A DNA stretch of 64,000 nucleotides from an uncultured delta proteobacterium. GTDB taxonomy: Bacteria; Desulfobacterota; Binatia; UBA9968. Under the pieces are notes generated by a model. It ran no database searches, was not told the DNA's origin, and saw only the letters and a program-made list of their open reading frames with translations. Below are positions 1 through 64,000 of the stretch, in pieces. Numbering within the stretch: position 1 is the first letter of the stretch; the number at the start of each line of letters is the position of its first letter. Location of the stretch: contig CAWDHA010000014.1 of the NCBI GenBank assembly GCA_963801935.1, positions 6,608 through 70,607 of the forward strand, in the 5' to 3' direction. The position numbers and the translations under genes are program-made.

Positions 1-96
1 GCGCGAAGAGCGATGAGCGGAGGCGTACTCATGTACGTTGAGGCGAAATCGCTTAAGCGCAACGAAGCATATGGGTCTTTTTCAGCAGCCTGCTAG
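1..96 (-). repeat. Window-truncated copy of the ~125-bp TIR repeat family F2 (alpha unit)
   Basis: The reverse complement of 1-96 (CTAGCAGGCTGCTGAAAAAGACCCATATGCTTCGTTGCGC...GAGTACGCCTCCGCTCATCG) aligns by eye along its length with 46441-46565 and 48208-48332. The terminal CTAG (93-96) contains the TAG stop of the adjacent ORF. Confidence 0.8.
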
Positions 97-1160
97 GGTG
101 AGTAAAGCTTATCGCCTCGCTTGGTCATAAAAAAATCCAGCGGCAATTCGGCGCCGATGCCTTTCTCCTTTGCTTTTTCGTACATCTTCCTCGCGGTGGC
201 GGCGAATTGAATGCCCATTCCCGTGTTGTTTTTAAAAAAGGTGATCTCGTTTGCATCTCTCCGGCCGCGGCAGTTTCCGTTTAGCAGATCGCCGAGCTCG
301 TGAAGATCTTCGGCTTTGACAATACCGCGCTCCAGGCGGTCATGGAACTCAGCCTGTTTGTCGATAAATATTTGTTGTTTTGATCCGACGATGATCAAGT
401 TGGACTTGATCACGGCTTCGTCATCGAGTTCTTTACGCGGCAGGTAGCCGTCGCCGCCGACGATGCTGTTCAGATGCATGCCGGGTTCGACCCATTTGCC
501 CTGAATCACCGGGTCCACCGTGTTGGTCGCGGCGGTGACGATGTCACTGCCGCGGATCGCTTCTTCGGCGCTGGCGACCGCAGTGACTTCGATGGCGGTC
601 TCGGCGCTTAATTCGCGGGCGAAGCGCTCGCGATTTGCCTGCGTCGGGCTGAAGACTTTGACTTTGGTCAACGGCCGCACGGCAAGATGCGCCGTCACTT
701 GGGTCTTCGCCTGTTCGCCGGAGCCCAACAGCGCCATGACTTTCGCATCTTCGCGCGCGAGATACTTGCTTGCCACCGCGCTGGTGGCGCCGACGCGCAT
801 GGTGGAAATATAGTGATCGTCCATCATGGCCAGGATCTCGCAAGTGTCCATGTCGAACAGCAAAACCAGACCGATAAAATCGCCGGGATAGACGCGCCGC
901 TTGGCGCCGTTTACCAGGACATCCTTGGAAAAGCTCGAGTCGATGCGTAGCGCCATCGACTTCATGCCCGGAACCAGCCCCATAATATTGTTGAAATAGT
1001 ACTGGCCGCCTTCTTCCTTCCAGGGCGTTCGCAGGCGCGCGCGCGGCGCGATCATCGCTTTGCCGGCGCCAAGCTCGCAAAACGCCTGCTCGATAGCCAC
1101 GATCTCTTCCGCCATCGGCAAAAGGTTTTCCATCTGCTCATTCTTCAAGACTAATACCAT
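93..1160 (-). CDS. Ornithine cyclodeaminase / mu-crystallin family protein
   Basis: 355-aa ORF with a Rossmann-type motif (MALLGSGEQA) and a family-typical length and layout (...HLNSIVGGDG...). Family recalled from memory, not searched. Confidence 0.8.
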   Translation of the reverse strand: MVLVLKNEQMENLLPMAEEIVAIEQAFCELGAGKAMIAPRARLRTPWKEEGGQYYFNNIMGLVPGMKSMALRIDSSFSKDVLVNGAKRRVYPGDFIGLVLLFDMDTCEILAMMDDHYISTMRVGATSAVASKYLAREDAKVMALLGSGEQAKTQVTAHLAVRPLTKVKVFSPTQANRERFARELSAETAIEVTAVASAEEAIRGSDIVTAATNTVDPVIQGKWVEPGMHLNSIVGGDGYLPRKELDDEAVIKSNLIIVGSKQQIFIDKQAEFHDRLERGIVKAEDLHELGDLLNGNCRGRRDANEITFFKNNTGMGIQFAATARKMYEKAKEKGIGAELPLDFFMTKRGDKLYSP

Positions 1161-1405
1161 GAAGCATCTCCAATAGGTCTCGGTACAACAAACGCCAGCA
1201 AAGAGTCAAGAATGACCAGGGCGCGCAATTACATTGCCGAGCCTCAAGCGGCAGAGCGCTAAATGTGCCGGAGCATCGCCATGGGCAAGGGGCACCGCGT
1301 GACTAATTCGGGTCAAATCAACGAAGCCGGGGCGAACCCGGCAGATCGGTGGGCGAAAAAAATAGAGTGCTGAGCTTACTCTCCAACTCTCGATTACGCC
1401 GGTCA

Positions 1406-1490
1406 TGGTTCGACAGGCGCACCACGAACGGGAACCTCAGATCGAGGTTCGATCACATAGCCGTGCGTCCTGAGCTAATCGAAGGGTGGA
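1406..1490. repeat. Small imperfect-palindrome intergenic element (conceptual translation FDRRTTNG...RPELIEG)
   Basis: TGGTTCGACAGGCGCACCACGAACGG...CCGTGCGTCCTGAGCTAATCGAAGGGTGG. The arms are imperfect inverted repeats, and a related element lies at 26180-26345. Confidence 0.6.
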
Positions 1491-1537
1491 CGGTATTGTA
1501 TGACACAATAGTGCTAGGACCGTTGTCATAAGAGACT

Positions 1538-1810
1538 TCAGCCCTTTTTTGCTTTAAACCAGTCGGCGTCGATTTTGGTAAATTGTTTCCATTTGTCCGG
1601 CACTGCTGCTTCCTCGAAGATGGCTTCGACCGGGCACACCGGCTCGCACGCGCCGCAGTCGATGCACTCCTCAGGGTCGATGTAGAGCTTGTTTTCTTTT
1701 TCAAATTCTTCAGCTTCGTTCTTGGTTGGATGAATGCAATCGACAGGGCAGACATCGACACACGCAGTGTCCTTGGTGTCGATACAGGGCTCGGCGATAA
1801 CGTAGGTCAT
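1538..1810 (-). CDS. fdxA: 7Fe ferredoxin (3Fe-4S plus 4Fe-4S)
   Basis: 90 aa with [18 protein letters not shown] (Cx7CxxxCP) and [12 protein letters not shown] (CxxCxxCxxxCP). Confidence 0.85.
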
Positions 1811-1960
1811 TACTCCTCCTCAGAAAACAAACTTTTAGTGTACTAGCAAATAGACCCGGGCAAGTCAATTAAGCCAAGAGCTTACACGCGCGAATTCTTG
1901 GTGGAAATTTACCGGTTGCGGCGCGCGCAGTGCGCCCGCCCCGAGATAATTTTAGAGAGT

Positions 1961-2125
1961 TAGCAGCCCGTGATGAAAGTCTTGGCTGCATTCGACGGGC
2001 GATCGATCCCGCTGGCTGCGTTGCTCCTCGGTCAAATATTCCGGATATTCTCGGTCGTCGCGTCTTGCCATCGAGGCGCCTCACCCGTCTCGGTGCAACG
2101 CCAGACTTTCACCAAGGGCTGCTAG
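1961..2125 (+). repeat. 165-bp MITE-like palindromic element, family F1, copy 1
   Basis: Termini TAGCAGCCCGTGATGAAAGTC...GACTTTCACCAAGGGCTGCTAG. Near-identical copies lie at 14467-14630 (inverted) and 37556-37721. Confidence 0.85.
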
Positions 2126-2199
2126 GTTCTCTGGACGTCTGAGGCGCGCTGGCGGAGGCTGGCCGCGCGTTCAAATATTCAGGCGAGATAGACTCGATA

Positions 2200-3792
2200 T
2201 CACGGCGCAGGACGAATCTTCAGGGCCAGGGTCTTGTTCGCAGAAGCGCCTATCTGGTCGGTTACCCTGATGGTAAAACGCCACGTCTTCACTTGCGTAG
2301 GCGTGCCGGAAACCGTTTGCGCGGCGAGCGACAAGCCGGTTGGTTCGGGCAAGCCGCGCAATACCTGGACAGTATATGGGGGTACTCCACCGCTGACGCT
2401 GAAAGATTGATTATAAGGGGTTCCGACCGTGGTGAAGTTTTGCGGCAAAGGGGTGACGGTCAACTTGGGGCAGGCCAGAGTTCTTTTTTTGACGACGTTG
2501 GACAGAGAAGACAGGTTCGCCGACTCATCTGCGGTCTTGATCGCGAGGTAGTAGGATTGACCGCAGAGCAGACCGGATACGGAAAGGCTCTGTGGAGTTC
2601 CCGCGGCCGCGGGCGCCGGCTCGCCGCTGAACTGGGTGGCCGCTGGCCAATTGATTTCTTTTAGCGGCGCGCTCGACATACGAATATCATAAACGCCGGC
2701 CGTTCCTGCATGGCCGTCATCGCCCGGCGCGGTCCACGACAGATCGATGCTCGTCAAAGCCGCGCCTACCCACTTGAGATCGGTTATTTTGGCCGGCGCG
2801 ACGGCATCAACGGTTGAAATAGCGACGTTCCAACCGAGATCGGCCATGAGCTCGAGCGCTAGACCGACGTCGTGGTTAGCGGACGTATAAGACGGTTCCA
2901 TAAGCTCGTCTAGGGCCAGCGCGTCGCTGAAATGAGAGACGGAAGAACCCGCTTCTATGGGGTTGGGAGCGTAAATTTCGACATGGCCGCTCGGATGGCG
3001 CCCGCTCGCCAGGCCTGCGCTGCCAGAGACCACATTGGCGCCCGTCCAGTGCAGCATGCCGGTCCTCCGGCTGGCGTTAGCGCGTTCGGCATTGGTCATC
3101 AGCGGAAACGTTTTGCCGGTGCTATGGTCTTCGAGGTGGAACATATAAGCATCATCGAGATTTAAAAATCGACCGCCCGAGCTCGAGTTAACCAGAGTAA
3201 GAAAACCTAGCCCGTGGCCAAGCTCATGCAACAGTACGGATACGAAATCGATTTCATTTGGTGCCGGGTTGGCATCGAGGCCATAATACCAGCCGCTCCC
3301 CGCCAGACATCCCGGCGTGCCGATAGCGCTATTGAACTCAGCTTCCATATCATCATCGTCAAGATCCAGATCGCTGGCGTTGAGACTGTTCGCCAGCGCT
3401 TGCACATACCAGGTGTTGACCAGCGCCGCACCGACAAAATCGCGATGAACCGTGTTCGGACCGGCGGCTCCCAGCACGGCAGAACTAGCATTGCAGAATA
3501 ATGAGGAAGAAAAGCTCGCGCCGATTCTAATGGGTACTGAACTGTTGATCAGGGACGCCCAGATATCCACCGCGTGCTGAAAGGCGATGAGCCGCTGGGC
3601 GCCGATCGTAGTGCCGGTATTGCCGCCCACCGGCGCAGCCGCCGCCGGATCATTGAACCCCTCCCCTGCGGAATCGTTATTGACGACTGTCATGGTTGCC
3701 GCGCCGTAGGCCTGTGGCGGTATCAGTACGGCGGCGCCAAAAAGAAACGCTGCTAGCGGAAAAAAATTGCTGCGACGCATAAACCGCCTCAT
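2200..3792 (-). CDS. Secreted zinc metalloprotease with C-terminal FN3-like and Ig-like domains
   Basis: Signal peptide MRRFMRRSNFFPLAAFLFGAAVLIPPQAYG and an HExxH motif in LLHELGHGLGF. The C-terminal region resembles FN3 and Ig-like repeats (...IDLSWTAPGDDG...; ...GGVPPYTVQVL...). Confidence 0.7.
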   Translation of the reverse strand: MRRFMRRSNFFPLAAFLFGAAVLIPPQAYGAATMTVVNNDSAGEGFNDPAAAAPVGGNTGTTIGAQRLIAFQHAVDIWASLINSSVPIRIGASFSSSLFCNASSAVLGAAGPNTVHRDFVGAALVNTWYVQALANSLNASDLDLDDDDMEAEFNSAIGTPGCLAGSGWYYGLDANPAPNEIDFVSVLLHELGHGLGFLTLVNSSSGGRFLNLDDAYMFHLEDHSTGKTFPLMTNAERANASRRTGMLHWTGANVVSGSAGLASGRHPSGHVEIYAPNPIEAGSSVSHFSDALALDELMEPSYTSANHDVGLALELMADLGWNVAISTVDAVAPAKITDLKWVGAALTSIDLSWTAPGDDGHAGTAGVYDIRMSSAPLKEINWPAATQFSGEPAPAAAGTPQSLSVSGLLCGQSYYLAIKTADESANLSSLSNVVKKRTLACPKLTVTPLPQNFTTVGTPYNQSFSVSGGVPPYTVQVLRGLPEPTGLSLAAQTVSGTPTQVKTWRFTIRVTDQIGASANKTLALKIRPAP

Positions 3793-4235
3793 TTGACTTC
3801 CGGACGCGGGCGCGCGAGGCGGTGCCCGAATCTGATCTTGCCGTCGTCGTCAATGATGGCAAAGAGCGGTTGGTGAAACTGGCGGTTTAACTTTACTTTG
3901 ACGCCGCCTCCCGGCTCTGGACTAGCTTCCTCGAAGGCCGGCGGCGCCGTTACCGGTGCCGATTGAAACTGCTGCGCGTCTGGTATTTGGCCTGGCGGTG
4001 GAGCGGCAGGCTTCGCCAGGATTTCACCGGTGACAGGATCGATATGAACGACTAAACCTGGCGTTTGCGCCGTGCGGTCGGCCGCGCTGTCCGCAGACTT
4101 TTGCGCCGCGCGTTGCGACACCGCTTCCAGGGATGTGCCGCCTGAGTGCGATACAAGCTTCTCTGCGCAACCACAAGCCAGCGCCGTTGCCAACATTGCG
4201 AGCGCGATTTTGTATGAGTATTTCGATCCGTTCAT
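3789..4235 (-). CDS. Hypothetical lipoprotein, translationally coupled to the protease
   Basis: The internal start MNGSKYSYKIALAMLATALACGC has a lipobox, with GGAGGG 5-10 nt upstream. The stop overlaps the downstream start as ATGA (3789-3792). The ORF-track start at 4367 was rejected. Confidence 0.55.
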   Translation of the reverse strand: MNGSKYSYKIALAMLATALACGCAEKLVSHSGGTSLEAVSQRAAQKSADSAADRTAQTPGLVVHIDPVTGEILAKPAAPPPGQIPDAQQFQSAPVTAPPAFEEASPEPGGGVKVKLNRQFHQPLFAIIDDDGKIRFGHRLARPRPEVK

Positions 4236-4529
4236 TTTGCCCTCCAGCAGAGCTTGTTCTACAGCGATTCCTGCCAGTGAGCCGGGTGGATCGCGGAGCC
4301 TGGCATGAGGAATATCGGCAACCGGTAAGATTTCTGCCGGGAGTAGCCAAGGCAAAGAAGAGACCACAGAGCGGAAGTCAATACAGAAGTCGCAGGATAC
4401 TCCCGCAAACGTGCGCAGAGTCAGTGTGAAAACTCTAATAATGTGCAGCAGCGACCAACCCTGAGCGGCTGTCGGGAGTTCAGGGTTGAAACTCAGAACA
4501 AGAAACTCGAAATTCTAAACTGCGAAAGC

Positions 4530-4559
4530 GCATGTGGGTCTTTTTCAGCAGGCCTGCTA
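4530..4559 (-). repeat. Terminal fragment of an F2-type element
   Basis: GTGGGTCTTTTTCAGCAGGCCTGCTAG matches the F2 terminus and ends 10 nt before the ybeY ATG. It is preceded by GAAACTC-type short repeats (4470-4520). Confidence 0.55.
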
Positions 4560-4569
4560 GTATTTCACC

Positions 4570-5013
4570 ATGCCTGTTGACGTGGTACGGCGCGGTGCCG
4601 GGAAAAAACTTCCGGTCCGCGCCATCAAAGACGCGGCGCTCGAAGTGCTGCGCCTGCTAAAGCGCGAAGACGCCGAGTTAAGCCTGGCGCTGGTCGGCAA
4701 TCCCGAAATACGCAAATTAAACGCGCGCTACCGGGGTAAGAACGCCGCAACCGACGTGCTGTCTTTTGCCGCCGAAGAGCATCTGGCCGGACCGATTCGT
4801 CTTCTTGGCGACGTCGTGATTTCGGTTGATAAGATGCGCGCTCAGGCGAAGCAGCGCGGCGCGCCGCTCAAACAAGAGATGACGACTCTATTAATCCATG
4901 GCATTGTGCACTTGCTGGGATACGATCATGAGCGCTCAGCGCACGCGGCGCGCGTTATGCGTAAGCTAGAGCGAAAACTTTATCGAGCGCTTTGTGAGCG
5001 CGGATATTTGTAG
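4570..5013 (+). CDS. ybeY: rRNA maturation endoribonuclease YbeY
   Basis: 147 aa carrying the metal-binding signature HGIVHLLGYDH. Confidence 0.9.
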   Translation: MPVDVVRRGAGKKLPVRAIKDAALEVLRLLKREDAELSLALVGNPEIRKLNARYRGKNAATDVLSFAAEEHLAGPIRLLGDVVISVDKMRAQAKQRGAPLKQEMTTLLIHGIVHLLGYDHERSAHAARVMRKLERKLYRALCERGYL

Positions 5014-5148
5014 GTATAATCGACTTACGCGCTTTAGGCCGACCTCCTGTCGGCGGCGGCTGAGCTTGGGTAAACCTGAGACGCTCTGCTCATGGGCGGT
5101 ACTAATTGAAGCGCGTGCCGCGATTGAAAAGAAAGGTTGCCGGAAGAG

Positions 5149-6253
5149 ATGCTAGAAGAAACCCGCGAACAATTGACCCACCTCGAAGAGCGCCAGGAGT
5201 TACTGCGGAGGAGGCTTTGACGTCGAGAGCAAGCGCAAGCGCGTCGCAGAGCTGAACCAAATCACCTCCACGCCGGAATTTTGGAACGATAGCGAAAAAG
5301 CCCAGGGCATTTTGCGAGAACAATCCTCTCTCAAAGAGGTCATTGACGCTTGCGAGAAACAGCGAGCGGGCCTCGAAGAGGCGCGCTTTTTTCTTGACGT
5401 CGCCCAGGAGGAAAAGAGCGAGGACGCCTTGCACGAGGCAACGGCCAAGATTGCCGAGGTGCGCGGCGAGATGGAGCGCACCGAGTTGGCGCTGATCCTC
5501 GGCGGGGTCGACGACCGGCGCAACGCGATTGTGACCCTGCACCCCGGCGCCGGCGGCACCGAGGCCCAAGACTGGGCCGAGATCCTTCTGCGCATGTATC
5601 TGCGCTGGTGCGACCGCCGGGGTTACCGCAAAGAGATCCTCGAATACCAGCCCGGCGAAGAAGCCGGCGTCAAGAGCGTGACGTTCAGCGTGGAAGGCGA
5701 CTATGCCTACGGTTATTTGAAAGCCGAGGCGGGCATCCATCGGCTCGTCCGTATCTCGCCGTTTGACGCGAATTCCCGGCGCCACACCTCGTTTGCGTCG
5801 GTGTTCGTCTATCCCGAAGTCGACGACGACATCAAAGTCGAAATCGACGAAGCGGATCTGCGAGTCGATACCTATCGCTCGAGCGGCGCCGGCGGTCAGC
5901 ACGTGAACAAAACCGATTCCGCGGTGCGCTTGACGCATCTGCCGAGCGGCATTGTCGTTGCCTGTCAAAACGAGCGCTCGCAGCATAAAAACCGCGCCAT
6001 GGCGATGAAAATCTTGAAATCACGCCTCTACGAGCTCGAAGTCCAGAAGCAAAAAGAAAAGATGGACGTGTTCGCCAGAAGCAAGAAAGACATCACCTGG
6101 GGGAGCCAGATTCGTTCCTACGTGCTTCACCCCTACCGCCTGGTGAAAGACCATCGGACCAACATCGAAATCGGCAACGCCGATGCCGTGCTCGACGGCG
6201 CCATCGATCAGTTCATCCAATCTTACCTGTTGCAGGCAAGCACAGATACTTAA
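5149..6253 (+). CDS. prfB: Peptide chain release factor 2, requiring a programmed +1 frameshift
   Basis: Frame 0 encodes MLEETREQLTHLEERQELLRRRL then TGA at 5218-5220. The +1 frame from 5219 joins ORF 5312..6253 in frame. SPF (RISPFD) and GGQ (SGAGGQHVNKTDSA) motifs are present. Confidence 0.9.
5209..5221 (+). promoter_or_regulatory. prfB autoregulatory +1 frameshift site
   Basis: AGGAGG CTT TGA C: an internal Shine-Dalgarno-like element followed by the slippery CUU-UGA-C, as in E. coli prfB. Confidence 0.85.
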
Positions 6254-6672
6254 ACCGCCAAGCCTGTTAGGGAGGAGAAAACCGCCGTGCAAATTTTCAC
6301 GGGGGATTTCAGCGCAACCAAGGGTATTCCACCGAGCGGGCTCTGCGGGGTGTTCATCGTGCCGGCGCGATTTAAGTGATCGAGATGAACCATGGCCCCG
6401 TTTGCGAAAGCCTCGCTGCCGGTGCTGCCTGCTTATCGTTACGCGGATAAGCGCGCATTCTAACGAATACATAGGTCCTTGTCTAAGTAATATAATCCTT
6501 ACAGTTGTGCCCAGAATTCCCGGCGCGGTTGGAGCGGCCGCTTGGCGGTTTGCAGCAAGTAGAGGGAAACTTCTTCTTTGCGGGAACCTTTTTGCTGCCA
6601 ACCTAGTTTCAACAGAGTAACGAGCGGCTTTGATATCCGAAACCGCAAAACACAAGAAAGGGAGAAAGCGTG

Positions 6673-6953
6673 ATGAGGAAAATATTCATGGTTTGGGGTT
6701 GCCTGCATTAATCATCCCAAGGGCGCTAGTCGCCGCGCCGGCGAGTTGGGCGCAGGAACAGGGCGGCATGATGAAGGACGACAAGGGCGACATGATGAAA
6801 GATAAAATGAAAGCCGAAAAGAAGGGCCAAGGCGGAACGACCGACGGTAAAATGACGATGGACGAGAAGATGAAGATGGACGAAAAAAGCAATAGCCTGA
6901 TTTTGCAAACAGTGCGATCGGGAACTCGGCACGTCTGGCGAGCCGCAAGCTGA
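6673..6953 (+). CDS. Small secreted Met/Lys/Asp-rich protein (needs a frame correction in a G-run)
   Basis: The ATG at 6673 with GGAGAA upstream gives MRKIFMVWGCLH*. One nt more in GGGG (6695-6698) would give MRKIFMVWGLPALIIPRALVAAPASWA|QEQGGMMKDDKGDMMKDKMKAEKKG...KMTMDEKMKMDEK. The 3' end is uncertain. Confidence 0.35.
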
Positions 6954-6992
6954 TTACAGCATCGGCGCTTGCCGTTTAGCTGCGCGAGCTTC

Positions 6993-7035
6993 GACGGCGG
7001 CGCGGCGGTTTGGCGCGCCGCGCCGCCGCGTTTGC
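6993..7035 (+). terminator. GC-rich hairpin downstream of the small Met-rich ORF
   Basis: GACGGCGGCGCGGCGGTTTGGCGCGCCGCGCCGCCGCG followed by TTTGCG. Confidence 0.5.
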
Positions 7036-7241
7036 GACAGCGCGCCTAAGCTCTGGCTCTGCCCTGCGCTCGGAAATCATCTGTCCGACCCCGCATCATT
7101 TAGCAGAGGCGCGCAGGCGTCATGACGCCGGAGTTGTTTATTGTGCGTGCACCGAGCTAATCTCCTGGTATCCGCCAGCTCCGCTTTTTTGTCGATGGTA
7201 GCGGAGTCGGACGATCGAGAAAGGGAGAAGCCAATAAAACT

Positions 7242-8441
7242 ATGGAAGAACTTGCAAGAAGCGATGCGGCCAAGGGAAATAGCGGCGTTACGGATTGCGA
7301 GGCGGCGGTGCTTGAGCGTTACGGCAACGCCGCGCAGCAAGTCGAACCGCGTCTTTGCCTGTCCGTGAGTTACAACGCGGCCCTGCTGCAAGTCATACCC
7401 CAGGAAATCATCGAAAAAGACTACGGCTGCGGCGATCCGTCGCGCTACGTCCGCGCCGGCGAGACGGTTCTCGATCTCGGTTCCGGAAGCGGCAAAGCTT
7501 GCTACATCATGGCGCAAATTGTCGGCGCTCAAGGAAAAGTCATCGGCGTGGATTTTAATCCGCCGATGCTCGAGCTTGCGCGCAAGTACCAGAAATCCGT
7601 CGGCGCGAAACTCGGCTATGAAAACGTCGAGTTCCGCCGCGGCAAGATTCAGGACTTGAGAACTGACCTCGAGCTTCTCGGTGGCTATCTCGACGAGCAT
7701 CCGGTGCGCTCGGTTGCGGATTTGCAAGAGCTCGAAAAATACCAAGCCAGGATTCGGCGCGAGCAGCCCCTGGTGGCGGATGACTCGGTGGACGTGATCG
7801 TTTCCAATTGCGTCCTGAATCTGGTCCGTTCTGAGGATAAGAAGCGCCTGTTTAGCGAAATGTATCGGGTTCTCAAGCGCGGTGGCCGAGTCGTGATCTC
7901 GGATATCGTCAGCGACGAGCCGGTGCCCGAACACCTGACTCTGGACGCCAATCTATGGAGCGCCTGCGTTTCAGGAGCGTTTCAGGAAGAGGAGTTTTTG
8001 CGCGCCTTCGAAGAGGCGCAATTCCATGGCATCGAAATCGCGGCGCTTGGCAGCGAGGCCTATCAAACCGTCGAAGGTATCGAATTTCGCGCCATCACAG
8101 TGACCGCTTACAAAGGCAAGCAGGGTCCCTGTATTGAGCGCGATCAGGCGGTGGTTTATCGCGGCCCCTGGAAACAAGTCGTCGATGACGATGGCCATAC
8201 GCTTGAACGCGGCGCGCGCATCGCCGTGTGCGATAAGACGTTCAAGCTCTATTCGCAACCTCCTTATGAAGGGCAGTTTATTTTTGTGCCGCCGCGCCGA
8301 GAAGTCGCCATGGAGAGCGCCGGTCTGTTCGACTGCGCGCGCGATCGCCGGCGCCATCCGCGGGAAACCAAAGGAATGGATTATAAGATTACGACGATTT
8401 CCGAGCCCTCGTGCGGCCCAGATACGAAGTGCTGCGCGTAA
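7242..8441 (+). CDS. arsM: Arsenite S-adenosylmethionine methyltransferase (ArsM-like)
   Basis: SAM motif VLDLGSGSG and cysteines in the ArsM-typical contexts YGCGDP, SNCVLNL and ACVSGA. An additional C-terminal Cys-rich tail (EPSCGPDTKCCA) is present. Confidence 0.8.
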   Translation: MEELARSDAAKGNSGVTDCEAAVLERYGNAAQQVEPRLCLSVSYNAALLQVIPQEIIEKDYGCGDPSRYVRAGETVLDLGSGSGKACYIMAQIVGAQGKVIGVDFNPPMLELARKYQKSVGAKLGYENVEFRRGKIQDLRTDLELLGGYLDEHPVRSVADLQELEKYQARIRREQPLVADDSVDVIVSNCVLNLVRSEDKKRLFSEMYRVLKRGGRVVISDIVSDEPVPEHLTLDANLWSACVSGAFQEEEFLRAFEEAQFHGIEIAALGSEAYQTVEGIEFRAITVTAYKGKQGPCIERDQAVVYRGPWKQVVDDDGHTLERGARIAVCDKTFKLYSQPPYEGQFIFVPPRREVAMESAGLFDCARDRRRHPRETKGMDYKITTISEPSCGPDTKCCA

Positions 8442-8651
8442 ACAGCCAGGCGTGCGTCAACAGGCAATAGCGCACGGCGCATCGAGCAAAGGGCAGAGCG
8501 CCAGAGGCAAAGAGCGAGGGAAGCCGTCGCGAAACGCTTCGCGCCGTGCGCTTTGCGAGTCATTCGAGATGCTGCGCCGGCCTGGGAAAGCGCTCAGCGT
8601 GAGAGCGGTTCTGCGGCGCGCCCATGACGAAAGCCGCTTGCAATCACCCCG

Positions 8652-9629
8652 ATGCAACCGTTTCTAGAAAAACTTCATCTAAACTTTGATGTCCTTAGAC
8701 GGCGCGCGCTCGAAGTGTTGCAGGTCAATATGGGCCGCTACTGCAACTTGGCCTGTGTGCACTGCCACGTCGAGTCCGGCCCGACGCGCAAAGAGATGAT
8801 GAGCCGCGCCAGAGTCGATGCCGTGCTGCGATTTCTTCAGAGCACGCAGATCGCCACTCTCGACATTACCGGCGGCGCGCCCGAGTTGCACCCGAATTTC
8901 GATTACCTGGTCGAGTCAGCCCGGGAATTTGGCCGCCATGTGATGGATCGTTGTAACCTGACGGTGATCTTTGAGCCGGGCAAAGACTATTTGCCGGAGT
9001 TTTTTCGCCGTCACCAGGTCGAACTGGTTTGCTCGCTGCCATGCTATTCGGTGGAGAACGTCGATAAGCAGCGTGGCAAAGGGACGTTCGACGCAAGTAT
9101 TCGCGCCTTAAAGATCCTGAACGGCCAGGGTTACGGCCATCCCGGCAGCTCGCTGCTCCTGAACCTCGTCTATAATCCGGTCGGGCCGCATCTGCCGCCG
9201 GCGCAAGCCGAGCTGGAAGCGGATTACAAGCGCATCCTCAAAGAACAGTTCGGTATCGTTTTTCATCATCTTTTCTGCTTGACCAACATGCCGATCACGC
9301 GCTACGCGACGCACTTGAAGCTGCGCGGCGAGTTGGGTGGCTACTTAAATCTCCTGGAGCAGAACTTCAACGCGGCAACCCTCGATCAAGTGATGTGCCG
9401 TAATCTCATCAGCGTTGGCTGGAACGGCTCTGTGTACGATTGCGATTTCAACCAGATGCTCGATCTGCCGCTGCGTGACGTGGACGGGGGCCGCCTGGAT
9501 ATTGCCTCGCTGACTCTTGATCAGCTCAGGGAGCGCGCCATTACAGTCGCCGATCATTGTTACGCCTGCACGGCGGGCTCGGGTAGCAGCTGCGGCGGCG
9601 CTCTGGTGGCAAAGGAGACGGCGGCGTGA
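8652..9629 (+). CDS. arsS: Arsenosugar-biosynthesis radical SAM protein (ArsS; radical SAM/Cys-rich domain family)
   Basis: CxxxCxxC motif in CNLACVHCH. The C-terminal CYACTAGSGSSCGG is the position that is Sec in some homologs and is Cys here. The gene follows arsM. Confidence 0.8.
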   Translation: MQPFLEKLHLNFDVLRRRALEVLQVNMGRYCNLACVHCHVESGPTRKEMMSRARVDAVLRFLQSTQIATLDITGGAPELHPNFDYLVESAREFGRHVMDRCNLTVIFEPGKDYLPEFFRRHQVELVCSLPCYSVENVDKQRGKGTFDASIRALKILNGQGYGHPGSSLLLNLVYNPVGPHLPPAQAELEADYKRILKEQFGIVFHHLFCLTNMPITRYATHLKLRGELGGYLNLLEQNFNAATLDQVMCRNLISVGWNGSVYDCDFNQMLDLPLRDVDGGRLDIASLTLDQLRERAITVADHCYACTAGSGSSCGGALVAKETAA

Positions 9630-9956
9630 AAAACATTTTAGTTGGATTGCTCGCGGGAACGCTGTTCGTTACGGCAAAGATTCCCGAGCGACCCCGTCAC
9701 CGGTCTTTTCGCTGATAGGAATGACCGACGACCGAGGACTAAGGACGGGAACGAAGATCGACCGGTGACGGCAAACTGACCGACGGTCCCCGGTCTTGCG
9801 TCTCCGGTCTTTTGACAACGCCTTGCGCTTAGCTCGTTGCCGACAGAGTCTTTCGGCGCCGAGAGCTCGGTTGAAGTCACGCTCTGGCATCCAAACACCA
9901 GGTTGAATCATCCAAAGAATCATTAAACACCGCGCCGCTTTGAAAACCGCGCCGGA

Positions 9957-12209
9957 TTGGAGATGAAACCCACTAAAATTCTGCTCGCTGCCTTGCTGGT
10001 TGCCGGCTTGCTGGCGGCTCTCTTCCTCCTGCCCGTGCGCGACTGGTTCAGGCATTTCGAAAGTTCCGTCCAATCGCTTGGCGCGGTCGGTCCGGTGATC
10101 GTGGTTCTGGCTTACATCCTGTGCACAGTTTTCTTTATTCCCGGCAGCGCGCTGACGATCGGGTCGGGCACTTTGTTTGGTTTGGCGACCGGCTTTGTGG
10201 TGGTCTTTCTCGGCGCCAATCTGGGAGCACTGGCGGCGTTTTTACTGGCGCGCACTTTCTTGCGGGAGAGAGTGGCCAACTGGGCCCGAGCTTATCCCAA
10301 ATTCCGCTCGCTGGACCAAGCGATCGGCCGGCAGGGCTTCAAGATGGTTCTATTGACGCGCTTGAGCCCGGTTTTTCCTTTTGTCCTGTTGAATTACTTT
10401 CTCGGCCTGACGGCGGTGCGCACCAGCTCCTACGTTCCGGCAAATTTGATCGGCATGCTGCCGGCAACTTTTCTTTTTGTTTACATCGGCGCCGCGGCGC
10501 GCGATGCTCTGGCGGGCCAGCCCGACGGCGCGGCCGGATTTTACCAAGAGATTCTTAAGTACATCGGACTCGCCGCCACGGTTGCCGTGGTCATGGTCGT
10601 AACGCGCATAGCTCGCAAGGCGTTGCGCGAAGCGGAACAAAATCAACCAGAGAGCGCTACAGAGCCGCGCCTCGATTCAAACCACCGGCCGGCGCCTGTC
10701 GATGAGATGATGCTCCTCGATGATGTCCACGACCGACGATTGGTCGAGAACTGTCATCCGCATGGGTGGCTCAATCCGACGCCGTCAGGAAAGTACAATC
10801 TGCTAGTGATCGGCGGTGGCACTGCCGGCCTGGTGAGCGCGGCGGGCGCGGCGGGGCTGGGTGCCAAAGTGGCCCTTATCGAACGCACTCTCCTGGGAGG
10901 GGATTGTTTGAACGTCGGCTGCGTCCCGTCCAAGGGCGTGATTCGCGCCGCCCGGGCGGTTTTCGATGCGCGCCACGGCGGCGAGTTCGGCGTCCATGCC
11001 AATGGCGCGCGGGGCGCTGATTTCGCCGCGGCCATGGAGAGGATGCGCCGGTTGCGCGCCGGCATCAGCGCCCATGATTCGGCGGAACGCTTCCGCAGGC
11101 TCGGCGTCGACGTTTACATCGGTCATGGAGCTTTTACAGCCTCCGACACCGTCGAAGTCGATGGTAGGCCTTTGGAGTTCGATCGCGCCGTGATTGCTAC
11201 CGGCGCGCGCGCCACGGAGTTGCCAATTCCCGGCCTTAAAGAAAGCGGTTATTACACCAACGAAACGATATTTACCCTAACCGAGTTGCCGCGCCGTCTG
11301 GTCGTCATCGGCGCGGGCCCGATCGGTTGTGAGCTGGCGCAGGCGCTCGGGCGCTTCGGCAGCGAGGTGACGATGATCACCGATGGCGCGGAAATTTTGC
11401 CTAAAGAAGATCGCGATGCGGCTTCAGTGTTGCGCCGCCAGATGGAGTGCGAAGGCGTGACGATCGTCACTCACGCGAAGATTGAAAAGGTCGGCGGCAA
11501 CGGCGCCGGCAAACAGGTCTCAATTGCCGCTGCCGGCAAGATCCGGCAGATCGCTTGCGACGCAATTTTACTTTCCGTGGGTCGCCAGCCGAACCTCGAA
11601 GGGTTGGGTTTGGAGAAAGCCCGGGTTGATTTCACGCGCCGCGGCGTGGTGGTCGATGAAAGGTTACGCACGTCCAACTCGCGCATCTTTGCCGCGGGCG
11701 ATGTCTGTTCGCAGTACAAGTTCACGCACGCCGCCGACGCCATGGCGCGCATCGTCCTCGCCAACGCATTGTTCTTTGCCCGGCGCAAGGTAACCGACCT
11801 GGTGATCCCATGGTGCACCTACACCGATCCCGAAATCGCCCACGTCGGCTACTACGAAAAAAACACCAAGCTTACGGGATATGAACTGGCAACGCTCACC
11901 GAACCCTTCAGTCATGTAGATCGCGCGATTCTCGACGGCGAAGAGGAGGGATTTGCCAGGGTGCACTACGATAAGAAAACCGGCAGGATCTTGGGCGGCA
12001 CCGTGGTGGCGCGCCATGCGGGTGAAATGATCAGTGAACTGACCCTGGCGATGGTGGCGAAACAAACGGTCGGCGCCTTGTCAGCGACGATTCACCCCTA
12101 TCCGACCCAGGCGGAGGTGCTGCGCAAAATCGGCGATGCCTACATGCGCGCAAAGCTGACGCCGACGATAAAAAAAATATTAAAGACTTGGCTGGAGTGG
12201 CGGCGCTGA
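9957..12209 (+). CDS. Fusion of a DedA/TVP38-TMEM64 membrane domain with a class-I FAD pyridine nucleotide-disulfide oxidoreductase (mercuric-reductase-like)
   Basis: About 220 N-terminal aa are multi-TM (…FFIPGSALTIGSGTLFG…LTRLSPVFPF…). Next come GGGTAGL (FAD binding), the redox disulfide GGDCLNVGCVPSK, and the C-terminal IHPYPTQAE. Confidence 0.8.
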   Translation: MEMKPTKILLAALLVAGLLAALFLLPVRDWFRHFESSVQSLGAVGPVIVVLAYILCTVFFIPGSALTIGSGTLFGLATGFVVVFLGANLGALAAFLLARTFLRERVANWARAYPKFRSLDQAIGRQGFKMVLLTRLSPVFPFVLLNYFLGLTAVRTSSYVPANLIGMLPATFLFVYIGAAARDALAGQPDGAAGFYQEILKYIGLAATVAVVMVVTRIARKALREAEQNQPESATEPRLDSNHRPAPVDEMMLLDDVHDRRLVENCHPHGWLNPTPSGKYNLLVIGGGTAGLVSAAGAAGLGAKVALIERTLLGGDCLNVGCVPSKGVIRAARAVFDARHGGEFGVHANGARGADFAAAMERMRRLRAGISAHDSAERFRRLGVDVYIGHGAFTASDTVEVDGRPLEFDRAVIATGARATELPIPGLKESGYYTNETIFTLTELPRRLVVIGAGPIGCELAQALGRFGSEVTMITDGAEILPKEDRDAASVLRRQMECEGVTIVTHAKIEKVGGNGAGKQVSIAAAGKIRQIACDAILLSVGRQPNLEGLGLEKARVDFTRRGVVVDERLRTSNSRIFAAGDVCSQYKFTHAADAMARIVLANALFFARRKVTDLVIPWCTYTDPEIAHVGYYEKNTKLTGYELATLTEPFSHVDRAILDGEEEGFARVHYDKKTGRILGGTVVARHAGEMISELTLAMVAKQTVGALSATIHPYPTQAEVLRKIGDAYMRAKLTPTIKKILKTWLEWRR

Positions 12210-12232
12210 AGTCGAGACGGTAATCGGAGGTT

Positions 12233-13078
12233 TTGATGGAATTCCGTAGCCGGCGGGCTGCTAACTTTTTTGCCGGAGTTCTGCTGCTTGCTCTGTTTGG
12301 CGCGCCGAAAGCAGAGCTCTGGCCGCGCTGGGAGAAGCATGATGGCGCGAGCGTTCAAAAAGTCGATCACACGGCGTGGAATGCATTTCTCAAGAAGCAT
12401 CTGCTCGCGCCGCATGCTTCCGGAGTCAACCGCGTGCGTTATGGGAACGTATCGATAGAGGACCGAAAGGCGCTCAAGAGCTATCTTGCCGAGCTGCAGA
12501 GGGTGGCCATTTCCTCCTATCATCGCGGCGAGCAGAGAGCGTACTGGATCAATCTCTACAATGCCCTCACCGTCGACGTGGTGCTGTCTCATTATCCTGT
12601 CGAGTCGATCCGCGACATCGGCATCTCGCCTGGGCTATTCAACCGCGGTCCCTGGGACGCTAAGCTGATGGTGATCGAGGGTGAAAAGCTTTCGTTGAAC
12701 GACATCGAACATCGTATCTTACGTCCCATCTGGCGCGACCCCCGGCTGCATTACGCGGTAAACTGCGCCAGTCTCGGTTGTCCCAACCTCCAGGCGGAGG
12801 CTTACAGCGCGGAGAACGCCGAAGCGCTGTTGGAAAGAGGCGCGCGCGAGTACATCAACCACCGGCGCGGCTTAACGCTCAAGGAGGGCAAGCTGACGGT
12901 CTCCAGCATCTATGATTGGTTCAAGGAGGATTTTGGCGCCAGCCGCGAGCCGCTCATGCAACACTGGCTAAAGTATGCCGACAAGAGTCTGGCCGAAGTC
13001 TTGAAGAATTATCGCGGCAGATTGAGCCATGCTTATGATTGGAGTCTCAACGGGCCCGAGCAGAAGTTAGAACCGTAA
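12233..13078 (+). CDS. DUF547 domain protein with signal peptide
   Basis: YWINLYNALTV...LSLNDIEHRILRP...DPRLHYAVNCASLGCPNL, with a hydrophobic N-terminal leader. Confidence 0.75.
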   Translation: MMEFRSRRAANFFAGVLLLALFGAPKAELWPRWEKHDGASVQKVDHTAWNAFLKKHLLAPHASGVNRVRYGNVSIEDRKALKSYLAELQRVAISSYHRGEQRAYWINLYNALTVDVVLSHYPVESIRDIGISPGLFNRGPWDAKLMVIEGEKLSLNDIEHRILRPIWRDPRLHYAVNCASLGCPNLQAEAYSAENAEALLERGAREYINHRRGLTLKEGKLTVSSIYDWFKEDFGASREPLMQHWLKYADKSLAEVLKNYRGRLSHAYDWSLNGPEQKLEP

Positions 13079-13099
13079 TGTCTGCGAGGACTCGTTCGC

Positions 13100-13792
13100 G
13101 TGAAGCCGATGCAGCTTTCGATCTCGGTTATTATTCCGGTTCTCAATGAAGAGCTGACGATTGAAGCTCTACTGGAATCACTGCTGCGCCTGAAGCCGGA
13201 CGAAATTCTCGTCGTCGATGGCGGCAGCCTCGATAAGACCCGGGAACTGGCGGCTGCTTTGGGTGTGCGGGTGATCTCGTGCGCGCGTGGCCGGGCGCGC
13301 CAGATGAACGAAGGAGCCAGGTTAGCGCGGGGCGCGGTGCTGCTGTTTCTTCATGCCGATACGCGCTTACCGGAGTCGGCTTTCTTTGACATTCGCGGCG
13401 CCATGCAGAGTCCCAGCAACGTCGGCGGCCGCTTTGACATTGCGCTCGACGGTGCAGGCTGGGTGCTCAAATGGGTCGGCGCCATGATCAGCCTGCGCTC
13501 GCGCTTGAGCGGGGTTGCGACCGGTGATCAAGCGATATTTGTCCGGCGCGAAGTTTTCACCAGGCTCGGCGGTTACCCCGATATCCCGCTGATGGAGGAC
13601 GTGGCGTTGTCGCGGGCGCTCAAACGCGCGGGCAAAGTGGTGCGCTTGAAGAGCCGGGTCATCACCTCGGCGCGGCGCTGGCAAACCGAAGGGGTATGGC
13701 GCACGATCTTCAAGATGTGGGCGCTCAAATTGCTATATCTGCTCGGCGTCTCACCGTTTCGACTGAAGCGCTTTTATGGCGAGCCGCGCTGA
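13100..13792 (+). CDS. GT2-like glycosyltransferase (TIGR04283-type, arsenosugar/rSAM-selenodomain-associated transferase 2)
   Basis: SVIIPVLNEE...VVDGGSLD...LFLHADT, and the context next to a DUF2064 gene. The start may be the ATG at 13109. Confidence 0.7.
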   Translation: MKPMQLSISVIIPVLNEELTIEALLESLLRLKPDEILVVDGGSLDKTRELAAALGVRVISCARGRARQMNEGARLARGAVLLFLHADTRLPESAFFDIRGAMQSPSNVGGRFDIALDGAGWVLKWVGAMISLRSRLSGVATGDQAIFVRREVFTRLGGYPDIPLMEDVALSRALKRAGKVVRLKSRVITSARRWQTEGVWRTIFKMWALKLLYLLGVSPFRLKRFYGEPR

Positions 13793-14459
13793 CGCGCTGG
13801 TGGTAATGACCAAAGCGCCGCTGCCTGGTCAAAGCAAGACCAGGCTGGTGCCGCCGCTGAGCTTCGGAGAGGCGGCGGCGCTGGCGCGCGCGCTGTTGAT
13901 CGATCAACTGGATCACCTCGCAAGTTTTAGCGGCGCCGAGTTATTTGTCGCGTTCGCGCCGCCAGACGCCGCGGCGTTTTTTCAAGCGCTGGTGCCGGCG
14001 CGCTTCGCGATTTTTCCCCAGGAGGGCGAAGACCTGGGAGAACGCATGGGGCAAGCCTTTCAACATCTTTTCGCAAGCGGCTTTGGGAACATCCTGTTGA
14101 TTGGCAGCGACCTGCCGCCGATCGGGCTGCCAACATTGGCTAACGCTTATGCATCGCTTAGCGCCGGCAAGGACGTCGTCCTCGGTGCCGCTGAAGACGG
14201 TGGCTACTATCTGATCGGCATGAGCCATTTAATTATCGATGTCTTTGAAGGGATGCACTGGAGCCGCGCCGACGTGCTGGAGCGAACTTTGGCAAAGATC
14301 AAGCGCGCTGGTTTGAGCTACGAGCTCTTGCCAGCATGCCAGGATATAGACACCCCGGACGATCTCGCTCGCCTCTACTCCAGGCACCAGGCCGAGCCTT
14401 TTCTCTTGAAAAATACCGCGACTCTGTTGCAGGAACTCCGGCAGCGAGGCAAACTGTAA
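13776..14459 (+). CDS. DUF2064 / TIGR04282-type transferase-like protein
   Basis: VVMTKAPLPGQSKTRL... is the typical DUF2064 N-terminus. The gene overlaps the upstream gene by 17 nt. Confidence 0.7.
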   Translation: MASRADALVVMTKAPLPGQSKTRLVPPLSFGEAAALARALLIDQLDHLASFSGAELFVAFAPPDAAAFFQALVPARFAIFPQEGEDLGERMGQAFQHLFASGFGNILLIGSDLPPIGLPTLANAYASLSAGKDVVLGAAEDGGYYLIGMSHLIIDVFEGMHWSRADVLERTLAKIKRAGLSYELLPACQDIDTPDDLARLYSRHQAEPFLLKNTATLLQELRQRGKL

Positions 14460-14466
14460 GTAGAGT

Positions 14467-14630
14467 CTAGCAGCCCGTGGTGAAAGTGTGGCGGCGCGCC
14501 GAGACGGGCGAGGCGCCCTGATGGCAAGGCGCGACGCGCGAGAATATCGGGATATTTGAGGGGAGGAGCAACGCACAATGGGGATCGATCGCCCGTCGAA
14601 TGCAGTCAGACTTTCACCACGGGCTGCTAG
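14467..14630 (-). repeat. F1 element, copy 2 (inverted orientation)
   Basis: CTAGCAGCCCGTGGTGAAAGTGTGG...CAGACTTTCACCACGGGCTGCTAG. The reverse complement aligns with copies 1 and 3. It starts 8 nt after the upstream stop codon. Confidence 0.85.
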
Positions 14631-14723
14631 CTCATCACATTAGTCAAAAGTCTTTTGCTGCCGGTTGTGAAATGGTCCGTCCAAAGAGCAGCGCTCTCCC
14701 TGGACGCTGGGGAGAATTTTTCG

Positions 14724-16784
14724 ATGCAAGAAACCCGAGACAAGATCGACGAGCTATGCGTCAACGCTATCCGCATGCTTTCCGTGGATGCCGTGGAAAA
14801 GGCGAAATCAGGCCACCCCGGCGCTCCCATGGGTCTCGCGCCCGTCGCCTTTGTGCTGTGGACGCGCTTTCTTAAACACAATCCGAAAAATTCCGGGTGG
14901 CCGGATCGCGATCGCTTCGTTCTGTCCGCCGGACACGCCTCCATGCTGCTTTACAGCATGCTGCACCTTACCGGCTACCAAGACCTTTCTCTCGATCAGA
15001 TCAAACAGTTTCGCCAGTGGGGAAGCCGCACGCCCGGGCATCCGGAACGCGAGCTTGCCGCCGGCATCGAGACGACGACGGGCCCGCTCGGCCAGGGTTT
15101 CGGTAACGGCGTCGGCATGGCCATTGCTGAGGCGTTTCTGGCGGCTCGCTACAATCGCCCGGGATTCGCGATCATTGATCATTTCACCTACTCGATCGTC
15201 AGCGACGGCGATCTGATGGAGGGCGTGGCGGCGGAGGCCGCGAGCCTGGCGGGACATCTGAAGCTCGGCAAATTGATTTATTTTTACGATAACAATCGCA
15301 TCTCGCTTGCCGCGTCCACCGATCTGACCTTCACCGAGGACGTCGCCAAGAGATTCGACGCCTATGGTTGGCATACCCAATCAGTGGATGACGGCAACGA
15401 TTTGAATGCCATCGATCGCGCGCTCAGTCTTGCGCAGAGCGAGACTCGGCGGCCGTCGATTATTCTGGTGCGCACGCACATCGGCTACGGTTCGCCCGGC
15501 AAGCAAGACAGTTTCGAGGCGCACGGCGCTCCCCTGGGCGAAGAAGAAGCCAAGAAAACCAAACAGAAATTGGGCTGGACGTCCGAACCTTTTCATATTC
15601 CGGAAGATGCGCTGGCGCGCTTTCGCGCATCAATTGGCCGAGGTGAAAAAGCCGAGAAGGGATGGCACGAAAAGTTTTCCGCTTACAAGGGAAAATTTCC
15701 GGAATTGGCACAAGAACTTGAAGGAGTGCTCCGCGGCGAGCTGCCGCAAGGCTGGGACGCGGCGATTCCCGAGTTTGACGCCGACCCCAAAGGTTTGGCC
15801 ACACGCGCTGCGTCGGGGAAAATTTTGAATGCCATCGCGGCCAAGCTGCCGACGTTGATCGGCGGTTCGGCGGATCTGAATCCCTCCACTTTCACGGCGC
15901 TTACCAAGCTCGGTGATTTCGAGAGCCCTGAAAGGGACTTTCAGAACAGCCAAGGAATGTCCGGCGGCGGCGCCAATTACGCCGGCCGCAATTTGCATTT
16001 TGGCGTGCGCGAGCACGCCATGGGGGCTGTGCTCAATGGCATGGCGGCGCACGGCGGTGTCCACCCGTTTGGTTCAACCTTCCTGATCTTTTCAGATTAC
16101 TTGCGCCCATCGATGCGCCTGGCCGCGCTCATGGAAATCGGTGTTATTTATGTTTTTACCCATGACAGTATCGGCGTGGGTGAAGACGGTCCGACGCACC
16201 AACCGATCGAACAGCTCGCCGCTTTACGCGCCATCCCAAGGCTCGTCGTCATACGACCGGGGGACGCCAACGAGACCGCGGTGGCATGGCGCGTCGCGAT
16301 TGAAAGCAAAGACCGTCCGGTGGCATTGGCGTTGTCGCGGCAAAATCTGCCGACTCTGGACCGCAGCCAATTTACCTCCGCCAAGGGAGTGGCGCGCGGC
16401 GCTTATGTGTTGGCCGATGTCGACGGCGCGGCTCCCGATGTTATTCTGATCGGCACCGGCTCCGAACTCTCGTTGGTGGTTGGCGCCCGGGAAAAATTAT
16501 TGGAGCGAAACATCAAAGCGCGGGTCGTTTCGATGCCGAGCTGGGAGCTTTTCGATGCCCAGCCGCAGGAATATCGCGAATACGTTTTACCGCCTGCAAT
16601 CCGTCCGAGGCTGGCCGTTGAGGCGGCGCTGCCGCTCGGTTGGCATCGTTACGTCGGTGACCAGGGCGACGTCATCGGTGTCGAGCGCTTCGGCGCCTCG
16701 GCTCCGGGAAACATCGTGCTGGAGAAGTTCGGCTTCACGGTGGAGCGCGTGGTAGAACGCGCCCTGGCGCTGGTGGAGAAATAA
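14724..16784 (+). CDS. tkt: Transketolase
   Basis: SGHPGAPMG and [16 protein letters not shown] motifs. The ATG at 14724 ([11 protein letters not shown]...) is preferred over the ORF-track start at 14655. Confidence 0.9.
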
Positions 16785-16786
16785 AA

Positions 16787-17245
16787 ATGCGGCTGGTGAT
16801 CGGCGCCGACCACGCCGGTTTTGCGCTCAAGCAACAACTCGCGACTCATCTACGCGAAGCTGGTCACGAAGTCATCGATATAGGTACGACAAGCAGCGAG
16901 CCGGTGGACTACCCGGATTTTGCCGAAGCCGTGGGCACAAGCTTGTGTAATAATCAGGCAGTTCGCGGCGTGCTCGTCTGCGGCAGCGGCGTCGGCGCCT
17001 CGGTTGCGGCTAATAAGATTCCTGGAATTCGCGCCGGCCTCTGCCACGACACGTATTCGGCGCATCAGGGGGTCGAGCACGACGACATGAACGTGCTCGT
17101 GCTCGGCGCGCGCGTGATCGGCCTCGAGCTTGCGAAGGAACTGGCCACGAGCTTCATTGCGGCCCGGTTCACCGGCGAAGCGCGCCATGCCCGGCGCCTT
17201 GAGAAAATAAAATCCCTGGAAGCGCGTTATCGGAATGGCAAATAA
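16787..17245 (+). CDS. rpiB: Ribose-5-phosphate isomerase B
   Basis: [15 protein letters not shown]...[13 protein letters not shown]; 152 aa. Confidence 0.9.
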
Positions 17246-17257
17246 TAGAGAGGGATC

Positions 17258-20014
17258 ATGGCTCAATTGAAAGAACTACTGGCTGAGCGCCAGTCGGTGT
17301 GGCTCGACACTATCAGTCGCGGTTTGTTACAGAGCGGCGAGCTTAAACGCATGGTCGAGGAAGACGGCATACGCGGCGTTACCAGCAATCCGACAATCTT
17401 CGAGAAGGCGATCGGCGGCAGCGCGGATTACGACGATGCGCTCCGAGAGCTGCTGGCACAAGACCCGCACACGACCACCGGTGAGCTTTACGAGCCGCTC
17501 GCGATCGCGGACATCCAAGCGGCAGCGGACGTCTTGCGGCCGGTATACGACGAAACCGGCGGCGCTGACGGTTATGTCAGCTTAGAAGTATCGCCGCATC
17601 TGGCGCACGATACCGAGGGAACGATCGGCGAAGCCAGACGGCTGCGCAGCGCCGTGGCGCGGCAGAATCTCATGATCAAAGTGCCGGCGACAGCCCAGGG
17701 CATTCCCGCCATTGAGCAGCTCATCGCCGAAGGCGTCAGCGTCAACATCACCCTGATGTTTTCCATGGCGCACTACGAGGCGGTGGCGCGCGCCTATATC
17801 AAAGGTCTGGAGCGCGCCGCCGAGCCCGGCAAAGTTTCGTCGGTCGCGTCATTTTTCGTCAGCCGCGTGGACACCCTGGTGGACCGCGCTCTGGAAAATC
17901 TTGGCACGCCGCAAGCCAAGGCGTTGCAAGGCAAGATTGCCGTCGCCAATTCTAAATTGGTCTACCAGCGCTTCGAAGAGATTTTTCATGGCGAAGGCTT
18001 CGTCGCGCTGCGCCAACGGGGCGGGCGCGTGCAGCGTCCGCTGTGGGCGAGCACCGGCACCAAGAATCAGGCTTATTCCGATGTTCTTTACGTCGAACAT
18101 TTAATCGGTGGCGAAACCGTCAATACCGTGCCGCTGGAAACCTTGCGCGCTTTTCAAGATCACGGCCGGGTGGCGGGTCCAACCATCAAAGAAAACCTGC
18201 AGGAGGCGGCGGCCCTGCTCGAGCGTCTGCAATCGCTGGGCATCGATCTCAATCAAATCGCCGAGAAGCTGCAGCAGGATGGTGTCAAGGCGTTCGCCGA
18301 TTCTTTTGACCAGCTAATGGCCGCGCTCGAAAGAAAGCGCAGCGCTCTCAAGCCCGGCGAGCTGAACCAGCAGGAGCTCCATCTGGGCAAATTTCAAAAC
18401 CGGGTGAATCGGCGGCTGAAAGACTGGGAGGCGCAGCAAATCGGCGAGCGCATATGGAACAAAGATCCGTCGGTGTGGTCGGCAGAGCCCCAAGCCGAGC
18501 TGAGCGACCGCCTGGGTTGGCTCGAGTTGCCGGAGACAATGACGGCACAAGTGGACTCGCTGGCCGCGTGCGCTGAAAAAGCCAGAGCCGATGGCATGCG
18601 CCACGTTGTCCTCCTCGGCATGGGCGGATCGAGTCTCGCGCCTGAAGTGTTCCAGCAAACCTTCGGTAACCAGGAAGGCTATCCGAAACTGATGGTGCTT
18701 GACAGCACCCATCCCGGCGCCGTGCGCGCCGTCGAGTCACAGGTTGATCTCGGGCGCACGCTTTTTGTCGTCTCGAGCAAGTCCGGCACGACCACCGAGA
18801 CCAATTCCTTCTTCTTTTACTTTTGGGACAAGCTAAAGCAATTTAAAGAAGCGCCGGGTGGCCATTTCATCGCCATCACCGATCCCGGAACGCCGCTCGA
18901 AGCGCTGGCGCGCGAGCGCAAATTCCGCGCCACGTTTGCCGCGCCTGAGGAGGTTGGCGGGCGTTACTCCGCGCTCACGGTTTTTGGCCTGGTGCCGGCG
19001 GCTCTGATCGGCGTCGCAATCGGCGAGATTCTAACGCGCGCGCGCTGGATGAGCGAAGCCTGCGGCCCGGCAAAAACAGCAGCGAAAAATCCCGGGCTGA
19101 TCCTCGGCGCCGCGCTCGGCGAACTTGCGCTCGCCAAACGTGACAAAGTGACCTTCGTGTGTTCGCCGTCGCTCGCCGCGTTTCCTGCGTGGGCTGAACA
19201 GCTCATCGCCGAAAGCACCGGCAAGGATCGCAAAGGCATCGTGCCGGTAGCTACCGAGGATAGCGGCGCACCGGAGAAATACGCTGAGGACCGCTTGTTT
19301 GTCTACTTGAGACTTGAGGGCGACGCGAACCATGATTTGGACCGCCAGACAGCGGCGCTGCGCGCCAACGATCATCCGCTGGTGCGCATCGAGCTTAAGG
19401 ATAAATTGGATGTAGCTCAGGAATTTTTCCGCTGGGAATTCGCTGTCGCTGCCGCCGGCGCAGCGCTCGGAATTCATCCGTTCAATCAACCCGATGTCCA
19501 GTTGGCTAAAGATCTGGCGAAGAAAGCCATGGGCGACGCGGCTAAGAAGAGCGCTGCTAAACTGAAAGAAGAGATTTCGGCAACTGACCCGGAGCGCTTG
19601 CGCGACTCCTTGAATCAATGGATGAGCGGGCGCAAGCCGCGCGACTATCTGGTCATCCAGGCCTATGTCGCGCCGCTAGCGGAAAACCGCGCAGCTGTGC
19701 AAAACATTTCTAATGCGCTACGCGAGCGTCTCGGTATCGCTGCGACATTTGGCTTTGGTCCGCGCTTTCTCCATTCCACCGGACAACTCCACAAGGGCGG
19801 GCCGAACTCCGCGCTGGTGTTACAGATCGTTGACCAGCCGGCGGAAAATTTGGCGGTGCCGGAGACGAACTACACATTCGACTCACTGATCGAGGCGCAG
19901 GCGATCGGCGATTTGACCGCGCTCAAGCAACGGCGCCGGCGCGCGCTTCGAGTCAACCTCGGCAGCGATACATCGGCTGGTTTGGAACGCTTGGCGGCAG
20001 CTTTGCGCGACTAG
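17258..20014 (+). CDS. Bifunctional transaldolase / glucose-6-phosphate isomerase
   Basis: The N-terminal half carries SNPTIFEKA and MIKVPAT (transaldolase). The C-terminal half carries the SIS/PGI motifs [14 protein letters not shown] and [11 protein letters not shown]. Confidence 0.85.
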
Positions 20015-20043
20015 TTCGGCTTGGCCTGCGGGAGGAAAAAACT

Positions 20044-20940
20044 ATGGAACTCGGCATAATCGGTTTGGGCCGCATGGGCGCGAACATGACGGAACGTCTG
20101 CTCCTCGGCGGTCACCAGGTCGTGAGCTACGACCGTAGTCCCGAGGCGATTCAGCGGGTCGTCGATAAAGGCGCTAGCGGCGCGCACTCGCTGGCGGACT
20201 TTGTAAAGCAACTGAGCCCGCCGCGCGCTGTGTGGCTGATGGTGCCCTCGGGTAACCCGGTCGATCAGACCATCGAGCAGTTGCTGCCCAACTTGGTAAA
20301 GGGCGATGTCATCATCGATGGCGGCAATTCCTATTACAAAGATTCGATCCGTCGCGCGGAAAAGCTCAAAGGCCAGGGCATTTATTTCGTTGATGCCGGT
20401 ACCAGCGGCGGGATCTGGGGCTTGAAAGTCGGCTACTGCATGATGGTGGGTGGGGAAAAAGAAGTGGTGGCGCGGCTTGAGCCGATTTTTACAACGCTGG
20501 CTCCACCGGACGGTTATCTGCACGCCGGCCCCAGCGGCGCCGGCCATTTCGTCAAGATGATCCATAACGGCATCGAGTACGGCATGATGCAAGCCTACGG
20601 CGAAGGCTTCGAGTTGCTCAAAGCTTCGCAATTCGATGTCGACCTCGGCAAGGTTGCGCATCTGTGGAACCAGGGCAGCGTCGTCCGCTCGTGGCTCCTC
20701 GAACTCTGCGAAAGCGCGTTTACCAAAGACCCGCGGCTTGCAACCATCAAAGATTACGTCGAGGATTCCGGCGAGGGCCGCTGGACCGTCCAGGAAGCGG
20801 TAGAGAATTGCGTGCCTGTGCCGGTGCTGATGGCGTCGTTATTCGCCCGTTTCGCTTCGCGCCAGGAGCATTCGTTCTCGGCGAAAGTGGTCGCCGCGCT
20901 GCGTAACGAGTTTGGCGGGCACGCGGTCCGGAAGGAGTAG
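20044..20940 (+). CDS. gnd: 6-phosphogluconate dehydrogenase, decarboxylating (short form)
   Basis: MELGIIGLGRMGANM...HNGIEYGMMQAYGEG; 298 aa. Confidence 0.85.
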   Translation: MELGIIGLGRMGANMTERLLLGGHQVVSYDRSPEAIQRVVDKGASGAHSLADFVKQLSPPRAVWLMVPSGNPVDQTIEQLLPNLVKGDVIIDGGNSYYKDSIRRAEKLKGQGIYFVDAGTSGGIWGLKVGYCMMVGGEKEVVARLEPIFTTLAPPDGYLHAGPSGAGHFVKMIHNGIEYGMMQAYGEGFELLKASQFDVDLGKVAHLWNQGSVVRSWLLELCESAFTKDPRLATIKDYVEDSGEGRWTVQEAVENCVPVPVLMASLFARFASRQEHSFSAKVVAALRNEFGGHAVRKE

Positions 20941-20944
20941 GGCG

Positions 20945-22486
20945 ATGTACGGCGATCCGCTGGCCGCCGCGGCAACCGGCCCAAGCCAGGCACGGCGGCC
21001 GCACGCGGCCGTGCTGTCAATCTTCGGCGCGTCAGGGGATCTCACCAAGCGCAAGCTCATTCCCGCGCTTTACAACCTCGCCCGGGAGAATCGTTTACCG
21101 GAAAGCTTTGCCGTGGTCGGTTACGCGCGCAGCGAAATGACCCACGAAATTTTTCGCGACAAGATGCGCGATGCGGTGCGTGAGTTTTCGCGCACTGGCT
21201 TGGACGAGTCAGTGTGGGAAAGATTCGCCTCTACGCTCTATTTTATTCCCGGCAGTTATGATGAGCCGCAGGGCTACCAGGCGATGAAGTCGTTTATCGA
21301 CGACTTTGAGCGCGGCAGCGGCGTCCTGCCGGCGCGGATCTTCTATCTGGCGATCCCGCCGGATCTTTACGCCCCCGTGGTGCGCAATATCTCTGCCACC
21401 GGCCTCGCGCCGCGCGAAAGTGACGGTGATGCCAGAACCCGGGTGGTCATTGAAAAACCGTTCGGCACCGACTTGGGCAGCGCGCGCGAGCTCAACCGCA
21501 CGGTCCATGAAGTGCTCGACGAAAAACAAGTCTATCGAATCGATCATTATCTCGGCAAAGAGACGGTGCAGAATATTATGGTTTTTCGCTTTGCCAACTC
21601 GGTCTTCGAGCCGATCTGGAACCGAAGCTATATCGATCACGTGCAGATTACCGCGGCAGAAACCGTCGGCGTGGAAAGCCGCGGCGGCTACTACGAAAAG
21701 TCGGGTGTGGTGCGCGACATGTTCCAAAATCACCTGCTGCAGTTGCTGTGCTTGACGGCGATGGAACCGCCTGTCGGTTTTTCCGCGGATTCGGTGCGCG
21801 ATGAGAAAACCAAATTGCTGAGAGCAGTTCGTCCCGTGCCCTTCGATGAAGTCGGCGCGGCGGCGATACGCGGCCACTACGCACCGGGGCAAATCGACGG
21901 CAAAGAAGTTATCGGCTACAGGGAAGAGCCGGGTGTCGCCGGAGATTCAGCGACGGCGACGTACGCGGCGATCAAATACTTCATCGATAGCTGGCGCTGG
22001 GAGGGAGTGCCGTTTTACTTGCGTTCAGGCAAGCGGCTGGCCAAGCGCGTGACCGAGATCGCCATCCAGTTCAAACGCCCGCCCATGCTGATGTTCCGGG
22101 CGTGCCCGGTGGATGAAGTCAATCCCAACGTGCTGGTGCTGCGTATCCAGCCGGATGAGGGTATCGCATTAACCTTCGAAGTGAAGCCGCCCGGCCCGGC
22201 TATCTGCGTTAGCCCTATGAGCCTTGATTTTAGATACGACGAGGCCTTCGGCAGCAGCCCGCCGGAGGCTTACGAAACTCTCCTGGAAGATTGCATCGAG
22301 GGCGATTCGACTCTGTTCACGCGCAGCGATTGGGTGGAGTTGGCATGGTCACTCGTGGATCCCATTATTGTCGAGTGGGAGAACGATAAGCCGGTCGATT
22401 TACCGACCTACCCGGCGGGAAGCTGGGGACCACAAAAAGCCGATGAGTTCATGCAGCGCGACCGGCGGCGCTGGCGCCAGCCGTAG
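20945..22486 (+). CDS. zwf: Glucose-6-phosphate 1-dehydrogenase
   Basis: IFGASGDLTKRKL and RIDHYLGKE signatures. The ATG at 20945 lies just after the gnd stop, with GGAAGGAG upstream. Confidence 0.9.
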   Translation: MYGDPLAAAATGPSQARRPHAAVLSIFGASGDLTKRKLIPALYNLARENRLPESFAVVGYARSEMTHEIFRDKMRDAVREFSRTGLDESVWERFASTLYFIPGSYDEPQGYQAMKSFIDDFERGSGVLPARIFYLAIPPDLYAPVVRNISATGLAPRESDGDARTRVVIEKPFGTDLGSARELNRTVHEVLDEKQVYRIDHYLGKETVQNIMVFRFANSVFEPIWNRSYIDHVQITAAETVGVESRGGYYEKSGVVRDMFQNHLLQLLCLTAMEPPVGFSADSVRDEKTKLLRAVRPVPFDEVGAAAIRGHYAPGQIDGKEVIGYREEPGVAGDSATATYAAIKYFIDSWRWEGVPFYLRSGKRLAKRVTEIAIQFKRPPMLMFRACPVDEVNPNVLVLRIQPDEGIALTFEVKPPGPAICVSPMSLDFRYDEAFGSSPPEAYETLLEDCIEGDSTLFTRSDWVELAWSLVDPIIVEWENDKPVDLPTYPAGSWGPQKADEFMQRDRRRWRQP

Positions 22487-22619
22487 TACCGAAAACGAAT
22501 GGCATCAAGGGCAGGGAGTAAAGACGAAAAGACGAGATCCGGCACGCTTTGCGCTTGCGCTTAGCACTTTGCGAGTAACCGAGCGAAGCGGCTCGCTGCT
22601 CGATCTGCTTCGGTGAATA

Positions 22620-23620
22620 ATGCAGGCTAGCAACTTGATCCTGGCGGGAGACATCGGCGGAACGAAGACCCACATCGCGCTCTTCGCGCTCAACGGCGAC
22701 AAGCTCAAAGTCGAGGTCGAGAAAACTTTTGCGAGTAAGCAGTATTCCGGACTCGAATCTGTCTTGCAGGAATTTTTGGCAGCCCGCGACTACCGAGTCG
22801 GCAGCGCTTGTTTCGGCGTGGCCGGACCGGTCGTCGATGCCTCGGTCAAAACTCCTAATCTGCCGTGGTTCATCGACGGTGGGCAACTCGCGAAAGCGCT
22901 GAACCTACCATCTGTGGCTTTGCTGAACGATCTCGAAGCCGCCGCTCTGGGCATCTTTACTCTTGAGCCTCACGAGTTTCTTCTCTCAACCCGGGCAACG
23001 CTCGGCGGCCGGCCAACAAAGCGCTGATTGCCGCCGGTACCGGTCTGGGTGAAGCTCTGCTCTACGATGATGGCCGCCAATACCATGCGAGCGCGTCGGA
23101 AGGGGGGCACGGCGACTTTGCGCCGCGCGACGATGGCGAAATCGAGTTGCTACGCTACCTGATGCGCAAGTTCGGCCACGTAAGTTACGAGCGGGTGGTT
23201 TCCGGTCCCGGCATTGCGAACATCTATGAATTTCTCTGCGCCAGCGGCCGCTATGTCGAGCCGCCGGATTTTAAAGAAAAACTCGCGGCCAGCGCCGATC
23301 CGAGCGCGTTAATTTCTCAAGCCGCATTGGCCGGAGAACTTGAGATCTGCGTTAAAGCACTCGATCTGTTTGCGTCGATCTATGGCGCGGAGGCCGGCAA
23401 CCTTGCGCTCCGCGCCAAGGCGATCGCCGGCATCTATATCGGCGGCGGCATCGCGCCAAAGATACAGAAAAAACTCAACGACGGCTCGTTCATGCGCGCG
23501 TTTGTCGAGAAGGGCCGCTACCAAGAGTTTGTCTCGGCCATCCCGGTTTATCTCGTCTTGAACGAAAAAACCGCGCTCCAGGGGGCGGCTTACCACGCCG
23601 CGTTTCGTTCCCATGGCTGA
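22620..23620 (+). pseudogene. glk: Glucokinase, frame-broken by a 1-nt indel near 22975-22990
   Basis: The N-terminal part LAGDIGGTKTH... is in frame 0 and stops at 23025-23027. Homology continues in another frame (…LNPGNARRPANKALIAAGTGLGEA… then ORF 23147..23620). Confidence 0.75.
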
Positions 23621-24359
23621 GCGCGAAATCGCCATCTACCGTGATCTTGAAGAGCTCAGCCGAGATGCGGCTGAAAAGTTTATTGGCCTGGCCGAGCGGG
23701 CGATCCGAGATTCCGGACGCTTCAGCGTGGCGCTTTCCGGCGGCTCGACGCCGCAGACTCTTTACCAGCTTTTGGCCGAGCCGGCTTATTCGGAGCGATT
23801 GCCGTGGCAGCGCGTCCATTTTTTTTGGGGTGATGAACGCGCCGTGCCGCCGGATCATCCGGAGAGCAATTATGGCATGGCGCGAGCGTTGCTGCTGTCA
23901 AAAATTCCTTGCCCGGATGAGAATATCCATCGTATGGCCGGAGAAAAAGAACCAGAGCTTGCCGCTGCCGAGTACCAGAATACTTTGCAAGTTTTTTTTG
24001 GTCTTGCACCGGGTGCATGGCCGCGCTTGGACCTGATGCTTATGGGCATCGGCGAAGATGGCCACACGGTTTCGCTCTTTCCCGATAACGATGCGCTCGA
24101 AAATCGCCAGAATTTGGTTGTGGCACCCTATGTGAAGACCTTGAACTCCTACCGCTTGACCTTGACCTTACCGCTGATCAATCACGCCGCGAATATCTGG
24201 TTTCTGGTGGCGGGGGCGAGCAAAGCGGCCGTCTTGGGCCAAATACTGAAAGCCGACGGCGCTGCCAGCAAAATCCCCGCCGCGAGAGTCGATCCAATAA
24301 GTGGACATTTGGTGTGGTTGATTACGCAGGATGCTGCCGCCGGTTCGCCGTCCCGTTAA
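23613..24359 (+). CDS. pgl: 6-phosphogluconolactonase
   Basis: VALSGGSTP and FFWGDERAVP motifs. The gene overlaps the glk end by 8 nt. Confidence 0.85.
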   Translation: MAEREIAIYRDLEELSRDAAEKFIGLAERAIRDSGRFSVALSGGSTPQTLYQLLAEPAYSERLPWQRVHFFWGDERAVPPDHPESNYGMARALLLSKIPCPDENIHRMAGEKEPELAAAEYQNTLQVFFGLAPGAWPRLDLMLMGIGEDGHTVSLFPDNDALENRQNLVVAPYVKTLNSYRLTLTLPLINHAANIWFLVAGASKAAVLGQILKADGAASKIPAARVDPISGHLVWLITQDAAAGSPSR

Positions 24360-24361
24360 GC

Positions 24362-24697
24362 TCGGTTTTTTCCATCGCGAGAGTGGAATATCGGCCCGAG
24401 ATCGCGCGCCTAGCGTGGTCGGGACGGGTTGCCGATATAATTTCGAACGGTGGCATAACCGCTGTCGGACTGCCCGTGTCCTATCCTGCGAATGTCGATA
24501 AATCGCAAACGCGTGCTCTTGCCGAAGAGTGGGAGCAAAGCGGCGTAGAAGGCGTTGTTTGTCGCAGCTCGTCGATCCTCAAAAAAGGCGTTTCGGTTTG
24601 GCGCGGCAGCCATGAAGCCTGGAGCGAGATTGCCTTTTTTGTGAGCAATACTAAGATTAAACCACGACTTCTCTCGCGTTCTAGACTGTCTATTTGA
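24362..24697 (+). pseudogene. Possible N-terminally truncated RES-domain toxin remnant
   Basis: ...SQTRALAEEWEQSGVEGVVCRSSS...IAFFV resembles the C-terminal half of RES domains. There is no N-terminal Arg motif and no antitoxin gene upstream. Confidence 0.25.
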
Positions 24698-25274
24698 GCT
24701 TCTTGAGTTCGCTCAGAATCTGCTCGTTGCTAGGCCGCTGGCGATAATCGATTTCGACGAATTTCCAGCGCACCGTGCCCTGCTTGTCAATGACATAAGT
24801 CGCCGGATGGGGCCAGCCTTTGCCGTCACGAATGAGAATCCCGTAACGATCTATGACCTTGTGGTTCTGGTCCTCTAAGAACGGGAAATTGTAGTTGCCT
24901 GGGAATCGTTCCTGGAGCTTCTCGATGAACTTTCGCGTGTCCGCCTGGGTATCGACGCTCACCGCGAGAATCTCGGTATTTTCTTTTCCGAGGAGGTTTT
25001 TCAGCTCGCCGAGCTGTTGCGCGCAGTAGGGTCACCAGTGGCCGCGGTAAAAGACCAGGACAACGCTTTTCTTGCCGCGATAGTCGGAGAGCGAAATGTT
25101 TTTCCCGTCCTGGTTCTGCAGGGTGAAATCCGGCGCTGCGTGCCCAACTCTCACGCGCGCCAGATCGGTCGGTCCAAGTTCGGCGCCGTCCTTGGGCCCC
25201 CATTGGGCGAACGCTGGTATGAGGGCGATGAAAGATAAGGAGATCAGTGAAAATATTAAAGCCAGGCGATTCAT
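24690..25274 (-). CDS. Secreted peroxiredoxin-like (AhpC/TSA, PRX-like) selenoprotein with a UxxC motif
   Basis: ORFs 25032..25274 and 24690..24962 share one frame and are joined by TGA at 25032-25034: ...KSVVLVFYRGHW-[TGA]-PYCAQQLGELK.... The signal peptide is MNRLALIFSLISLSFIALIPAFA. Confidence 0.75.
25002..25016 (-). promoter_or_regulatory. Candidate bacterial SECIS hairpin
   Basis: On the mRNA, CAGCUC-GGC-GAGCUG starts 15 nt after the UGA. Confidence 0.4.
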
Positions 25275-25334
25275 TTTTTCACCTCGACTACTTAAACGTA
25301 GAACACTGCGGCACAGTTCCCGATGCCGAGTGAG

Positions 25335-26141
25335 CTATTTGCCGTCTGTTCTTCGACGCGCGGTCCGGGCGCGGAAGGCCCTGTATGAGACAGCGCGAAA
25401 AAAACCCGGAGCCAGCTGCTTTATCCAACACAGAAGCGCAAGCGAGCGCGGCCTGACGACTTCGAACTTCTTCGCTTCGATGGCGCGCAGGACGAGGCGG
25501 GATATGAGCTCGGGTTCTAGCACCAAGAAGGCCGGGGATTTCGGTGGATCGTCGACAAATGCCCGGTTGAAGTCCGTTCTGACCGGCCCTGGACAAATCA
25601 CCGAAACGTGAATCCCATGAGGTTTGACCTCGTGATAGAGACTCTCGGAAAATCCGTTCATGGCAAACTTGGAGGCGCAGTAGCCGGACATATTGACGAC
25701 GCCAACGATACCGGCAACGGAGGAGATATTGACGATGTCCCCGGAGCGGCGGGCGATCATCGACGGCAGGACTGCATGGGTGCAATAAATCATGCCCAGG
25801 TAATTGGTACGCATGATCGCTTCGATGGTTTCAATCGGAGTTTCGGCAAACGGCTGGCGCATGCCGAAGCCGGCATTGTTGATCAAGATATCAACCCTAC
25901 CGAAGTCTGCTATGACTTTGTTGATCATGTCTTGAACCTGCTCGCGGCTGCCGACGTCGCAGGTGATCATCTTCGACGAGCCGCTTATGGCGCGAATTTC
26001 ATTCAGCGTTTGATCCAGCGGCTCTTTGGAACGGCCGCAGCCGATGACGACAGCGCCCGCCTTCGCAAAATCGCGAGCAAGGCAGCGGCCGATGCCGCTC
26101 GACGCGCCGGTAATAAGGACAATTTGGTTTTCAAAGTTCAT
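25335..26141 (-). CDS. Short-chain dehydrogenase/reductase
   Basis: TGASSGIGR cofactor motif and YCASKFA (YxxxK). Confidence 0.85.
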   Translation of the reverse strand: MNFENQIVLITGASSGIGRCLARDFAKAGAVVIGCGRSKEPLDQTLNEIRAISGSSKMITCDVGSREQVQDMINKVIADFGRVDILINNAGFGMRQPFAETPIETIEAIMRTNYLGMIYCTHAVLPSMIARRSGDIVNISSVAGIVGVVNMSGYCASKFAMNGFSESLYHEVKPHGIHVSVICPGPVRTDFNRAFVDDPPKSPAFLVLEPELISRLVLRAIEAKKFEVVRPRSLALLCWIKQLAPGFFRAVSYRAFRARTARRRTDGK

Positions 26142-26179
26142 AGAGCGAAACCCTGTCGCGACGCGCGCAGCTCCGATGA

Positions 26180-26345
26180 TGTCATGCTGAGCAACAGACT
26201 GTGTGAAAACCCCCGCTCACAGTTCGACGGGCTCACCATGAGCGGTTCCTGCTTTCAACCAATTCAGCAACTTCCGTTCGCCCTGAGCTTCGTCGAAGGT
26301 CTCCTAACAGTCTTCACACAGTCTGACGAGAGCGAAGCATCTCGG
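26180..26345. repeat. Intergenic palindromic element with CAGACTGTGTGAA termini
   Basis: CAGACTGTGTGAAAAC...GTCTTCACACAGTCTG flanks a core of CAGTTCGACGGGCTCACCATGAGCGG...CCGTTCGCCCTGAGCTTCGTCGAAGG. It is related to 1406-1490. Confidence 0.65.
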
Positions 26346-26404
26346 ATTCTGATTGGCTGGTACGCTAACGCGCTTCATGCTATTCAGGTAGAAATTATCT
26401 TCCA

Positions 26405-28069
26405 ATGACTCAAGAGTTTACGACAGAGGAAAGCGAAAGTCTCGCGCCGTTTTTCACTAATCTCGACAGAAACATCTTCGGTCTCAAACTGCCGCAGGAG
26501 GTTGCCGGCGCGCTGTTCTCGCGTTACAGCCGCTCGAGCAAGAGCCTGCGGCGCACTTTTCTCGACGAATTTCTCGGCGACCCCGAGCTCGAGCTCAAAG
26601 GTTTGATCGGGGCGCAGACTTCCGCCAGTGGCGACAGCGCGGCGCTCAAGAAAGCGCGCGCGTTCTATGACCGCGTACTGGTTGGCTACGGCGACGACTC
26701 GGTCGCGCAATTGGGCGGCGCACATATCGCCTGCGAGAACATTTCCAACGTTGCCGCGAAGCTTCTGGAAGACGCGCGCATCGGCATCGCGCCGCTGGAG
26801 AAATCGACGCGCTACGTGCGTTTCGACCAGAAAGACGCGAACGGCGATTATCTGTTTTGTCGCGAGCCGAAGATCATGGCGTCACGCCACCGCGATGAGT
26901 ATCTCCGTGTCATGAATCTGCTTTTCGACACGTATTCGCGTCAGATGGAGCCGATGCTCGAATGCATCGCCAGGTCGCTTCCCATTGAGCAAGTGGAAGT
27001 AAGAGACCCGGCGACCGGCAAGGGACTGAGCTACGATGCGGTCAAGAGCGATGACCGCCTGAGACGCTGGGCGGACACGGCTTATCGAGCGACGGTGCGG
27101 GCGCACGCCTGCGACGTGCTGCGCAGTTATCTGCCGGCCGCGACTTTGACCAACGTCGGCATCTTCGGCGTCGGCCAGGCCTTTGAGTATCTGATCAGCA
27201 AAATGTATTCGCACGAGCTGAGCGAGGCGAAGGATCTGGCAGCGGCGATGCACGGCGAGCTCAACCAGCTCATCCCGTCGTTTGTGAAGCGGGCGCAGTT
27301 CAATGAATATTTGGCTGACACATCGACGATGGCAAAACAGCTCGCGCAGAAGTGCTTGAAGGCTGGTCCCGTGAACACCACCGGACCGGTGACGTTGATC
27401 GACTATGACGAGCAAGCCGAAGAAAAAATCATCGCCGCGATTCTGTACCCGCACGCGCGCCACCCGCTAGAGCAGCTTCGCCAAGTCGCCGCCGGAATGA
27501 CCCACGTGCAGCGGCGCCAAATACTACAGGAGCACTTCGCAAAGAGGCGTAACCGCCGTGATAAACCGGGCCGGGCCTTCGAAAACGTTTATTACACATT
27601 CGATGTTCTGGGTAATCTCGGCCTCTATCGCGACCTTCACCGCCACCGAATTCTTACTCAGGAGCGCCAGGAGTTTACGACGGCCCACGGCTACGACACG
27701 CCGCCGGAAATAGAAGAGGCCGGCTTCAAGGACGAATTCGATGAATGCATGAAGCAGGCGACGGGACTCTATGAAAAGATCCACCGCGATCTTCCCATCG
27801 AATCGCAATACATTGTCCCGTTCGCCTACAAGGTCCGCTGGTACATGAAAATGAACCTGCGCGAAGCTGTGCACATGTGCGAGCTCCGCACCATGCCCCA
27901 AGGTCATCCCGATTATCGCTTCGTCTGCCAAGAGATGTGGCGCAAAATTCAGGAAGTCCACCCATCGTTAGCCGAGTGCGGCAAGTTCATTGACCGGAAG
28001 AGCTATCGTCTTGGACGACTGCAGTCCGAGATGCGCACGGAGTACAAGAAGTCCGCCTGGGAGAAATGA
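26405..28069 (+). CDS. Double-length ThyX-like (FAD-dependent thymidylate synthase family) protein
   Basis: 554 aa. The ThyX-type motif is in the C-terminal half (YRDLHRHRILTQERQ), with a degenerate counterpart in the N-terminal half (ALFSRYSRSSKSLR). Confidence 0.65.
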   Translation: MTQEFTTEESESLAPFFTNLDRNIFGLKLPQEVAGALFSRYSRSSKSLRRTFLDEFLGDPELELKGLIGAQTSASGDSAALKKARAFYDRVLVGYGDDSVAQLGGAHIACENISNVAAKLLEDARIGIAPLEKSTRYVRFDQKDANGDYLFCREPKIMASRHRDEYLRVMNLLFDTYSRQMEPMLECIARSLPIEQVEVRDPATGKGLSYDAVKSDDRLRRWADTAYRATVRAHACDVLRSYLPAATLTNVGIFGVGQAFEYLISKMYSHELSEAKDLAAAMHGELNQLIPSFVKRAQFNEYLADTSTMAKQLAQKCLKAGPVNTTGPVTLIDYDEQAEEKIIAAILYPHARHPLEQLRQVAAGMTHVQRRQILQEHFAKRRNRRDKPGRAFENVYYTFDVLGNLGLYRDLHRHRILTQERQEFTTAHGYDTPPEIEEAGFKDEFDECMKQATGLYEKIHRDLPIESQYIVPFAYKVRWYMKMNLREAVHMCELRTMPQGHPDYRFVCQEMWRKIQEVHPSLAECGKFIDRKSYRLGRLQSEMRTEYKKSAWEK

Positions 28070-28074
28070 CCAAA

Positions 28075-28169
28075 ATTGATTCTCGCGAACGTACTCTGGC
28101 TGTCGACGAGAACGCAGGAGTCTTAATTTCGCCTTCCAGCCAGATGAGCGGTTTGTCTGCCGAGGTCAC
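28075..28169 (-). pseudogene. Truncated RelE/HigB (Gp49-like) toxin remnant
   Basis: MTSADKPLIWLEGEIKTPAFSSTAR... resembles the N-terminus of Gp49/HigB-type toxins. The remainder is replaced by unrelated sequence running into the thyX-like 3' end. Confidence 0.3.
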
Positions 28170-28299
28170 TGATTTGATGTCAAATTTGACGTGTCGGCAA
28201 TGAGCATTGGTGCGGCTGCGCGTTACGGGTGGGATAAAACGTATCGGGAGTCATTCTCACCATGGAAGATAAAGCCTCGCAAAATTGTCTCTGCTTACT

Positions 28300-28745
28300 T
28301 CCGAGCATCCGGAGCGGCTTCGCAGCGTGGTCATCGCCGCCAGCGGCGGCGCCATCACCGACGAGGAGTTGCGCCAGCTCCGCGAGAAGACGGCGCTTCC
28401 TGGGTTTGCGAGCTGGCCCCGGACTTCCGAGAAACTGAGCATGGACTACATGGCGACCAATCCCGAAGTTCTGAAACGCTGGCTATAGATCCATTACAGC
28501 TTGCGACAGAGGGGGTGCGCCGGCGCGGCCCCAGCGCGTTCGAGAAGCTCGCGACGATTCGGGTGCCAACCTTGTTGATGCCCGGAGGTCAGGACCCGCA
28601 GACCCCGCCGTGGATCATGCGGCGATAGCTCGCTCATATCCCGGACACCAGTCATCGTGCTCCCGAACCCGCGCACTCGATTGATTGGGAGCAGCCCGAG
28701 GCCTTCACCCGCACCGTCCTGGAGTTTATCCGCACGCATTAGCCA
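28300..28745 (+). pseudogene. Decayed duplicate of the 3' ~440 bp of the alpha/beta hydrolase gene at 30214..31176
   Basis: CATCCGGAGCGG...GTCATCGCCGCCAGCGGCGGCGCCATCACCGACGAGGA...CGCACGCATTAGCC aligns with 30727-31176 but carries stops and indels. Confidence 0.85.
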
Positions 28746-28840
28746 ACAGCGGCACGAAAGATGGTCATTCTGATCACGTCCAGTGCAATTTAGGGTGGCT
28801 CGTATTGGAAGATGGTTCCAGACGTGGTATTTTTACTACC

Positions 28841-29107
28841 ATGAAAGCCACCATTGACGATGCTGGTAGATTGGTAATTCCAAAAGATATTCGCCGCGAA
28901 TCAGGCATAAAGCCGGGAATGCCGCTCGAGGTTCGTTGGGAAAACGGCACTATCGCGATTACTCCCGCCCCTTTACCGGTTAAACTTGAACGGAAAGGCC
29001 GACTGCTCGTGGCCGTTCCGACTAAGGATACTCCGAGCTTATCGACGGATACCGTGGAACGCACCCGAAAAAGGCTGCGCAAAGAGCGCTACGGTCCTTC
29101 CACCTAA
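28841..29107 (+). CDS. vapB: AbrB/SpoVT-family antitoxin (VapB-like)
   Basis: MKATIDDAGRLVIPKDIRRESGIKPGMPLEV...; the gene lies immediately upstream of a PIN gene. Confidence 0.75.
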   Translation: MKATIDDAGRLVIPKDIRRESGIKPGMPLEVRWENGTIAITPAPLPVKLERKGRLLVAVPTKDTPSLSTDTVERTRKRLRKERYGPST

Positions 29108-29109
29108 GC

Positions 29110-29553
29110 ATGCCACCCGCTTTTCTTCCGGATACAAGCTGTATGATTGCTGCGGTATGTTCGTGGCATGAACATCATGAGGCCGCTGCCAGTGAAATCG
29201 AGAGGCGGCTCGTCGGGCGCGCAAAGATGATCGTTGCGGCTCCGGCATTGGTTGAGGCGTATTCGGTGCTTACCCGACTTCCGCCGCCGCACCGCTTGTC
29301 TCCTGAGACGGCTCTAGCTCTGTTGGAGAATAATTTTTTGAAACCGGCGACAGTGATTGCGTTGAACGCAAAGTCGTACGAAACTCTTTTGGTGCGCGCT
29401 CCGAAAAACGGCGTGGCAGGTGGTCGTACCTACGACGCTGTAATCGGCGAATGCGCCGAACTGGGCAAAGCCTCGACCGTTCTAACTTTCAATGCCGGTG
29501 ACTTTAAGGCTCTCGGCAAAGACTTCGAGGTCGTGATTCCGGGAAGCGTTTAG
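29110..29553 (+). CDS. vapC: PIN-domain toxin (VapC-like)
   Basis: 147 aa with an N-terminal acidic residue in FLPDTSCMIAA and later YDAVIGECA. It starts 3 nt after the antitoxin stop. Confidence 0.7.
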   Translation: MPPAFLPDTSCMIAAVCSWHEHHEAAASEIERRLVGRAKMIVAAPALVEAYSVLTRLPPPHRLSPETALALLENNFLKPATVIALNAKSYETLLVRAPKNGVAGGRTYDAVIGECAELGKASTVLTFNAGDFKALGKDFEVVIPGSV

Positions 29554-29644
29554 GTCCAACGAAAAATGTTAAAAGTAAAAGACGCGACCCCATAGCTGGA
29601 CCCCATGCGGTTTTCAATCGTTCAAACATTGGGGTTTTTTCTTG

Positions 29645-29782
29645 TTATGTGGGTTTTTTGCGAAAGCCCCTTATGACCCATCCAATACACCAGCCTAGCC
29701 AGAGCCTAGCCACGGCGATGCGCGTATCCCGCACACGGGGTCTGCCGCCAAGATGATCGGGGTCGGAAACGATCCAGGTCAT
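29645..29782 (-). pseudogene. DUF433-like remnant
   Basis: MTWIVSDPDHLGGRPRVRDTRIAV... matches the DUF433 core (DPxxxxGxPxxxxTRIxV) and then degenerates. It is 45 aa, below the ORF-track cutoff. Confidence 0.3.
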
Positions 29783-30213
29783 AGTTTCCTCGGTAAAAGC
29801 AATCTACCACATGATGAAGCGGCACGCCACCGCCGCGCTTCATGTGCCCAGCAGCATCCAGAACAAATCAAAGCCTATCTGGGAATTCCAATAGAGGGAG
29901 ATCCATCCGATAAGGGTCGCCCGTTGGCGAGACGTCGGGGGCAAAGTCGCTTGCGGGAAAATACTGCCGAGGTGAAGGGTCAACGCGGGTTATTAGAAAT
30001 GTCTGATCACTTATTCAATCAAACGCGCTAGCGTTTCCCCTAACTCCCTATGATGCTATTTCTCGAACCGGTGCCAGTCGCGGTTTCGATTCAAGTCTTT
30101 TGAAATTGACATAACGCGAACTTCTCGGATACGTTCTGCCCAGAGATCGGGATATGGCCGAGTCTTTTTATTTAGCTGCTTGAAGATTCTGAAAACCGCT
30201 TATAACGAGTCGC

Positions 30214-31176
30214 GTGAGTGCTCGCGTCAATAAGACGTCGACCGGCGCTGATAAGTTGAAGCACTGGAGAAGTCTAATGAGTGTTACGCAGCTGATATTT
30301 ATTGTTTGTCTTATCGTTGCGGCGCTCCTGGGTCTCGATGCAGATGCCGGGTCGTTGTTTGTCGTGATGGGATTCGCGGCACAGGCTCCTAGCGCCGGGT
30401 TCGCGGGTTACGCGGATCTGCCGGGCGCGCGTCTCTGGTACACGGACAGCGGCGGTAGCGGCGCGCCGCTCGTATTGCTCCACGCGAACACCGGCAATGC
30501 CGACGGCTGGCAGTACAACATTCCGGGCCTGGTCGCGGCGGGATATCGGGTTATCGCTTTCGACCGGCGCGGGTGGGGCCGCAGTACTGCGAATCCGGAC
30601 AGTGGTCCTCAGCCCGGCACCATCGCGGATGATCTGCACGCCCTCGTAGAACACCTGGGACTCGAGCGATTTCATCTCGTCGGCGTCGCCGGCGGCGGCT
30701 TCGCGGCCTATGACTACGTTCTCTGGCATCCGGAGCGGGTTCGCAGTCTGGTCATCGCCGCCAGCGGCGGCGCCATCACCGACGAGGAATTGCGCCAGCT
30801 CCGCGAGAAGACGGCGCTTCCTGGGTTTGCGAGCTGGCCCCCGGAGTTTCGCGAAGTGAGTATGGGGTACATGGCGACAAACCCCGAGGGGTTAAAGCGC
30901 TGGCTTGAGATTCACCACCATTCGCAACAGAAAGGCGCGCCGGCGCAGCCCCAACGCGCGACGATCACGTTCGAGAAACTCGCGACGATTCGGGTGCCGA
31001 CCTTGCTGATGCCGGGAGACCAGGACCTGCAAACGCCGCCCTGGGTCATGCGGCGCCAGCTCGCCCATATCCCAGGCGCCCAGTTCATCGTCCTGCCCGA
31101 GGCCGCGCACTCGATCAACTGGGAGCAACCCGAGGCCTTCAATCGCAATGTCCTAGAGTTCATTCGCGCGCATTAG
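30214..31176 (+). CDS. Alpha/beta-fold hydrolase family protein with N-terminal TM/signal segment and an atypical nucleophile elbow
   Basis: …APLVLLHANTGN… and C-terminal EAAHSINWEQPE are present, but the elbow reads LVGVAGGGFA (Ala where GxSxG has Ser). An alternative start is at 30277 (MSVTQLIF...). Confidence 0.7.
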   Translation: MSARVNKTSTGADKLKHWRSLMSVTQLIFIVCLIVAALLGLDADAGSLFVVMGFAAQAPSAGFAGYADLPGARLWYTDSGGSGAPLVLLHANTGNADGWQYNIPGLVAAGYRVIAFDRRGWGRSTANPDSGPQPGTIADDLHALVEHLGLERFHLVGVAGGGFAAYDYVLWHPERVRSLVIAASGGAITDEELRQLREKTALPGFASWPPEFREVSMGYMATNPEGLKRWLEIHHHSQQKGAPAQPQRATITFEKLATIRVPTLLMPGDQDLQTPPWVMRRQLAHIPGAQFIVLPEAAHSINWEQPEAFNRNVLEFIRAH

Positions 31177-31221
31177 CCGGGAGCCGCGCGCAGACCGTCA
31201 TTCCGATAGAAAGACTCTCCG

Positions 31222-31620
31222 ATGAAAAAGATTCTGAGCGTTCTAAAAGCCGAGAGCGGTCACTGGGTCGGTGATGGCTTTCCCGTGCGCACGCTTTTTT
31301 CGTATGACGGCTCAGCCGAACAGCGCAGCCCTTTTTTACTGCTGGATTATGCCGGGGCAACGGAGTTTCCGCCGTCCGAAGCTCCGCCGCGCGGCGTCGG
31401 CACACATCCCATCGCCGCTTCGAAACCGTAACCGTAGTTTACCAGGGCGAGCTTGAGCATCGTGATTCCGCGGGTAACCACGGTAGCATCGGCCCCGGCG
31501 ACGTTCAGTGGATGACCGCGGCGTCGGGAATACTGCACGAAGAAAAACATTCGCGCGACCTCACCAAACGCGGCGGCACTTTGGAAATGGCGCAGCTCTG
31601 GGTGAACCTGCCAGCGCAGT
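31222..31620 (+). pseudogene. Pirin-family gene, frameshifted and 3'-truncated
   Basis: MKKILSVLKAESGHWVGDGFPVRTLF...SPFLLLDY is followed, in another frame, by [25 protein letters not shown]...[16 protein letters not shown]...QLWVNLPAQ. Similarity then ends, at about half the normal pirin length. Confidence 0.75.
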
Positions 31621-31830
31621 CTCTATCTCGCTGCCGCAATCGCGCTTCAGTTCCCGTTGGTAACGGCCGATGCCAAATTTTATCGCGCCGTCAGCAAAGG
31701 CCCCTTCGCAGCGCATCTTGTTTGGGTCGAGGACATCTCGCAATAGACTTATGAGAAACGTAAAAGACCAGCCGGCGACTCCGTCCAGCCAGAACGCAAG
31801 CGTCCCCGTGCCGGGGCGATAAGCTTAGTA

Positions 31831-31915
31831 GGTTCAAAAAGTTCCAGCAGTTCAATCGCTACGCTCGGGTCAAAGCGTTTCAACGAATTTAATGCTTTCG
31901 ACGTTTTGAATCTTC
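31831..31915. repeat. GTTCAA-type short-tandem-repeat hairpin
   Basis: GGTTCAAAAAGTTCCAGCAGTTCAATCGC...GCGTTTCAACGAATTTAATGCTTTCGACGTTTTGAATC. Confidence 0.55.
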
Positions 31916-31975
31916 CTCACCCGGCGCTTAATTTGCTACATTGTTTCTCTGGTTTCCCCGGACTATAAACTATCC

Positions 31976-33250
31976 ATGCGCTTGGAACTCGGCTGCTTCT
32001 ATATAAAAGACGTTCGCTTCGCTGCGCGGACTGTCATCGACAATGGTGTGCTGACCATCAACCGCGCGGAAGTCACCACGCTGCTCCAACAAGAAGCGCT
32101 GTTCGAACGCGTCGAAATCGAGATCGCTCACCCCGGCGAATCCTGCCGCATCTTGCACGTCTTGGACGTTCTCGAACCGCGCTACCGCTTGAATGGGCCA
32201 AACTTTCCCGGCGCCCTTGACGGCAACGGCCTGGTCGGCGACGGCGCGACTCGCGCTTTGAAGAACGTTGCCGTGATCGAGACCGATCAGACAGCGCCGC
32301 GCTCGCGCAGCCTGATCGACATGAGCGGGCCGGCGGCGGACTATTCGCCCATCGCCAACACGCATAACGTCGTCCTGCTGGCGTATCCCAAAAAAAACGT
32401 CGATAAAAATGACTATCGTTTAGCCGTCAAGAAAGCCGGTCTCAAAATCGCTTCCTGTCTCGCCGCCGCGGCGCAGGATTTACAACCTGACGAAACCCAG
32501 ATCTTCGAACTGCCGCCGGTAGCGGCGAATCAGGGGCCGAAGGAGCTGCCGCGCATCGCTTATATTTTTCCCATGCACTCGCACCAGCATCCGACCCAGC
32601 AGAAAGAGACGGTCTTTTACGGCAGCAACATCCAGGGCTTCATGCCCACCGTCGTCCATCCCAATGAAATTCTCGACGGCGCGCTGATGTTTTCCTACTC
32701 GGCATTTACCTGGTTTGCGCAGAACCATCCGGTGATCCTGGAGCTCTACCGCCGCCATGGTAAAGATCTCTGGTTCGCCGGCGTCGTCCTCACCGTGGCG
32801 CCAGCGGTGGTGTCGGAAAAGGAACGCAACGCATTTCTCAATGCCCGGCTCGCCAAGGAAGTGCTGAACGCCGACGGCATCCTCGCGACTAAAATCGGCG
32901 GCGGCGCCGTCGATACCGACTTGATGATGACCTACACGCGCGCTGAAGAGATGGGCATGAAGGCCGCGTTGATCATCATGGAGCGTTATCCCGACACCGG
33001 CATCACCTTCGTGCCGGAAAATGTCAATGCGCTGGTCACACCCGGGCTGACCCGCGACGCGATCACCCTGCCCGCGGTCGACCGCGTCATCGGCGGCGAG
33101 ACCTTGCACCTGGATAATTCCAATCCGGACAATACCAATCCGGCCATTGTTCCGCTTCCGGCGAAACAGGAAATCACCGTCTGGATGGGCGACCTGGTCG
33201 GCGCCATCAGCCAAACCGGCGCGTCACGGCTGACGACGTATATGAGTTAA
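31976..33250 (+). CDS. GrdE/PrdA-family protein (glycine/sarcosine/betaine reductase component B alpha/beta-like)
   Basis: 424 aa with the N-terminus MRLELGCFYIKDVRF...GVLTINR...IAHPGESCRILHVLDVLEPR and a central ...GFMPTVVHPNEILDGAL.... The gene pairs with a GrdB-like ORF. Confidence 0.65.
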   Translation: MRLELGCFYIKDVRFAARTVIDNGVLTINRAEVTTLLQQEALFERVEIEIAHPGESCRILHVLDVLEPRYRLNGPNFPGALDGNGLVGDGATRALKNVAVIETDQTAPRSRSLIDMSGPAADYSPIANTHNVVLLAYPKKNVDKNDYRLAVKKAGLKIASCLAAAAQDLQPDETQIFELPPVAANQGPKELPRIAYIFPMHSHQHPTQQKETVFYGSNIQGFMPTVVHPNEILDGALMFSYSAFTWFAQNHPVILELYRRHGKDLWFAGVVLTVAPAVVSEKERNAFLNARLAKEVLNADGILATKIGGGAVDTDLMMTYTRAEEMGMKAALIIMERYPDTGITFVPENVNALVTPGLTRDAITLPAVDRVIGGETLHLDNSNPDNTNPAIVPLPAKQEITVWMGDLVGAISQTGASRLTTYMS

Positions 33251-33251
33251 G

Positions 33252-33388
33252 AAAATCCGAAACTCCAAATCCGAAACAAATCCAAATGTTCAAGATTCAG
33301 GAAAATTTCAAACCCGCCCGTTTTGGATTTTGAAATTTGGCATTTGACTTTATTTATTTCGGATTTAGCGCTTCGGATTTTGCATTTT
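33252..33388. repeat. Imperfect palindrome built from AATCCGAAA-type short repeats
   Basis: AAAATCCGAAACTCCAAATCCGAAACAAATCCAAAT...TTTGGATTTTGAAATTTGG...TTTCGGATTTAGCGCTTCGGATTTTGCATTTTG. Confidence 0.7.
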
Positions 33389-33418
33389 GCAGTAACTAGA
33401 GTTTGGGAGTCATAAGAC

Positions 33419-34708
33419 ATGAGTCGAAAAATTCGCGTCGTTCACTACTTGAATCAATTCTTCGCCCAAGTCGGCGGCGAGGACAAAGGCGATGTCGGGC
33501 CAACCGTTAAAGCTGGTGTGATTGGTGCCGGCCGGGCGCTGCAGCAAGCGCTCGGCGAAGACGCCGAAGTGGTCGCGACGATTTATTGCGGCGACAACTA
33601 TTTCGCCGAGCATCAGGACCAGGTCATTTCCGAACTGCTCCAGCGAACAGCGGAATTCACGGCCGATCTACTCATCGCCGGACCGGCCTTCGAGAGCGGC
33701 CGTTACGGTGTCGCCTGCGGCGCGATTTGCCAAGCGGCGCAGCAAAAGCTCGGCATCGCCAGCGTTGCCGCCATGGATGAAGACAACGTCGGCGCCGGTT
33801 TGTATCGCAAAAATATTTACATCGTCAACTCCGGCGCGACCATCGCGCGCATGGTGCCAACTCTGCAACGCATGGCAGCTCTGGCATTGAAACTCGCGCG
33901 CCATGAAGCGGTCGGCAAACCGGCGGACGAAGGCTACCTGTCGCGCGGCATCAAGCGCAATGAATTCGCCGCCAAGCCGCCCGCCGAGCGTGCCGTCGAT
34001 ATGTTGCTCGCCAAGCTGGCCGGAAAAAAATTCGACTCCGAGATCGCCGCGCCGAAATTCACCAGCGGCAAACCGGCCGCGCCGCTTGGCGATTTGAAAT
34101 CGGCGGTGATCGCCCTGGTCACCGACGGCGGCCTGGTGCTGGAAGGGAACCCGGATAACATAGAGCCGGGACGGCCAACGCGTTTCACGACCATTCCGAT
34201 TCACAAAGTGAACACCCTTGCCGCCGACAAGTACGACGCCGTCCACTCCGGCTACGACACCGCCAGCGCCAACCTGGACCCCAATCGGCTGGTGCCCCTC
34301 GACACCATGCGCGAGCTCGCCCGCGAGGGCGTCATCGGCGCCGTCCATGAATTCATTCATTCCACCGGCGGCGCCCACGCCGCGGTGGATAACGCCGTGC
34401 AAATCGGCCGGCAAATCGCCGACCGGCTGAAAGCCGCCGGCGTCACCGGTGTGATCCTCACCTCCACTTGAGGCTCCAGCACTCGCTGCGGCGCAGCGAT
34501 CAGCAAGGAAATCGAAAAGCTGCAAATCCCGGTAACACAGATCTGCACCATGATTCCGGTGGCCAAAGAGGTCGGCTCGCTCCGCGCCATCGCCGCCGGC
34601 GGCATCGTCAGCCCAACCGGCAATCCCGAACTGTCACCGGAAAAAGAAAAACAGTTCCGGCGAGAACTGGTTTTGCGCGCATTGCAGACGCTACAGCAAG
34701 AAGTCTGA
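33419..34708 (+). CDS. GrdB-like selenoprotein (reductase protein B family) with Sec at codon 351
   Basis: MSRKIRVVHYLNQFFAQVGGEDKGD... then ...GVTGVILTST-[TGA 34469-34471]-GSSTRCGAAISKEIEKLQIPVTQICTMIPVA.... The frame stays open for 78 more codons to TGA at 34706-34708. Confidence 0.75.
34483..34499 (+). promoter_or_regulatory. Candidate bacterial SECIS hairpin
   Basis: UCGCUGC-GGC-GCAGCGA starts 11 nt after the UGA. It has the same GGC loop as the hairpin after the peroxiredoxin-like UGA. Confidence 0.4.
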
Positions 34709-34716
34709 GGCTAAAC

Positions 34717-34851
34717 ACAAAATCCAAATCTTGAAATCCGGAACAAATTAGAATGACTAAACTGCGGAAATCCCAAACCAGTCAGTTTTGAATTTTGCGC
34801 TTCGAATTTGACTTTAATTTGTTTCGGATTGGCTTCTTGGGATTTCGAATT
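34717..34851. repeat. Second AATCC(A/G)AA-type imperfect palindrome
   Basis: AAAATCCAAATCTTGAAATCCGGAACAAATT...TTTGAATTTTGCGCTTCGAATTTGAC...GTTTCGGATTGGCTTCTTGGGATTTCGAATT. Confidence 0.7.
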
Positions 34852-34870
34852 CTGCCTTCATGGAGTTCTT

Positions 34871-35869
34871 ATGAGACGAATCCTGTTGCTCGCAATCATC
34901 TTTTGTTTTGCCGGTTGGGAATCGTCTCTTCCTGCCGCCACTGTCGAAGACAACCTGATCGCCGGCGCTAAAAAAGAAGGCGCGCTGGTCCTTTACCTTT
35001 CCACCAACCTTACCGATGCCAACGGTTTGGTCCAGCTCTATAAATCCAAGTATCCCTTCGTCAAAGTCGACATGTTTCGCGCCGACAACGAGAAACTGTT
35101 GAATCGCATCCTGACCGAATCGGTGGCCAACAGGTTCAATGGCGACGCGATCATGATCAGCAGTTTCGAAGTCCGCGTGTTGTTGCAGAAAAAGCTTCTG
35201 CAACGCTATGTTTCGCCGCACGCCAAATACTATCCCGAAGGCTTCACCGATAAGGAAGGCTATTGGACCAGCGTTTACTCGATACCCCGGGTCATCGCCT
35301 ACAACACCAATCTCGCCAAGCCCGACGTCGCGCCGAAGAGTTGGGAAGACATACTCCAGCCGCGTTGGAAAGGCGGTTTTGGCCTGTCCGATAGCGCTAC
35401 CCTTTGGTACACCGGCTTCATGAAATATCTCGGCGAAGAGAAAGGCCGCGACTTCATGCGCAAGCTCGCGACTCAGAAGCCGGCGTTTCGCGACGGCGAA
35501 AGCATCGTCATGCAACTGCTCGCCGCCGGCGAGTTTCCTCTCGGTATGGTTTACTCGCACCAAGTGGCAACCCTGAAGCGGCGCGGTGCGCCGGTCGACT
35601 GGGTGCGCACCGCCCAACCCATCGTCACCGGCTTAAAACCCCTGGGCATCAGCGCCAAAACCCAAAATCCCAATGCAGCCAAGCTGTTCATTGACATGGT
35701 CCTATCAAAAGAAGGCCAGGAGCTGATCAAGAGCTTCAACCGCATCCCCGACCGCGGCGACGTCACCTCCGAGTTGAAAGAGGGCCTCAAACTCTACCCG
35801 GCTGATCCGCGCTGGGGCGACAGCTATGCAAAACATGTCGAAGAGTTTCGTGAGATATTTTTTAAGTAA
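34871..35869 (+). CDS. Periplasmic solute-binding protein (family-1 ABC type, iron/polyamine-like), orphan
   Basis: Signal peptide MRRILLLAIIFCFAGWESSLPAA and a PBP-type layout. No permease or ATPase gene is adjacent. The ATG at 34871 is preferred over 34808. Confidence 0.65.
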   Translation: MRRILLLAIIFCFAGWESSLPAATVEDNLIAGAKKEGALVLYLSTNLTDANGLVQLYKSKYPFVKVDMFRADNEKLLNRILTESVANRFNGDAIMISSFEVRVLLQKKLLQRYVSPHAKYYPEGFTDKEGYWTSVYSIPRVIAYNTNLAKPDVAPKSWEDILQPRWKGGFGLSDSATLWYTGFMKYLGEEKGRDFMRKLATQKPAFRDGESIVMQLLAAGEFPLGMVYSHQVATLKRRGAPVDWVRTAQPIVTGLKPLGISAKTQNPNAAKLFIDMVLSKEGQELIKSFNRIPDRGDVTSELKEGLKLYPADPRWGDSYAKHVEEFREIFFK

Positions 35870-36257
35870 CGAGGCTGTGCATGAGAATAACCCCTTCCCC
35901 GTTTCCCTTCGTCCGGTTCATGCCCGATATCAACTCGGATGCCTGATGTGAAAACGATCGGAAAGCCGTGTGCGGGATAATTGCAAGTACGGTTTGACGA
36001 GGGTAAACAGGACTGTGTTATAAGATGATGCTAAACGGGCGCGCAGTCGGAAACGACGGAAACGGCCAAGCTTAAACCTAAAGAACGTTGCGCCTGTTTT
36101 CTACTCTACCGTTTCCCCGTGCATCAGCGTGAAGCGTAATCAACCTGACGCCCACCCGTCCCCTGGACAGTAACGTCCATTTACACTTTCTATCGTCCCT
36201 TTTGTTTCTCGTCTAATCAGGATCAGCGGAAGAAATCTGCTAAGCTTTCCGAAAACC

Positions 36258-37457
36258 ATGTTCGATCGCCTTCGCTCGACCGCGCTGACAAGATTCATCC
36301 TGCTTTATGCCGCCATGTATGCAGCATTCGGAGTCGCTTCTCCATTTCTACCTGGCTTTATCAACGCGCGGGGGTTGCCGCCCGAGCAACTCGGGCTCGT
36401 GCTTGGCGCCGGCACGGCCGTGCGCTTGCTGACGGCGCCGCTCGCGGGCCGCATCGGCGACTTGATCCAGTCGCTCCGCATCGTACTCGTCGTCTGTACC
36501 GCGCTTGCCGCTTCGGTGACTTTGGGCTATCTCACGGCGCAGGGATTTTGGATTGTGCTTGGGGTGAGCTTGCTGCATGCCGCGTCCCTGGCGCCCATTA
36601 CCATTTTAGCGGATGCACTGGCGCTCGGGTCCGCCTCTTCGCCGCCGAGCGGCAGCCGGCGCGGCTTCGAGTATGGATGGGTGCGCGGCACCGGCTCGGC
36701 TGCTTTCATCTTCGGCACTTTGCTGTCCGGGCAGGTGGTCAGCGCATTTGGCCTCGACCTAATCATTTGGCAACAGGCCTTGCTGCTTGGCACGGCAGCT
36801 CTTGCCGCGATCCTCGTGCCGGAACTGAGTCACGATCGCACAGTCGATGCCGTGGGAGCGCCGGTAGGCGGTGTCATCATTCTGCTCCGGCTGCCGATGT
36901 TTCGGCAGCTTGTTGTTGTGGCAGCGCTTATCCTCGGCAGCCACGCCATGCATGACGCATTTGCGGTTATCCGCTGGAGTGCCTCAGGCATCAGCCCGGC
37001 TATCGCGAGCGTGCTTTGGTCGGAGTCGGTCGCTGCAGAAGTGCTCGTGTTCTTCATGATCGGCCCGCCGCTCGTGACGCGCCTGACGCCGGCCGGCGCG
37101 CTCGCCGTCGCGGCCCTGGGAGGCATACTGCGGTGGGCAGTAATGGCGCAAACAACCGATGCGCTGGCGCTTGCGCTAGTGCAGCCGCTGCACGGCATCA
37201 CCTTTGCGCTGCTTCATCTCGCCTGCATGCGTCTGATCGCAGAGACCGTGCCGCCAGGTCTCGAAGGGACGGCGCAGGCGATCTACGGCACGGTCGGCAT
37301 TGGGGTAACGACGGCATTGCTCACCCTTGCCTCCGGCGTGCTCTATGCGCGCCTGGACGCGCAAGGGTTTTGGATCATGGCTGCGCTGTGTGCGCTTGCC
37401 TTCCCGTTGACCTGGAAGCTGAGGCCAGCTGGGTCCGCCGAAAGCCGCAGTCAATAA
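36258..37457 (+). CDS. MFS transporter (MFS_1_like / HcaT-like)
   Basis: 399 aa with about 12 predicted TM segments and the N-terminus ...FILLYAAMYAAFGVASPFLPGF...LAGRIGD. Confidence 0.75.
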   Translation: MFDRLRSTALTRFILLYAAMYAAFGVASPFLPGFINARGLPPEQLGLVLGAGTAVRLLTAPLAGRIGDLIQSLRIVLVVCTALAASVTLGYLTAQGFWIVLGVSLLHAASLAPITILADALALGSASSPPSGSRRGFEYGWVRGTGSAAFIFGTLLSGQVVSAFGLDLIIWQQALLLGTAALAAILVPELSHDRTVDAVGAPVGGVIILLRLPMFRQLVVVAALILGSHAMHDAFAVIRWSASGISPAIASVLWSESVAAEVLVFFMIGPPLVTRLTPAGALAVAALGGILRWAVMAQTTDALALALVQPLHGITFALLHLACMRLIAETVPPGLEGTAQAIYGTVGIGVTTALLTLASGVLYARLDAQGFWIMAALCALAFPLTWKLRPAGSAESRSQ

Positions 37458-37555
37458 GCTCGTTGGGGAGACTCACAATTATTCTCCCGGCCAAGTCGCA
37501 GGGGCATGGGGCAGAAACCAGCTAGTGATGGAGCTATTGCATCGATACAGGGGCT

Positions 37556-37721
37556 TAAGCAGCCCGTGGTGAAAGTCTGACGGCATTCGACGGGCGATGC
37601 ATCCCTGTGGCTGCGTTGCTCCTCGCTCAAATATTCCCCGATATTCTCGGTCGTCGCGCCTTGCCATCAGGGCGTCTCGACCGTCTCGGTGCGGCGCCAC
37701 ACTTTCACTACGGGCTGCTAG
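37556..37721 (+). repeat. F1 element, copy 3
   Basis: TAAGCAGCCCGTGGTGAAAGTCTGAC...CACACTTTCACTACGGGCTGCTAG aligns with copies 1 and 2. Confidence 0.85.
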
Positions 37722-37942
37722 CAGCAGATGATCGGTGAACGATTTGGCTGAGGGAATGGTGAGCCGCAATCGCAGAGGTGACTTGGCAAGAGATCGAACC
37801 CGAAGATCCGAAAGTGGTTTCAGGATCTCGCGACGGTAAGTACCTAAATCAAATTTCCTTTTACCTTCCTGTGTACCTGCACTGCGAAACTGTCGGAGAA
37901 CACTGCAAACCCGGTCACATAGTCAAAAATAAAAGACTGACC

Positions 37943-38317
37943 CTATGCGGTGCGGCGAATACCGCGCCGCAGGCGAGGCGCGAAGTGCCGAAGGTTACCG
38001 GTGACGAGAAAATCCGCGGCTCCATCTATCGCAACTTCAAGAAACTTTCCATCGGCGGCATCGGCGAGCTCCACCCTTGCTGTTATGGTGTAAACCCGTT
38101 CACTGGAGTGCAAAAGAAAATCCAGTAGGTGCTCAACCGTGTCCGGCGCGAAACCAAACTCCGCTCGGAGCAGCACGTCTTGATACTCAGCAAAGATGCG
38201 ATGGTCGATGAGCAGTTTCGCCTGATGGCTTAAAATAAGGTCGAGAATACGAGCGGGTATTCCTTTCGGCTGGATCAGAGCGGACACTAATACGTTGGTG
38301 TCCACGACGATCTTCAA
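37943..38317 (-). CDS. PIN-domain toxin
   Basis: MKIVVDTNVLVSAL...DGKFLEVAIDGAADFLVTGNLRHF; 124 aa. Confidence 0.8.
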   Translation of the reverse strand: MKIVVDTNVLVSALIQPKGIPARILDLILSHQAKLLIDHRIFAEYQDVLLRAEFGFAPDTVEHLLDFLLHSSERVYTITARVELADAADGKFLEVAIDGAADFLVTGNLRHFAPRLRRGIRRTA

Positions 38318-38634
38318 CGTCTACCTTCGCCAGCCACTCTGCGCTTCCCGTGACGCCCTTTACGAATGATCTCATCCACGTCCTTTGCAGACCATTTATT
38401 CAGGCCGCGCGCCAGGGCAGCGCGGCGCATCTCCATCACGGCCCGTTGCGCACGCCCAGCTCGGAGCGAGGCGAGAACATCTTCCAAACTACTTTCGTCG
38501 GCGCGCGTCAGTACTGCGATCGGGCGGCCATTGGAAGTGATGACCAAATCTTTCACTTCCTCCAGTTTTCTCCATACCGTTCCAGGACTGATCCGCAGCT
38601 CGCGGCTAGAAACAAACTTCACGGCATCCTCCAT
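38314..38634 (-). CDS. Phd/YefM-type antitoxin
   Basis: ...FVSSRELRISPGTVWRKLEE...LVITSNGRPIAVL...; there is a 4-nt overlap with the PIN gene. Confidence 0.7.
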   Translation of the reverse strand: MEDAVKFVSSRELRISPGTVWRKLEEVKDLVITSNGRPIAVLTRADESSLEDVLASLRAGRAQRAVMEMRRAALARGLNKWSAKDVDEIIRKGRHGKRRVAGEGRR

Positions 38635-38993
38635 TGCGCTACAATTTGTCTACATTTAGTCTACACCGGTGCTTGGCCGAGCCGCAAGAATGGGGATCAA
38701 CTCATTGGAATGTAACCAACGGGCTTTTCGTAAGTTTGCCTGTCGGATTCCCTCGCTCACCCCAGTAGCCATTTTTTCGCCACAACTTAGCGAGCGGATG
38801 TGACACATCAGATCAGCCTTTGGATTATTTCCGACAGTCGGCTTCACCGATTTCGGCAGCCCAGAAATCCTATGGACTGGAAGCGGAGCGCCATGCCTGT
38901 GTTTGTCGGTTGACAGCGCAAGCGCTTACGGCGTAGATTCGGCGCGCCGTTCTGAAGAGAGTCTGTCGATACGCCGGCTGCAGGAGGAAGCAA

Positions 38994-40091
38994 ATGAAAA
39001 AGAGCCGAACCCAGTGGCGGACAAGGATGCTGTTCTGGATGGCCGTGTCAGTCGGCCTAGCACCGGGCCTTGCGCATACGCAGAATAATTTTTATGCCGG
39101 CAAGACGGTTACGGTGATCCAGGGAACCGAGGCCGGCGGCAGCTCTGATATGTTGACCCGCGCGGTTCTGCCTTATCTGAAAAAGTATATCCCGGGGGAG
39201 CCGACCGTCGTCTCTGAATACATGCCGGGCGCCGGCGGGCTCAAGGCGGTCAACCATGTTTACAAAAACGTCCGGCCCGATGGTCTCACGATCGGCCGCG
39301 CCGGCGGCGCGCTGGTGACCAATGCCGTGCTCGGAGAGAACGGCGTCCTGTACGACATCAACAAGCTCATTTACCTCGGCTCACCTCACAAGACCTATCA
39401 CTGGGTTTTCATCACGCGGCGCGAGGCCGGTCTCAAAACCATCGCAGCGCTCCAATCCGCGAGCGGATTTCGCATCGGCGCCCAGGCCGTCGGTCATTCA
39501 AATTATTTTGTCGGCCGGCTCTTCGCTTATCTAATCGGCATCAAGGATCCCAAAATGATCGTCGGCTACGGCGGCGCCGAACTGGACCTCGCCTTGACCA
39601 AGGGGGAGATCGATGGCCGCATCAACAACGCGGACACGATGCTTACGCGCAACGCCGATTTGTTGGCCAACAACACCATCGACGTCCACGCGATCATGGA
39701 GGTGCCGCGCGGCTTGAAGCACGAAAAGTTTTCCAACTTGCCTGAAATCACCGCGTTCGCAAAGTCGGAAAACGAGCGCAAGTTACTTGACATGGTAAGC
39801 GCCTTTCGCCAGTTCGGCTCGCCGTTCTTCCTGCCGCCGGGCACGCCAAAGGAACAGGTCAAGATTCTTCAAGAGGCGATGGTCAAGACCTTTAACGATT
39901 CGGCTTTTCACAAAGATTACAAAAAGTTTACCGGCGACGAAGCGTCACCGCTCATGCCGCATGAGATGGAGAAATTGGTAAATGAGATGCCGCGCGATGC
40001 GGAAATCGTCGAGCTGTTTAAGAAGTTAAATGGCGCCGGTCCGATGCCGGTACCGGTAGAAAGAAGGTTCCAATCGTTCGAGCCGTTATAA
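38994..40091 (+). CDS. TctC-like tripartite tricarboxylate transporter substrate-binding protein, paralog 1
   Basis: Signal peptide, then FYAGKTVTVIQGTEAGGSSDMLTRAVLPYLKKYIPGEPTVVSEYMPGAGG...RPDGLTIG. It lies in a locus with tctA and tctB. The C-terminal tail runs into a repeat. Confidence 0.7.
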   Translation: MKKSRTQWRTRMLFWMAVSVGLAPGLAHTQNNFYAGKTVTVIQGTEAGGSSDMLTRAVLPYLKKYIPGEPTVVSEYMPGAGGLKAVNHVYKNVRPDGLTIGRAGGALVTNAVLGENGVLYDINKLIYLGSPHKTYHWVFITRREAGLKTIAALQSASGFRIGAQAVGHSNYFVGRLFAYLIGIKDPKMIVGYGGAELDLALTKGEIDGRINNADTMLTRNADLLANNTIDVHAIMEVPRGLKHEKFSNLPEITAFAKSENERKLLDMVSAFRQFGSPFFLPPGTPKEQVKILQEAMVKTFNDSAFHKDYKKFTGDEASPLMPHEMEKLVNEMPRDAEIVELFKKLNGAGPMPVPVERRFQSFEPL

Positions 40092-40127
40092 TCGTTCAAA
40101 TCGTTCGTCGGTTCACGGATCATGAGT

Positions 40128-40157
40128 GTAGGGGCGGGTTTTGAACCCGCCCTCTCC
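40128..40157 (+). repeat. Shared hairpin GTAGGGGCGGGTTTTGAACCCGCCC (copy without T-tract)
   Basis: The same stem occurs at 47016-47040, 48826-48852 and 60208-60233. Confidence 0.7.
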
Positions 40158-40567
40158 CCGTATCGCGCACGGTTCCGGTCAAAGTCGTGTTGAAGAGATT
40201 AAAAATCCCTCTAAATCTCCCTTTACAAAGGGAGACTTTCTATTCTCGCCCCTTCAAGAGAGTGTGTCGCGATGTCATTCCGAGGCCTTTCGACTTACTC
40301 GGATAAATGCAGCCGAGGAATCTCATCTTGGTCACAGTTTGAAAAGACGAGATCCTTTTCACCGATTGCGACGCATTCCGTTAAAGGGGGAGAAGGCGGG
40401 ATTTGGGCTAGAGCTAGACGTAGTAGAGGAACGGCACGCCATAGCCTACCCTTTGACTTAAAGAATTCTACTGATAGGTTCTGGCTGCAAAGGAGCGGCG
40501 AGCGCTATCCGCCGTATTGATTCCACTCGTGCCCCATTCATTTCATCCAGACAAAAGGAGAACGGCC

Positions 40568-41644
40568 ATGCGGTTGAGTAGATCGAGGACAACACCCGGA
40601 TTGGGCTCAACTCTTCTCGCCCTTTATTTACTATGCTTTTTTCCCGCTTCCGGTATTTCACAGGAATCATTTTTTAAAGGTAAGACCATCACGATCGTTC
40701 AGGGGCGAGATCCCGGCGGCACCGGCGACCTCCGGGTAAGAGCGCTAGTCCCGTTTCTGCAAAAATATATTCCTGGTAATCCAACCATAGTGATGGAGTT
40801 TATGCCCGGCGGCGGCAGCCGCAAGGCAGGGAACTACATGTTTCGCTCGGCGCGTCCGGATGGGCTCACGATCGGCAACCTGAGCGCCGGCATGGTTTCG
40901 CTTGCGGTGCTGGGCGAGACGGGAGTCCTGTACGATCTCGACAAATTTCATTATCTCGGTTCGCCCTACAGCAGTTATCATTCGGTTTTCATGAGCCGCA
41001 AAGACGCCGGTTTTAGCAGCATTGAAAAACTTCGCGCCGCCACCGGCGTTAAAGTCGGCGCGCAGTCGCTCGGCTTCTCCACTTACAATGAGGGCCGTCT
41101 GTTTGGTTACATGCTCGGCTTGAATGAGCCGCTTTTTATCGCCGCGTTTGGCGGCGCCGAGCTCGATCCGGCGCTGATGCGCGGCGAAATCGACGCCCGC
41201 GCCACCGGACCTGACACGATTCTGCAGCGCAATCGCGACTGGGTCGAAAAAGGCCTGGCCGATATCCATGCGATCATGGAGACTCCCAAGGGCGATAAGC
41301 ATGCGCATCCATTTTTCGCCAAGCTTCCCGAGATCGAAAGCTTTGCCAAGAACGACCGCGAACGCAAAGTGATTGCATTGCAGCGCGCTTTTCGCGTCAC
41401 CGGCTCGCCTTTCATTCTGCCGCCGGGCACGCCCAAGGATCGAGTCGAGATTCTCCAGGAGGCTTTTCGCAAGACCTACCGGGACCCGGAGTTCTTCAAG
41501 GAGTACAGGAAACTTACATCCGATGATCCTTCGCCGCTGCTGCCGGAGAATCATGAAAAGGCGATCAGGGAAATTCCGCGCGAGCCCGAAGTCATTGAGC
41601 TCTTTAAAAAGCTCGCCGGGCCGGCGAAACTGCCGCCGCGGTAG
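40568..41644 (+). CDS. TctC-like substrate-binding protein, paralog 2
   Basis: MRLSRSRTTPGLGSTLLALYLLCFFPASG..FFKGKTITIVQGRDPGGTGDLRVRALVPFLQKYIPGNPTIVMEFMPGGG. AAGGAG lies upstream of the ATG at 40568. Confidence 0.75.
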   Translation: MRLSRSRTTPGLGSTLLALYLLCFFPASGISQESFFKGKTITIVQGRDPGGTGDLRVRALVPFLQKYIPGNPTIVMEFMPGGGSRKAGNYMFRSARPDGLTIGNLSAGMVSLAVLGETGVLYDLDKFHYLGSPYSSYHSVFMSRKDAGFSSIEKLRAATGVKVGAQSLGFSTYNEGRLFGYMLGLNEPLFIAAFGGAELDPALMRGEIDARATGPDTILQRNRDWVEKGLADIHAIMETPKGDKHAHPFFAKLPEIESFAKNDRERKVIALQRAFRVTGSPFILPPGTPKDRVEILQEAFRKTYRDPEFFKEYRKLTSDDPSPLLPENHEKAIREIPREPEVIELFKKLAGPAKLPPR

Positions 41645-41950
41645 AGTAGTGCGCGTTCGATGGGGACTTGTTCTGACGTCATCCGGCCTTGCCCCCGCGA
41701 AAGCTGGGGCGCGAGTGACCCCCCTCTTTCTCTCCCCCTTTGCTAAGGGGAAGAAACAGTGGGGTTCCAGATTCCCGCTTCCGTGGGAACGACGATTGAA
41801 GGCTGGCTTTCCTAAAGTAAAAACAGTGATTCGCCGCGTTAGACTTGGTTCAATGTTCAAAGTTCAAGGTGAAGCTCTCAGGTATCAGCTTTCAGCACTC
41901 GCCTCCGGGCCCGAACGCTGATCGCTGAAAGCTACAGCGGGAGGCTCGCG

Positions 41951-43011
41951 ATGAAAATAAAAATGATGAATCGACTTATCTTTGCAGCGCTGTTAACGGA
42001 GCTTTTGTTACTCCCCGGCCGGCTTCAGGCGCAGGCAGACTTTTATCGCGGCAAGACGATTAGAATTGTGCACGGGCGCGACGCCGGCGGCTCGGGAGAC
42101 CTGCGGGTAAAAGCGCTGGTGCCGTTTCTGCAGAAATACATCCCCGGCAATCCGACCATCGTTCATGAGTTCATGCCGGGAGGCGGCGGTCGGAAGGCCG
42201 GCAATTATATTTTTGGACTCGGCGGCGCCCGATGGATTGACCATCGGAAACGCCGGTAGCGGCATGGTGTCGAGCGCGGTTCTCGGTGAAACCGGCGTGC
42301 AGTACGACATCGACAAATTCATTTTCCTTGGCTCGCCCTATAGTTCCACTCATTATTTTTTCTTGACGCGCAAGGAAACAGGCCTGACGACCTGGAGAAA
42401 CTGCGGTCAGCACAAGGCGTGCGCGTCGGCGCGCAGTCGGTCGGCCATACCTTTACAATATCGGCAGGCTCTTCGCCTGGGTTTTGCCGCTCAAAGACCC
42501 CAAGTTTATCAGCGGCTATTCGACTCCTGAGCGAGACGTCGCTTTCCTGGCGGGCGAACTCGACGCGCTCGGCACCACCGACGATCATCTGGTGCGCAAT
42601 CCCGACTGGATACGACGAATAAAATTGATCTGCACGCGTTGATGGAAGTTCCGCGCGGAAACAAGTATCCGCGCTTCGGTCACCTGCCCGATATCGAAAC
42701 CTTCGCCAAGTCGGATCGAGAGCGAAAAGTGCTGGCGATGTTTCGCAATCTGCGGCTTACCGGTTCGCCGTTTTTTGCATCGCCACGAACTCCCGCGGAC
42801 CGGATCGAAGTGCTCAAGCAGGCGATGAGCAAGAGCCTCACTGACCCCGAGTTTTACAAGGAGCACAGAAAGCTTGTGAGCGAGGAGCCCGACGCCGCTT
42901 TTGCCGGACGAAAATCAAAAGGCAATTCGCGAATTGCCTCGTGATGCTGAGACCATCGCGCTTTTTAACAGGCTCGCCGGACCGGCGCCGCTGCCGCCGT
43001 GCGCTGAGTAA
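41951..43011 (+). pseudogene. TctC-like paralog 3, multiply frameshifted
   Basis: Homology to the paralogs runs through frames 2>0>2>1>0>1 (e.g. ...NYIFG|SAAPDGLTIGNAGSGMV...|GVRVGAQSVGHTF|YNIGRLFAWVLPLKDPKF...|MEVPRGNKYPRF...|...LFNRLAGPAPLPP). That is at least 5 frame changes. Confidence 0.85.
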
Positions 43012-43095
43012 TAAAGTTCCAATAGTTCCAGACGTTTCAGACGTTCAACTAGATTGGCGGAGCGGAGCTACCGCCGGTAAGAGTGGAGACTCGCC

Positions 43096-44152
43096 ATGAA
43101 CATAAAAATCATGTCAGGGATTTTATCCGCGGCGCTTTTTATTCAGCTCGTCTTGCTGCCTGATTCTTCTTTACGCACAGGCCGATCTTTTATCGGGGCA
43201 AAACAATCACCATCATTCATGGCCGGTCGGCGGGGGGATCGGGCGATTTACGGGCGCGCGCGGTGACGCCGTTTCTAACCAAGTACATCCCGGGAAATCC
43301 CAACATCGTGCACGAGTACATGGACGGTGCCGGCGGGCGCAAGGCGGCCAATCACATTTTCAGTAGCGCTCGTCCCGACGGCCTGACCATTGGCAGCGTC
43401 GGCGGCGCGTGGTCGAAAGTGCCGTGCTCGGCGAAATCGGCGTGCAGTACGATCTCGACAAACTTCATTTCGTCGGCTCACCTTACAGCCGTACGCACTA
43501 TGTCCTTTTGACGCGCCGCGAGGCCGGCTTTCGAACCCTCGATAAACTCCAGCAAGCCTCGGGCGTGCGCTTGGGCTCTCAAGCGGTCGGTCACACCAAC
43601 TATACCGTCGGCCGGATTATGGCTTGGCTCCTCGGGCTCAAAGAGATTAAGGAAGTCATCGGCTTTGCGAATCCGGAGCGCAGGGCCGCGTTGATACGCG
43701 GCGAGATCGACGGCTTGGCGAGCTCGGATGATATTTTGTCTCGCGATACCGACTGGCTTGAGAAAGATCTAATCGATCTTCATGTCATCGTTGCCATTCC
43801 CAGAGAGGAAAAACATCCGCGTCTTTCCCATTTGCCGGAGCTCGACGGCTTTGTCAAAACCGAGCGCGAGCGCAAGCTGCTGACCATGTTCCGCAATTTC
43901 AGATTGACCGGCGCGCCATACATTCTTCCTCCAGCCATGCCCAAGGATCGGATAGAAATCATCAAAGAAGCCCTGCGCAAGAGTTTCAAAGATCCCGAGT
44001 TTTTCAAGGAATATCGCAAGGTCGGCGGCGAAGATCCGACTCCGCTTACGCCGGAAGCAAATGAGAAGGCGATCCGTGAGTTGCCGAGGGACCGGGAGGC
44101 GGTGGAACTTTTCAAAAAATTCGCCGGCGCGGGCCCGTTGCCGGCGCGCTAG
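43096..44152 (+). pseudogene. TctC-like paralog 4, with at least 2 frameshifts
   Basis: The ATG at 43096 gives MNIKIMSGILSAALFIQLVLLP.... Homology shifts at about 43190 (T-run) to FYRGKTITIIHGRSAGGSGDLRARAVTPFLTKYIPGNP... and again at about 43408 to ORF 43409..44152. Confidence 0.7.
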
Positions 44153-44160
44153 GGCTTGCG

Positions 44161-44232
44161 GCCGTTCAGCGTTCAACGTTCAAAGTTCAATGTCCGCGCC
44201 CAACTTTGAACCTTAAACCTTGAAATTTGAAC
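44161..44232. repeat. GTTCAA-type short-tandem-repeat hairpin
   Basis: GCCGTTCAGCGTTCAACGTTCAAAGTTCAATG...CAACTTTGAACCTTAAACCTTGAAATTTGAACC. Confidence 0.75.
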
Positions 44233-44468
44233 CGAGCGCTGCCGGCGCGCTAACCTCAACGTTAAGGACGCTTCAACAAGTAGGGGCAGTTTCAAACCGG
44301 CCTCTTTGTCAACGCATTATAAACGCTCTTTTGCTTCTTGATTGCTGTTCACTTCTGTGGCATCCCTAGTGCGCTTGAGAACGGCGCAGGGCCCGGTTCC
44401 GGAGCTGACGAGAGAACAACTTCGCAATTACCGTTGCTAAAGGAATCAGCAACCAAGGAGCAGCCAAA

Positions 44469-45974
44469 TTGGAAATATCGTTATTTGACGCCGCCATCAA
44501 AGGGTTTCTGAATATTTTGCAACTCAAAGTGTTTTTCGCCCTGTGCGTCGGTGTGAGCATCGGCACGTTCACCGCAGTGGCGCCGCAGGGCTTGGGCATG
44601 CCTCTTGTCTATGCGATCATGCTGCCGGTCGTGATCAAATGGGAACCGGTGACCGGCATCGCGCTGCTGATCGGCGCCAGTTCGGTGAGCGCCATTTGCG
44701 CAGCCTACTTGCCGGTGCTTTTTGGCATCCCGGGCGGGTCGGGGTCCCAGGCAACTATTCTTGATGGTTACCCGATGGGCAAGCGCGGCGAGGCGCGGCG
44801 CGCCTTAGGCGCATCTTTCATGGCCGGCGGCATGGGCGCTCTCATCGGCACGTTTACCCTGGCCGCCGCCATACCGGCGGCGAAACCTTTGATCTATCTC
44901 ATGGGCTCGCCGGAGCTGTTCGTCGTGGTGCTATGGGGATTGAGCATGATCGCCGTGTTGGCCGGCCGCCGCCCGCTCAAAGGACTGATCGCCGCGGCTT
45001 TGGGTTTGCTCCTGGCTACCATCGGACAACAGGAACAGAGCGGCATCATGCGCTTTGTCTTCGACCAGCCTTATTTACTGGACGGCATGTCCATCAGCAT
45101 CATCGCGCTGGCGCTTTTCGGCATTCCGGCGGCGCTGGATCTGGCGCTGATGCGGCTTGGGGTGGAGCAGCAGCCGGCGCCGTTAACCGGCAAGCTTTTC
45201 GACGGCGTTAAGGACACGGTGCGGGAGTGGTGGCTGGTGGTGCGTTGTAGCTTTATCGGGGTCTGGGTCGGGATCGTGCCGGGCATCGGCTCGCAGGTGG
45301 TCGACTGGCTCGCCTATGGCCATGCGGCGCAATCAAGCAAGAGCGGCGGCGCGACGTTTGGCTCCGGCGATGTGCGCGGTGTGATTGCGCCGGAGAGCGC
45401 CAACGATGCCAAAGACGGCGGCGATCTGGTGACGACTTTGCTGCTGGGTTTCCCTCAAGGGGTTACCACGGCGCTTTTCATCGTCGCACTTTTGGCATGG
45501 GGTTATCTTCCCGGCCCAGAGATGATCAAAAAGAATCCCGAAGTGATTTACAGCGTGGTCTGGATTCAAGGCATCGCCGGGATCCTCGGAACTCTGGTCG
45601 GCTTCGGTCTTTCCAACCAACTCGCCAAGCTGGCCCAGGTACGCTATTCGATCATGGTGCCGATTATTTTCATTTTTGTTTTGATGGGCGCTTTCAGCGT
45701 GACCCGCGATGCGGTGGATTTATTGGTGGTGGTAGGCTTCGGTATATTCGGCTATTTCATGAGGCGCTTCGGATATCCCAGACCGGCGCTGATACTCGGT
45801 CTGGTTTTGGGCGGGTTGATGGAAAGGTATCTTTACCGTTCGATGGCAAGCTACGGGTTCACCTGGCTCACGCGCCCGGCGGTGGTGGTGCTTTTGATTT
45901 TAGCCGCTACTTCTTTCATTTTCGCGGTGCGCGGCCGCCTGAAGACCGTGGCGGGGAGCGACGATGACAGCTAG
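44469..45974 (+). CDS. tctA: Tripartite tricarboxylate transporter large permease TctA
   Basis: 501 aa, multi-TM, with ...LFGIPGGSGSQATILDGYPMGKRGEARRALG... A TTG start is preceded by AAGGAG. Confidence 0.85.
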   Translation: MEISLFDAAIKGFLNILQLKVFFALCVGVSIGTFTAVAPQGLGMPLVYAIMLPVVIKWEPVTGIALLIGASSVSAICAAYLPVLFGIPGGSGSQATILDGYPMGKRGEARRALGASFMAGGMGALIGTFTLAAAIPAAKPLIYLMGSPELFVVVLWGLSMIAVLAGRRPLKGLIAAALGLLLATIGQQEQSGIMRFVFDQPYLLDGMSISIIALALFGIPAALDLALMRLGVEQQPAPLTGKLFDGVKDTVREWWLVVRCSFIGVWVGIVPGIGSQVVDWLAYGHAAQSSKSGGATFGSGDVRGVIAPESANDAKDGGDLVTTLLLGFPQGVTTALFIVALLAWGYLPGPEMIKKNPEVIYSVVWIQGIAGILGTLVGFGLSNQLAKLAQVRYSIMVPIIFIFVLMGAFSVTRDAVDLLVVVGFGIFGYFMRRFGYPRPALILGLVLGGLMERYLYRSMASYGFTWLTRPAVVVLLILAATSFIFAVRGRLKTVAGSDDDS

Positions 45975-46440
45975 TTTTACGCTGTTTTTGGTGGCGATCT
46001 TTTTTGGCGCGATCTGGTGGGGTTGGCAGTGGCCCTACATTGCCAAGCTCATGCCGGTTTATATAGCGGCCCTACCGGGATTGGTGCTCGGCTTGATACA
46101 ACTATTTCGGGAAGCATCCGGCGCGGAAACGCGGAGCGCCAAAAAAGCCGAAGGCGTCGATATGGATCAAACCCACAACGTGGACATGGACGAAAAAATC
46201 GAGCTGCGCCGCACGTTGATATTTTTCGCCTGGTTCATCGGCGGCGCGGCGGGTATTTGGCTGCTCGGTATCGTTATCACTCTGCCGCTTTTGGCTTTTC
46301 TCTACATGCTGGTGGAGGGACGCGAGAAACTTGTTCCTACGATTGCCATGACGATCTGCACCTATCTTCTGATCTGGGGACTGTTCGAGTATACCCTGGA
46401 GATGCGCTGGCCTTCGGGACTACTTTTTGGCGGCTACTAG
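45964..46440 (+). CDS. tctB: TctB-like small permease subunit
   Basis: 158 aa with 4 hydrophobic segments. It overlaps tctA by 11 nt. Confidence 0.65.
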   Translation: MTASFTLFLVAIFFGAIWWGWQWPYIAKLMPVYIAALPGLVLGLIQLFREASGAETRSAKKAEGVDMDQTHNVDMDEKIELRRTLIFFAWFIGGAAGIWLLGIVITLPLLAFLYMLVEGREKLVPTIAMTICTYLLIWGLFEYTLEMRWPSGLLFGGY

Positions 46441-47010
46441 GCAGGCTGGTGAAAAAGCCTCATATACTTCGTTGCGCTCGATCGATTGCGCGTCAACGTA
46501 CAGGAGTACGCCTCCGCTTATCGATCTTCGCGCGCCTCGTCTCTGAGGCTTTTTGACCAGCCTGCTGGTTTTTGTCTGCTTCATTTTGCAGCAACTCGCA
46601 TCAGCTCGTGTGAATGGCTAGTTCTCGAACGTCTTTGAAAAAGAAGGGAAGGGAGATTGGTGTGCTCTGCTCGCTGGAAACCCCCAGGCTTCGTTGCGCT
46701 CGATCGATTTCGCGTCAACGTACTAACTAATTGGCTAAGCGCAAAGGGCTAAGCGCTAAGCGTTCTCGACGGACCAGGGACGAAAGACCGGAGACCGGGT
46801 GATTCTTCGCGCCACGCGCTATGCGCTTTGCTCTATGCACATTCGCGCGCCTCGTCTCTGAGGCTTTTCGACCAGCCTGCCAAAGGCAAAGAAGAGAGCG
46901 CCGCGCCAGGCGCAGAGCGCGAAGGACAGAGTCTCGCTCTTATCGCTAGGCGCTTTGCACTATGCGCCTTGCTCTATGCGCATCTCTGAGGCTTTTTGAG
47001 CAGCCTGCAA
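46441..47010. repeat. Array of F2 elements (alpha, interrupted alpha, beta units)
   Basis: An intact alpha unit lies at 46441-46565. A second alpha unit (about 46672-46880) is split by an insert of about 125 bp rich in GCGCTAAGCG and GACCGGAGACC. A beta unit at 46881-47008 ends in a TIR-like CTCTGAGGCTTTTTGAGCAGCCTGC. Confidence 0.8.
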
Positions 47011-47015
47011 AAAAA

Positions 47016-47040
47016 GGGCGGGTTTAAAACCCGCCCCTAC
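47016..47040 (-). terminator. Intrinsic terminator (shared hairpin) after TctC paralog 5
   Basis: The minus strand reads GTAGGGGCGGGTTTTAAACCCGCCC followed by TTTTTTT, 15 nt after the stop codon. Confidence 0.75.
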
Positions 47041-47054
47041 AGTGGCTTGGCGCG

Positions 47055-48125
47055 CTAGCGCGGCGGCAGCGGATCAGCGCCGGCGATCTTTTTCAGCAGC
47101 TCTACGACTTCAGGCGGGCGCTTTAATTCTTTCACCGTCTTATCCATAACTTCCGGGAAGACAAGTTCCGGATCGTCGCCGACGGTCTTTTTGAAGTACT
47201 TGGGAAATTCCGGGTCCTTGAATACTTTTGTCACCGCGGCTTGCAGGATCGCGACGCGCTCCCTGGGCGTCTCCGGGGGCAAAATAAACGGCGATCCGGT
47301 TACGCGGAAACTCCTTTGCAAGTTGATGAGCTGGCGGTCTCGTTCCGTCTTGGCAAACGTTTCGAGCTCAGGCAGGTGCGCGAATTTTGGATTGACGTCG
47401 CCTTTGATGATTTCCAGAGCGACGTGAAAATCCATCATCTTTTTTTCCAACCACTCCGGATTATTCTGCATAAGGCTGAAACTCTGGTTAAAGCGCGAGT
47501 CCAACTCGCCGCGCTCGATCGCCAGGTCGATTTCCGGGCTGGCATAGCCGGCGACAAATCGAGCATCTTTCATGGGCAATAAGAAGGCGAGCAGGCGGGC
47601 GATGTTGTAGTTGCTGTGACCCACCGACTGCGCGCCGATGCGAATCCCGGGAGTCGCGCGTAGCTTATCGAGACTGGTGACGCCTAATTCTTTGCGGGTG
47701 TAGAAAATATAATGGCCGCCGGCATCGCCCGCTCCCAGATAATGAAACTTTTCGACTTGATAATTAACGCCGGTTCCACCGAGGATGGCGCTGGCCATAA
47801 AGCCCGAACTGACGCTGCCGATGGTCAGGCCGTCGCCCTTCAAGCTGTAGACGTGGTTCGCGGCTTTCAAGCCGCCGCCGCCCGCCATGAACTCGTGGAC
47901 AATGGTAGGATTGCCGGGAATATACTTGGGCAGAAATTGCGTGACCGCGCGGGCGCGCATATCGCCGCTGCCGCCGGGGCCGCGCCCCTGGAGAACGGTG
48001 ATGGTCTTACCCTGATAAAACGGCGCTTGAGCATGGCTCAGTGAATTGAGCAATGGCGACGGTGGGCCGAAGAAGGCCAGGGTGAAAAGCAATGTCAGTC
48101 TGTAAGCCCCCGGAGTTTTTCTCAT
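47055..48125 (-). CDS. TctC-like substrate-binding protein, paralog 5
   Basis: MRKTPGAYRLTLLFTLAFFG...FYQGKTITVLQGRGPGGSGDMRARAVTQFLPKYIPGNPTIVHEFMAGGGG...; AAGGAG lies upstream. Confidence 0.75.
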   Translation of the reverse strand: MRKTPGAYRLTLLFTLAFFGPPSPLLNSLSHAQAPFYQGKTITVLQGRGPGGSGDMRARAVTQFLPKYIPGNPTIVHEFMAGGGGLKAANHVYSLKGDGLTIGSVSSGFMASAILGGTGVNYQVEKFHYLGAGDAGGHYIFYTRKELGVTSLDKLRATPGIRIGAQSVGHSNYNIARLLAFLLPMKDARFVAGYASPEIDLAIERGELDSRFNQSFSLMQNNPEWLEKKMMDFHVALEIIKGDVNPKFAHLPELETFAKTERDRQLINLQRSFRVTGSPFILPPETPRERVAILQAAVTKVFKDPEFPKYFKKTVGDDPELVFPEVMDKTVKELKRPPEVVELLKKIAGADPLPPR

Positions 48126-48207
48126 GTTGATCTCCTTTGCTCGCCGGGCCTGACAGGGCGGTCGAGTGAGGGAAGCTTAGTGGATGGCATGGCTTTGTCA
48201 AGCTTGT

Positions 48208-48817
48208 GCAGGCTGGTGAAAAAGCCTCATATACTTCGTTGCGCTCGATCGATTTCGCGTCAACGTACAGGAGTACGCCTCCGCTCATCGGTCTTCGCGC
48301 GCCTCGTCTCTGAGGCTTTTTGACCAGCCTGCAAAGGCAAAGAAGAGAGCGCCGCGCCAGGCGCAGAGCGCGAAGAACAGAGTCTCCCTCTCTTATCGCT
48401 AGGCGCTTAACGCTATGCGCCTTGCTCTATGCGCATTCGCGCCTCGCATCTGGACCTTTTTGAACGGCCTGCGGCTTGGTTGTGTCAGTAGCTTTTGAGC
48501 TCCGTCACAGTCCCCTGAGTTTCGACAAAGAGAATTTGATCGCCATAGTTTAAGCGATCAGGCTGTGAAAAAGCCTCATATACTTCGTTGCGCTCGATCG
48601 ATTTCGCGTCAACGTACAGGAGTACGCCTCCGCTCATCGGTCTTGGCGCGCCTCGTCTCTGAGGCTTTTTGACCAGCCTGCAAAGGCAAAGAAAGAGCGC
48701 CGCGCCAGGCGCAGAGCGCGAAGAACAGAGTCTCCCTCTTATCGCTAGGCGCTTAACGCTATGCGCCTTGCTCTATGCGCATTCGCGCCTCGCATCTGGA
48801 CCTTTTTGAACAGCCTG
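48208..48817. repeat. Array of F2 elements: alpha-beta, 86-bp unique spacer, alpha-beta
   Basis: Alpha units lie at 48208-48332 and 48559-48681. Beta units lie at 48333-48472 and 48682-48817. The two alpha-beta pairs are near-identical by eye. Confidence 0.85.
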
Positions 48818-48825
48818 AAAAAAAG

Positions 48826-48852
48826 AGGGCGGGTTTAAAACGCGCCCCTACG
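48826..48852 (-). terminator. Intrinsic terminator (shared hairpin) after the radical SAM gene
   Basis: The minus strand reads GTAGGGGCGCGTTTTAAACCCGCCCTCTTTTTTT, about 30 nt after the stop at 48884. Confidence 0.7.
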
Positions 48853-48883
48853 CGTCAACTGCATCTCCAAAGATCGGCAAGAC

Positions 48884-50518
48884 CTATGCGGTCCGCGCCA
48901 TCGCTCCTATGGTAATCGTCGCGCCGTTCTGGCAACCGATTGCACCGGCCTCTTGCAGCACCCGCTTGAAAAGATCGGCTTTAAACCGGCGATTTTCTAT
49001 CAGTCCCTGCTCGGTGCAAAAATAAAGCGGTTGGTTTTGACAAAGCCGCGCGAGCAGCTCGATGCCGATTTGCGTCCTTGAATCGTTCCAGCGCCGGCTC
49101 AGCAAGTTGCCGAGCTCGGTTGACGCATTGAGCTCAAGTCCCTTGAGGAAATTAATGATGCGCGTGGTGACGAACAGAGTGTAGATATCGTCGCGCTTGA
49201 AATGGTCGGTCTCGACCGCCAGCGCCGTAAGCCGGGCGCGCACGAAGTCTTCTTCGGTCAGCGCGAGGCCGCGCGCGATCGGCGCGTCGGGTGTCTGATA
49301 GAAAGGCGAGGCGCCGAGGAGGACCGGCAGGCGGGCGTTAAAGGCAAGCGTCTGAACCATGCTCTCGAGGCTTTCGCTTGGCAGACCGAGGATCTGGTAT
49401 GATACGATCCTGAATCCGAGCGCATGAGCCTTGTGCGCGACGCTCAGGTATTTTTCCAGGGTGTGCGGGCGCTTGGTGGTCTCGCGCACGGTCTTGTCGG
49501 AAGAGACCAGCGCGAGATTGAGATGCGAGAAGCCTGCGGCAAACATCAACTCCAGCAGCTCGTCGTCGAGACTCAAGTAACTGATGCCGTTCATGGCGAC
49601 GAATTGCATTTCCCGATGCGGGAAACGCCCTGCCAGCCGGCGGCACAGCTCTTTGAATATCGCTTTGTAGTAAGTAAGATTGTCGTCTTCGAAATCGATG
49701 ACGCGATAACCCTGGCGATGGCGTAACTCGATTTCTACCAGCACATCTTCCAGCGTGCGGCGCCGATAATCGCGCCCGAACGTCGTATGCACCGAGCAAA
49801 ACGAGCACTTGTGCGGACAGCTCCGCGAGGTGATCATGAAAGTCATGGGCTTGCCGGAGAGCGCGTAGCGTGAAGGCGAAAAGTCGCTGACGTCGGGAAC
49901 CGGCAAGTCATCGATCGGATAGTTGTCGCTTAGCGGGTTGAAACGCAATCGGCCGTTTTGTTTGAAACCCAGATTAGGCACGGCCTCAATCGCCACCTGG
50001 CCGCTCAAATGACGCAGCAGCTCAACCAAAGGCTTTTCGCCTTCGCCGCGAATCAAATAATCGACGTAGGGCGATGAAAGAAGTGACTCAGGCGCCGCCG
50101 AAGCATGCGACCCGCCCACCACTACGGGGACGTCGCGGTCTTTCTTTACCCGGCGCGCTACTTCAAGTGCCTCACGATAGTAGGGCGTAAACAGCGCAGC
50201 GATGCCGACCACATCAGGCTCAAGTTCAGCAACTTCGGTTTCAATCTCGTCGAAGGTTTTTCCAAAATGGAAGTATTGATGAAACGTCGAGAACGGCGAC
50301 TTGTCCATTGCCCTATAATATTCGCGTAGATAGGCTAGTTCCTTGGGAATTGAAACCGTTTGCCGGCCGGAGCCGCCATGAAAGTCCTTGATCGTAACCC
50401 TCACTTGAGGCAGGTGTTTGTTGACCGCGGCTTTCAAGTAGCACAGCCCAATCGGCTGCAGGCGCGCATCAGTATCGTAAAAATCTTCAACCGGTGGTTG
50501 GATGAGGAGAAGTTTCAT
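48884..50518 (-). CDS. B12-binding-domain radical SAM protein (class B), function unknown
   Basis: MKLLLIQPP... is the N-terminal B12-type domain (…VVVGGSHAS…), and the radical SAM motif is SRSCPHKCSFCS. The ATG at 50518 is preferred over 50581. Confidence 0.8.
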   Translation of the reverse strand: MKLLLIQPPVEDFYDTDARLQPIGLCYLKAAVNKHLPQVRVTIKDFHGGSGRQTVSIPKELAYLREYYRAMDKSPFSTFHQYFHFGKTFDEIETEVAELEPDVVGIAALFTPYYREALEVARRVKKDRDVPVVVGGSHASAAPESLLSSPYVDYLIRGEGEKPLVELLRHLSGQVAIEAVPNLGFKQNGRLRFNPLSDNYPIDDLPVPDVSDFSPSRYALSGKPMTFMITSRSCPHKCSFCSVHTTFGRDYRRRTLEDVLVEIELRHRQGYRVIDFEDDNLTYYKAIFKELCRRLAGRFPHREMQFVAMNGISYLSLDDELLELMFAAGFSHLNLALVSSDKTVRETTKRPHTLEKYLSVAHKAHALGFRIVSYQILGLPSESLESMVQTLAFNARLPVLLGASPFYQTPDAPIARGLALTEEDFVRARLTALAVETDHFKRDDIYTLFVTTRIINFLKGLELNASTELGNLLSRRWNDSRTQIGIELLARLCQNQPLYFCTEQGLIENRRFKADLFKRVLQEAGAIGCQNGATITIGAMARTA

Positions 50519-50757
50519 CAGGTCTGTTTGTCTTATTCCTAACAGATATTTACAATCGCGGAAAACCGACGGATGCAACACGATAGCGGCGCTGGGTCAT
50601 ATCATCAGAGATAAACCCAATCAAGCTGAAGAACCACTGGCAACTCGATAGCTAAACAGTCTGAACAGATTATCGGATCGCGTGACAGCGCTGACGCGCG
50701 CTGGTGGTTGTTTCCGCGGCGATATGATAAAAAACTAAGCTTAAAGGAGAAAACTCT

Positions 50758-51045
50758 ATGACGGAAGAAAGCAAACGCTTGTTCGTCGGGATCAAGATTT
50801 CATCGGCGTTGCAAAACGAGATCAATAGCCCAGCCCCGGGAACCGAGCGTTATTTCGAAAAGGATAACGAGGATTACCTGCAAATTATCAATCTAGGGGA
50901 GGACAAACTAATCGGCCGCTACGTAAAAGACGGGTGTCCCGTGGCGTCGATCGCGGACGTGAGCCGAAACGTTTGCAGCATTATCAAGCTGATCACTCGT
51001 GGACGCCGAATAGAAGAAAGAGAAGTCCACATTTACTCCTCATGA
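50758..51045 (+). CDS. Hypothetical protein
   Basis: 95-aa ORF with AAGGAG 8 nt upstream. No recognisable motif. Confidence 0.4.
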   Translation: MTEESKRLFVGIKISSALQNEINSPAPGTERYFEKDNEDYLQIINLGEDKLIGRYVKDGCPVASIADVSRNVCSIIKLITRGRRIEEREVHIYSS

Positions 51046-51453
51046 GCGACATTCCAGGCGCGCGCGTTTTATCGCACACTCGCCGCCACACTCCGAGCCC
51101 GATATTCAAGAGATCACGGCCAAGGTAAGACTCCTCGCTTGAGGGGAATTGGCTGATTCTCTGCGCCCCACAACCATCGCGCTAACGCAAATCTTTGCCA
51201 GGCACCCTGGCGGCATGACTTGGAGCCTTTTTACGCGCCCTCTACGGCGCTTACTCCTCGCCGACGTTAGTCGCGGGTTCTCCTCAGGGATAAGGGATAC
51301 GGGCGCAATGGCGGGTAAAATGCCGAAATTAATCTCCGGTCCGTCGAGTAGCTAGTTGAGAGTGGGCATGTTACGATAACGTGTTATTTAGAGCTACCGG
51401 CTGAGTTTGGCACGCCTCTGAGGAGCTTTTTAGCTTAGAAAGGGGATTTTCGT

Positions 51454-51972
51454 ATGAACCCGAAAGTAGAGGAAGTCGTCCTGGCGATGGGCACTTTGGT
51501 GCGCCATAGAGTGAGCGCTTATCTCGGCAGGATCGACGGCGTAACTGCGATCCAGAGCTGTTTTACCAACCGCGGCGCCCCGATACCGCTTACCGGCAAC
51601 AAAGAAAGCTTTCAGTATCGCGTGATTGTCCAGGGCGAAAAGATACGGCGCATCGCGCCGGTACGCGACCTCGAGGTTCTTGCAGAGGGGATCCGCCTCG
51701 AGGCAACTTGTGTTGATTGCCAAACGACATTCTCCAGCGATCCCAATCTGATCGACAAGCCCGGTGGACTCTGCGAATGCGGCGGCTGGATTTGTCCGGA
51801 CTGTCTCGCATGCCAGCCGTCCCCGGATGCAGCCAACGAATCGTCCCTCGCCACCTGTCCAAATCAACGAAAGCGGCTTCTCAAAAAGGCGACGCGTCAG
51901 AAACGCGTAAAGTCCGCGCCATCTTCGAAGCCTGCCATCGCTGAATTGCCGACGCCGAGATTTCGTAATTGA
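51454..51972 (+). CDS. Hypothetical Cys-rich (zinc-ribbon-like) protein with a basic tail
   Basis: CVDC...x19...CECGGWICPDCLAC, then the KR-rich tail NQRKRLLKKATRQKRVK. AAAGGGGA lies upstream. It is preferred over the antisense ORF 51430..52029 on codon third-position GC. Confidence 0.45.
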   Translation: MNPKVEEVVLAMGTLVRHRVSAYLGRIDGVTAIQSCFTNRGAPIPLTGNKESFQYRVIVQGEKIRRIAPVRDLEVLAEGIRLEATCVDCQTTFSSDPNLIDKPGGLCECGGWICPDCLACQPSPDAANESSLATCPNQRKRLLKKATRQKRVKSAPSSKPAIAELPTPRFRN

Positions 51973-52900
51973 CCAGGGGACATTCAGCGCATCATGAATC
52001 CTGAATAGTGTCTCCTGCGAATCCACCATTGCTTTCTCTCATCATCGGAGCCGTGCTTCGACGATGAGCAGCTTTAAAGTGTTTTAACCGGTTTGAGAAT
52101 TTCTTAAAACTTGATTCCGGCAGGCCTGGGCGATAACTAGCGCGAGCCGGAATTCCTTCCGCCTTGATTTTCCGTCGAGGACCATCCCGGGTTGCGATAG
52201 AGACTAAACGCCGCATTCCACAAAGCCGGCGTTTTGGTGGGTTTCCTCGTGGACGATCGAGTCATTGTTCCGCGAATGGTAATGACCAGCACGCCCGGCC
52301 TTTCAACAAGCTCAACAGCACCCCCCAGCCCGGCGCGACCCATCGGGCCGTTGCCAAAGTGAAGCAATGCAAATCCTAGCCTGCCGAGCATAATTCCGCC
52401 CGGATCAGCCTTGATGCCGTCAAAGTTCAGAAATAAGATGCCTTCATGCACGAGCCATCCATCCGATCAGCAGTCGCGGATTGCGATCGCACACTCAAGT
52501 GGGTGCCTTTTTCGCGCGATGGCTTGACCCGACAGGCGGCTCAGGTGCTGGTTCAACAGTGGTCAAATTTTACCCGGCACAGCCGCCAATGCTGGGCTTA
52601 TGTCGTTGTCAACTCTCTGATCTTTAAAGTGCGCAAATTTATCGTCACGGAAAACGTATACTCTCCCCGTTGGCACAGGGGGAGGTTAAGTGGGGGTTCT
52701 GGATTCCCGCTTTTGCGGGAATGACGACTAAGGCCGTCTGGGATAAAGTACAAACAGCGTGAGACACTACACTAGTTGCGGCTGACGCCGGATGAGAAAA
52801 ATATTATTCTGCGATCGAAGAATGATAAGCGGGCTAAAGTCAACGAGTCAAGATTGAATGCTACAGGCCCGGCATCTAACCACTGAGGGAGAATATCGCA

Positions 52901-53497
52901 ATGGCTAAATTGATCGACCCTCTGGACCATCATGATTGGAGCTCGCAAGAGTATGTCTCGCGATGGGCGGAGCGGCAAGATACCAGGGAAGCCGATCGGC
53001 AAGAGGTATTTCGTTTGATCGCGCAGACGATCCCTCACAAGCGCGACGCAGCGATTCGCATTCTGGACGTCGGCGCAGGATACGGCGCCCTGACGCACTT
53101 CCTTCTCGGCCACTTTTCTAACGCCACCGCGGTATGCCACGACGGCTCCGACGAGATGGCGGCGCTCGGCCGCACGCGCATGAGCGCACTGCAGCAACGA
53201 ATTCAATATGTACTTGCTGATTTAAGCGAGCCCGGCTGGAGCAAAAAAATCGCCGGCCCTTTCGAGGCAGTTGTATCTTCGATAGCGATCCACAATGTGC
53301 GTTCGCACGACATCATTCGATCAATTTATGGCGAGATTTTTTCGCTCGTGGGTCAGGACGGTTGCTTTCTCAACTTCGATCGCATGACGCCGTCACTGAA
53401 ACAGCAGCTCGAATGGTTGCGCCAAGCCGGGTTCGAGAACGTCGAGAGCTTGTGGGAGAGCGATAAACGCGCGCTGCTCGGCGGTTTCAAAAAATAG
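52901..53497 (+). CDS. Class I SAM-dependent methyltransferase
   Basis: ILDVGAGYGALT motif I; 198 aa. Confidence 0.75.
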   Translation: MAKLIDPLDHHDWSSQEYVSRWAERQDTREADRQEVFRLIAQTIPHKRDAAIRILDVGAGYGALTHFLLGHFSNATAVCHDGSDEMAALGRTRMSALQQRIQYVLADLSEPGWSKKIAGPFEAVVSSIAIHNVRSHDIIRSIYGEIFSLVGQDGCFLNFDRMTPSLKQQLEWLRQAGFENVESLWESDKRALLGGFKK

Positions 53498-53584
53498 TAA
53501 AGAAAAACGTAACCTCGTGGACAATTCGGCGAGCAGCCTGCGGTGAAAGTCCGGCACCGAACCGAACGATCAAGGAGAAAAAGA

Positions 53585-54673
53585 ATGAAAGCCCAGCCGC
53601 AATCCGTTTCATTCAGAGAAGCGTTCCACGAGCGCATGCATGCAAATAATATGTATGGTCTCTGGGAGCTGGCGAGCCAGATGACGCCCGAGCCGCGGCC
53701 AAAAATGGTGCCGCACATGTGGCCATGGTCCGTCACCGAGCCGATTATCGCGGATTCGGCGGAGGCGGTGCCCGTCGGTGACGAGCGTCGCGCTCTGCAA
53801 CTCTTCAACCCCGGTTTAGGCGGCCGGTGGGCGACCACCAACAATCTGATCGCCGCCGTGCAAATTCTTTTGCCGGGCGAAGTGGCGCGGGCGCACCGTC
53901 ACACACCGACGGCAATTCGCTTCATTATAGAAGGAAGCGGCGCCTACACCGCGGTCGACGGCGAGCGCGTTTATATGGAGCCCGGTGATTTGATCTTGAC
54001 GCCAAGCTGGGCATGGCACGATCACGGCAACGAGACCAAAGAGCGGGTTGTCTGGATGGACGGGCTCGATATCCCGTTGATTGCTTCACTGGAGGCGATG
54101 TTCTTCCAGTTTTATAAAAACGAGCAGGTGGCCGCGAGCCGGCCGGCTAACACATCACAATCGATGTATGGGCAAGCGCAATTAAATCCGACCTGGGTCA
54201 AGGAAAAATCCAAATCGTCGCCGCTTCTGCTCTACTCATGGAAGCAGACGTGGGCAGCCCTCGATGCGCTGCGCACCCATGAAGGCAGCCCGGTCGACGG
54301 CGTCGCATTGGAATACCGCCATCCGCAGACGGGCGGGTCGGTATTGCCGACGATGTCCTGTTGGATCCAGTTGCTGCGGCCCGGCGAGCACACCCAGGCG
54401 CACCGCCATACAGGCAGCGCGGTTTACCACGTAGTGAGCGGGTCGGGTATGACGATCATCGATGGCCAGCGCTTTGACTGGAGCAAAGGCGACATCATTG
54501 CGTTACCGCCCTGGGCATTGCATGAGCATGCGAACAGTTCGGCGAATGACGATGCCGTGCTATTTTCCATCCAGGATGCTCCCGTGCTAAACGCGCTCGG
54601 ACTGTTTTACGAGGAAACGCACCACGAAAACGGCGGCCGTCAGACAGTCACGTCGAAGTTCGTCCCGAAGTGA
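53585..54673 (+). CDS. Gentisate 1,2-dioxygenase-like bicupin
   Basis: ...MYGLWE...ERRALQLFNPGL...LLPGEVARAHRHTPTAIRFIIEGSGAYTAVDGE...WHDHGNET...VWMDGLDIPL, with a second cupin carrying HRH. The ATG at 53585 has AAGGAG upstream. Confidence 0.8.
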   Translation: MKAQPQSVSFREAFHERMHANNMYGLWELASQMTPEPRPKMVPHMWPWSVTEPIIADSAEAVPVGDERRALQLFNPGLGGRWATTNNLIAAVQILLPGEVARAHRHTPTAIRFIIEGSGAYTAVDGERVYMEPGDLILTPSWAWHDHGNETKERVVWMDGLDIPLIASLEAMFFQFYKNEQVAASRPANTSQSMYGQAQLNPTWVKEKSKSSPLLLYSWKQTWAALDALRTHEGSPVDGVALEYRHPQTGGSVLPTMSCWIQLLRPGEHTQAHRHTGSAVYHVVSGSGMTIIDGQRFDWSKGDIIALPPWALHEHANSSANDDAVLFSIQDAPVLNALGLFYEETHHENGGRQTVTSKFVPK

Positions 54674-54873
54674 TCGTAGATGGTTTCGAGTTTCAGGTTT
54701 CGCGTTTCGGGTTTGATGAAGACTGCTCCGCGCCTTGCGGTGAAATTGCGATTCGCATTCCCGTACCGAACGCCATCGAGCGTGCGGGGGCGGGGCCATC
54801 GACATGCACCATGACCTCGCATTCGATCGAGTAACCACTTCATCACGGTTCAATCACTAGAGCAGACCGGCAT

Positions 54874-55914
54874 TTATTTCTCTTCGTATTCTTTCAACGC
54901 ATCCCAGCGCGGCTCCAATCCTAATCCCGGCGTTTCCGGCAATTTTACCCAACCCTGCTCGGGCGCTGGCGGTTCTTTATAGATCGCATCGCCGACACCC
55001 CACATCTCAAAGTGAAACTCCACCCGCCAGCCGTTGGCCATGCCCGCCTGCAGGTGCATGTTGTGATGCGGCCAGCCGCCGCCGTTGGCGATCGGTAAAT
55101 TGAAGGCCTGGGCGAGCGCCGCAACTTTCACCGCCTCGGTATAGCCGCCGACTGAGCAAACGTTGGGCTGCGCGATATCAATGGCGTGGTTTGCGATCAA
55201 TTCGCGATGGCGAAAACGATGGCCCTCATTCTGTCCGGCGGCGAGCGGAATGCTCGTATGGCGCCGCAAGTCGGCGAGTAATGCCGCGTCGTTCTGATAC
55301 ACCGGTTCTTCAAACCAGGTGATGCAGTAAGGTTCGACGAGCTTGCACAGCTCCACCGCGCGGTTCAGCGAAAATAGATAATTGGCATCGATCATCAACT
55401 CGACGTCATCTCCGACCGCCTCGCGCACCGCACGCACTCGCGCCGCGTCCACCTTTGGATCGTCCGGATCCACCGCTACGACCATTTTGAGGCGCTTTTC
55501 TCCCTGCTTCACCAGTTGTTTCGCCACTTCCACCAGTTGTTCTCTGGAGTACTGCTTTAAACCGAAAGTGACGTAGCCCTGGACGGGATTCTGCGCGCCG
55601 CCAAGCAGGCGCCAGACAGGCTCTTTATAGTGCTTGCCCTTGATATCCCATAGCGCGATGTCTATGGCGCTTACCGCCGAGCTCCACATGCCGGTCTGTG
55701 AGCGCGGGTTGAATTGCTTCAATAATAGCTGCCAGACACGCTCGGTTTCGAGCGGATTTCGGTCTTTCAGAAATGGCCCAACTTCGCGGTTGATGAACTC
55801 CTTCATGCCAAAGCGCGACGGACCGCGGGTGAGGCCGTAGCCAGTGATACCCTGATCTGTCTCGACGGCCGTGAACAGTACGGCTGTGACGATCTTGTCT
55901 TTCAGGAGTGGCAC
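54874..55914 (-). CDS. Enolase-superfamily enzyme (mandelate racemase / muconate lactonizing family)
   Basis: ...TDQGITGYG..., IDANY, WFEEP and AAGQNE metal-ligand contexts are present. The N-terminus probably extends to 55962 (see findings). Confidence 0.8.
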   Translation of the reverse strand: MPLLKDKIVTAVLFTAVETDQGITGYGLTRGPSRFGMKEFINREVGPFLKDRNPLETERVWQLLLKQFNPRSQTGMWSSAVSAIDIALWDIKGKHYKEPVWRLLGGAQNPVQGYVTFGLKQYSREQLVEVAKQLVKQGEKRLKMVVAVDPDDPKVDAARVRAVREAVGDDVELMIDANYLFSLNRAVELCKLVEPYCITWFEEPVYQNDAALLADLRRHTSIPLAAGQNEGHRFRHRELIANHAIDIAQPNVCSVGGYTEAVKVAALAQAFNLPIANGGGWPHHNMHLQAGMANGWRVEFHFEMWGVGDAIYKEPPAPEQGWVKLPETPGLGLEPRWDALKEYEEK

Positions 55915-56447
55915 ATCGATTGGGACGCGATGGAGCGTGGCTTTGACTTCAGTAATCTTCAGTTTTCACCTCCGACTTTCACGATGCCAGATAGTTCGGA
56001 TCTCATCGCCAAGTCAATCTCTGAGCCGCCGGTCGCGGCGTTATCTATCCCAATCATGGGCAACCCTTAGCGCAGTTCTTTGGCGCAAGTCAACAAAACC
56101 TTGACAGCAGTATGTCCAATAAGAGCAACAGAACTGAACGCGTTCGCGGCTGACCGGAATTTCCTTCGCCTGGAGTGTAGTGCCGGCCCGACAGTTTGAT
56201 CAAACTCGAATGCAAAATTTGCGCGATGTATGGCGGCGAGCAACAGAATCGCGTGGAAGGTCGTTGATTTCATCGCTTCCAGCGCCCCGGGTTTCATACT
56301 GCTCATTAATGAGCTCGCAGGATCTTCAACTCATCGCTTGTTTTTAAGATGGCATTTGTCTTGCGTGGGAAATTGCGCGATTCTGCCTCTGCCTTGCGAC
56401 AGCCGACCAAAATTTGACGGTTCATAGAGTCTATTAAGGAGGTTTCT

Positions 56448-56972
56448 ATGGCAATTTGGAACCAACCGGTACATGAGGAGCCAAAAGAAAACGGGCGCGT
56501 AGAAGCGGCGCCGGCAATACCCCAGCCGCACATAGTTGCGGCCCCTGCGCCGGCGCCGTCGGCGCCTAAGGAAAGCGTGGCGAAAGATCGTCGTGAGTCG
56601 ATATTTGGTCCCGGCGTTAGCATCGAAGGCAAGATCGAAGGCGACGCCGACCTGCGCATGGCCGGAAAATTTAAAGGCGATATTCAAATCAAGGGCGATT
56701 TGAGTATCGAAAAAGGCGCGCATCTCACCGCCAAGATCAATGCCGCAAATGTTATCATCGGAGGCGAACTCGAAGGCAATGTCATTGCCAGTTCACAGAT
56801 CAGGTTGCTGGACTCCGCCCAGGTAATCGGTGATCTCAAGGCGACGACACTGACCGTCGCCGCCGGCTCGCGCATGCGCGGCCATGTCGAGTTCGGCTGG
56901 AGCGCTTCTGAGGCGGCGAAGTTTGTCAACGGCCGCGCCCAAGAGAACGAAAAGAACAAGGCTGTTGGATAA
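56448..56972 (+). CDS. Bactofilin (polymer-forming cytoskeletal protein)
   Basis: A Pro/Ala-rich N-terminal region is followed by a beta-helical repeat core: GPGVSIEGKIEGDADLRMAGKFKGDIQIKGDLSIEKGAHLTAKINAANVIIGGELEGNV... Confidence 0.8.
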   Translation: MAIWNQPVHEEPKENGRVEAAPAIPQPHIVAAPAPAPSAPKESVAKDRRESIFGPGVSIEGKIEGDADLRMAGKFKGDIQIKGDLSIEKGAHLTAKINAANVIIGGELEGNVIASSQIRLLDSAQVIGDLKATTLTVAAGSRMRGHVEFGWSASEAAKFVNGRAQENEKNKAVG

Positions 56973-57120
56973 GTCCGCGGTGCGCGCCAGTAGATGAACG
57001 CTCATTCCGCATAAACGACAGGCGGCGGTGGGTGTTAACTGCCCCCTATCAGCTTAAAATTCAATCGCGCGTCGCCCAAAGTTGCCGAGGCGCTGAACGG
57101 TTGTCGTTGTTATTTGCCTT

Positions 57121-58125
57121 TTATCTTTCCGGACGTTCGCTCGCCATATTCAGTTTAAGCAGCCGTTTCGCGTTCTCGCCGAGGATTTTATCTTTCTCGC
57201 GTTTTGGGATCGGCATCGCCTCGATGCTCGGCACTGCTCCCGGCAGATCGCCGATGATCAGCGGGAAGTCGCTTCCCAGCACCATTCTTTCCGCGCCGTA
57301 AAATTCATAAGCCATGGCCAAAGCCGGCTGATAGAACGATACGGTGTCGCAATAGAGCTCGCGCAGATACTCGGAGGTGGGTTTTTTGGTTTTGATGCCG
57401 CAGGTCGGGTCATGATAGCCGCGGTCGATTCTACCGGCTAGAAACGGAATGCCGGCGCCGAGAGGGGACACGACGAAATGCAGTTCGGGAAATCTTTCGA
57501 GCACGCCGGAGTAGGCGAGGCGCGTGGCGGACAGCACGATATCGAACTCGAAGCCGAGGATTATTGCCAGCCGCCATTCCTGCATGACCTGAGCGCCCAA
57601 CGGCGTGGTCGGATGGATAAAAATCGGCACGCCGAGTTCTTGGGCGCGCTCATAGACGGGCAGAAGGAAATCCGAGTCCAAGGTTTTTCCCGCAACGTTG
57701 GTGAGCATGCACAGGCCTTTCAAGCCGAGGTCTAAGATCGCGCGATCGAGTTCTTTTAATGCCAGCTTGGTGTCGATCAGCGGCAGCATGGCGACGCCCT
57801 GGAAGTGCTGCGGATATTTGCCAACCGCCTGAGCGATGCCGTCATTGATGATGCGGCTCATGTCGGCGCTTTCTTCCGGTGAAAATCGATCGACACCGGG
57901 ATGCGGCGAGGACAGGATCTGCATATCGACGCGGTGTGCTTTGATGCGATCGACCCGGACGTCAACATCGAAGAAGTCCGGTGTTATCGGTCCGGCCTTG
58001 GCGCCCATGCTGAGAATAAACTTCTCGCCCTTGGCATTGGGCTCGATTCTCACGTCGCCCTTGGAAGCCTCGAGTTTTTTCAAATAGTCCTCGGGGTAAA
58101 TGTGCGCGTGAAAATCGATGTTCAT
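57121..58125 (-). CDS. Amidohydrolase-2 family protein (ACMSD/decarboxylase-hydratase type)
   Basis: MNIDFHAHIYP (HxH) and the layout of a 334-aa TIM-barrel metal hydrolase. The ORF-track start at 58176 lies inside a repeat and was rejected. Confidence 0.75.
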   Translation of the reverse strand: MNIDFHAHIYPEDYLKKLEASKGDVRIEPNAKGEKFILSMGAKAGPITPDFFDVDVRVDRIKAHRVDMQILSSPHPGVDRFSPEESADMSRIINDGIAQAVGKYPQHFQGVAMLPLIDTKLALKELDRAILDLGLKGLCMLTNVAGKTLDSDFLLPVYERAQELGVPIFIHPTTPLGAQVMQEWRLAIILGFEFDIVLSATRLAYSGVLERFPELHFVVSPLGAGIPFLAGRIDRGYHDPTCGIKTKKPTSEYLRELYCDTVSFYQPALAMAYEFYGAERMVLGSDFPLIIGDLPGAVPSIEAMPIPKREKDKILGENAKRLLKLNMASERPER

Positions 58126-58140
58126 CTTAACTCCTAAAAT

Positions 58141-58343
58141 ACCGTTCAAAACGTTCAAGCCGTTCAAAACGTTCAAATCGTTTTAGTCTCCTGAGTTCAA
58201 GGCGCTACATTCTTCACATCAGCTTCACTACTGTCATTTCGCGCGCATTTAGAAACTGCTTTGTGGCTCTTGCATCCTATGGGTTTAAATTTTCTTTTTT
58301 GCACGGCTTGAACCTTTTGAACGACTTGAACGACTTGAACCGT
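58141..58343. repeat. Tandem-nonamer hairpin element
   Basis: The left arm is ACCGTTCAAAACGTTCAAGCCGTTCAAAACGTTCAAATCG (58141-58180). The right arm is CGGCTTGAACCTTTTGAACGACTTGAACGACTTGAACCG (58304-58343). The unique centre is about 120 bp. Confidence 0.8.
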
Positions 58344-58355
58344 GGCATTGCCGCG

Positions 58356-59198
58356 TTAGAGTCCTAATATCCGCTCGGCATTGCCATGAAATATTTTTTC
58401 CAGCAGCTCATCGGAATAACCGAGATCGTGCCATTCTTGGAAGATGCGCTCATAGGGAATGCTTGGATAATCGCTGCCGAACATGATCTTGTCTTTGAGC
58501 CGGCCTTTGATGTCGCGCTTCAAGGCGTCGGGAAAGTATTTCGGTGCCCAGCCCGACAGCTCCCAGGAGACGTTGCCTTTGTGCAGCGCCACGGCGATCA
58601 TCTCTTCGTTCCACGGCCAGCCCGGATGCGCTGCGACGATGCTCAAATTTGGAAAATCGGCGGCGAGTTGATCGATGGCCGCCGGATGCGCGTGCCGGAT
58701 CACGGCGCCCAAGCCGCCGGGCATGCCGGCGCCCATGCCGGTGGTGCCGACATCGATCATCACCGGGACTTTCATTTCATTGATGGTTTCCCAGAGCGGG
58801 TAAAGTTTCCGATCGTCCACCGAGAAATGGCCCATGATCGGATGAAAATGAAATCCGAGCATGCCTAGCTCCACGATCGCTTTCTTCACCTCTTCGATGG
58901 CGGCGGCGCCTTTCAACGGATCCACCGCCGCCCATGCCTGTAGAATCACGCCGCGGTTACGATCGCGCATCGCGGCAACGTATTCATTGCTGCAAGGCGG
59001 CGAGCCGGTGACGCTTTCGATATCGAAAGCGACCAGCACCGCCTCGACGGCAAATTTTTTGAACTCTTGAATCACTTCCGGTTCGCTCTTAGCTGCCCAA
59101 GCACGATTCCAATACTTCGCGAGCGCCTCGATATACGGCCCCTGGGATTTTATCCATGGGTCGGTGTTGGGATAACAGTGCAAGTCGATAATTCTCAT
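58356..59198 (-). CDS. Amidohydrolase-2 family protein
   Basis: MRIIDLHCYPNT...HFHPIMG...AAHPGWPW...FGSDYP. The ATG at 59198 is preferred over 59294. Confidence 0.7.
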   Translation of the reverse strand: MRIIDLHCYPNTDPWIKSQGPYIEALAKYWNRAWAAKSEPEVIQEFKKFAVEAVLVAFDIESVTGSPPCSNEYVAAMRDRNRGVILQAWAAVDPLKGAAAIEEVKKAIVELGMLGFHFHPIMGHFSVDDRKLYPLWETINEMKVPVMIDVGTTGMGAGMPGGLGAVIRHAHPAAIDQLAADFPNLSIVAAHPGWPWNEEMIAVALHKGNVSWELSGWAPKYFPDALKRDIKGRLKDKIMFGSDYPSIPYERIFQEWHDLGYSDELLEKIFHGNAERILGL

Positions 59199-59242
59199 GA
59201 GTCTCAGGTTTTTATCCGATGCTGAGCGCCCTGCCGATTCCT

Positions 59243-60121
59243 TCAAACCGTGCCTTGAAGTCTCTTCTTGAAGAGCTCGAGGGTTTTCGCCCACGCTTCT
59301 TTGGCAGCTTCCGGGTGATGACGCTCGGGGTTGCCTTGGTTATAAAAACCGTGCTGCGCGCCGGGATAAATCTTATAGTCGTACGGCTTGCTAAATTTTT
59401 TCATCGCCTCTTCGGTGGCAGGTATGTCCTGGTTGACGCCCGGATCTTTCTCGCCGTAGTGCGCCATGACCGGCGCCTCGATCTGTTGCACCAATTCGAT
59501 AGGTTTCGGGCTGCGTCCGTAAAAAACCACCGCCGCCTTGAGCCCGCGCACCCGGGTTGCCGCGCAGAAAGTCATCTCACCGCCCCAGCAAAATCCGATG
59601 ACGCCGCGCCGGTCGCCCCGGACATCAGATAGAGTTTGAAGATAGGCAAAACCCGCGCCGGTATCTTCGGCGACCTCTTGCCATGGAGCGAGTTCGCGGA
59701 TACCGGACAACCCTTGACCTTGCGGATTGACCTTAGGCGTGCCGCCGCGACGGGAAAGATAGTCGGGAGTGAGCGTCACATAGCCTTCCTTCGCCAAACG
59801 CCGCGCTACCTCGCGAATATTATTGTTCAAGCCCTGATTGGCGTGAATTAAAACAAGAGCGGGATACTTGCCTGCTGCCGAAGGACGAGCAAGATAGCCG
59901 TACACCGGGCCGGTCTTACCGGCATATTCGATGTTGTGCCAGAGAATCGCCGGATCTCCCGGATCGACCTGCGCGGTCGCGCTATCTTGCAGAAGTCCGG
60001 CGAGCAAGGCATTTGCCCCGGCAACGCTTCCCGTCAACATTGCCAGACGCCGCATAAAACTCCGGCGCGTTATTTTACCGTCCTGGTAGTCTCGGATCAG
60101 CTCTCTTATCTCTTCAGGCAT
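59243..60121 (-). CDS. Dienelactone hydrolase family protein with a Tat signal
   Basis: Twin-arginine motif TRRSFMRRLAMLTG...ATAQ and the nucleophile elbow GFCWGG. Confidence 0.8.
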   Translation of the reverse strand: MPEEIRELIRDYQDGKITRRSFMRRLAMLTGSVAGANALLAGLLQDSATAQVDPGDPAILWHNIEYAGKTGPVYGYLARPSAAGKYPALVLIHANQGLNNNIREVARRLAKEGYVTLTPDYLSRRGGTPKVNPQGQGLSGIRELAPWQEVAEDTGAGFAYLQTLSDVRGDRRGVIGFCWGGEMTFCAATRVRGLKAAVVFYGRSPKPIELVQQIEAPVMAHYGEKDPGVNQDIPATEEAMKKFSKPYDYKIYPGAQHGFYNQGNPERHHPEAAKEAWAKTLELFKKRLQGTV

Positions 60122-60207
60122 GGCATTGACCTCCCTAAAAATTTTTAGAAGTCGTCATTTCGGCGCCGCGGAAGAATGACCCGATCTTGCAGCGGGAATC
60201 CAAAAGA

Positions 60208-60233
60208 GGACGGGTTTAAAACCCGCCCCTACG
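60208..60233 (-). terminator. Shared hairpin downstream of the aryl-AMP ligase gene
   Basis: The minus strand reads GTAGGGGCGGGTTTTAAACCCGTCCTCTTTTGG. Confidence 0.6.
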
Positions 60234-60317
60234 AAATTTTGCTTCAGCCACAGGCTGATCCGCCTTTGGCGGATTCGGGAGCATGACGAGGAACACCCTC
60301 GAATTCTTTTGGAACTT

Positions 60318-61967
60318 TCAGATTTCACCTTCTTCTTTCAGCTTCAGCGTGATTTTTTCGGTCAGATCTTTTTTTGAAACTTTGCCGAAGGGCGAAAGCG
60401 GAAAGTTGTCGACGATCTCCAGGCGCTCCGGCAATTTATGCTTGGCGATTTCTTCGCTCATGAGAAAACCGACGAGTTGTTCCAGAGACAGGGAGGCGCC
60501 CGCGCGCGGGATTACGTAGGCGCACATGCGCTCGCCGAGAATCGGGTCGGGCATCGGCACGCAGGCAACGTTCTGGACGGCGGGATGCGTGAGAATGAGA
60601 TTTTCAATTTCTTCGGCGCTGATCTTTTCGCCGCCGCGGTTGATGAGATCCTTCTTTCGCCCTTCAACCATGTAGTTGCCGGAAGGATGCCGGCGCATGA
60701 GATCACCCGTGCGGTAAAAGCCGTCGGCAGTAAACGCCGTCGCATTATACTCAGGCACGCCAAAGTATCCCCTTAAGGTGTAGGGCCCGCGGGCAAGCAA
60801 CTCACCGGCTTCGCCCGCAGCCACTTCGTTATCGTCATCGTCCACAAGCCGCACTTCGTCGTCGGGACTGATCGGCCTGCCGACGGTTTCCATTTTCACT
60901 TCCTCGGGATCGTCGGCGCGAATGAACATCAACATGCCTTCGGCCATGCCGAAATTCTCCTGGACGAACACATTTGGTATCAGCTCTTTTGTGCGGCGGC
61001 GCACTTCCGGTTGCAGCCTCTGGCCGCCGCTCTGAACAACCTTGAGAGACGAGAGGTCGTACTTTGTGATCGCCGGCTCATTGATCAGACGAATCAGCAG
61101 CGCCGGGACCACGGGCAGATGGCTAACCCGATGGCGCTCGATCAGTGCGAAGATATCCTCGCTGCGCGTTGAATTTCCCAGCACAACCTTGGCGCCGTGC
61201 AAGACGTAGCCTTGCAGCCCCGGACAAGCGAGCGGCAGATTATGCGCCAGCGGTAGCACGTTTAACAGGACACTATCCGGACCGACCCCGGTCACAGCCG
61301 CAGCGATTTTGGAATTGTATAAATAATCGTTGTGCGAGCGCGGGATGAGCTTGGGAATTCCGGTGGTGCCGCCGGATAGCTGGAAGACCGCCGGGTCCTC
61401 GGGATCGATGGAGATAGTCTGCAATTCATCCGCTGGGACATCGTTTGGCTGCGCAATAAGCTCGCTCAAAGACAAGTAACCTTGGGGCGCATCGCCCAAG
61501 ACTATTCCATAACGCACTGTCTTACTTTCAGTCCGAATGCGCCGGACGAGTTCTCGGTAATCGAAGTCTTTAGTCTGGTCGAGAGTTGCGCAAGCGATCG
61601 CGCCCGAGAGTTCGACAAATTGACGCATCTCGCGAAAGCGGTGTGTCGGCAGCGCCAGGATCGGAATGCAGCCGATCTTCTGCAGCGCGAAATAGAGGTA
61701 AGCGAACTCAACGACGTTAGGAAGCTGCACGACCACCCGATCGAGCGGACTGAGCCCGATGTCCAGTAGATTCAGCGCGAGGCGCGTCGAGCGTTGATCA
61801 AGTTGCTCATAGGTGACGAACCGGTCACGATCGACGATAGCAACCCGATTGGGAAACTGCGCGAAGCTTTCGTTAACCGCGCGGGCGACAGAACGGTCCT
61901 GCCAATATCCCTTGGCGCGATAGCGCGCGGCGAACTCAGGGGGAAATCGGACAACACCGTCTAACAC
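60318..61967 (-). CDS. Aryl-acid adenylating enzyme (2,3-dihydroxybenzoate-AMP ligase DhbE/EntE family)
   Basis: N-terminus ...FPPEFAARYRAKGYWQD...VVVQLPNVVEFAYLYFALQKIGCIPILALPTHR... and the AMP-binding core SGGTTGIPKLIPRSH. Confidence 0.8.
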   Translation of the reverse strand: MLDGVVRFPPEFAARYRAKGYWQDRSVARAVNESFAQFPNRVAIVDRDRFVTYEQLDQRSTRLALNLLDIGLSPLDRVVVQLPNVVEFAYLYFALQKIGCIPILALPTHRFREMRQFVELSGAIACATLDQTKDFDYRELVRRIRTESKTVRYGIVLGDAPQGYLSLSELIAQPNDVPADELQTISIDPEDPAVFQLSGGTTGIPKLIPRSHNDYLYNSKIAAAVTGVGPDSVLLNVLPLAHNLPLACPGLQGYVLHGAKVVLGNSTRSEDIFALIERHRVSHLPVVPALLIRLINEPAITKYDLSSLKVVQSGGQRLQPEVRRRTKELIPNVFVQENFGMAEGMLMFIRADDPEEVKMETVGRPISPDDEVRLVDDDDNEVAAGEAGELLARGPYTLRGYFGVPEYNATAFTADGFYRTGDLMRRHPSGNYMVEGRKKDLINRGGEKISAEEIENLILTHPAVQNVACVPMPDPILGERMCAYVIPRAGASLSLEQLVGFLMSEEIAKHKLPERLEIVDNFPLSPFGKVSKKDLTEKITLKLKEEGEI

Positions 61968-61991
61968 TCTTTACTCCTCGCTGCGCTCGTC

Positions 61992-62108
61992 GCGTTCCAA
62001 ACGTTCCAATCGTTCAAAACGTTCAAGCCGCCGGAAAATACTTTGAACGGCTCAAGCATGTCACGTGAAAACGATTGGACGGCTTTAACGACTTGAACGC
62101 TTTGAACA
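61992..62108. repeat. Tandem-nonamer hairpin element
   Basis: GCGTTCCAAACGTTCCAATCGTTCAAAACGTTCAAGCCG...CTTTGAACGGCTCAAGC...GGCTTTAACGACTTGAACGCTTTGAAC. Confidence 0.75.
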
Positions 62109-62116
62109 AAGTACTT

Positions 62117-62890
62117 CTATGTGGTGCTGGCGAATCCGCCGTCGACGATAATGATCTCGCCGGTGACGAAGCGGTTGTGCAATATCAGACTTAACATGCT
62201 GTCAGCGACGTCATCTTCGGTGCAGCAGCGCTTGAGCGGCGTGTATTTTGCGCGGCGCGCCATCAGGCTGTCGTAATTTTCCGCCAACGTGCGCTTCATC
62301 CAGTCACCCTCGATCCAACCCGGCGCCACCGCATTGACGCGAATCTTTGGGCCCAAGGCGTTGGCGAGAGTTTTAGTGAGATTTGCCACGGCGGCTTTGC
62401 TCGCCGCATAAGGCAAAGGTTGGGCGCTCGGCCTCAACCCGGCGATGCTGCAAGTATTAACGATACAAGCGTTGGGCGATTTTCTTAACAGCGCCGTCGC
62501 CGCTCGCGTGACGAGGAAAAGACCGAGAACATTGACGTTAAAAACCCGATTCCAGTCTTCGACCGTCAGGCCGTCGAAGTTTTTGGGCTCGACATCGACG
62601 GTGGTGCCGGCGTTGTTGATCAGCACGTCGAGCCGGCCGAATTCTTTCTCGGTTGCGTCCAACATGGCGCGCACCCCGGCATCGTCACTCACATCACAGC
62701 GGTAGAGCAATGCGCGCGCACCCGCGGCCTCACAGTGGCGCGCCGTGGTTTTCGCGGCTTCTTCGCTGCGGCTAAAATTGACGACTATGTCGTAGCCGTT
62801 TTTCGCCAGCACCACGGCCGCGCTGCGGCCGATACCCGTGGCTGCGCCGGTCACCAGCGCCGCGGCTTTGTTATAATCTCCGTTTGCCAT
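62117..62890 (-). CDS. Short-chain dehydrogenase/reductase (FabG-like)
   Basis: TGAATGIGR and YAASKAA motifs. The ATG at 62890 is preferred over 62923. Confidence 0.8.
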   Translation of the reverse strand: MANGDYNKAAALVTGAATGIGRSAAVVLAKNGYDIVVNFSRSEEAAKTTARHCEAAGARALLYRCDVSDDAGVRAMLDATEKEFGRLDVLINNAGTTVDVEPKNFDGLTVEDWNRVFNVNVLGLFLVTRAATALLRKSPNACIVNTCSIAGLRPSAQPLPYAASKAAVANLTKTLANALGPKIRVNAVAPGWIEGDWMKRTLAENYDSLMARRAKYTPLKRCCTEDDVADSMLSLILHNRFVTGEIIIVDGGFASTT

Positions 62891-63383
62891 TGCGCGCCGA
62901 GCGTACAAAAACAGCAGTTTCAAGTCAACGCAAGGCGCGGCTCAAGGTGTTCGGTCCCACACGAAAACGCGGTGTCTTTCCGACTCGGCGACGCGCGGTC
63001 GTGAGAAAAAATTCCCCAGAGTTGAGGACAGAGAGATAAAGAATTTGCAGGCTTCGGAGGTATCCCTCGTTCCGGCATCGAGTGCAACCCAGGTTACATG
63101 GATGTCTCCGGGCATCCTTGCGAGCCTGGATGCCGGCAATCCATGCCGGCATGACGTGCCGACGGCGGCCGCTGGGCAGGGCAACGCTCGGCATTAGCAA
63201 ACGACCGCTTCGCTCAGCTCAAGGAGGACTACCAGAAAAAATGGCGCCGACCGGAGCAATTTGACATACGGCTACATTCACAAACCGAAAGCGTGACTAT
63301 GGCAAGTTGCGGCATTCTTGACGCTTCAGTTCTTCCACCGTCTCCCGCGAGCGGGAGAGGGAAGGGTGAGGGTCTCTTGCCGG

Positions 63384-64000
63384 TTAACGCGGTACCGATA
63401 CGCCGCTGACGCCGGCTTTCTCGATAGCGCGCGCGACGAACCCCGAAGCTTTCACATCTTCGATAAATTCACATAGATACTTCGCGGCCTCCTCGTGGCC
63501 TCTTGGAATACCGAGCGCTTGTTGTATCGCCATGAATCGGTCCTCAAAGACACGCGATCCCGGTAGCTTGGCCGCGTTGGCTACAAGGGTTTGTCGCACG
63601 CCGCCAAGCACATCGACCTTGCCGGAAACGATCAGCTCGAAGGCGGCGTCCGGGCTTGATGCCCGCAATAGTTGGGCGTGTTGAAGGCTGCGGCTCAGAA
63701 ACAAATCGTACGCGCTGCCGGCCGACGCGCCGACGCGCATTCCCTCGCGATCGACCTCCGCGACCGTGCAGAGCGGCGACCCCGCAGGCACAAGATAGGT
63801 CCCTTCGATTTCAACGTAGGGCGCGGTGAAATCGATCTCGTCAGCGCGCAAGGGGTCAATGGCGAGAAACGCGACATCCCACGCTGCTGCTTTGAGCGCG
63901 CTGAACATCTTCCCCGCTGACTCGAAGCCGACCAGTTCGACCGGCACGCCAACACGTTGGCCGATCTCCCGCCCCAGATCAGGCGCCACGCCATGTAGCT
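63384..64000 (-). CDS. Family-3 (polar amino acid type) solute-binding protein, 5' end beyond the window
   Basis: ...WDVAFLAIDPLRADEIDFTAPYVEIEGTYLVP...; the ORF is open to the window edge. Confidence 0.6.
   Translation of the reverse strand, partial: LHGVAPDLGREIGQRVGVPVELVGFESAGKMFSALKAAAWDVAFLAIDPLRADEIDFTAPYVEIEGTYLVPAGSPLCTVAEVDREGMRVGASAGSAYDLFLSRSLQHAQLLRASSPDAAFELIVSGKVDVLGGVRQTLVANAAKLPGSRVFEDRFMAIQQALGIPRGHEEAAKYLCEFIEDVKASGFVARAIEKAGVSGVSVPR

Follow-up and report, generated by a model that had tools for sequence, protein, structure and literature searches.

The window analysed here is a 64,000-nucleotide stretch of DNA from an uncultured soil bacterium of Candidatus Binatia, a non-photosynthetic host. 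It carries six co-directional open reading frames, all on the plus strand (7242–8441, 8652–9629, 9957–12209, 12233–13078, 13100–13792, and 13776–14459), the last two of which share 17 nt. The same 17-nt overlap is found in a related contig (L045), and the order of the six genes is identical in four related Binatia metagenome contigs. All of the motifs listed in the initial annotation of this DNA were recovered (VLDLGSGSG, YGCGDP, SNCVLNL, ACVSGA, CNLACVHCH, and CTAGSGSSCGG). Profile searches with the models it had named (TIGR04167, TIGR04282, TIGR04283, PF04784, and PF09335) gave scores above the curated cut-offs for all but one of the six genes, the methyltransferase. The surroundings of the cluster showed no arsR, arsC, or acr3 gene.

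The first gene (7242–8441) encodes a 399-residue protein that contains the glycine-rich SAM-binding motif VLDLGSGSG and the three core cysteines of ArsM. In an alignment with CmArsM (PDB 4FR0 and 4KW7), C63, C190, and C242 fall on C72, C174, and C224. CmArsM C44 is not directly aligned; C39 lies 24 residues ahead of C63, as C30 does relative to C54 in BgArsM, and relatives have LCCP at this position. The complete spacing (24/127/52) is that of BgArsM Cys30/54/181/233 (PMC8552651). Compared with CmArsM, the protein has a 36-residue insert, and its C-terminus is extended by a Cys-rich tail with CC as the last two residues. The best model was NF040538 (arsinothricin ArsM), which matched a single stretch (residues 36–334) with 355.9 bits against a cut-off of 500. 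The cut-offs of PRK11873 (196 bits against 263) and NF038099 (arsenosugar ArsM, 137.2 bits against 400) were also missed, and the latter score rules out the cyanobacterial arsenosugar type. The protein thus retains the SAM motif and the ArsM cysteines but reaches the cut-off of none of the ArsM models. The subfamily is rare (4 of 151 genomes), and in one genome (G137) a member is fused to ArsS. Judged by sequence, the methyltransferase is BgArsM-like (arsinothricin-type) and represents a separate subfamily that lacks a curated model and whose members include an ArsS fusion.

The second gene (8652–9629) encodes a 325-residue radical SAM enzyme that scored 441.4 bits against the TIGR04167 equivalog cut-off of 300 and is identified as ArsS. 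It consists of a Radical_SAM domain with the CX3CX2C motif (CNLACVHC) and a C-terminal DUF3641 domain (PF12345, 183.5 bits). The C-terminal CTAGSGSSCGG fits the pattern CTAGxGxx[C/U]GG and aligns with selenocysteine (Sec) forms of ArsS, in which TGA takes the place of the final Cys codon in CTAGSG(F/S)(T/S)[U/C]GG. This alignment confirms that the protein is the Cys form, as proposed. The accompanying statement that the genome uses Sec was not borne out, as tRNA-Sec, SelA, SelB, and SelD were not found in the 61%-complete assembly. Sec forms occur in about 17 of 52 ArsS genomes. All five Binatia genomes sampled have the Cys form, which is thus a class-wide trait and no oddity of one genome. 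In the published ArsS reaction, known from the cyanobacterial enzyme, DMAs(III) is adenosylated to 5'-deoxy-5'-dimethylarsinoyl-adenosine (DDMAA) (PMC13598754); the same reaction is predicted, by homology, for the ArsS of the cluster.

The longest gene (9957–12209) encodes a DedA/VTT membrane domain fused to an FAD/NAD(P)H disulfide reductase. Hydropathy indicated about six hydrophobic segments in residues 3–220, which form the DedA/VTT domain (PF09335, 88.9 bits against a gathering threshold of 33.9). The reductase portion scored 751.8 bits with NF004991, a model of FAD-containing class I pyridine nucleotide-disulfide oxidoreductases (cut-off 620), and contains CLNVGC as its redox-active CxxxxC pair. 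Its closest relatives in the PDB are MerA and lipoamide dehydrogenases. An identification as the mercuric reductase MerA was rejected (TIGR02053, 372 bits against 454), and there is no Cys pair in the C-terminal sequence (...LKTWLEWRR). The next gene (12233–13078) encodes a 281-residue DUF547 protein (PF04784, 90.4 bits against a gathering threshold of 27) with an N-terminal hydrophobic helix or signal-like segment. The motifs NCASxGCP and EHRILRP were invariant in an alignment of 23 sequences. An AlphaFold model (pLDDT 76.6, pTM 0.79) found no fold match in the PDB (best E = 1.5).

The last two genes encode transferase-like proteins. The GT2-like (GT-A) protein (13100–13792) scored 275.6 bits with TIGR04283 (cut-off 182) and also matched PF00535. 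Its neighbor (13776–14459), a CofC-like DUF2064 protein of the nucleotidyltransferase fold, scored 189.6 bits with TIGR04282 (cut-off 134) and 110 bits with PF09837. It aligned over its full length with PDB 3CGX (E = 7.5e-32), a structural-genomics entry that is labelled “putative nucleotide-diphospho-sugar transferase” and has no assigned function. Fusions of the two proteins occur in several genomes. Both families, formerly named rSAM/selenodomain-associated transferases, are called “arsenosugar biosynthesis glycosyltransferase” in NCBIfam. These names, which apply to both cluster proteins by their scores, derive solely from co-occurrence. The association of the pair with ArsS held up in our analysis, although it is not new.

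Two intergenic spacers, of 210 nt (8442–8651) and 327 nt (9630–9956), had been described as repeat-filled and as dividing the cluster into at least three transcription units. The lengths are correct. Each spacer contains a few local repeats of 9–15 nt and a single perfect inverted repeat of 12 nt; in the second, CGTCxCCGGTCTTTT occurs two to three times and the inverted repeat is CCGTCACCGGTC/GACCGGTGACGG. Searches for tandem repeats, further genomic copies, and Rfam matches were all negative for both spacers, no function was detected for the first, and folding was no stronger than in shuffled sequences (z = −0.67 and −0.58). Neither spacer is conserved in contig L045, and in four related contigs the equivalent spacers are smaller (59–188 nt and 79–177 nt). 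Because the spacers lack further genomic copies, a folding signal, and conservation, and because relatives have shorter ones, neither the label “repeat-filled” nor the division into three transcription units is supported.

Downstream, the cluster is bordered by a MITE-like dispersed repeat (14467–14630) with 29-nt terminal inverted repeats. It has dozens of genomic copies with 86–93% identity and is not part of the pathway. The transketolase gene that follows (14655–16784, plus strand) is the first of a pentose-phosphate operon and adjoins the cluster in the four related contigs as well. Three further families of the phylum have pentose-phosphate genes adjoining the ArsS gene set as well; each of them has zwf-pgl there, and in one locus tkt-rpiB-zwf-pgl lies between ArsS and a TIGR04282-TIGR04283 fusion. 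A functional link between the transketolase and the cluster is possible.

Phylogenetic profiling was performed with 151 genomes of the phylum, of which 52 encode ArsS. The companions co-occur with ArsS (Fisher p from 1e-6 to 1e-18), values that, we stress, are not corrected for phylogeny. TIGR04282 was found in 48 and TIGR04283 in 45 of the 52 ArsS genomes, DUF547 in 20, and the NF004991 reductase in 17. TIGR04282 accompanies DUF547 in 26 of 26 genomes and the reductase in 19 of 19, most of which also have ArsS. Among about 25 fetched loci, ArsS adjoins TIGR04283, TIGR04282, DedA, and the reductase in variable order; DedA and the reductase, one or both, are its neighbors in many loci, either free or fused. 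Co-occurrence and neighborhood thus support a genuine link of the four companions to ArsS. The comparative data place TIGR04282 and TIGR04283 at the hub of the gene set, with DedA as a near-constant companion.

The companions are nevertheless not specific to ArsS, and in other Binatia families the cluster genes are dispersed over the chromosome. TIGR04282, TIGR04283, or both were present without ArsS in 21 of the 151 genomes, so the transferases cannot be ArsS-specific. At least 10 of these 21 genomes encode another radical-SAM/ArsM fusion, in several cases directly adjoining TIGR04282-TIGR04283, which indicates that the transferases still accompany arsenic-type chemistry. Such radical-SAM/ArsM(/MbdU-like) fusions were found, for example in G073, G139, G150, and G083 (contig 72), beside TIGR04282-TIGR04283 fusions and DedA, a setting like that of the window. 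They differ in that their radical SAM domain is not ArsS (about 45–70 bits with TIGR04167) and in that the window has separate genes for the methyltransferase and ArsS.

The closest known systems each account for part of the cluster. An ArsM-family methyltransferase adjoining a TIGR04167 ArsS recalls the arsenosugar pathway that ArsM and ArsS serve in Synechocystis sp. PCC 6803 (Xue et al., 2019, cited in PMC8552651). TIGR04283, TIGR04282, and the NF004991 reductase scored above cut-off in a cyanobacterial control genome, Synechococcus elongatus, from which DUF547 was absent. Unlike the cyanobacterial pathway, the window has a methyltransferase that is not of the cyanobacterial type, a non-photosynthetic Binatia host, and six contiguous genes. 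With arsQML of Burkholderia gladioli, the cluster shares a methyltransferase closest to BgArsM, with the same insert and identical Cys spacing, and its pairing with a radical SAM enzyme that forms C–As bonds. However, the partner here is ArsS (5'-deoxyadenosyl transfer) and not ArsL (3-amino-3-carboxypropyl transfer), the cluster has no ArsQ permease, and the methyltransferase falls below the NF040538 cut-off and has an additional Cys-rich tail.

The six genes are best explained as a biosynthesis cluster for organoarsenicals of the arsenosugar type, and from the sequence data we put the probability of this reading at about 0.65. The locus had been called a complete arsenosugar cluster; an ArsS-centred cluster of arsenosugar type is supported by its gene content, and “complete” is a reading of genomic linkage. 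Direct homology suggests that the methyltransferase would act as a four-cysteine As(III) SAM methyltransferase and that ArsS would transfer the 5'-deoxyadenosyl group of SAM onto dimethylarsenite to give DDMAA. For the later steps, we infer roles from fold, chemistry, and linkage, those of TIGR04282, TIGR04283, DedA, the reductase, and DUF547 being based on fold and linkage. DDMAA would lose adenine, probably through a phosphorylase whose gene lies at another place in the genome. The CofC-like protein TIGR04282 may activate the arsenoribose-1-phosphate with a nucleotide, and the GT-A enzyme TIGR04283 could then, in an inverting reaction, transfer the sugar onto glycerol or a lipid, forming the beta-riboside that characterises arsenosugars. 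The DedA domain might handle a membrane-bound product or precursor, and its fusion partner, the NAD(P)H flavoprotein disulfide reductase, might keep catalytic thiols or the arsenical reduced, perhaps in cooperation with the Cys-pair protein DUF547 and with NADPH from the neighboring pentose-phosphate operon.

Several observations speak against the arsenosugar reading: the low ArsM scores of the methyltransferase, the transferases present without ArsS, the small share of ArsS genomes with DUF547 or the reductase, the dispersed genes of other Binatia families, and the lack of a neighboring arsR, arsC, or acr3 gene. The methyltransferase is also most like the arsinothricin type, whose action follows the radical SAM step. 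ArsS might instead form the C–As bond on arsenite or methylarsenite, with the methyltransferase then methylating the adenosyl-arsenical; the pathway would then run through another intermediate, and perhaps to another product, than in cyanobacteria. The higher score with the arsinothricin model (356 bits, against 137 with the arsenosugar model), the shared insert and Cys spacing, and the methylation by BgArsM of the product of ArsL (PMC8552651) argue for this order, and the methyltransferase-ArsS fusion in G137 fits substrate channelling in either direction. We consider the reversed order unlikely, since DMAs(III) is the substrate in the published ArsS reaction (PMC13598754), BgArsM is described as a typical ArsM that also accepts inorganic As(III) (PMC8552651), and the window ArsS lies well over its equivalog cut-off.

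The odds are poor that the locus comprises two neighboring modules, in which the methyltransferase and ArsS would make DDMAA or a simple derivative and the other four genes would serve a non-arsenic envelope glycolipid or thiol-redox system. This division would account for the one genome that has DUF547, DedA-reductase, TIGR04282, and TIGR04283 without ArsS, for the 21 genomes that have one or both transferases without it, and for the long spacers that part the methyltransferase, ArsS, and the other genes in the window. It sits badly with the radical-SAM/ArsM fusions in at least 10 of those 21 genomes, several of them beside TIGR04282-TIGR04283, with the presence of TIGR04282 in every DUF547 and reductase genome (most of which have ArsS), and with the spacers of relatives, which are reduced to about 60–100 nt. 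A system acting on another metalloid or chalcogen (Se, Sb, or Te) or on sulfur would suit gene families rich in selenoproteins (Sec ArsS in about 17 of 52 genomes), the ArsM-selenoprotein fusion models in NCBIfam, a TGA-containing reductase in one genome, and the implication of one DedA protein in selenite uptake. It is very improbable, given that ArsS and ArsM biochemistry is so far known only with arsenic (PMC8552651, PMC13598754) and that tight As(III)-selenol binding explains Sec equally well.

On an extended arsenosugar reading, the six genes and the adjacent NADPH-producing pentose-phosphate operon would by themselves suffice to take non-photosynthetic soil bacteria from arsenite all the way to an arsenosugar lipid in the membrane. 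TIGR04282 would be the nucleotidyltransferase for 5-deoxy-5-dimethylarsinoyl-ribose-1-phosphate, TIGR04283 the inverting beta-riboside transferase onto a glycerolipid, and DedA the lipid flippase; the DedA-fused flavoreductase would partner with an exported Cys-pair DUF547 in thiol-redox reactions at the membrane, so that the arsenical stays trivalent. This scheme is doubtful as a whole, but if true it would give four orphan families their first functions. Arsenosugars and arsenosugar lipids are the dominant arsenic compounds in marine food and are found in soils too. The companions had been described as biochemically uncharacterised, and the library searched yielded no paper characterising them. 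The four companion genes are candidates for the later steps from DDMAA to an arsenosugar or arsenosugar lipid. The cluster is a further example of a type, biochemically unexplored, that is already annotated publicly, and the gain is therefore one of prioritisation and not of discovery. The comparative data sharpen the targets for testing (the TIGR04282/TIGR04283 hub, its DedA companion, and the ArsS-fusible methyltransferase subfamily), and since all candidate genes lie on one 7.2-kb stretch from an abundant soil lineage, it offers a convenient construct for heterologous expression.

Some neighboring genes, seen in single or few loci, speak for the arsenosugar reading. In the contig of the closest relative, a gene of the PHO4 phosphate-transporter family, which also transports arsenate, directly follows ArsS. 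An FA_hydroxylase gene lies beside TIGR04282/TIGR04283 in three loci, which hints at a lipid substrate. An MTAP homologue is found within the cluster in one locus; the genome studied here has a single MTAP gene, which is unlinked.

The cluster comprises six co-directional ORFs on the forward strand, with coordinates identical to those of the initial annotation: a methyltransferase (7242-8441, 399 aa), the radical SAM protein ArsS (8652-9629, 325 aa), a DedA-flavoprotein fusion (9957-12209, 750 aa), a DUF547 protein (12233-13078, 281 aa), a GT2-like protein (13100-13792, 230 aa) and a DUF2064 protein (13776-14459, 227 aa). Every motif that had been quoted for them was found in the translations, and the last two genes do overlap by 17 nt, as they do in one related Binatia contig (L045). 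The GC content of the cluster is that of the remaining genome. The host assembly (3.9 Mb, 37 contigs) is 61% complete, and its proteins have their best named relatives in Candidatus Binatia.

HMM comparison with NCBIfam and Pfam at curated cut-offs was used to assign families, and five of the six genes passed. The radical SAM protein matches TIGR04167 (ArsS; 441 bits, cut-off 300) and ends in a PF12345 (DUF3641) domain (183.5 bits, cut-off 24.9); a sequence search against the PDB returned no match for it. The GT2-like protein belongs to TIGR04283 (276 bits, cut-off 182) and the DUF2064 protein to TIGR04282 (190 bits, cut-off 134). In the fusion, PF09335 (VTT/DedA) covers the N-terminal half (88.9 bits, cut-off 33.9) and NF004991 the flavoprotein half (752 bits, cut-off 620). 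The DUF547 protein matches PF04784 (90.4 bits, cut-off 27). The exception is the methyltransferase, whose description as ArsM-like stands in part: its membership of the ArsM family is clear, but it misses every curated ArsM cut-off.

Co-occurrence was profiled in 151 genomes, sampled evenly from one phylum. ArsS was above cut-off in 52 genomes, TIGR04283 in 62, TIGR04282 in 68, DUF547 in 26, the NF004991 reductase in 19 and the window's type of methyltransferase in 4. TIGR04282 occurs in 48 of the 52 ArsS genomes and TIGR04283 in 45 (Fisher p = 1e-18 and 5e-17, uncorrected for phylogeny); the two occur together in 59 genomes, and TIGR04282 is found in every genome with DUF547 (26/26) or the reductase (19/19). 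We also fetched 40 loci, mapped the six window proteins on them and called the genes there ourselves. In about 25 of these loci, from many families, ArsS directly adjoins TIGR04283, TIGR04282, DedA (free or fused to the reductase) and the reductase, with the gene order and the orientation varying; of the additional partners, DedA is the most constant. Several genomes encode TIGR04282-TIGR04283 fusions, and such gene fusions are independent support for linkage of the set. The expectation that the six genes co-occur in related genomes was therefore not contradicted by the profile, the loci or the fusions. DUF547 and the reductase are optional, since they occur in 20 and 17 of the 52 ArsS genomes, respectively. 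In representatives of four other families of the class, the cluster genes are dispersed over the chromosome, with ArsS next to TIGR04283 in G143 only. The host genome carries a second, unlinked TIGR04283-like gene (C33:93466-94119), with a score of 165 bits (cut-off 182) and 37% identity to the window copy.

The hub of the set is the pair TIGR04282/TIGR04283 rather than ArsS; 21 genomes have one or both of these transferases without ArsS. At least 10 of the 21 encode ORFs of 615-1072 aa in which a different radical SAM domain is joined to an ArsM-type methyltransferase (L043:7059-10040 and L041:7899-9746, both on the reverse strand; also in genomes G139, G150, G141, G089, G010, G032 and G018). 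These ORFs, for which no NCBIfam model scored above cut-off, often directly adjoin a TIGR04282-TIGR04283 fusion. The one in G073 has an extra MbdU-like Cys-rich domain and lies beside TIGR04282-TIGR04283 and DedA, and a similar ORF of 1085 aa is found on contig 72 of G083, where ArsS is present. Thus, in these genomes, the transferases still travel with the chemistry of a radical SAM enzyme plus an arsenic methyltransferase. G091 has DUF547, DedA-reductase, TIGR04282 and TIGR04283, and ArsS is absent.

The best model for the methyltransferase is that of arsinothricin ArsM, NF040538 (356 bits, cut-off 500), in one stretch over residues 36-334; PRK11873 (196 bits, cut-off 263) and arsenosugar ArsM NF038099 (137 bits, cut-off 400) are weaker. 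C63, C190 and C242 align with the catalytic C72, C174 and C224 of CmArsM (structures 4FR0/4KW7), relative to which a 36-residue insert separates the two halves of the fold. The spacings of Cys 39, 63, 190 and 242 (24/127/52) are those of BgArsM, the arsinothricin-type enzyme of Burkholderia gladioli, whose cysteines are Cys30/54/181/233 (PMC8552651). A C-terminal extension with the motifs GPCIE, AVCDKT, FDC and RHPRETKG and a terminal Cys-Cys motif is conserved across the subfamily, whose close homologues are named by NCBI only as methyltransferase domain-containing proteins. In G137, a 689 aa ORF (L010:8246-10315, forward strand) unites this methyltransferase subfamily and ArsS in one protein; a small ORF for an exported, rhodanese-like protein immediately precedes it.

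Within the window's own lineage, the compact arrangement of the six genes is stable. Four contigs, from metagenomes of different samples and with proteins about 77-82% identical to those of the window, all have RF2 followed by the six genes in the same order and then tkt-rpiB, with tal/pgi next where the contig extends far enough; L047 has one additional GH15 gene ahead of tkt. On the contig of P0002 (JGI sample 3300067032), which carries the ArsS closest to that of the window (85% identity), the methyltransferase and ArsS are followed by a PHO4-family phosphate transporter in place of DedA-reductase. Members of the PHO4 family may carry arsenate as well. In the window, tkt-rpiB-tal/pgi (14655-24359) immediately follow the cluster; tkt-rpiB-zwf-pgl lie between ArsS and a TIGR04282-TIGR04283 fusion in G067 (L012:6823-11775), and zwf-pgl flank ArsS in G065 and G066 (L019:13005-15410 and L023:4751-7011). 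One possible reason for this repeated pentose-phosphate adjacency is that the flavoreductase is supplied with NADPH; another is a connection with sugar-phosphate metabolism.

In the published ArsS reaction, the 5'-deoxyadenosyl radical of SAM is joined to DMAs(III), and the product is DDMAA (PMC13598754). By homology and published biochemistry, the ArsM-family enzyme would methylate trivalent arsenic and the window's ArsS would turn DMAs(III) into DDMAA. Conversion of DDMAA to a beta-ribofuranoside arsenosugar would entail loss of adenine and gain of an aglycone. An MTAP-type phosphorylase would yield the alpha-1-phosphate, from which TIGR04282, a protein of CofC/MobA-like nucleotidyltransferase fold homologous to the unassigned structure 3CGX, could make an NDP-sugar. 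TIGR04283, a GT-A/GT2-like protein, could then act as an inverting transferase, with glycerol or a glycerolipid as acceptor of the sugar. The near-constant DedA partner, whose domain has about six hydrophobic segments, and a gene for a fatty-acid-hydroxylase-family membrane protein beside TIGR04282/TIGR04283 in three loci suggest a membrane-linked product. MTAP itself was rejected as a cluster member: of about 29 ArsS loci in the phylum, a single one (in G058) includes it, and the only copy of the host genome is unlinked. It is plausibly a gene acting from elsewhere in the genome.

The flavoprotein is, judged by its CLNVGC redox pair, a disulfide reductase. Mercuric reductase MerA was rejected, as the protein falls below the MerA cut-off and lacks the C-terminal cysteine pair. 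Its substrate may be oxidized thiols of the methyltransferase or ArsS, a pentavalent arsenical, or DUF547. In the DUF547 protein, a hydrophobic segment lies at the N-terminus, and the motifs NCASxGCP and EHRILRP are invariant; the AlphaFold model of this protein (pLDDT 76.6) found no fold match in the PDB (best E 1.5) and so gave no functional lead. Thiol-redox neighbors recur: an AhpD-like CMD protein with a CxxC motif in four loci and an exported MsrA-MsrB fusion in three. Minor neighbors of ArsS or TIGR04282/TIGR04283 (AhpD-like, fatty-acid-hydroxylase, MsrA-MsrB and an MTAP homologue) lie at L030:10131-10475, L017:10629-11432, L031:6077-7198 and L033:8165-8986.

Among known systems, the arsenosugar pathway of cyanobacteria (ArsM/ArsS) is the nearest. 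In Synechococcus elongatus, used as a control, ArsS, both transferases and the reductase are above cut-off and DUF547 is absent. The window differs in that its methyltransferase is BgArsM-like, that it has a DUF547 gene and that the genes are arranged compactly, in a soil lineage of heterotrophs. The kind of cluster is known already: in NCBIfam, the names of TIGR04282 and TIGR04283 refer to arsenosugar biosynthesis. The biochemical roles of the four companions had been described as unassigned, and in the library searched we found no paper that tests them, nor any that connects DUF547 to DUF2064, or arsenosugars to both a glycosyltransferase and arsM. The value of the cluster lies in a compact test construct and sharper hypotheses.

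Comparison with Sec-form relatives, in which a TGA codon takes the place of the final Cys codon in CTAGSG(F/S)(T/S)[U/C]GG, bore out that the window's ArsS is the Cys form. This is a lineage trait, since all five Binatia genomes sampled have the Cys form and about 17 other genomes of the phylum the Sec form. The initial annotation also held that the genome uses Sec. We found no tRNA-Sec, SelA, SelB or SelD in its assembly, an absence that proves nothing at 61% completeness and 21 tRNAs. One NF004991 reductase homologue has an in-frame TGA (G136:C44:98986-100491), and the companion reductase may thus exist there as a selenoprotein.

The two spacers (8442-8651 and 9630-9956) have the reported lengths of 210 and 327 nt, but "repeat-filled" overstates their content: each has one perfect 12-nt inverted repeat, a 15-nt motif occurs two to three times in spacer 2, and only short local repeats were seen. 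Regulatory RNA and repeat elements were ruled out, as the spacers showed no tandem repeats, no further genomic copy, no Rfam match, folding no better than shuffled sequence and no alignment to L045. A scan for promoters and terminators was uninformative, with no promoter-like sites and with terminator-like sites at chance level only. In the four related contigs the spacers are shorter (59-188 and 79-177 nt). The spacers thus speak neither for nor against the separate transcription units that had been proposed. The actual dispersed repeat lies outside the spacers, downstream of the cluster and ahead of the transketolase gene: a MITE-like element (14467-14630, about 165 nt) whose terminal inverted repeats are 29 nt long. 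Dozens of copies (86-93% identity) are found across the contigs of the genome. At the other end, a small exported Met/Lys/Asp-rich ORF (6630-6953, 107 aa, no Pfam match) and the GC-rich hairpin after it occupy most of the gap of about 990 nt between prfB and the cluster; this gap is only 40-200 nt in L045, L047 and L048, and L049 has other genes there.

Follow-up and report, generated by a model that had tools for sequence, protein, structure and literature searches.

A gene probably read through an in-frame TGA

The window, the whole 64,000-nucleotide stretch of DNA analyzed here, carries on its minus strand two open reading frames (25274..25032 and 24962..24690) that share a single frame. 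Translation with TGA read as U confirmed the proposal of the first-pass annotation that the TGA at 25032-25034 is all that separates them. Read through, the frame encodes a 194-aa protein, ...VLVFYRGHW-U-PYCAQQLGELKNLL..., with the TGA inside the motif W-[TGA]-P-Y-C. Table 1 collects the features of the locus.

Table 1. Features of the predicted selenoprotein locus (positions in the window)
Feature	Position	Strand	Basis or remark
Predicted selenoprotein precursor, coding sequence	24690..25274	minus	194 codons plus TAG stop (24690-24692); ATG at 25274-25272
Predicted signal peptide, residues 1-23, MNR / LALIFSLISLSFIALIP / AFA	25206..25274	minus	n/h/c layout; conservation in orthologs
UGA codon decoded as selenocysteine (U81), which opens the UxxC redox motif	25032..25034	minus	TGA conserved in orthologs
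TGC codon of Cys84, predicted resolving partner of U81	25023..25025	minus	Invariant in the alignment of Sec and Cys homologs
SECIS-like hairpin CAGCUC-GGC-GAGCUG	25002..25016	minus	6-bp stem, GGC triloop; encodes Q87-L-G-E-L91
Shine-Dalgarno-like GAGGTG	25280..25285	minus	5 nt ahead of the ATG; read directly from the sequence
SDR gene, 268 aa, upstream of the selenoprotein gene	25335..26141	minus	Pfam adh_short, 1.7e-65

The SDR gene ends 60 nt ahead of the selenoprotein start, and we found no promoter-like site in the minus-strand region between the two genes, which is compatible with co-transcription. The two genes probably share a transcript, an arrangement that need not imply a functional link. 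An SDR homolog adjoins 53 of the 152 Sec-form loci, and also the locus with a Ser variant (L201). We considered the convergent 127-aa ORF at 24314-24697 as a further gene or part of the system and rejected it: it has no Pfam hit, it occurs at none of the 152 loci other than its own, and the 127-aa ORF present at L201 bears no relation to it. It is probably a non-gene lying outside the selenoprotein system.

The N-terminal sequence MNRLALIFSLISLSFIALIPAFA|QWGPKDG follows the n/h/c layout typical of Sec signal peptides, with a predicted signal peptidase I cut after A-F-A. A strongly hydrophobic 12-aa segment is present in 97% of the 98 orthologs with complete N-termini, whose commonest -3/-1 patterns, AxA (34) and VxA (12), stand directly ahead of a conserved Q-L-G-P-x-D. 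The Sec-pathway signal peptide noticed at the outset is thus recognizable by its layout here and conserved across orthologs. From these sequence features we infer that the mature domain of ~170 aa works outside the cytoplasm. The first-pass annotation had called a periplasmic selenoprotein less common, and we agree: exported selenoproteins are less common, and they are not new.

Fold, active site and known relatives

The protein matches the AhpC-TSA family of Pfam (PF00578; 126 bits against a cutoff of 26, E = 9.8e-37) across residues 43-170 and profile positions 1-123 of 124, and it also matches Redoxin (93 bits). An AF2 model reached an overall pLDDT of 84.6 and a pTM of 0.80, with a pLDDT of ~90 for residues 40-194 and a disordered signal-peptide region. 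Foldseek comparisons of this model returned Bcp4, AhpE, Tpx and PrxQ as top matches, with TM-scores of 0.83-0.88 overall and 0.86-0.88 to BCP/AhpE, all normalised by target length. The best sequence matches in the PDB are BCP-type thiol peroxidases.

Alignment to these proteins places C84 on the peroxidatic Cys of A. pernix BCP (2cx3) and of S. tokodaii 2ywn, and U81 both on the Thr/Ser of peroxiredoxins and on the N-terminal Cys of CxxC proteins. When FYRGHWUPYC is set against FFPAAFSPVC of 2cx3 and against 2ywn, Pro becomes the invariant R77, Thr/Ser becomes U81, and the Cys is kept as C84. The catalytic Arg in KRAVFIV of 2cx3 aligns with P157 of HPATYVI, a residue invariant in the homolog alignment. 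The protein therefore combines a Prx-type fold with an active site that has neither the PxxxT/SxxC motif nor the catalytic Arg of canonical peroxiredoxins. The stop had first been read as sitting at the peroxidatic or redox Cys; the second half of that statement stands, since U81 occupies the position of the redox-active N-terminal Cys of CxxC, and the first does not, the peroxidatic position being C84. Overall, the protein fits a Prx scaffold with a thioredoxin-style UxxC, a PRX-like2 or CxxC-type oxidoreductase rather than a canonical peroxiredoxin, and with the Prx Pro, Thr and Arg missing it fits the class of Prx-like thiol:disulfide oxidoreductases (PF00578, UxxC).

One alternative accepts the selenoprotein gene and differs in chemistry only. 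The protein would be a true Sec peroxiredoxin, a periplasmic enzyme reducing H2O2 or organic hydroperoxides, with U81 as the peroxidatic and C84 as the resolving residue. The structural proximity to BCP/PrxQ, AhpE and Tpx and the BCP-type matches in the PDB speak for it, as does the fact that Sec is an excellent peroxide nucleophile, used as such in GPx and in the TxxU Prx selenoproteins (listed in PMC13188914). Against it stand the substitutions of the PxxxT/SxxC motif and of the Arg described above, and scores far under cutoff for the NCBIfam models of PrxU (NF040737, 47 vs 270) and BCP (64 vs 140). Moreover, in the known Sec peroxiredoxins (Prx/PrxU) Sec replaces the peroxidatic Cys within a TxxU motif (PMC2398784, Table 2); the window protein shares their fold, their superfamily and the placement of Sec in the active-site loop, but its Sec lies three residues earlier and the peroxidatic position stays Cys. 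We consider a true peroxiredoxin possible but rather unlikely, and prefer the oxidoreductase reading.

The oxidoreductase reading has precedents. A Prx-like UxxC selenoprotein was reportedly first predicted by Kryukov and Gladyshev in 2004, in Geobacter and other Deltaproteobacteria. A Prx-like thiol:disulfide oxidoreductase selenoprotein (pfam00578, UxxC/UxxU) is listed in PMC9312934, PMC13188914 and PMC1794560, and 'Prx-like 1' (pfam00578, UxxC) of the GOS selenoproteome (PMC2398784) is the corresponding class; the initial statement that Prx-like and Trx-fold UxxC selenoproteins are known in bacteria accordingly agrees with a class predicted since 2004 and listed in reviews. The window protein has in common with this class the PF00578 domain, a UxxC with Sec first, frequent Cys homologs, and a function that is predicted only. 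By the definition of domain and Sec motif (PMC9312934) it is a member of this class, whose exemplar is WP_010940744.1 of G. sulfurreducens. It differs in representing a subfamily with a conserved signal peptide, found mostly in soil Binatia and Acidobacteriota; a conserved signal peptide of UxxC Prx-like selenoproteins is not discussed in PMC2398784, PMC13188914 or PMC1794560.

None of the NCBIfam models scored on the window protein reaches its cutoff. PRX-like2 (CDD cd02970) we take to be an AhpC/TSA-fold family with a CxxC whose second Cys is the peroxidatic one, the other Prx catalytic residues being absent. Judged by this family description, the window protein is alike in having C84 at the peroxidatic Cys position, in missing the Pro, Thr and Arg, and in its Prx-like scaffold, but the selenoprotein form of cd02970 is listed as UxxS (PMC13188914), whereas ours is UxxC. 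SelL, called a Prx-like protein in PMC2398784, similarly has an AhpC/TSA-like fold and a Sec redox motif (xxU/UxxC-type), and its model NF040769 partially matches residues 46-123. However, that match scores 50 bits against a cutoff of 120, which places the window protein outside the family of this model, and the SelL motif is UxxU. Two other curated models of Trx-fold selenoproteins also score below cutoff (NF041054, 39 vs 300; NF053656, 21 vs 100).

A likeness of another kind links the protein to the periplasmic TlpA/ResA/DsbE(CcmG) CxxC group, which includes the PF13098 UxxC 'thiol:disulfide interchange protein' selenoproteins and shares with it a predicted N-terminal export signal. By sequence, the putative targeting signal and the W-C-x-x-C motif of TlpA/ResA/DsbE proteins both have counterparts here, and WUPYC can be set directly against WCPYC in 3hdc, a TlpA-like protein of Geobacter. 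The scores nevertheless remain below the cutoffs for this group (ResA NF002854, 68 vs 170; DsbE TIGR00385, 33 vs 123; TlpA NF047696, 40 vs 230). Unlike TlpA/ResA, the protein is nearer to peroxiredoxins in its predicted three-dimensional model, and no cytochrome-maturation genes are adjacent.

Conservation and decoding of the UGA codon

The TGA stands at the identical codon in 154 of 154 distinct orthologous DNA sequences, drawn from Binatia/"Deltaproteobacteria", Acidobacteriota and other soil lineages, and every one of them keeps the U-x-x-C pattern. These orthologs span several phyla at 45-75% protein identity. No close homolog is split or terminates at this point, an outcome that would have counted against a selenoprotein; all keep the TGA and the coding sequence downstream. 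Among 60 relatives, 37 of 38 matches have TGA at the site, and the exception is a fragment lying downstream of it. More distant homologs (~55% identity or less) have Cys at the Sec column: the alignment suggested in the first-pass annotation pairs U with the Cys of WCPYC or WCPFC in Gemmatimonadota and others. This Cys form is represented by 71 database proteins and, with TGC or TGT at the Sec codon, by 7 distant DNA loci, a control that stayed small because a metagenome scan seeded with Cys forms alone and meant to enlarge it returned mostly Sec forms. Codon periodicity is evident on both sides of the TGA (third-position entropy well above that of the second) and extends over the 23 codons that precede the earliest possible restart. 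A TGA at the same codon in all orthologs, together with periodicity on both sides, lies far beyond chance.

The hairpin first noticed 15 nt downstream of the UGA starts at exactly that distance and recurs across orthologs as CAGCU(C)-GGN-(G)AGCUG, with 5-6 bp. Its 5-bp core is intact in 150 of 154 Sec forms vs 1 of 7 Cys forms (Fisher p = 6.5e-8). Synonymous sites in the stem are frozen, with p from 1e-22 to 1e-40: stem Lys codons are AAG at 78/0 vs 13/98 two codons later (p = 8e-40), stem Glu codons GAG at 69/0 vs 10/40, and stem Gln codons CAG at 153/0 vs 6/24. The five core pairs are invariant and covariation comes from the sixth pair (C-G, U-A, G-C) and an outer pair only. RNAalifold recovered the invariant 5-bp core alone with zero covariation, and the covariation emerged once the sixth and outer pairs were set by hand.

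Folding energy was dropped as evidence for the hairpin: in single-sequence folding it reaches -7.8 kcal/mol, and the 66-nt stretch has a z of 0.75, no better than shuffled sequence. Its significance consequently rests on the comparative data. Owing to the self-complementarity of AGCU, the Q-L-x-E-L peptide by itself accounts for part of the pairing, and one Cys form has the core as well, yet another Cys form encodes the same QLGEL peptide and has no hairpin. In bacterial SECIS elements the loop lies 16-37 nt from the UGA, a G occupies one of the first two loop bases, and the stem has at least 4 bp; the hairpin falls within these limits, marginally so with regard to its energy. Hairpins of the same style follow the Sec codon of the window's own GrdB-like gene (7 bp plus GGC) and that of SelD in relatives (8 bp plus GUU). 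Overall, the sequence comparisons support a SECIS-like hairpin that is conserved and under selection at the RNA level.

SelA, SelB, SelD and tRNA-Sec were not found in the window's own assembly, which is 60.8% complete, contains 21 tRNA genes, and is without the EF-Tu-level match seen in every relative. Taken by itself this absence speaks against Sec decoding, but the incompleteness of the assembly would account for it, and we judged it uninformative. The relatives encode SelA (57/60), SelB (54/60), SelD (18/20) and tRNA-Sec (13/20), with selA, selB and selD contiguous in one cluster. The same genome has two further genes with a conserved in-frame TGA: one is the GrdB-type gene of the window, the other a UxxC paralog located on a different contig. 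The earlier inference, made with the GrdB-like gene, that the organism decodes UGA as Sec is supported by these data and extended by the paralog. As a separate observation, the assembly has at least two likely frameshifts elsewhere, which split a glucokinase (22620-23620) and affect the N-terminus of the C37 paralog.

These data bear on three further explanations. UGA could specify one of the standard amino acids, Trp, Cys or Arg, through near-cognate suppression or a reassigned code, as might be supposed from the gene callers that gave TGA as W in many orthologs and from the Sec machinery unseen in the assembly itself. The W forms, however, come from short contigs to which code 4 had been applied. 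In this genome TGA closes 600 of 1383 long ORFs, more than any other ordinary stop, and hence is not reassigned. Moreover, the site aligns with a redox-active Cys, a classic Sec/Cys pair, the SelB-type hairpin is conserved, and relatives have the complete Sec machinery. We regard a standard amino acid at this position as very improbable.

We give equally little credence to two separate products, a secreted peptide of 80 residues that stops at the TGA and an independent 90-residue protein starting from the GTG at 24962. ORF calling under table 11 yields exactly these two ORFs, and many database entries are C-terminal pieces of 106-114 aa, but such fragments are the expected artefact of gene calling across a Sec codon. 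The 23 codons from TGA to GTG are under coding constraint and include the invariant C84, and, judged by the AF2 model, a complete Trx fold requires both halves. Finally, a gene killed here by mutation or miscalling of a Cys TGY codon to TGA is effectively refuted by the comparative data and scarcely credible: TGC and TGT are one base from TGA, the assembly has the likely frameshifts noted above, and it yielded no Sec machinery, but the same TGA recurs in every ortholog across several phyla, both halves are under coding constraint, and the hairpin is preserved through synonymous-site selection.

Proposed chemistry and place of the family

On this evidence the locus very probably encodes a genuine selenoprotein, predicted from its sequence to be an exported redox protein of AhpC/TSA fold (PRX-like2 type) with the motif U81-P-Y-C84. 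In the mechanism we propose, the UGA is decoded as selenocysteine during translation and the signal for it is the short hairpin 15 nt downstream, both points being strongly supported. This hairpin, with a 5-6 bp stem and a G-rich tri- to pentaloop within the Q-L-G-E/K-L codons, is an element of the same style as those after the GrdB-like and SelD Sec codons. The product would be a precursor with a cleavable Sec-type signal peptide, as the features conserved in orthologs suggest. Based on the CxxC and Prx alignments, the U81 selenolate may attack the substrate and C84 may resolve the intermediate to a selenenylsulfide, which would then be re-reduced. With the catalytic Pro, Thr and Arg of peroxiredoxins missing, thiol/disulfide (or sulfenate) exchange is more likely than classical Prx peroxidation, and Sec-based peroxide reduction may still be within the protein's reach.

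For the reductant we can offer a speculative proposal, a membrane pathway of the DsbD/CcdA type, on which TlpA/ResA/DsbE-type proteins depend. The idea comes from two observations: DsbD lies next to the Cys homologs of Gemmatimonadota, and a CcdA-type protein is present in 11 of 12 relatives. DsbD was found next to none of the 152 Sec-form loci, and we rejected it as a conserved partner, keeping it only as an indirect lead.

The main practical interest of the family is that databases systematically mis-annotate it. Among its best 120 database relatives, 21 have Trp at the Sec site (the code-4 artefact) and ~26 consist of the C-terminal ~110 aa alone. The family has no NCBIfam model, and annotation pipelines will therefore go on splitting it. 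The hairpin is a clean, testable minimal in-frame SECIS, and its synonymous freezing could help to train selenoprotein finders for soil metagenomes.

The gene is very probably a genuine selenocysteine-encoding gene of an exported Prx-fold protein, a new member of a class predicted since 2004, and would add one more exported redox selenoprotein. Together with the GrdB-type gene and the UxxC paralog, it indicates that selenocysteine is used by this uncultured soil lineage of Binatia, although no Sec machinery is present in the partial assembly. We tentatively put forward a broader reading that we hold to be rather improbable: these proteins may form a distinct clade, as yet without a name, of UxxC selenoproteins that leave the cytoplasm through the Sec translocon and are widespread among soil bacteria (Binatia, Acidobacteriota/Blastocatellia, Methylomirabilota-like MAGs). 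In this clade the Sec form, not Cys, would be the norm. The clade would use an unusually small SECIS (5-bp core, G-K-N triloop) in the first turn of the active-site helix, and might serve a Se-dependent periplasmic redox defence with a reductant pathway unlike that of the DsbD-linked Cys homologs.

The interrupted reading frame and its homologs

Reading the TGA as selenocysteine (Sec, U), the ORF listing and translation give a single minus-strand frame of 194 codons broken solely by that TGA, exactly as the first-pass annotation had described. When 60 related genomes were searched in all six frames with the read-through protein, homologs turned up at 38 places, spread over 24 of 27 genera. Of these places, 37 carry a single in-frame TGA; the remaining one is a fragment that lies downstream of the site. 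The TGA column is identical in 20 fetched loci, which read W-[TGA]-P-(Y/F/D)-C. As to whether close homologs simply terminate here, TGA is kept at codon 81 in all 154 distinct orthologous sequences gathered after two collection scans. By NCBI naming, the carriers are chiefly 'Candidatus Binatia' or 'Deltaproteobacteria' MAGs, with further Acidobacteriota/Blastocatellia, Methylomirabilota and Rokubacteria-type MAGs.

Features of the selenoprotein gene and its surroundings (window numbering)
Feature	Position	Strand	Remarks
zwf	~20987-22483		same block as glk
pgl	23613-24359		same block as glk
127-aa ORF	24314-24697	plus	convergent with selenoprotein 3' end, 8-nt overlap
Selenoprotein CDS	24690-25274	minus	single frame, 194 codons
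Start ATG	25274	minus	GAGGTG just ahead
In-frame TGA	25032-25034	minus	sole interruption; ...VVLVFYRGHW-U-PYCAQQLGELKNLL...
Hairpin CAGCUC-GGC-GAGCUG	25016-25002	minus	begins 15 nt past TGA
Stop TAG	24690-24692	minus	end of the 194-codon frame
SDR gene, cytoplasmic type	25335-26141	minus	60 nt upstream of selenoprotein gene
GrdB-like Sec codon (…LTST-U-GSSTRC…) and hairpin	34469-34499	plus	UCGCUGC-GGC-GCAGCGA, 11 nt 3' of Sec codon

Upstream of the TGA, entropy is 1.23 at the third codon position versus 0.05 at the second; downstream, over codons +11 to +23 counted from the TGA, it is 1.64 versus 0.86. This coding periodicity 3' of the TGA includes 23 codons ahead of the first possible restart codon. 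Since TGA terminates 600 of 1383 long ORFs in the window's genome, it is not reassigned there. Together, TGA conservation, coding entropy on both sides and an unreassigned TGA exclude, for practical purposes, a pseudogene, a sequencing error, a recoded stop or two separate genes.

Among the best 120 database protein relatives, 71 (at most ~55% identical; from Gemmatimonadota among other groups) align Cys with the U site, bearing out the proposed U/C column. Another 21 have 'W' there, and because the one such record checked (P0003) is reproduced only with TGA = W, we regard these forms as artefacts of calling genes under code 4 on short contigs. About 26 more are C-terminal pieces of 106-114 aa, as gene calling across a Sec codon would be expected to leave. 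Records P0002-P0023, P0077 and P0080-P0121 store the family as 'W' read-throughs and ~110-aa C-terminal pieces named 'peroxiredoxin'.

The N-terminus has the layout of the Sec-type signal peptide claimed earlier: a basic n-region, a hydrophobic core of 17-19 residues, and A-F-A ahead of QWGPKDG. A strongly hydrophobic 12-residue segment is kept in 97% of 98 orthologs with complete N-termini, among which the commonest -3/-1 patterns directly before the conserved Q-L-G-P-x-D are AxA (34) and VxA (12). In the Cys homolog P0110, a lipobox (LLAGC) takes the place of such a signal. Known exported selenoproteins include Tat-exported formate dehydrogenases and [NiFeSe] hydrogenases.

The hairpin after the Sec codon

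The hairpin reported in the first pass is present at the expected distance from the TGA. With a centroid energy of -7.8 kcal/mol and, for the 66-nt stretch, no folding advantage over shuffles (z = 0.75), it is weak in isolation; its weight comes from comparative data. The 5-bp core CAGCU/AGCUG is intact in 150 of 154 Sec forms (TGA at codon 81) versus 1 of 7 Cys forms (TGC/TGT there; Fisher p = 6.5e-8). Synonymous choice follows the stem: AAG:AAA for Lys is 78:0 at stem codon +9 versus 13:98 at +11 (p = 8e-40), GAG:GAA for Glu is 69:0 at +9 versus 10:40 at +5, and CAG:CAA for Gln is 153:0 at +6 versus 6:24 at +5. Leu is CTG in 150 of 153 cases at stem codon +10, and all six Leu codons occur at +13 and +14. 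Third-position entropy is 0, 0 and 0.16 at stem codons +6, +9 and +10 versus 1.79 at loop codon +8. The Cys form L114 encodes the peptide QLGEL as CAG-CTG-GGG-GAA-CTC, without a hairpin.

The sixth pair occurs in three Watson-Crick forms (C-G 65, U-A 18, G-C 5), which arise as the Leu and Glu/Lys/Gln codons change in step; in 56 sequences a C·A mismatch leaves a 5-bp stem and pentaloop. A formal count over 82 sequences gave 25 double changes versus 9.9 ± 2.1, above all 500 shuffles. The five core pairs are invariant among the sequences compared and, because AGCU is self-complementary, some pairing comes free from the peptide motif. The central triplet is always G-G/U-N.

The GrdB-like hairpin has a 7-bp stem and an identical GGC triloop. 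In SelD of same-genus and same-family relatives (…KAAG-U-AAKLGP…; L205-L209, the SelD genes of G001, G002, G003, G005 and G007), UCGUGCAA-GUU-UUGCACGG lies 25 nt past the UGA, with an 8-bp stem and GUU triloop. Both are elements of the same style as the hairpin studied here.

In one ortholog (L201:1501-2019, Logan SRR30681621; P0017, 61% identity) the Sec codon is replaced by TCA (Ser), while its hairpin CAGCUCGGGAAGCUG is intact and an SDR gene lies upstream; either Sec changed to Ser recently, or the reads or their assembly are in error.

Selenocysteine machinery and further selenoprotein genes

In the window's own assembly (60.8% complete; 3.9 Mb in 37 contigs) no SelA, SelB or SelD exceeds its cutoff, and none of the only 21 tRNA genes has a UCA anticodon. 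Its best SelB-model match is 96 bits; every relative has an EF-Tu-level match of ~190 bits. With few tRNAs and the EF-Tu-level match itself missing, absence of Sec genes is uninformative; moreover, selA, selB and selD are contiguous in relatives (e.g. G003:C184 11381-15779), so loss of one locus from the assembly removes all three. Relatives exceed the cutoff for SelA in 57 of 60 genomes (including 4/4 of the same genus), for SelB in 54 of 60 and for SelD, itself with one in-frame TGA, in 18 of 20; tRNA-Sec was detected in 13 of 20.

The window's genome holds two further genes with a conserved in-frame TGA, a GrdB-type gene (window 31976-34708) and an AhpC/TSA UxxC paralog outside the window (contig C37:63968-64453; Sec codon C37:64103). 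The paralog motif is …FYRG-x-W-[TGA]-PYC-x-RQLAD(F/Y)Q…, and a signal peptide is not evident. Its N-terminus looks frameshifted, with an ATG giving MARQLLPGDSFP in another frame and a TGA at 63995. It also occurs at L016-L018, L052, L058, L073 and L116, in several relatives in tandem with the exported gene.

Overall, the selenoprotein interpretation holds: the invariant TGA, Cys homologs, conserved hairpin and Sec genes of relatives point to what we predict, from comparative sequence, is a genuine conserved selenoprotein gene.

Active site, gene neighbourhood and family

The protein matches Pfam AhpC-TSA (126 bits) and Redoxin (93 bits), and no NCBIfam model reaches its cutoff on it (ResA 68, cutoff 170; BCP 64, 140; SelL-related 50, 120; PrxU 47, 270). 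An AF2 model (overall pLDDT 84.6, ~90 over residues 40-194; pTM 0.80; first 30 residues disordered) lies nearest to solved BCP/PrxQ, AhpE and Tpx peroxiredoxins (target-normalised TM 0.83-0.88). Aligned with A. pernix BCP, FYRGHW-U-PY-C lies over FFPAAF-S-PV-C, which places C84 at the position of the peroxidatic Cys and U81 at the Thr/Ser position; the peroxiredoxin motif Pro is replaced by an invariant R77, and the catalytic Arg by an invariant P157. WUPYC lies directly over WCPYC of the TlpA-like 3hdc. The first-pass placement of the stop at a redox Cys thus stands for the first Cys of WCPYC but not for the peroxidatic Cys. A peroxiredoxin fold, a non-peroxiredoxin active site and the WCPYC match together argue for a peroxiredoxin scaffold with a thioredoxin-style UxxC, which we take to be the architecture of CDD PRX-like2. 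The protein would be exported and would do redox chemistry with its selenolate, as a thiol/disulfide oxidoreductase more probably than as a classical peroxidase.

An SDR homolog flanks 53 of 152 Sec-form loci, and in the window no promoter-like site was found between the SDR and selenoprotein genes. A zwf-glk-pgl block converges from the opposite side. Its glucokinase gene is split (plus-strand ORFs 22620-23027 and 23147-23620, matching Pfam Glucokinase positions 1-115 and 172-311), as either a pseudogene or an assembly indel error. The 127-aa ORF has no Pfam match, is unconserved in every other locus and is probably not a gene. A 554-aa ThyX-like ORF (26405-28069, plus strand) is far longer than usual ThyX; Thy1 is confined to 330-521, in two matched stretches, with a 330-residue N-terminal stretch outside it.

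Gemmatimonadota-type Cys homologs (L114, L115, L117, L119 and one further place) adjoin a divergent DsbD of full length, and in many cases a DsbA-like gene and DUF3179 are nearby as well. DsbD lies near 0 of 152 Sec-form loci, 13 of which are flanked by DUF3179, and 11 of 12 relatives have a CcdA-type DsbD_TM protein. On this distribution, a DsbD/CcdA-type reductant pathway is speculative.

Reviews of prokaryotic selenoproteomes define a family by domain plus Sec motif, and predictions of the Prx-like thiol:disulfide oxidoreductase class (pfam00578, UxxC/UxxU) go back to 2004, with Geobacter, Syntrophus and Desulfotalea among the carriers (PMC9312934, PMC13188914, PMC1794560); 'Prx-like 1 (pfam00578, UxxC)' appears with 225 sequences in the GOS study (PMC2398784). 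By this definition, its pfam00578 domain and UxxC motif make our selenoprotein a member. Signal peptides and the periplasm are not mentioned in PMC2398784, PMC13188914 or PMC1794560; SaoB and SaoC are precedents for exported selenoproteins with signal sequences (bioRxiv 10.1101/2022.07.06.499078). A long-known class gains a new member, at most an unnamed soil subfamily that bears a signal peptide, and the main interest lies in the annotation gap and in a clear-cut case of a minimal in-frame SECIS.

Follow-up and report, generated by a model that had tools for sequence, protein, structure and literature searches.

The window, that is the whole 64-kb stretch of DNA analysed here, comes from an uncultured member of the Binatia (Binatota). 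Near its middle, at positions 31976–34708, lie two genes in the order alpha then beta, whose products are predicted to form a functional alpha/beta pair, a two-gene selenocysteine (Sec) enzyme of the glycine/sarcosine/betaine-reductase ‘protein B’ family (Table 1). The alpha subunit is GrdE-like and matches PF09338 over residues 1–420 (E = 3e-96, 323 bits; cut-off 22.2), and the beta subunit is GrdB-like and matches PF07355 (E = 2.6e-125, 418.8 bits; cut-off 22) as well as TIGR01918 (459.2 bits; cut-off 65.45). Both subunits are therefore members of their families, and the GrdE-like/GrdB-like pair with Sec that a preliminary description of this DNA had proposed is borne out by these matches and by the conservation of the TGA codon described below.

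Table 1. Features of the locus, with positions counted from the first letter of the window.
Feature	Position	Strand	Remarks
grdE-like gene, alpha subunit, 424 aa	31976..33250	+	PF09338 match; predicted unprocessed type
AT-rich palindromic intergenic element, between both genes	33245..33400		30-nt arms, 87% complementary; -43.6 kcal/mol
grdB-like gene, beta subunit, one 429-residue selenoprotein	33419..34708	+	PF07355 and TIGR01918 across in-frame TGA
Sec codon, Sec351	34469..34471	+	motif LTST-U-GSSTRC; TGA conserved in related loci
SECIS hairpin, 7-bp stem, GGC loop	34483..34499	+	starts 11 nt past TGA; covariation
Second AT-rich palindromic copy, downstream of grdB-like gene	34705..34862		-42.9 kcal/mol; similar to first element
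Periplasmic solute-binding protein, start codon uncertain	34808..35869	+	Pfam SBP_bac_6/8/11/1; homology from ~34895
MFS transporter, 3-phenylpropionate-transporter-like	36258..37457	+	NCBIfam PRK11128, 214 bits

Together with its close relatives the pair forms a tight clade known from metagenomes of soil and sediment, and the members are labelled Candidatus Binatia or ‘delta proteobacterium’. The branch always carries Sec and counts more than 120 database clusters that are at least 78% identical; for its most distant members, synonymous divergence is saturated or nearly so. Clade members already carry the NCBI pipeline name ‘glycine/betaine/sarcosine/D-proline family reductase selenoprotein B’, and others are named ‘glycine/sarcosine/betaine reductase component B subunit [Candidatus Binatia...]’. 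Our literature search found no paper linking Binatia with glycine reductase.

The surroundings of the pair are variable. The solute-binding protein and the MFS transporter are present downstream as first described, and the conserved association with both that was to be sought in other neighbourhoods is not seen: the solute-binding protein is directly downstream in 18 of the 38 clade loci with enough flank, and an MFS homolog adjoins the pair in no related locus. The MFS transporter was accordingly dropped as a conserved partner and probably lies outside the system. The solute-binding protein is of the iron/phosphonate type, with a weak match to PhnS2 (68 bits); the nearest structures solved are those of proteins that bind Fe3+ or pyridoxal-5-phosphate, not betaines, and such relatives, with Fe3+ or phosphorylated cofactors as ligands, offer no firm clue to a substrate. 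Relatives of the palindromic element occupy the same spacer in three other loci (L004, L007 and L022) and lie elsewhere in three more (L012, L001 and L009). A scan for sigma-70 promoters and terminators around the pair gave nothing over shuffle expectation, and the upstream region 31177–31975, considered as a conserved element or a small partner ORF, is unconserved and contains pirin-like fragments.

The beta gene runs for 350 codons to an in-frame TGA, and its frame then stays open for a further 78 codons until the TGA at 34706–34708, exactly as had been noted before (junction: ...GVILTST-(TGA)-GSSTRCGAAISKEIEKLQIPVTQICTMIPVAKEVG). One reading of this arrangement is that the first TGA is a true stop, so that the locus encodes a 350-residue non-selenoprotein or a decaying relic, with the downstream frame open by chance or coding for a separate peptide. 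Nearly all of the more than 120 database homologs (at least 78% identity) are indeed called at 350 aa, which speaks for such a stop, and the few called at other lengths (347–393 aa) are consistent with an alternative start and would thus end at the same TGA. In almost every database entry, gene callers cut the protein short at this codon. The comparative data nevertheless contradict a true stop. The match to TIGR01918 runs unbroken across the TGA from residue 6 to 429; a TGA occupies the Sec column in 86/86 related loci checked (77 by motif scan and the rest by hand); and a Cys codon was seen there in none of the related loci covering the site. Barring probable homopolymer errors in long-read metagenome-assembled genomes (MAGs), these loci display neither replacement of the TGA by a sense codon nor decay of the frame beyond it. 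The extension is moreover under stronger purifying selection than the part that precedes it, with dN/dS values of 0.05–0.12 after the TGA versus 0.10–0.18 before it in comparisons within the clade; the idea that homologs end here with an unconserved extension is thereby refuted. The alpha subunit is likewise under purifying selection (dN/dS of 0.06–0.15 against clade members).

The hairpin downstream of the TGA points the same way. On its own sequence its fold is unexceptional (z = -0.38), which would suit a true stop, but in a comparison of 37 distinct homologs 96.5% of the cells in the helix are paired, with both-side (compensatory) changes in three of the seven pairs (26 cells). Its covariation score was reached by 0/500 shuffles, and slid controls fall to 18–66% paired. 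The 7-bp stem and GGC loop of the preliminary description are thus reproduced, now with covariation across the family. A scan of the window at Rfam gathering thresholds returned no matches, so the hairpin is covered by no curated RNA family. Together with the universal TGA, the compensatory changes leave a true stop or relic with next to no credibility. The beta subunit instead combines an in-frame UGA at the ..TST-U-G.. column with a SECIS hairpin, the combination by which the superfamily is recognised, and the UGA would be decoded as Sec351 with the aid of the hairpin. A tRNA scan of the window found no tRNA-Sec; the universal TGA, together with a second TGA-containing gene (of the UGSC family) in related loci, would imply that the lineage possesses Sec machinery.

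Within this framework the residues around the Sec deviate from the family pattern. The motif of the beta subunit is U-G-S-S-T-R-C rather than the canonical UxxCxxC: the +3 Cys is Ser, as had been suspected, and of the two Cys that at +6 (Cys357) alone remains. Elsewhere the subunit is conservative: of the 96 columns without variation in GrdA/GrdC-linked GrdBs, it and its clade retain 86 (90%), including that of Cys357, which gives no sign of a lost GrdA interface. Searches against PDB sequences found no match for the beta subunit and none for the alpha subunit, even at E = 1, and neither subunit family has a solved structure by this measure.

The alpha subunit deviates at the site where GrdE is processed. 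The pyruvoyl-forming Cys of Clostridioides difficile GrdE is Cys242 (PMC9908766). In the alignment this column is a Ser in the alpha subunit (context DGALMFSY-S-AF), invariant in the clade, and a 7-residue deletion beside it has removed the ‘VSACDKN’ segment including the second conserved Cys. The Cys that the preliminary description did not see in the central part is thus lacking at this column, and neither the self-cleavage Cys nor the second conserved Cys that characterise the GrdE/GrdG proproteins is found. The subunit appears from its sequence to be of the unprocessed kind, devoid of the Cys to form a pyruvoyl group, as are GrdI and FarE, which PMC10838667 gives as unprocessed alpha subunits without the Cys pair. 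Alpha subunits of this kind have been tied to substrates that do not require a Schiff base (GrdI and FarE; PMC10838667). Among the loci compared, many GrdA/GrdC-linked pairs likewise have no Cys in this column, which instead holds Y, P, D, E, R or S.

In principle, the Ser in the Cys242 column might itself give rise to a pyruvoyl group, which counts against an unprocessed subunit. The alpha proprotein would then cleave itself at Tyr-Ser, with the Ser aligned to Cys242 as the source of the pyruvoyl group, and the substrate would be an amine, primary or secondary, for instance glycine, sarcosine or some other amino acid; the proposal stands independently of the question of partner genes. The Ser lies exactly 8 residues past the conserved DGA motif, the same spacing as the Cys of canonical GrdE, and is invariant in the clade, and the sarcosine subunits GrdG and GrdF are the top NCBIfam matches of the pair. 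All other pyruvoyl enzymes known to us use Ser. The invariance is weak evidence, however, the clade being at least 70% identical, and the column holds Y, R, D, E, P or H in other groups of the family, so that the position is generally not a nucleophile. The four groups that do carry Ser there have no flanking motif in common, and the loop deletion takes out the second conserved Cys. A serine-derived pyruvoyl group is thus improbable in our judgement, and an unprocessed alpha subunit is assumed in what follows.

Comparison with the characterised enzymes places the pair inside the family and outside each of its named types. The beta subunit stays below the equivalog cut-off of the GrdB model TIGR01917 (410.9 bits; cut-off 602.2) and below those for GrdF (471.8 bits; 800), GrdH (413; 775) and PrdB (78.4; 300). 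For the alpha subunit the best NCBIfam models are GrdG (261 bits; cut-off 780) and, in second place, FarE (230 bits; cut-off 675). Sarcosine reductase GrdF/GrdG therefore provides the highest-scoring curated models for both subunits, at scores far under the cut-offs. When published motifs were compared by eye, the GrdB motif AHGGxD[QTAP]...RV[IL]PxD...TxGNxTxV was unmatched, the beta subunit reading VHSGYDT ... RLVPLD ... STGGAHAAV; the GrdF motif (IHGGYDR ... TTGTGT) was not matched either, and the segment GPAFESGRYG likewise fitted neither the GrdB nor the GrdF motifs (PMC9751293).

With glycine reductase protein B of Clostridium sticklandii, Peptoclostridium acidaminophilum and C. difficile the pair shares both Pfam families, the alpha–beta order, the Sec column LTST-U, the SECIS hairpin and the retained invariant columns of GrdB, and identity to a canonical Thermobrachium operon is ~47% for beta and ~34% for alpha. 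It differs from GrdE/GrdB in its Sec motif (canonically U-G-T-C-T-R-C) and in the loss of Cys242 and the second Cys from alpha, and, unlike glycine reductase loci, has no grdA between its genes and no grdCD, trxAB or grdX nearby. Betaine reductase GrdH/GrdI also has a Sec beta subunit of the protein-B family, and PMC10838667, citing Bednarski 2001, describes GrdI as no proprotein and as having no pyruvoyl group; unlike GrdH/GrdI, the present pair has no betaine transporter or OpuAC-type binding protein nearby. D-proline reductase PrdA/PrdB is a homologous selenoprotein/proprotein pair, though the homology is distant (alpha scores 23 bits against PrdA), and PrdA is a proprotein with a Cys-derived pyruvoyl group, unlike alpha here; prdC-, prdD- or prdE-type genes are absent here. 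The PrdA/PrdB enzyme functions without GrdA, protein C or substrate-level phosphorylation (PMC13188914).

A further precedent is the fluoroacetate reductase FarE/FarB of Cloacibacillus porcorum, whose farACEB operon is encoded apart from grdA and grdCD and has an MFS transporter in its neighbourhood; FarB is without CxxC and FarE without the Cys pair, and FarEB has been proposed to feed common proteins A and C (PMC10838667). The pair resembles FarE/FarB in being unlinked to grdA and grdCD, in an alpha subunit without the Cys pair and in a degenerate CxxC after the Sec. It lacks an adjacent radical-SAM farC, however, has no conserved MFS transporter beside it and does not have the marks of a fluoroacetate reductase, namely a FarE score above the cut-off and an operon with the farA antiporter and the radical-SAM gene farC; and the FarEB host, an amino-acid-fermenting member of the Synergistota with many protein-B paralogs, differs from the soil Binatia lineage that is the host here. 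We conclude that the pair is a genuine variant, so far uncharacterised, of a known enzyme family, each of its odd features having a precedent there, and that it is very probably a Sec-dependent enzyme of the protein-B type whose substrate differs from those already characterised.

The most distinctive property of the clade is the absence of linked partners. GrdA, GrdC, GrdD, TrxA and TrxB were found nowhere in the window by six-frame tblastn with seeds from a canonical operon, by Pfam and NCBIfam scans covering ~45 of the larger ORFs or by a search for the CGPC motif, in agreement with the preliminary description. A weak TrxB-like tblastn match at 10791–11714 (22% identity) was rejected as a partner: it belongs to a 750-aa fusion protein, as its pyridine-nucleotide-disulfide domain, and this protein is encoded in an arsenic-related cluster 22 kb off. 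A TrxB-like gene by a UGSC selenoprotein upstream of the pair was also set aside as a general partner, occurring in only four loci (L008, L086, L093 and L107); L093 appears identical to L086. Across the window and 49 further clade loci (637 kb in total), GrdA, GrdC, GrdD or thioredoxin is linked to the pair in 0/50, so that the lack of linkage is no peculiarity of a single locus. The operon-level complex, with grdA, grdC, grdD and trxA/trxB beside the protein-B genes, is therefore absent here. By comparison, GrdA, GrdC, GrdD or TrxA is linked in 40 more distant loci of the GrdB tree, with partners present at most loci of 44–50% identity. Further unlinked pairs occur in Burkholderiales, in Planctomycetota and in a second Binatia clade.

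Unlinked partners need not mean missing partners. The clade may be a distributed protein B, with the Se-carboxymethyl intermediate passing to GrdA and then to GrdCD to yield acetyl phosphate, thioredoxin serving as reductant and all the partner genes lying in other parts of the genome; such an arrangement has been proposed for FarEB (PMC10838667). Groups near the clade in the GrdB tree, for example L025, L032, L024 and L053, combine an alpha subunit without Cys with adjacent GrdA and GrdC, and L025 has the identical U-G-S-S-T-R-C motif; Cys losses alone thus do not imply a different selenium acceptor. In one Methylomirabilia MAG, an unlinked pair (L061) coexists with a locus that has GrdA and GrdC linked (L041). 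These loci, the FarEB precedent and the 86 retained columns all count for partners encoded at a distance and against a stand-alone enzyme. Against distant partners stands the lack of linkage in all 50 loci over synonymous divergence up to saturation. The best 80 of 542 GTDB matches include no canonical grd locus labelled Binatia, which is weak evidence, and Binatota have been described as aerobic methylotrophs in the main genomic survey, which is silent on Stickland-type metabolism and mentions neither glycine reductase nor selenium (PMC8262859). On balance we regard distant partners as a real but minority possibility. Of the preliminary description, which saw a component-B-like reductase or lyase with an unknown substrate and selenium acceptor, the Sec-containing pair, the missing Cys residues and the unlinked partners are upheld; a different selenium acceptor does not by itself follow from these anomalies, which have precedents.

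We infer a scheme, modelled on D-proline reductase, for the kind of substrate, the resolution of the intermediate and the reductant. The pair would bind a small alpha-substituted carboxylate with a leaving group that needs no Schiff-base activation, for example a quaternary amine (betaine-type). The selenolate of Sec351 would attack the alpha carbon and expel the leaving group, forming a Se-carboxyalkyl intermediate. Resolution of this selenoether within the enzyme is judged slightly likelier than transfer to GrdA, given the lack of linked GrdA, GrdCD or thioredoxin in all 50 clade loci. As in D-proline reductase, the selenium would be attacked by a Cys, here the retained Cys357 (U+6); the free acid would be released and a Se–S bond left, to be re-reduced by a general thioredoxin-type system with no formation of acetyl phosphate. 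Known GrdHI enzymes act with GrdA and GrdCD. Counted in favour of the scheme, besides the evidence for Sec decoding, are the retained invariant columns including that of Cys357, the Cys-less alpha subunit, scores below the GrdB, GrdF, GrdH and PrdB cut-offs, the unmatched GrdB and GrdF motifs, the 0/50 linkage, the unlinked pairs of other lineages, the description of Binatota as aerobic methylotrophs and the D-proline reductase precedent. We give GrdA-independent working of the pair a little less than an even chance. The full proposal, of a GrdA/GrdCD-independent reductase clade abundant in soil Binatia that cleaves an alpha-substituted carboxylate, perhaps betaine-type, to methylamines and free acid by means of a Cys357–Sec351 couple and general thioredoxin, is tentative and somewhat unlikely to hold as a whole.

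To our knowledge, nearly all known selenoenzymes of the protein-B type come from anaerobic fermenters of amino acids, where they feed the ATP-making GrdA/GrdCD. The present analysis defines a large, always-Sec branch of protein B from soil and sediment, in a lineage described as aerobic methylotrophs, that is never linked to partners in the loci examined. Should GrdA be encoded elsewhere in these genomes, the pair would be one more substrate-specific module. If the genomes truly are without GrdA, the family would have a second mode of action beyond D-proline reductase, and selenium would matter for an unrecognised carbon–nitrogen (or carbon–X) cleavage in soils. A stand-alone enzyme of this kind would place Stickland-type selenium chemistry outside fermentative energy conservation.

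Both open reading frames are present, and the TGA junction reads exactly as in the preliminary description, with the frame past TGA 34469-34471 open for 78 further codons to TGA 34706-34708. The proposed placement of the two products as GrdE-like (alpha subunit) and GrdB-like (beta subunit) is borne out by family models: PF09338 (component B subunits) covers the upstream ORF end to end (E = 3e-96), the downstream ORF matches PF07355 (GRDB; E = 2.6e-125) and, once the TGA position is given a residue, its residues 6-429 align at 459 bits, unbroken across the TGA, to TIGR01918 (glycine/betaine/sarcosine/D-proline family reductase selenoprotein B). The correct family-level name has already been assigned to the pair by NCBI's pipeline. 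The beta subunit falls below every function-specific NCBIfam cut-off (bits/cut-off: GrdF 472/800, GrdH 413/775, GrdB 411/602, PrdB 78/300), and the alpha subunit below those for GrdG (261/780) and FarE (230/675). The published GrdB and GrdF motifs (PMC9751293) are unmatched in the beta subunit, which reads GPAFESGRYG, VHSGYDT and STGGAHAAV, and no solved-structure relatives were found for either subunit.

Features in the window and in a related locus (window coordinates unless a locus is named)
Feature	Position	Strand	Description
Upstream ORF (alpha, GrdE-like)	31976-33250	+	424 aa
Downstream ORF (beta, GrdB-like)	33419-34471	+	350 aa, closing at TGA 34469-34471
SECIS hairpin (putative)	34483-34499		7-bp stem, GGC loop; begins 11 nt past TGA
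AT-rich palindromic element 1	33245-33400		about 150 nt, single long hairpin, about -43 kcal/mol
AT-rich palindromic element 2	34705-34862		about 150 nt, single long hairpin, about -43 kcal/mol
Arsenosugar-type cluster, first three genes	7242-14459		ArsM-like methyltransferase; radical-SAM '(seleno)protein' ArsS; 750-aa fusion
Arsenosugar-type cluster, other three genes	7242-14459		DUF547; family-2 glycosyltransferase; DUF2064
Pentose-phosphate cluster, part 1	14655-24359		transketolase, RpiB, 918-aa transaldolase-phosphoglucose isomerase fusion
Pentose-phosphate cluster, part 2	14655-24359		6-phosphogluconate dehydrogenase, G6PD, glucokinase fragment, 6-phosphogluconolactonase
ABM/UGSC/TrxB-like trio	L086 2503-5605		same arrangement in L093, L107, L008

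Searched against 5.8 billion proteins, the beta subunit has more than 120 clusters of homologs at 78-95% identity. Nearly all of these are annotated with 350 residues, and a few of other lengths (347-393 aa) fit alternative starts; gene prediction therefore ends at this TGA. Of 86 homologous loci taken from GTDB genomes and other assemblies, all that span the site have TGA in the Sec column and none has a Cys codon there; an alignable open extension of 78-88 codons follows. In comparisons with nine members of the clade of close relatives, the 350 codons preceding the TGA have a dN/dS of 0.10-0.18 and the 77 codons that follow it one of 0.05-0.12 (the N-terminal value for L017 is an alignment artefact). 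Broken extensions are few (L004 and L020, near 11270, at an A-rich run in long-read MAGs). Frame breaks splitting grdE or the grdB extension were seen in these and two further long-read MAG copies (L012 8577-9870, L083 6639-7914), for example at an A-rich run after 'GNP', and probably reflect sequencing errors in homopolymers, not pseudogenes.

The hairpin described after the TGA was reproduced. Folded alone, its region is of unremarkable stability (z = -0.38), which leaves a SECIS unproven by the single sequence. Across 37 distinct family sequences the hairpin is 96.5% paired, and both sides are altered in three of its seven pairs, amounting to 26 compensatory cells (C-G to U-A; U-A to A-U or G-C; U-A to G-C). 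This covariation was reached by none of 500 shuffles, and pairing drops to 18-66% in controls that shift the 3' partner by 1-3 columns. Some compensatory changes join a synonymous to an amino-acid change (e.g. Arg CGC/Ala GCG to Arg CGU/Thr ACG), as selection on RNA structure predicts. Together with the universal TGA and the selection on the extension, the covariation makes Sec decoding of TGA 34469-34471 secure at the comparative level; by all comparative criteria, the gene pair is real and predicted to be expressed as a selenoprotein. The AT-rich palindromic elements flanking the grdB-like gene on both sides have related copies in the grdE/grdB spacer of other genomes (L004, L007, L022) and at unrelated places (L012 17019-17156, L001 about 12715, L009, L084/L085), and therefore resemble members of a REP/MITE-like repeat family in this lineage.

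Partners were sought by six-frame search of the window and all loci, with GrdA, GrdC, GrdD, TrxB, TrxA and GrdX-like seeds from the canonical Thermobrachium celere operon (L042). As originally suggested, none occurs in the 64-kb window, and neither scanning for the CGPC motif nor comparing about 45 of its larger ORFs with family models revealed a partner. With 32 kb and 29 kb of sequence between the pair and the two window ends, a partner operon lying just beyond them is not a realistic alternative. Linked partners are absent from all 50 clade loci (637 kb in all; 23 came from genomes and assemblies and 27 from scanning metagenomes), and separation from them is thus a conserved property of the clade. 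At 44-50% identity, most loci carry GrdA and GrdC, often with GrdD and TrxB, within a few kb; these partner-linked loci belong to Bacillota, Syntrophomonadaceae, Desulfobaccales, Syntrophales and others. Unlinked protein-B pairs seem to be a wider phenomenon outside classical fermenters: they also occur in Burkholderiales/Betaproteobacteria (L019, L028, L082), Planctomycetota (L036), Methylomirabilia (L061) and a second Binatia clade (L070, L079, L080), some having lost both Cys after Sec (U-G-T-S-T-R-S or U-G-T-S-T-R-G).

The two cysteines first reported as missing are indeed replaced by serine. In the C. difficile alpha subunit, Cys242 was established as pyruvoyl-forming by mass spectrometry (PMC9908766). 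Canonical alpha subunits hold this Cys within 'DGAIVSGN-C-VSACDKN'; the clade invariantly has 'DGALMFSY-S-AF', with a 7-residue deletion and Ser at the Cys242 column. Elsewhere in the family the column holds Y, P, D, E, R, H or S, and many such groups are GrdA/GrdC-linked. A pyruvoyl group derived from the Ser, a question independent of that of the partners, would fit its exact alignment with the Cys; we consider it improbable, as sister groups have non-nucleophilic residues at this column and the loop carries the deletion. After Sec, canonical beta subunits read U-G-T-C-T-R-C, whereas the clade reads U-G-S-S-T-R-C, with Ser for the +3 Cys of UxxCxxC. Other groups have U-G-T-S-T-R-C, U-G-T-G-T-R-C, U-G-T-S-T-R-S or U-G-T-S-T-R-G, and in the homologous locus L025 the exact clade motif adjoins GrdA and GrdC. 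FarB of fluoroacetate reductase lacks CxxC, and the farACEB operon, MFS antiporter included, sits away from grdA (PMC10838667). Each flagged feature thus has family precedent and none alone argues for a new selenium acceptor.

In this family, protein B binds the substrate and its Sec attacks the alpha carbon, expelling the amine or other leaving group to give a Se-carboxymethyl intermediate. In the reductases of glycine, sarcosine and betaine, the Sec of GrdA receives this intermediate, GrdCD turns it into acetyl phosphate and GrdA is re-reduced by thioredoxin; D-proline reductase works without protein A or C and forms no acetyl phosphate. A pyruvoyl-free alpha subunit goes with substrates that can do without a Schiff base, for example betaine and fluoroacetate (PMC13188914, PMC10838667, PMC9908766). 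Clade beta subunits retain 86 of the 96 columns invariant in 40 GrdA/C-linked GrdBs, Cys357 among them, which makes it very likely that the core chemistry is the same; on this basis, Sec351 is proposed to attack an alpha-substituted carboxylate bearing a good leaving group. The evidence on the second half-reaction is balanced. We tentatively favour a stand-alone, Prd-like version, in which Cys357 would resolve the intermediate internally with a general thioredoxin system. Somewhat less probably, the intermediate may be handed to a GrdA encoded elsewhere, as for FarEB; in many bacteria, several substrate-specific protein B complexes feed one common reductase system (PMC10838667).

Only the pair itself is universal across clade loci. 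The suggested conserved association with a solute-binding protein and an MFS transporter holds in part: of the 38 clade loci whose flanks are long enough, 18 have the former directly downstream in the same orientation, some of them only 67-72% identical in GrdB, and the latter adjoins the pair in the window only. The closest solved relatives of the solute-binding protein bind Fe3+ or pyridoxal phosphate, and it is weakly similar to 2-aminoethylphosphonate binders; these relatives yield no clear substrate clue. An Amidohydro_3 protein lies downstream of the pair in 8 of 23 loci and is absent there in the window. An ABM protein, a UGSC-domain selenoprotein and a thioredoxin reductase lie 1-7 kb upstream in L008, L086, L107 and L093 (the last apparently identical to L086), an arrangement that is not general; the thioredoxin-reductase-like gene of L086 scores 311 bits against TIGR01292 (cut-off 343; near-equivalog). 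The UGSC-domain protein (101 + 441 aa) has an in-frame TGA ('GVGH-U-STCAP'), which shows that Sec use in the lineage extends to further proteins; by eye, its Sec surroundings resemble the GrdB Sec region. Just upstream of the pair, window 31222-31754 is a frameshifted or decayed pirin gene, with pirin-like fragments 'GHWVGDGFPVRTLF' and 'QLWVNLPA' in two different frames and no conservation in related loci.

In the wider surroundings, toxin-antitoxin pairs and various catabolic enzymes accompany arrays of orphan solute-binding proteins, TctC-like and others. Orphan solute-binding paralogs (TctC-like, ABC_sub_bind, SBP_bac) form long arrays around the pair at window 38994-46440, with one TctA/TctB membrane pair (44469-46440), and in L001, L002, L084 and L012. 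The window also holds a compact pentose-phosphate/glucose-oxidation cluster and a six-gene arsenosugar-type cluster tied by NCBIfam to selenoproteins in other genomes; its ArsS (TIGR04167, 441 bits) has no TGA in this copy, and its fusion joins a VTT membrane domain to a pyridine-nucleotide-disulfide oxidoreductase. In a 554-aa ORF (26405-28069), a ThyX (Thy1) domain is confined to residues 330-521, and no Pfam family matches the N-terminal 330 residues.

The 90% clusters of the window's GrdB fragment and GrdE include NCBI entries named '[Candidatus Binatia ...', and the closest GTDB loci (best 80 of 542) are MAGs labelled 'uncultured delta proteobacterium' (Microflora Danica), 'Candidatus Binatia bacterium' or 'Syntrophobacter sp. 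SbD2'. Binatota are portrayed in their main genomic survey as aerobic methylotrophs and alkane degraders, with glycine, betaine, sarcosine and selenium unmentioned (PMC8262859), and our literature search found no paper joining Binatia or Binatota with glycine reductase. That the pair would form a GrdA-independent selenoenzyme operating outside Stickland fermentation is conceivable and, in our view, doubtful. New here are a large Binatia clade from soil, which always has Sec and passes none of the function-specific tests, and the clade-wide separation of the pair from proteins A and C.
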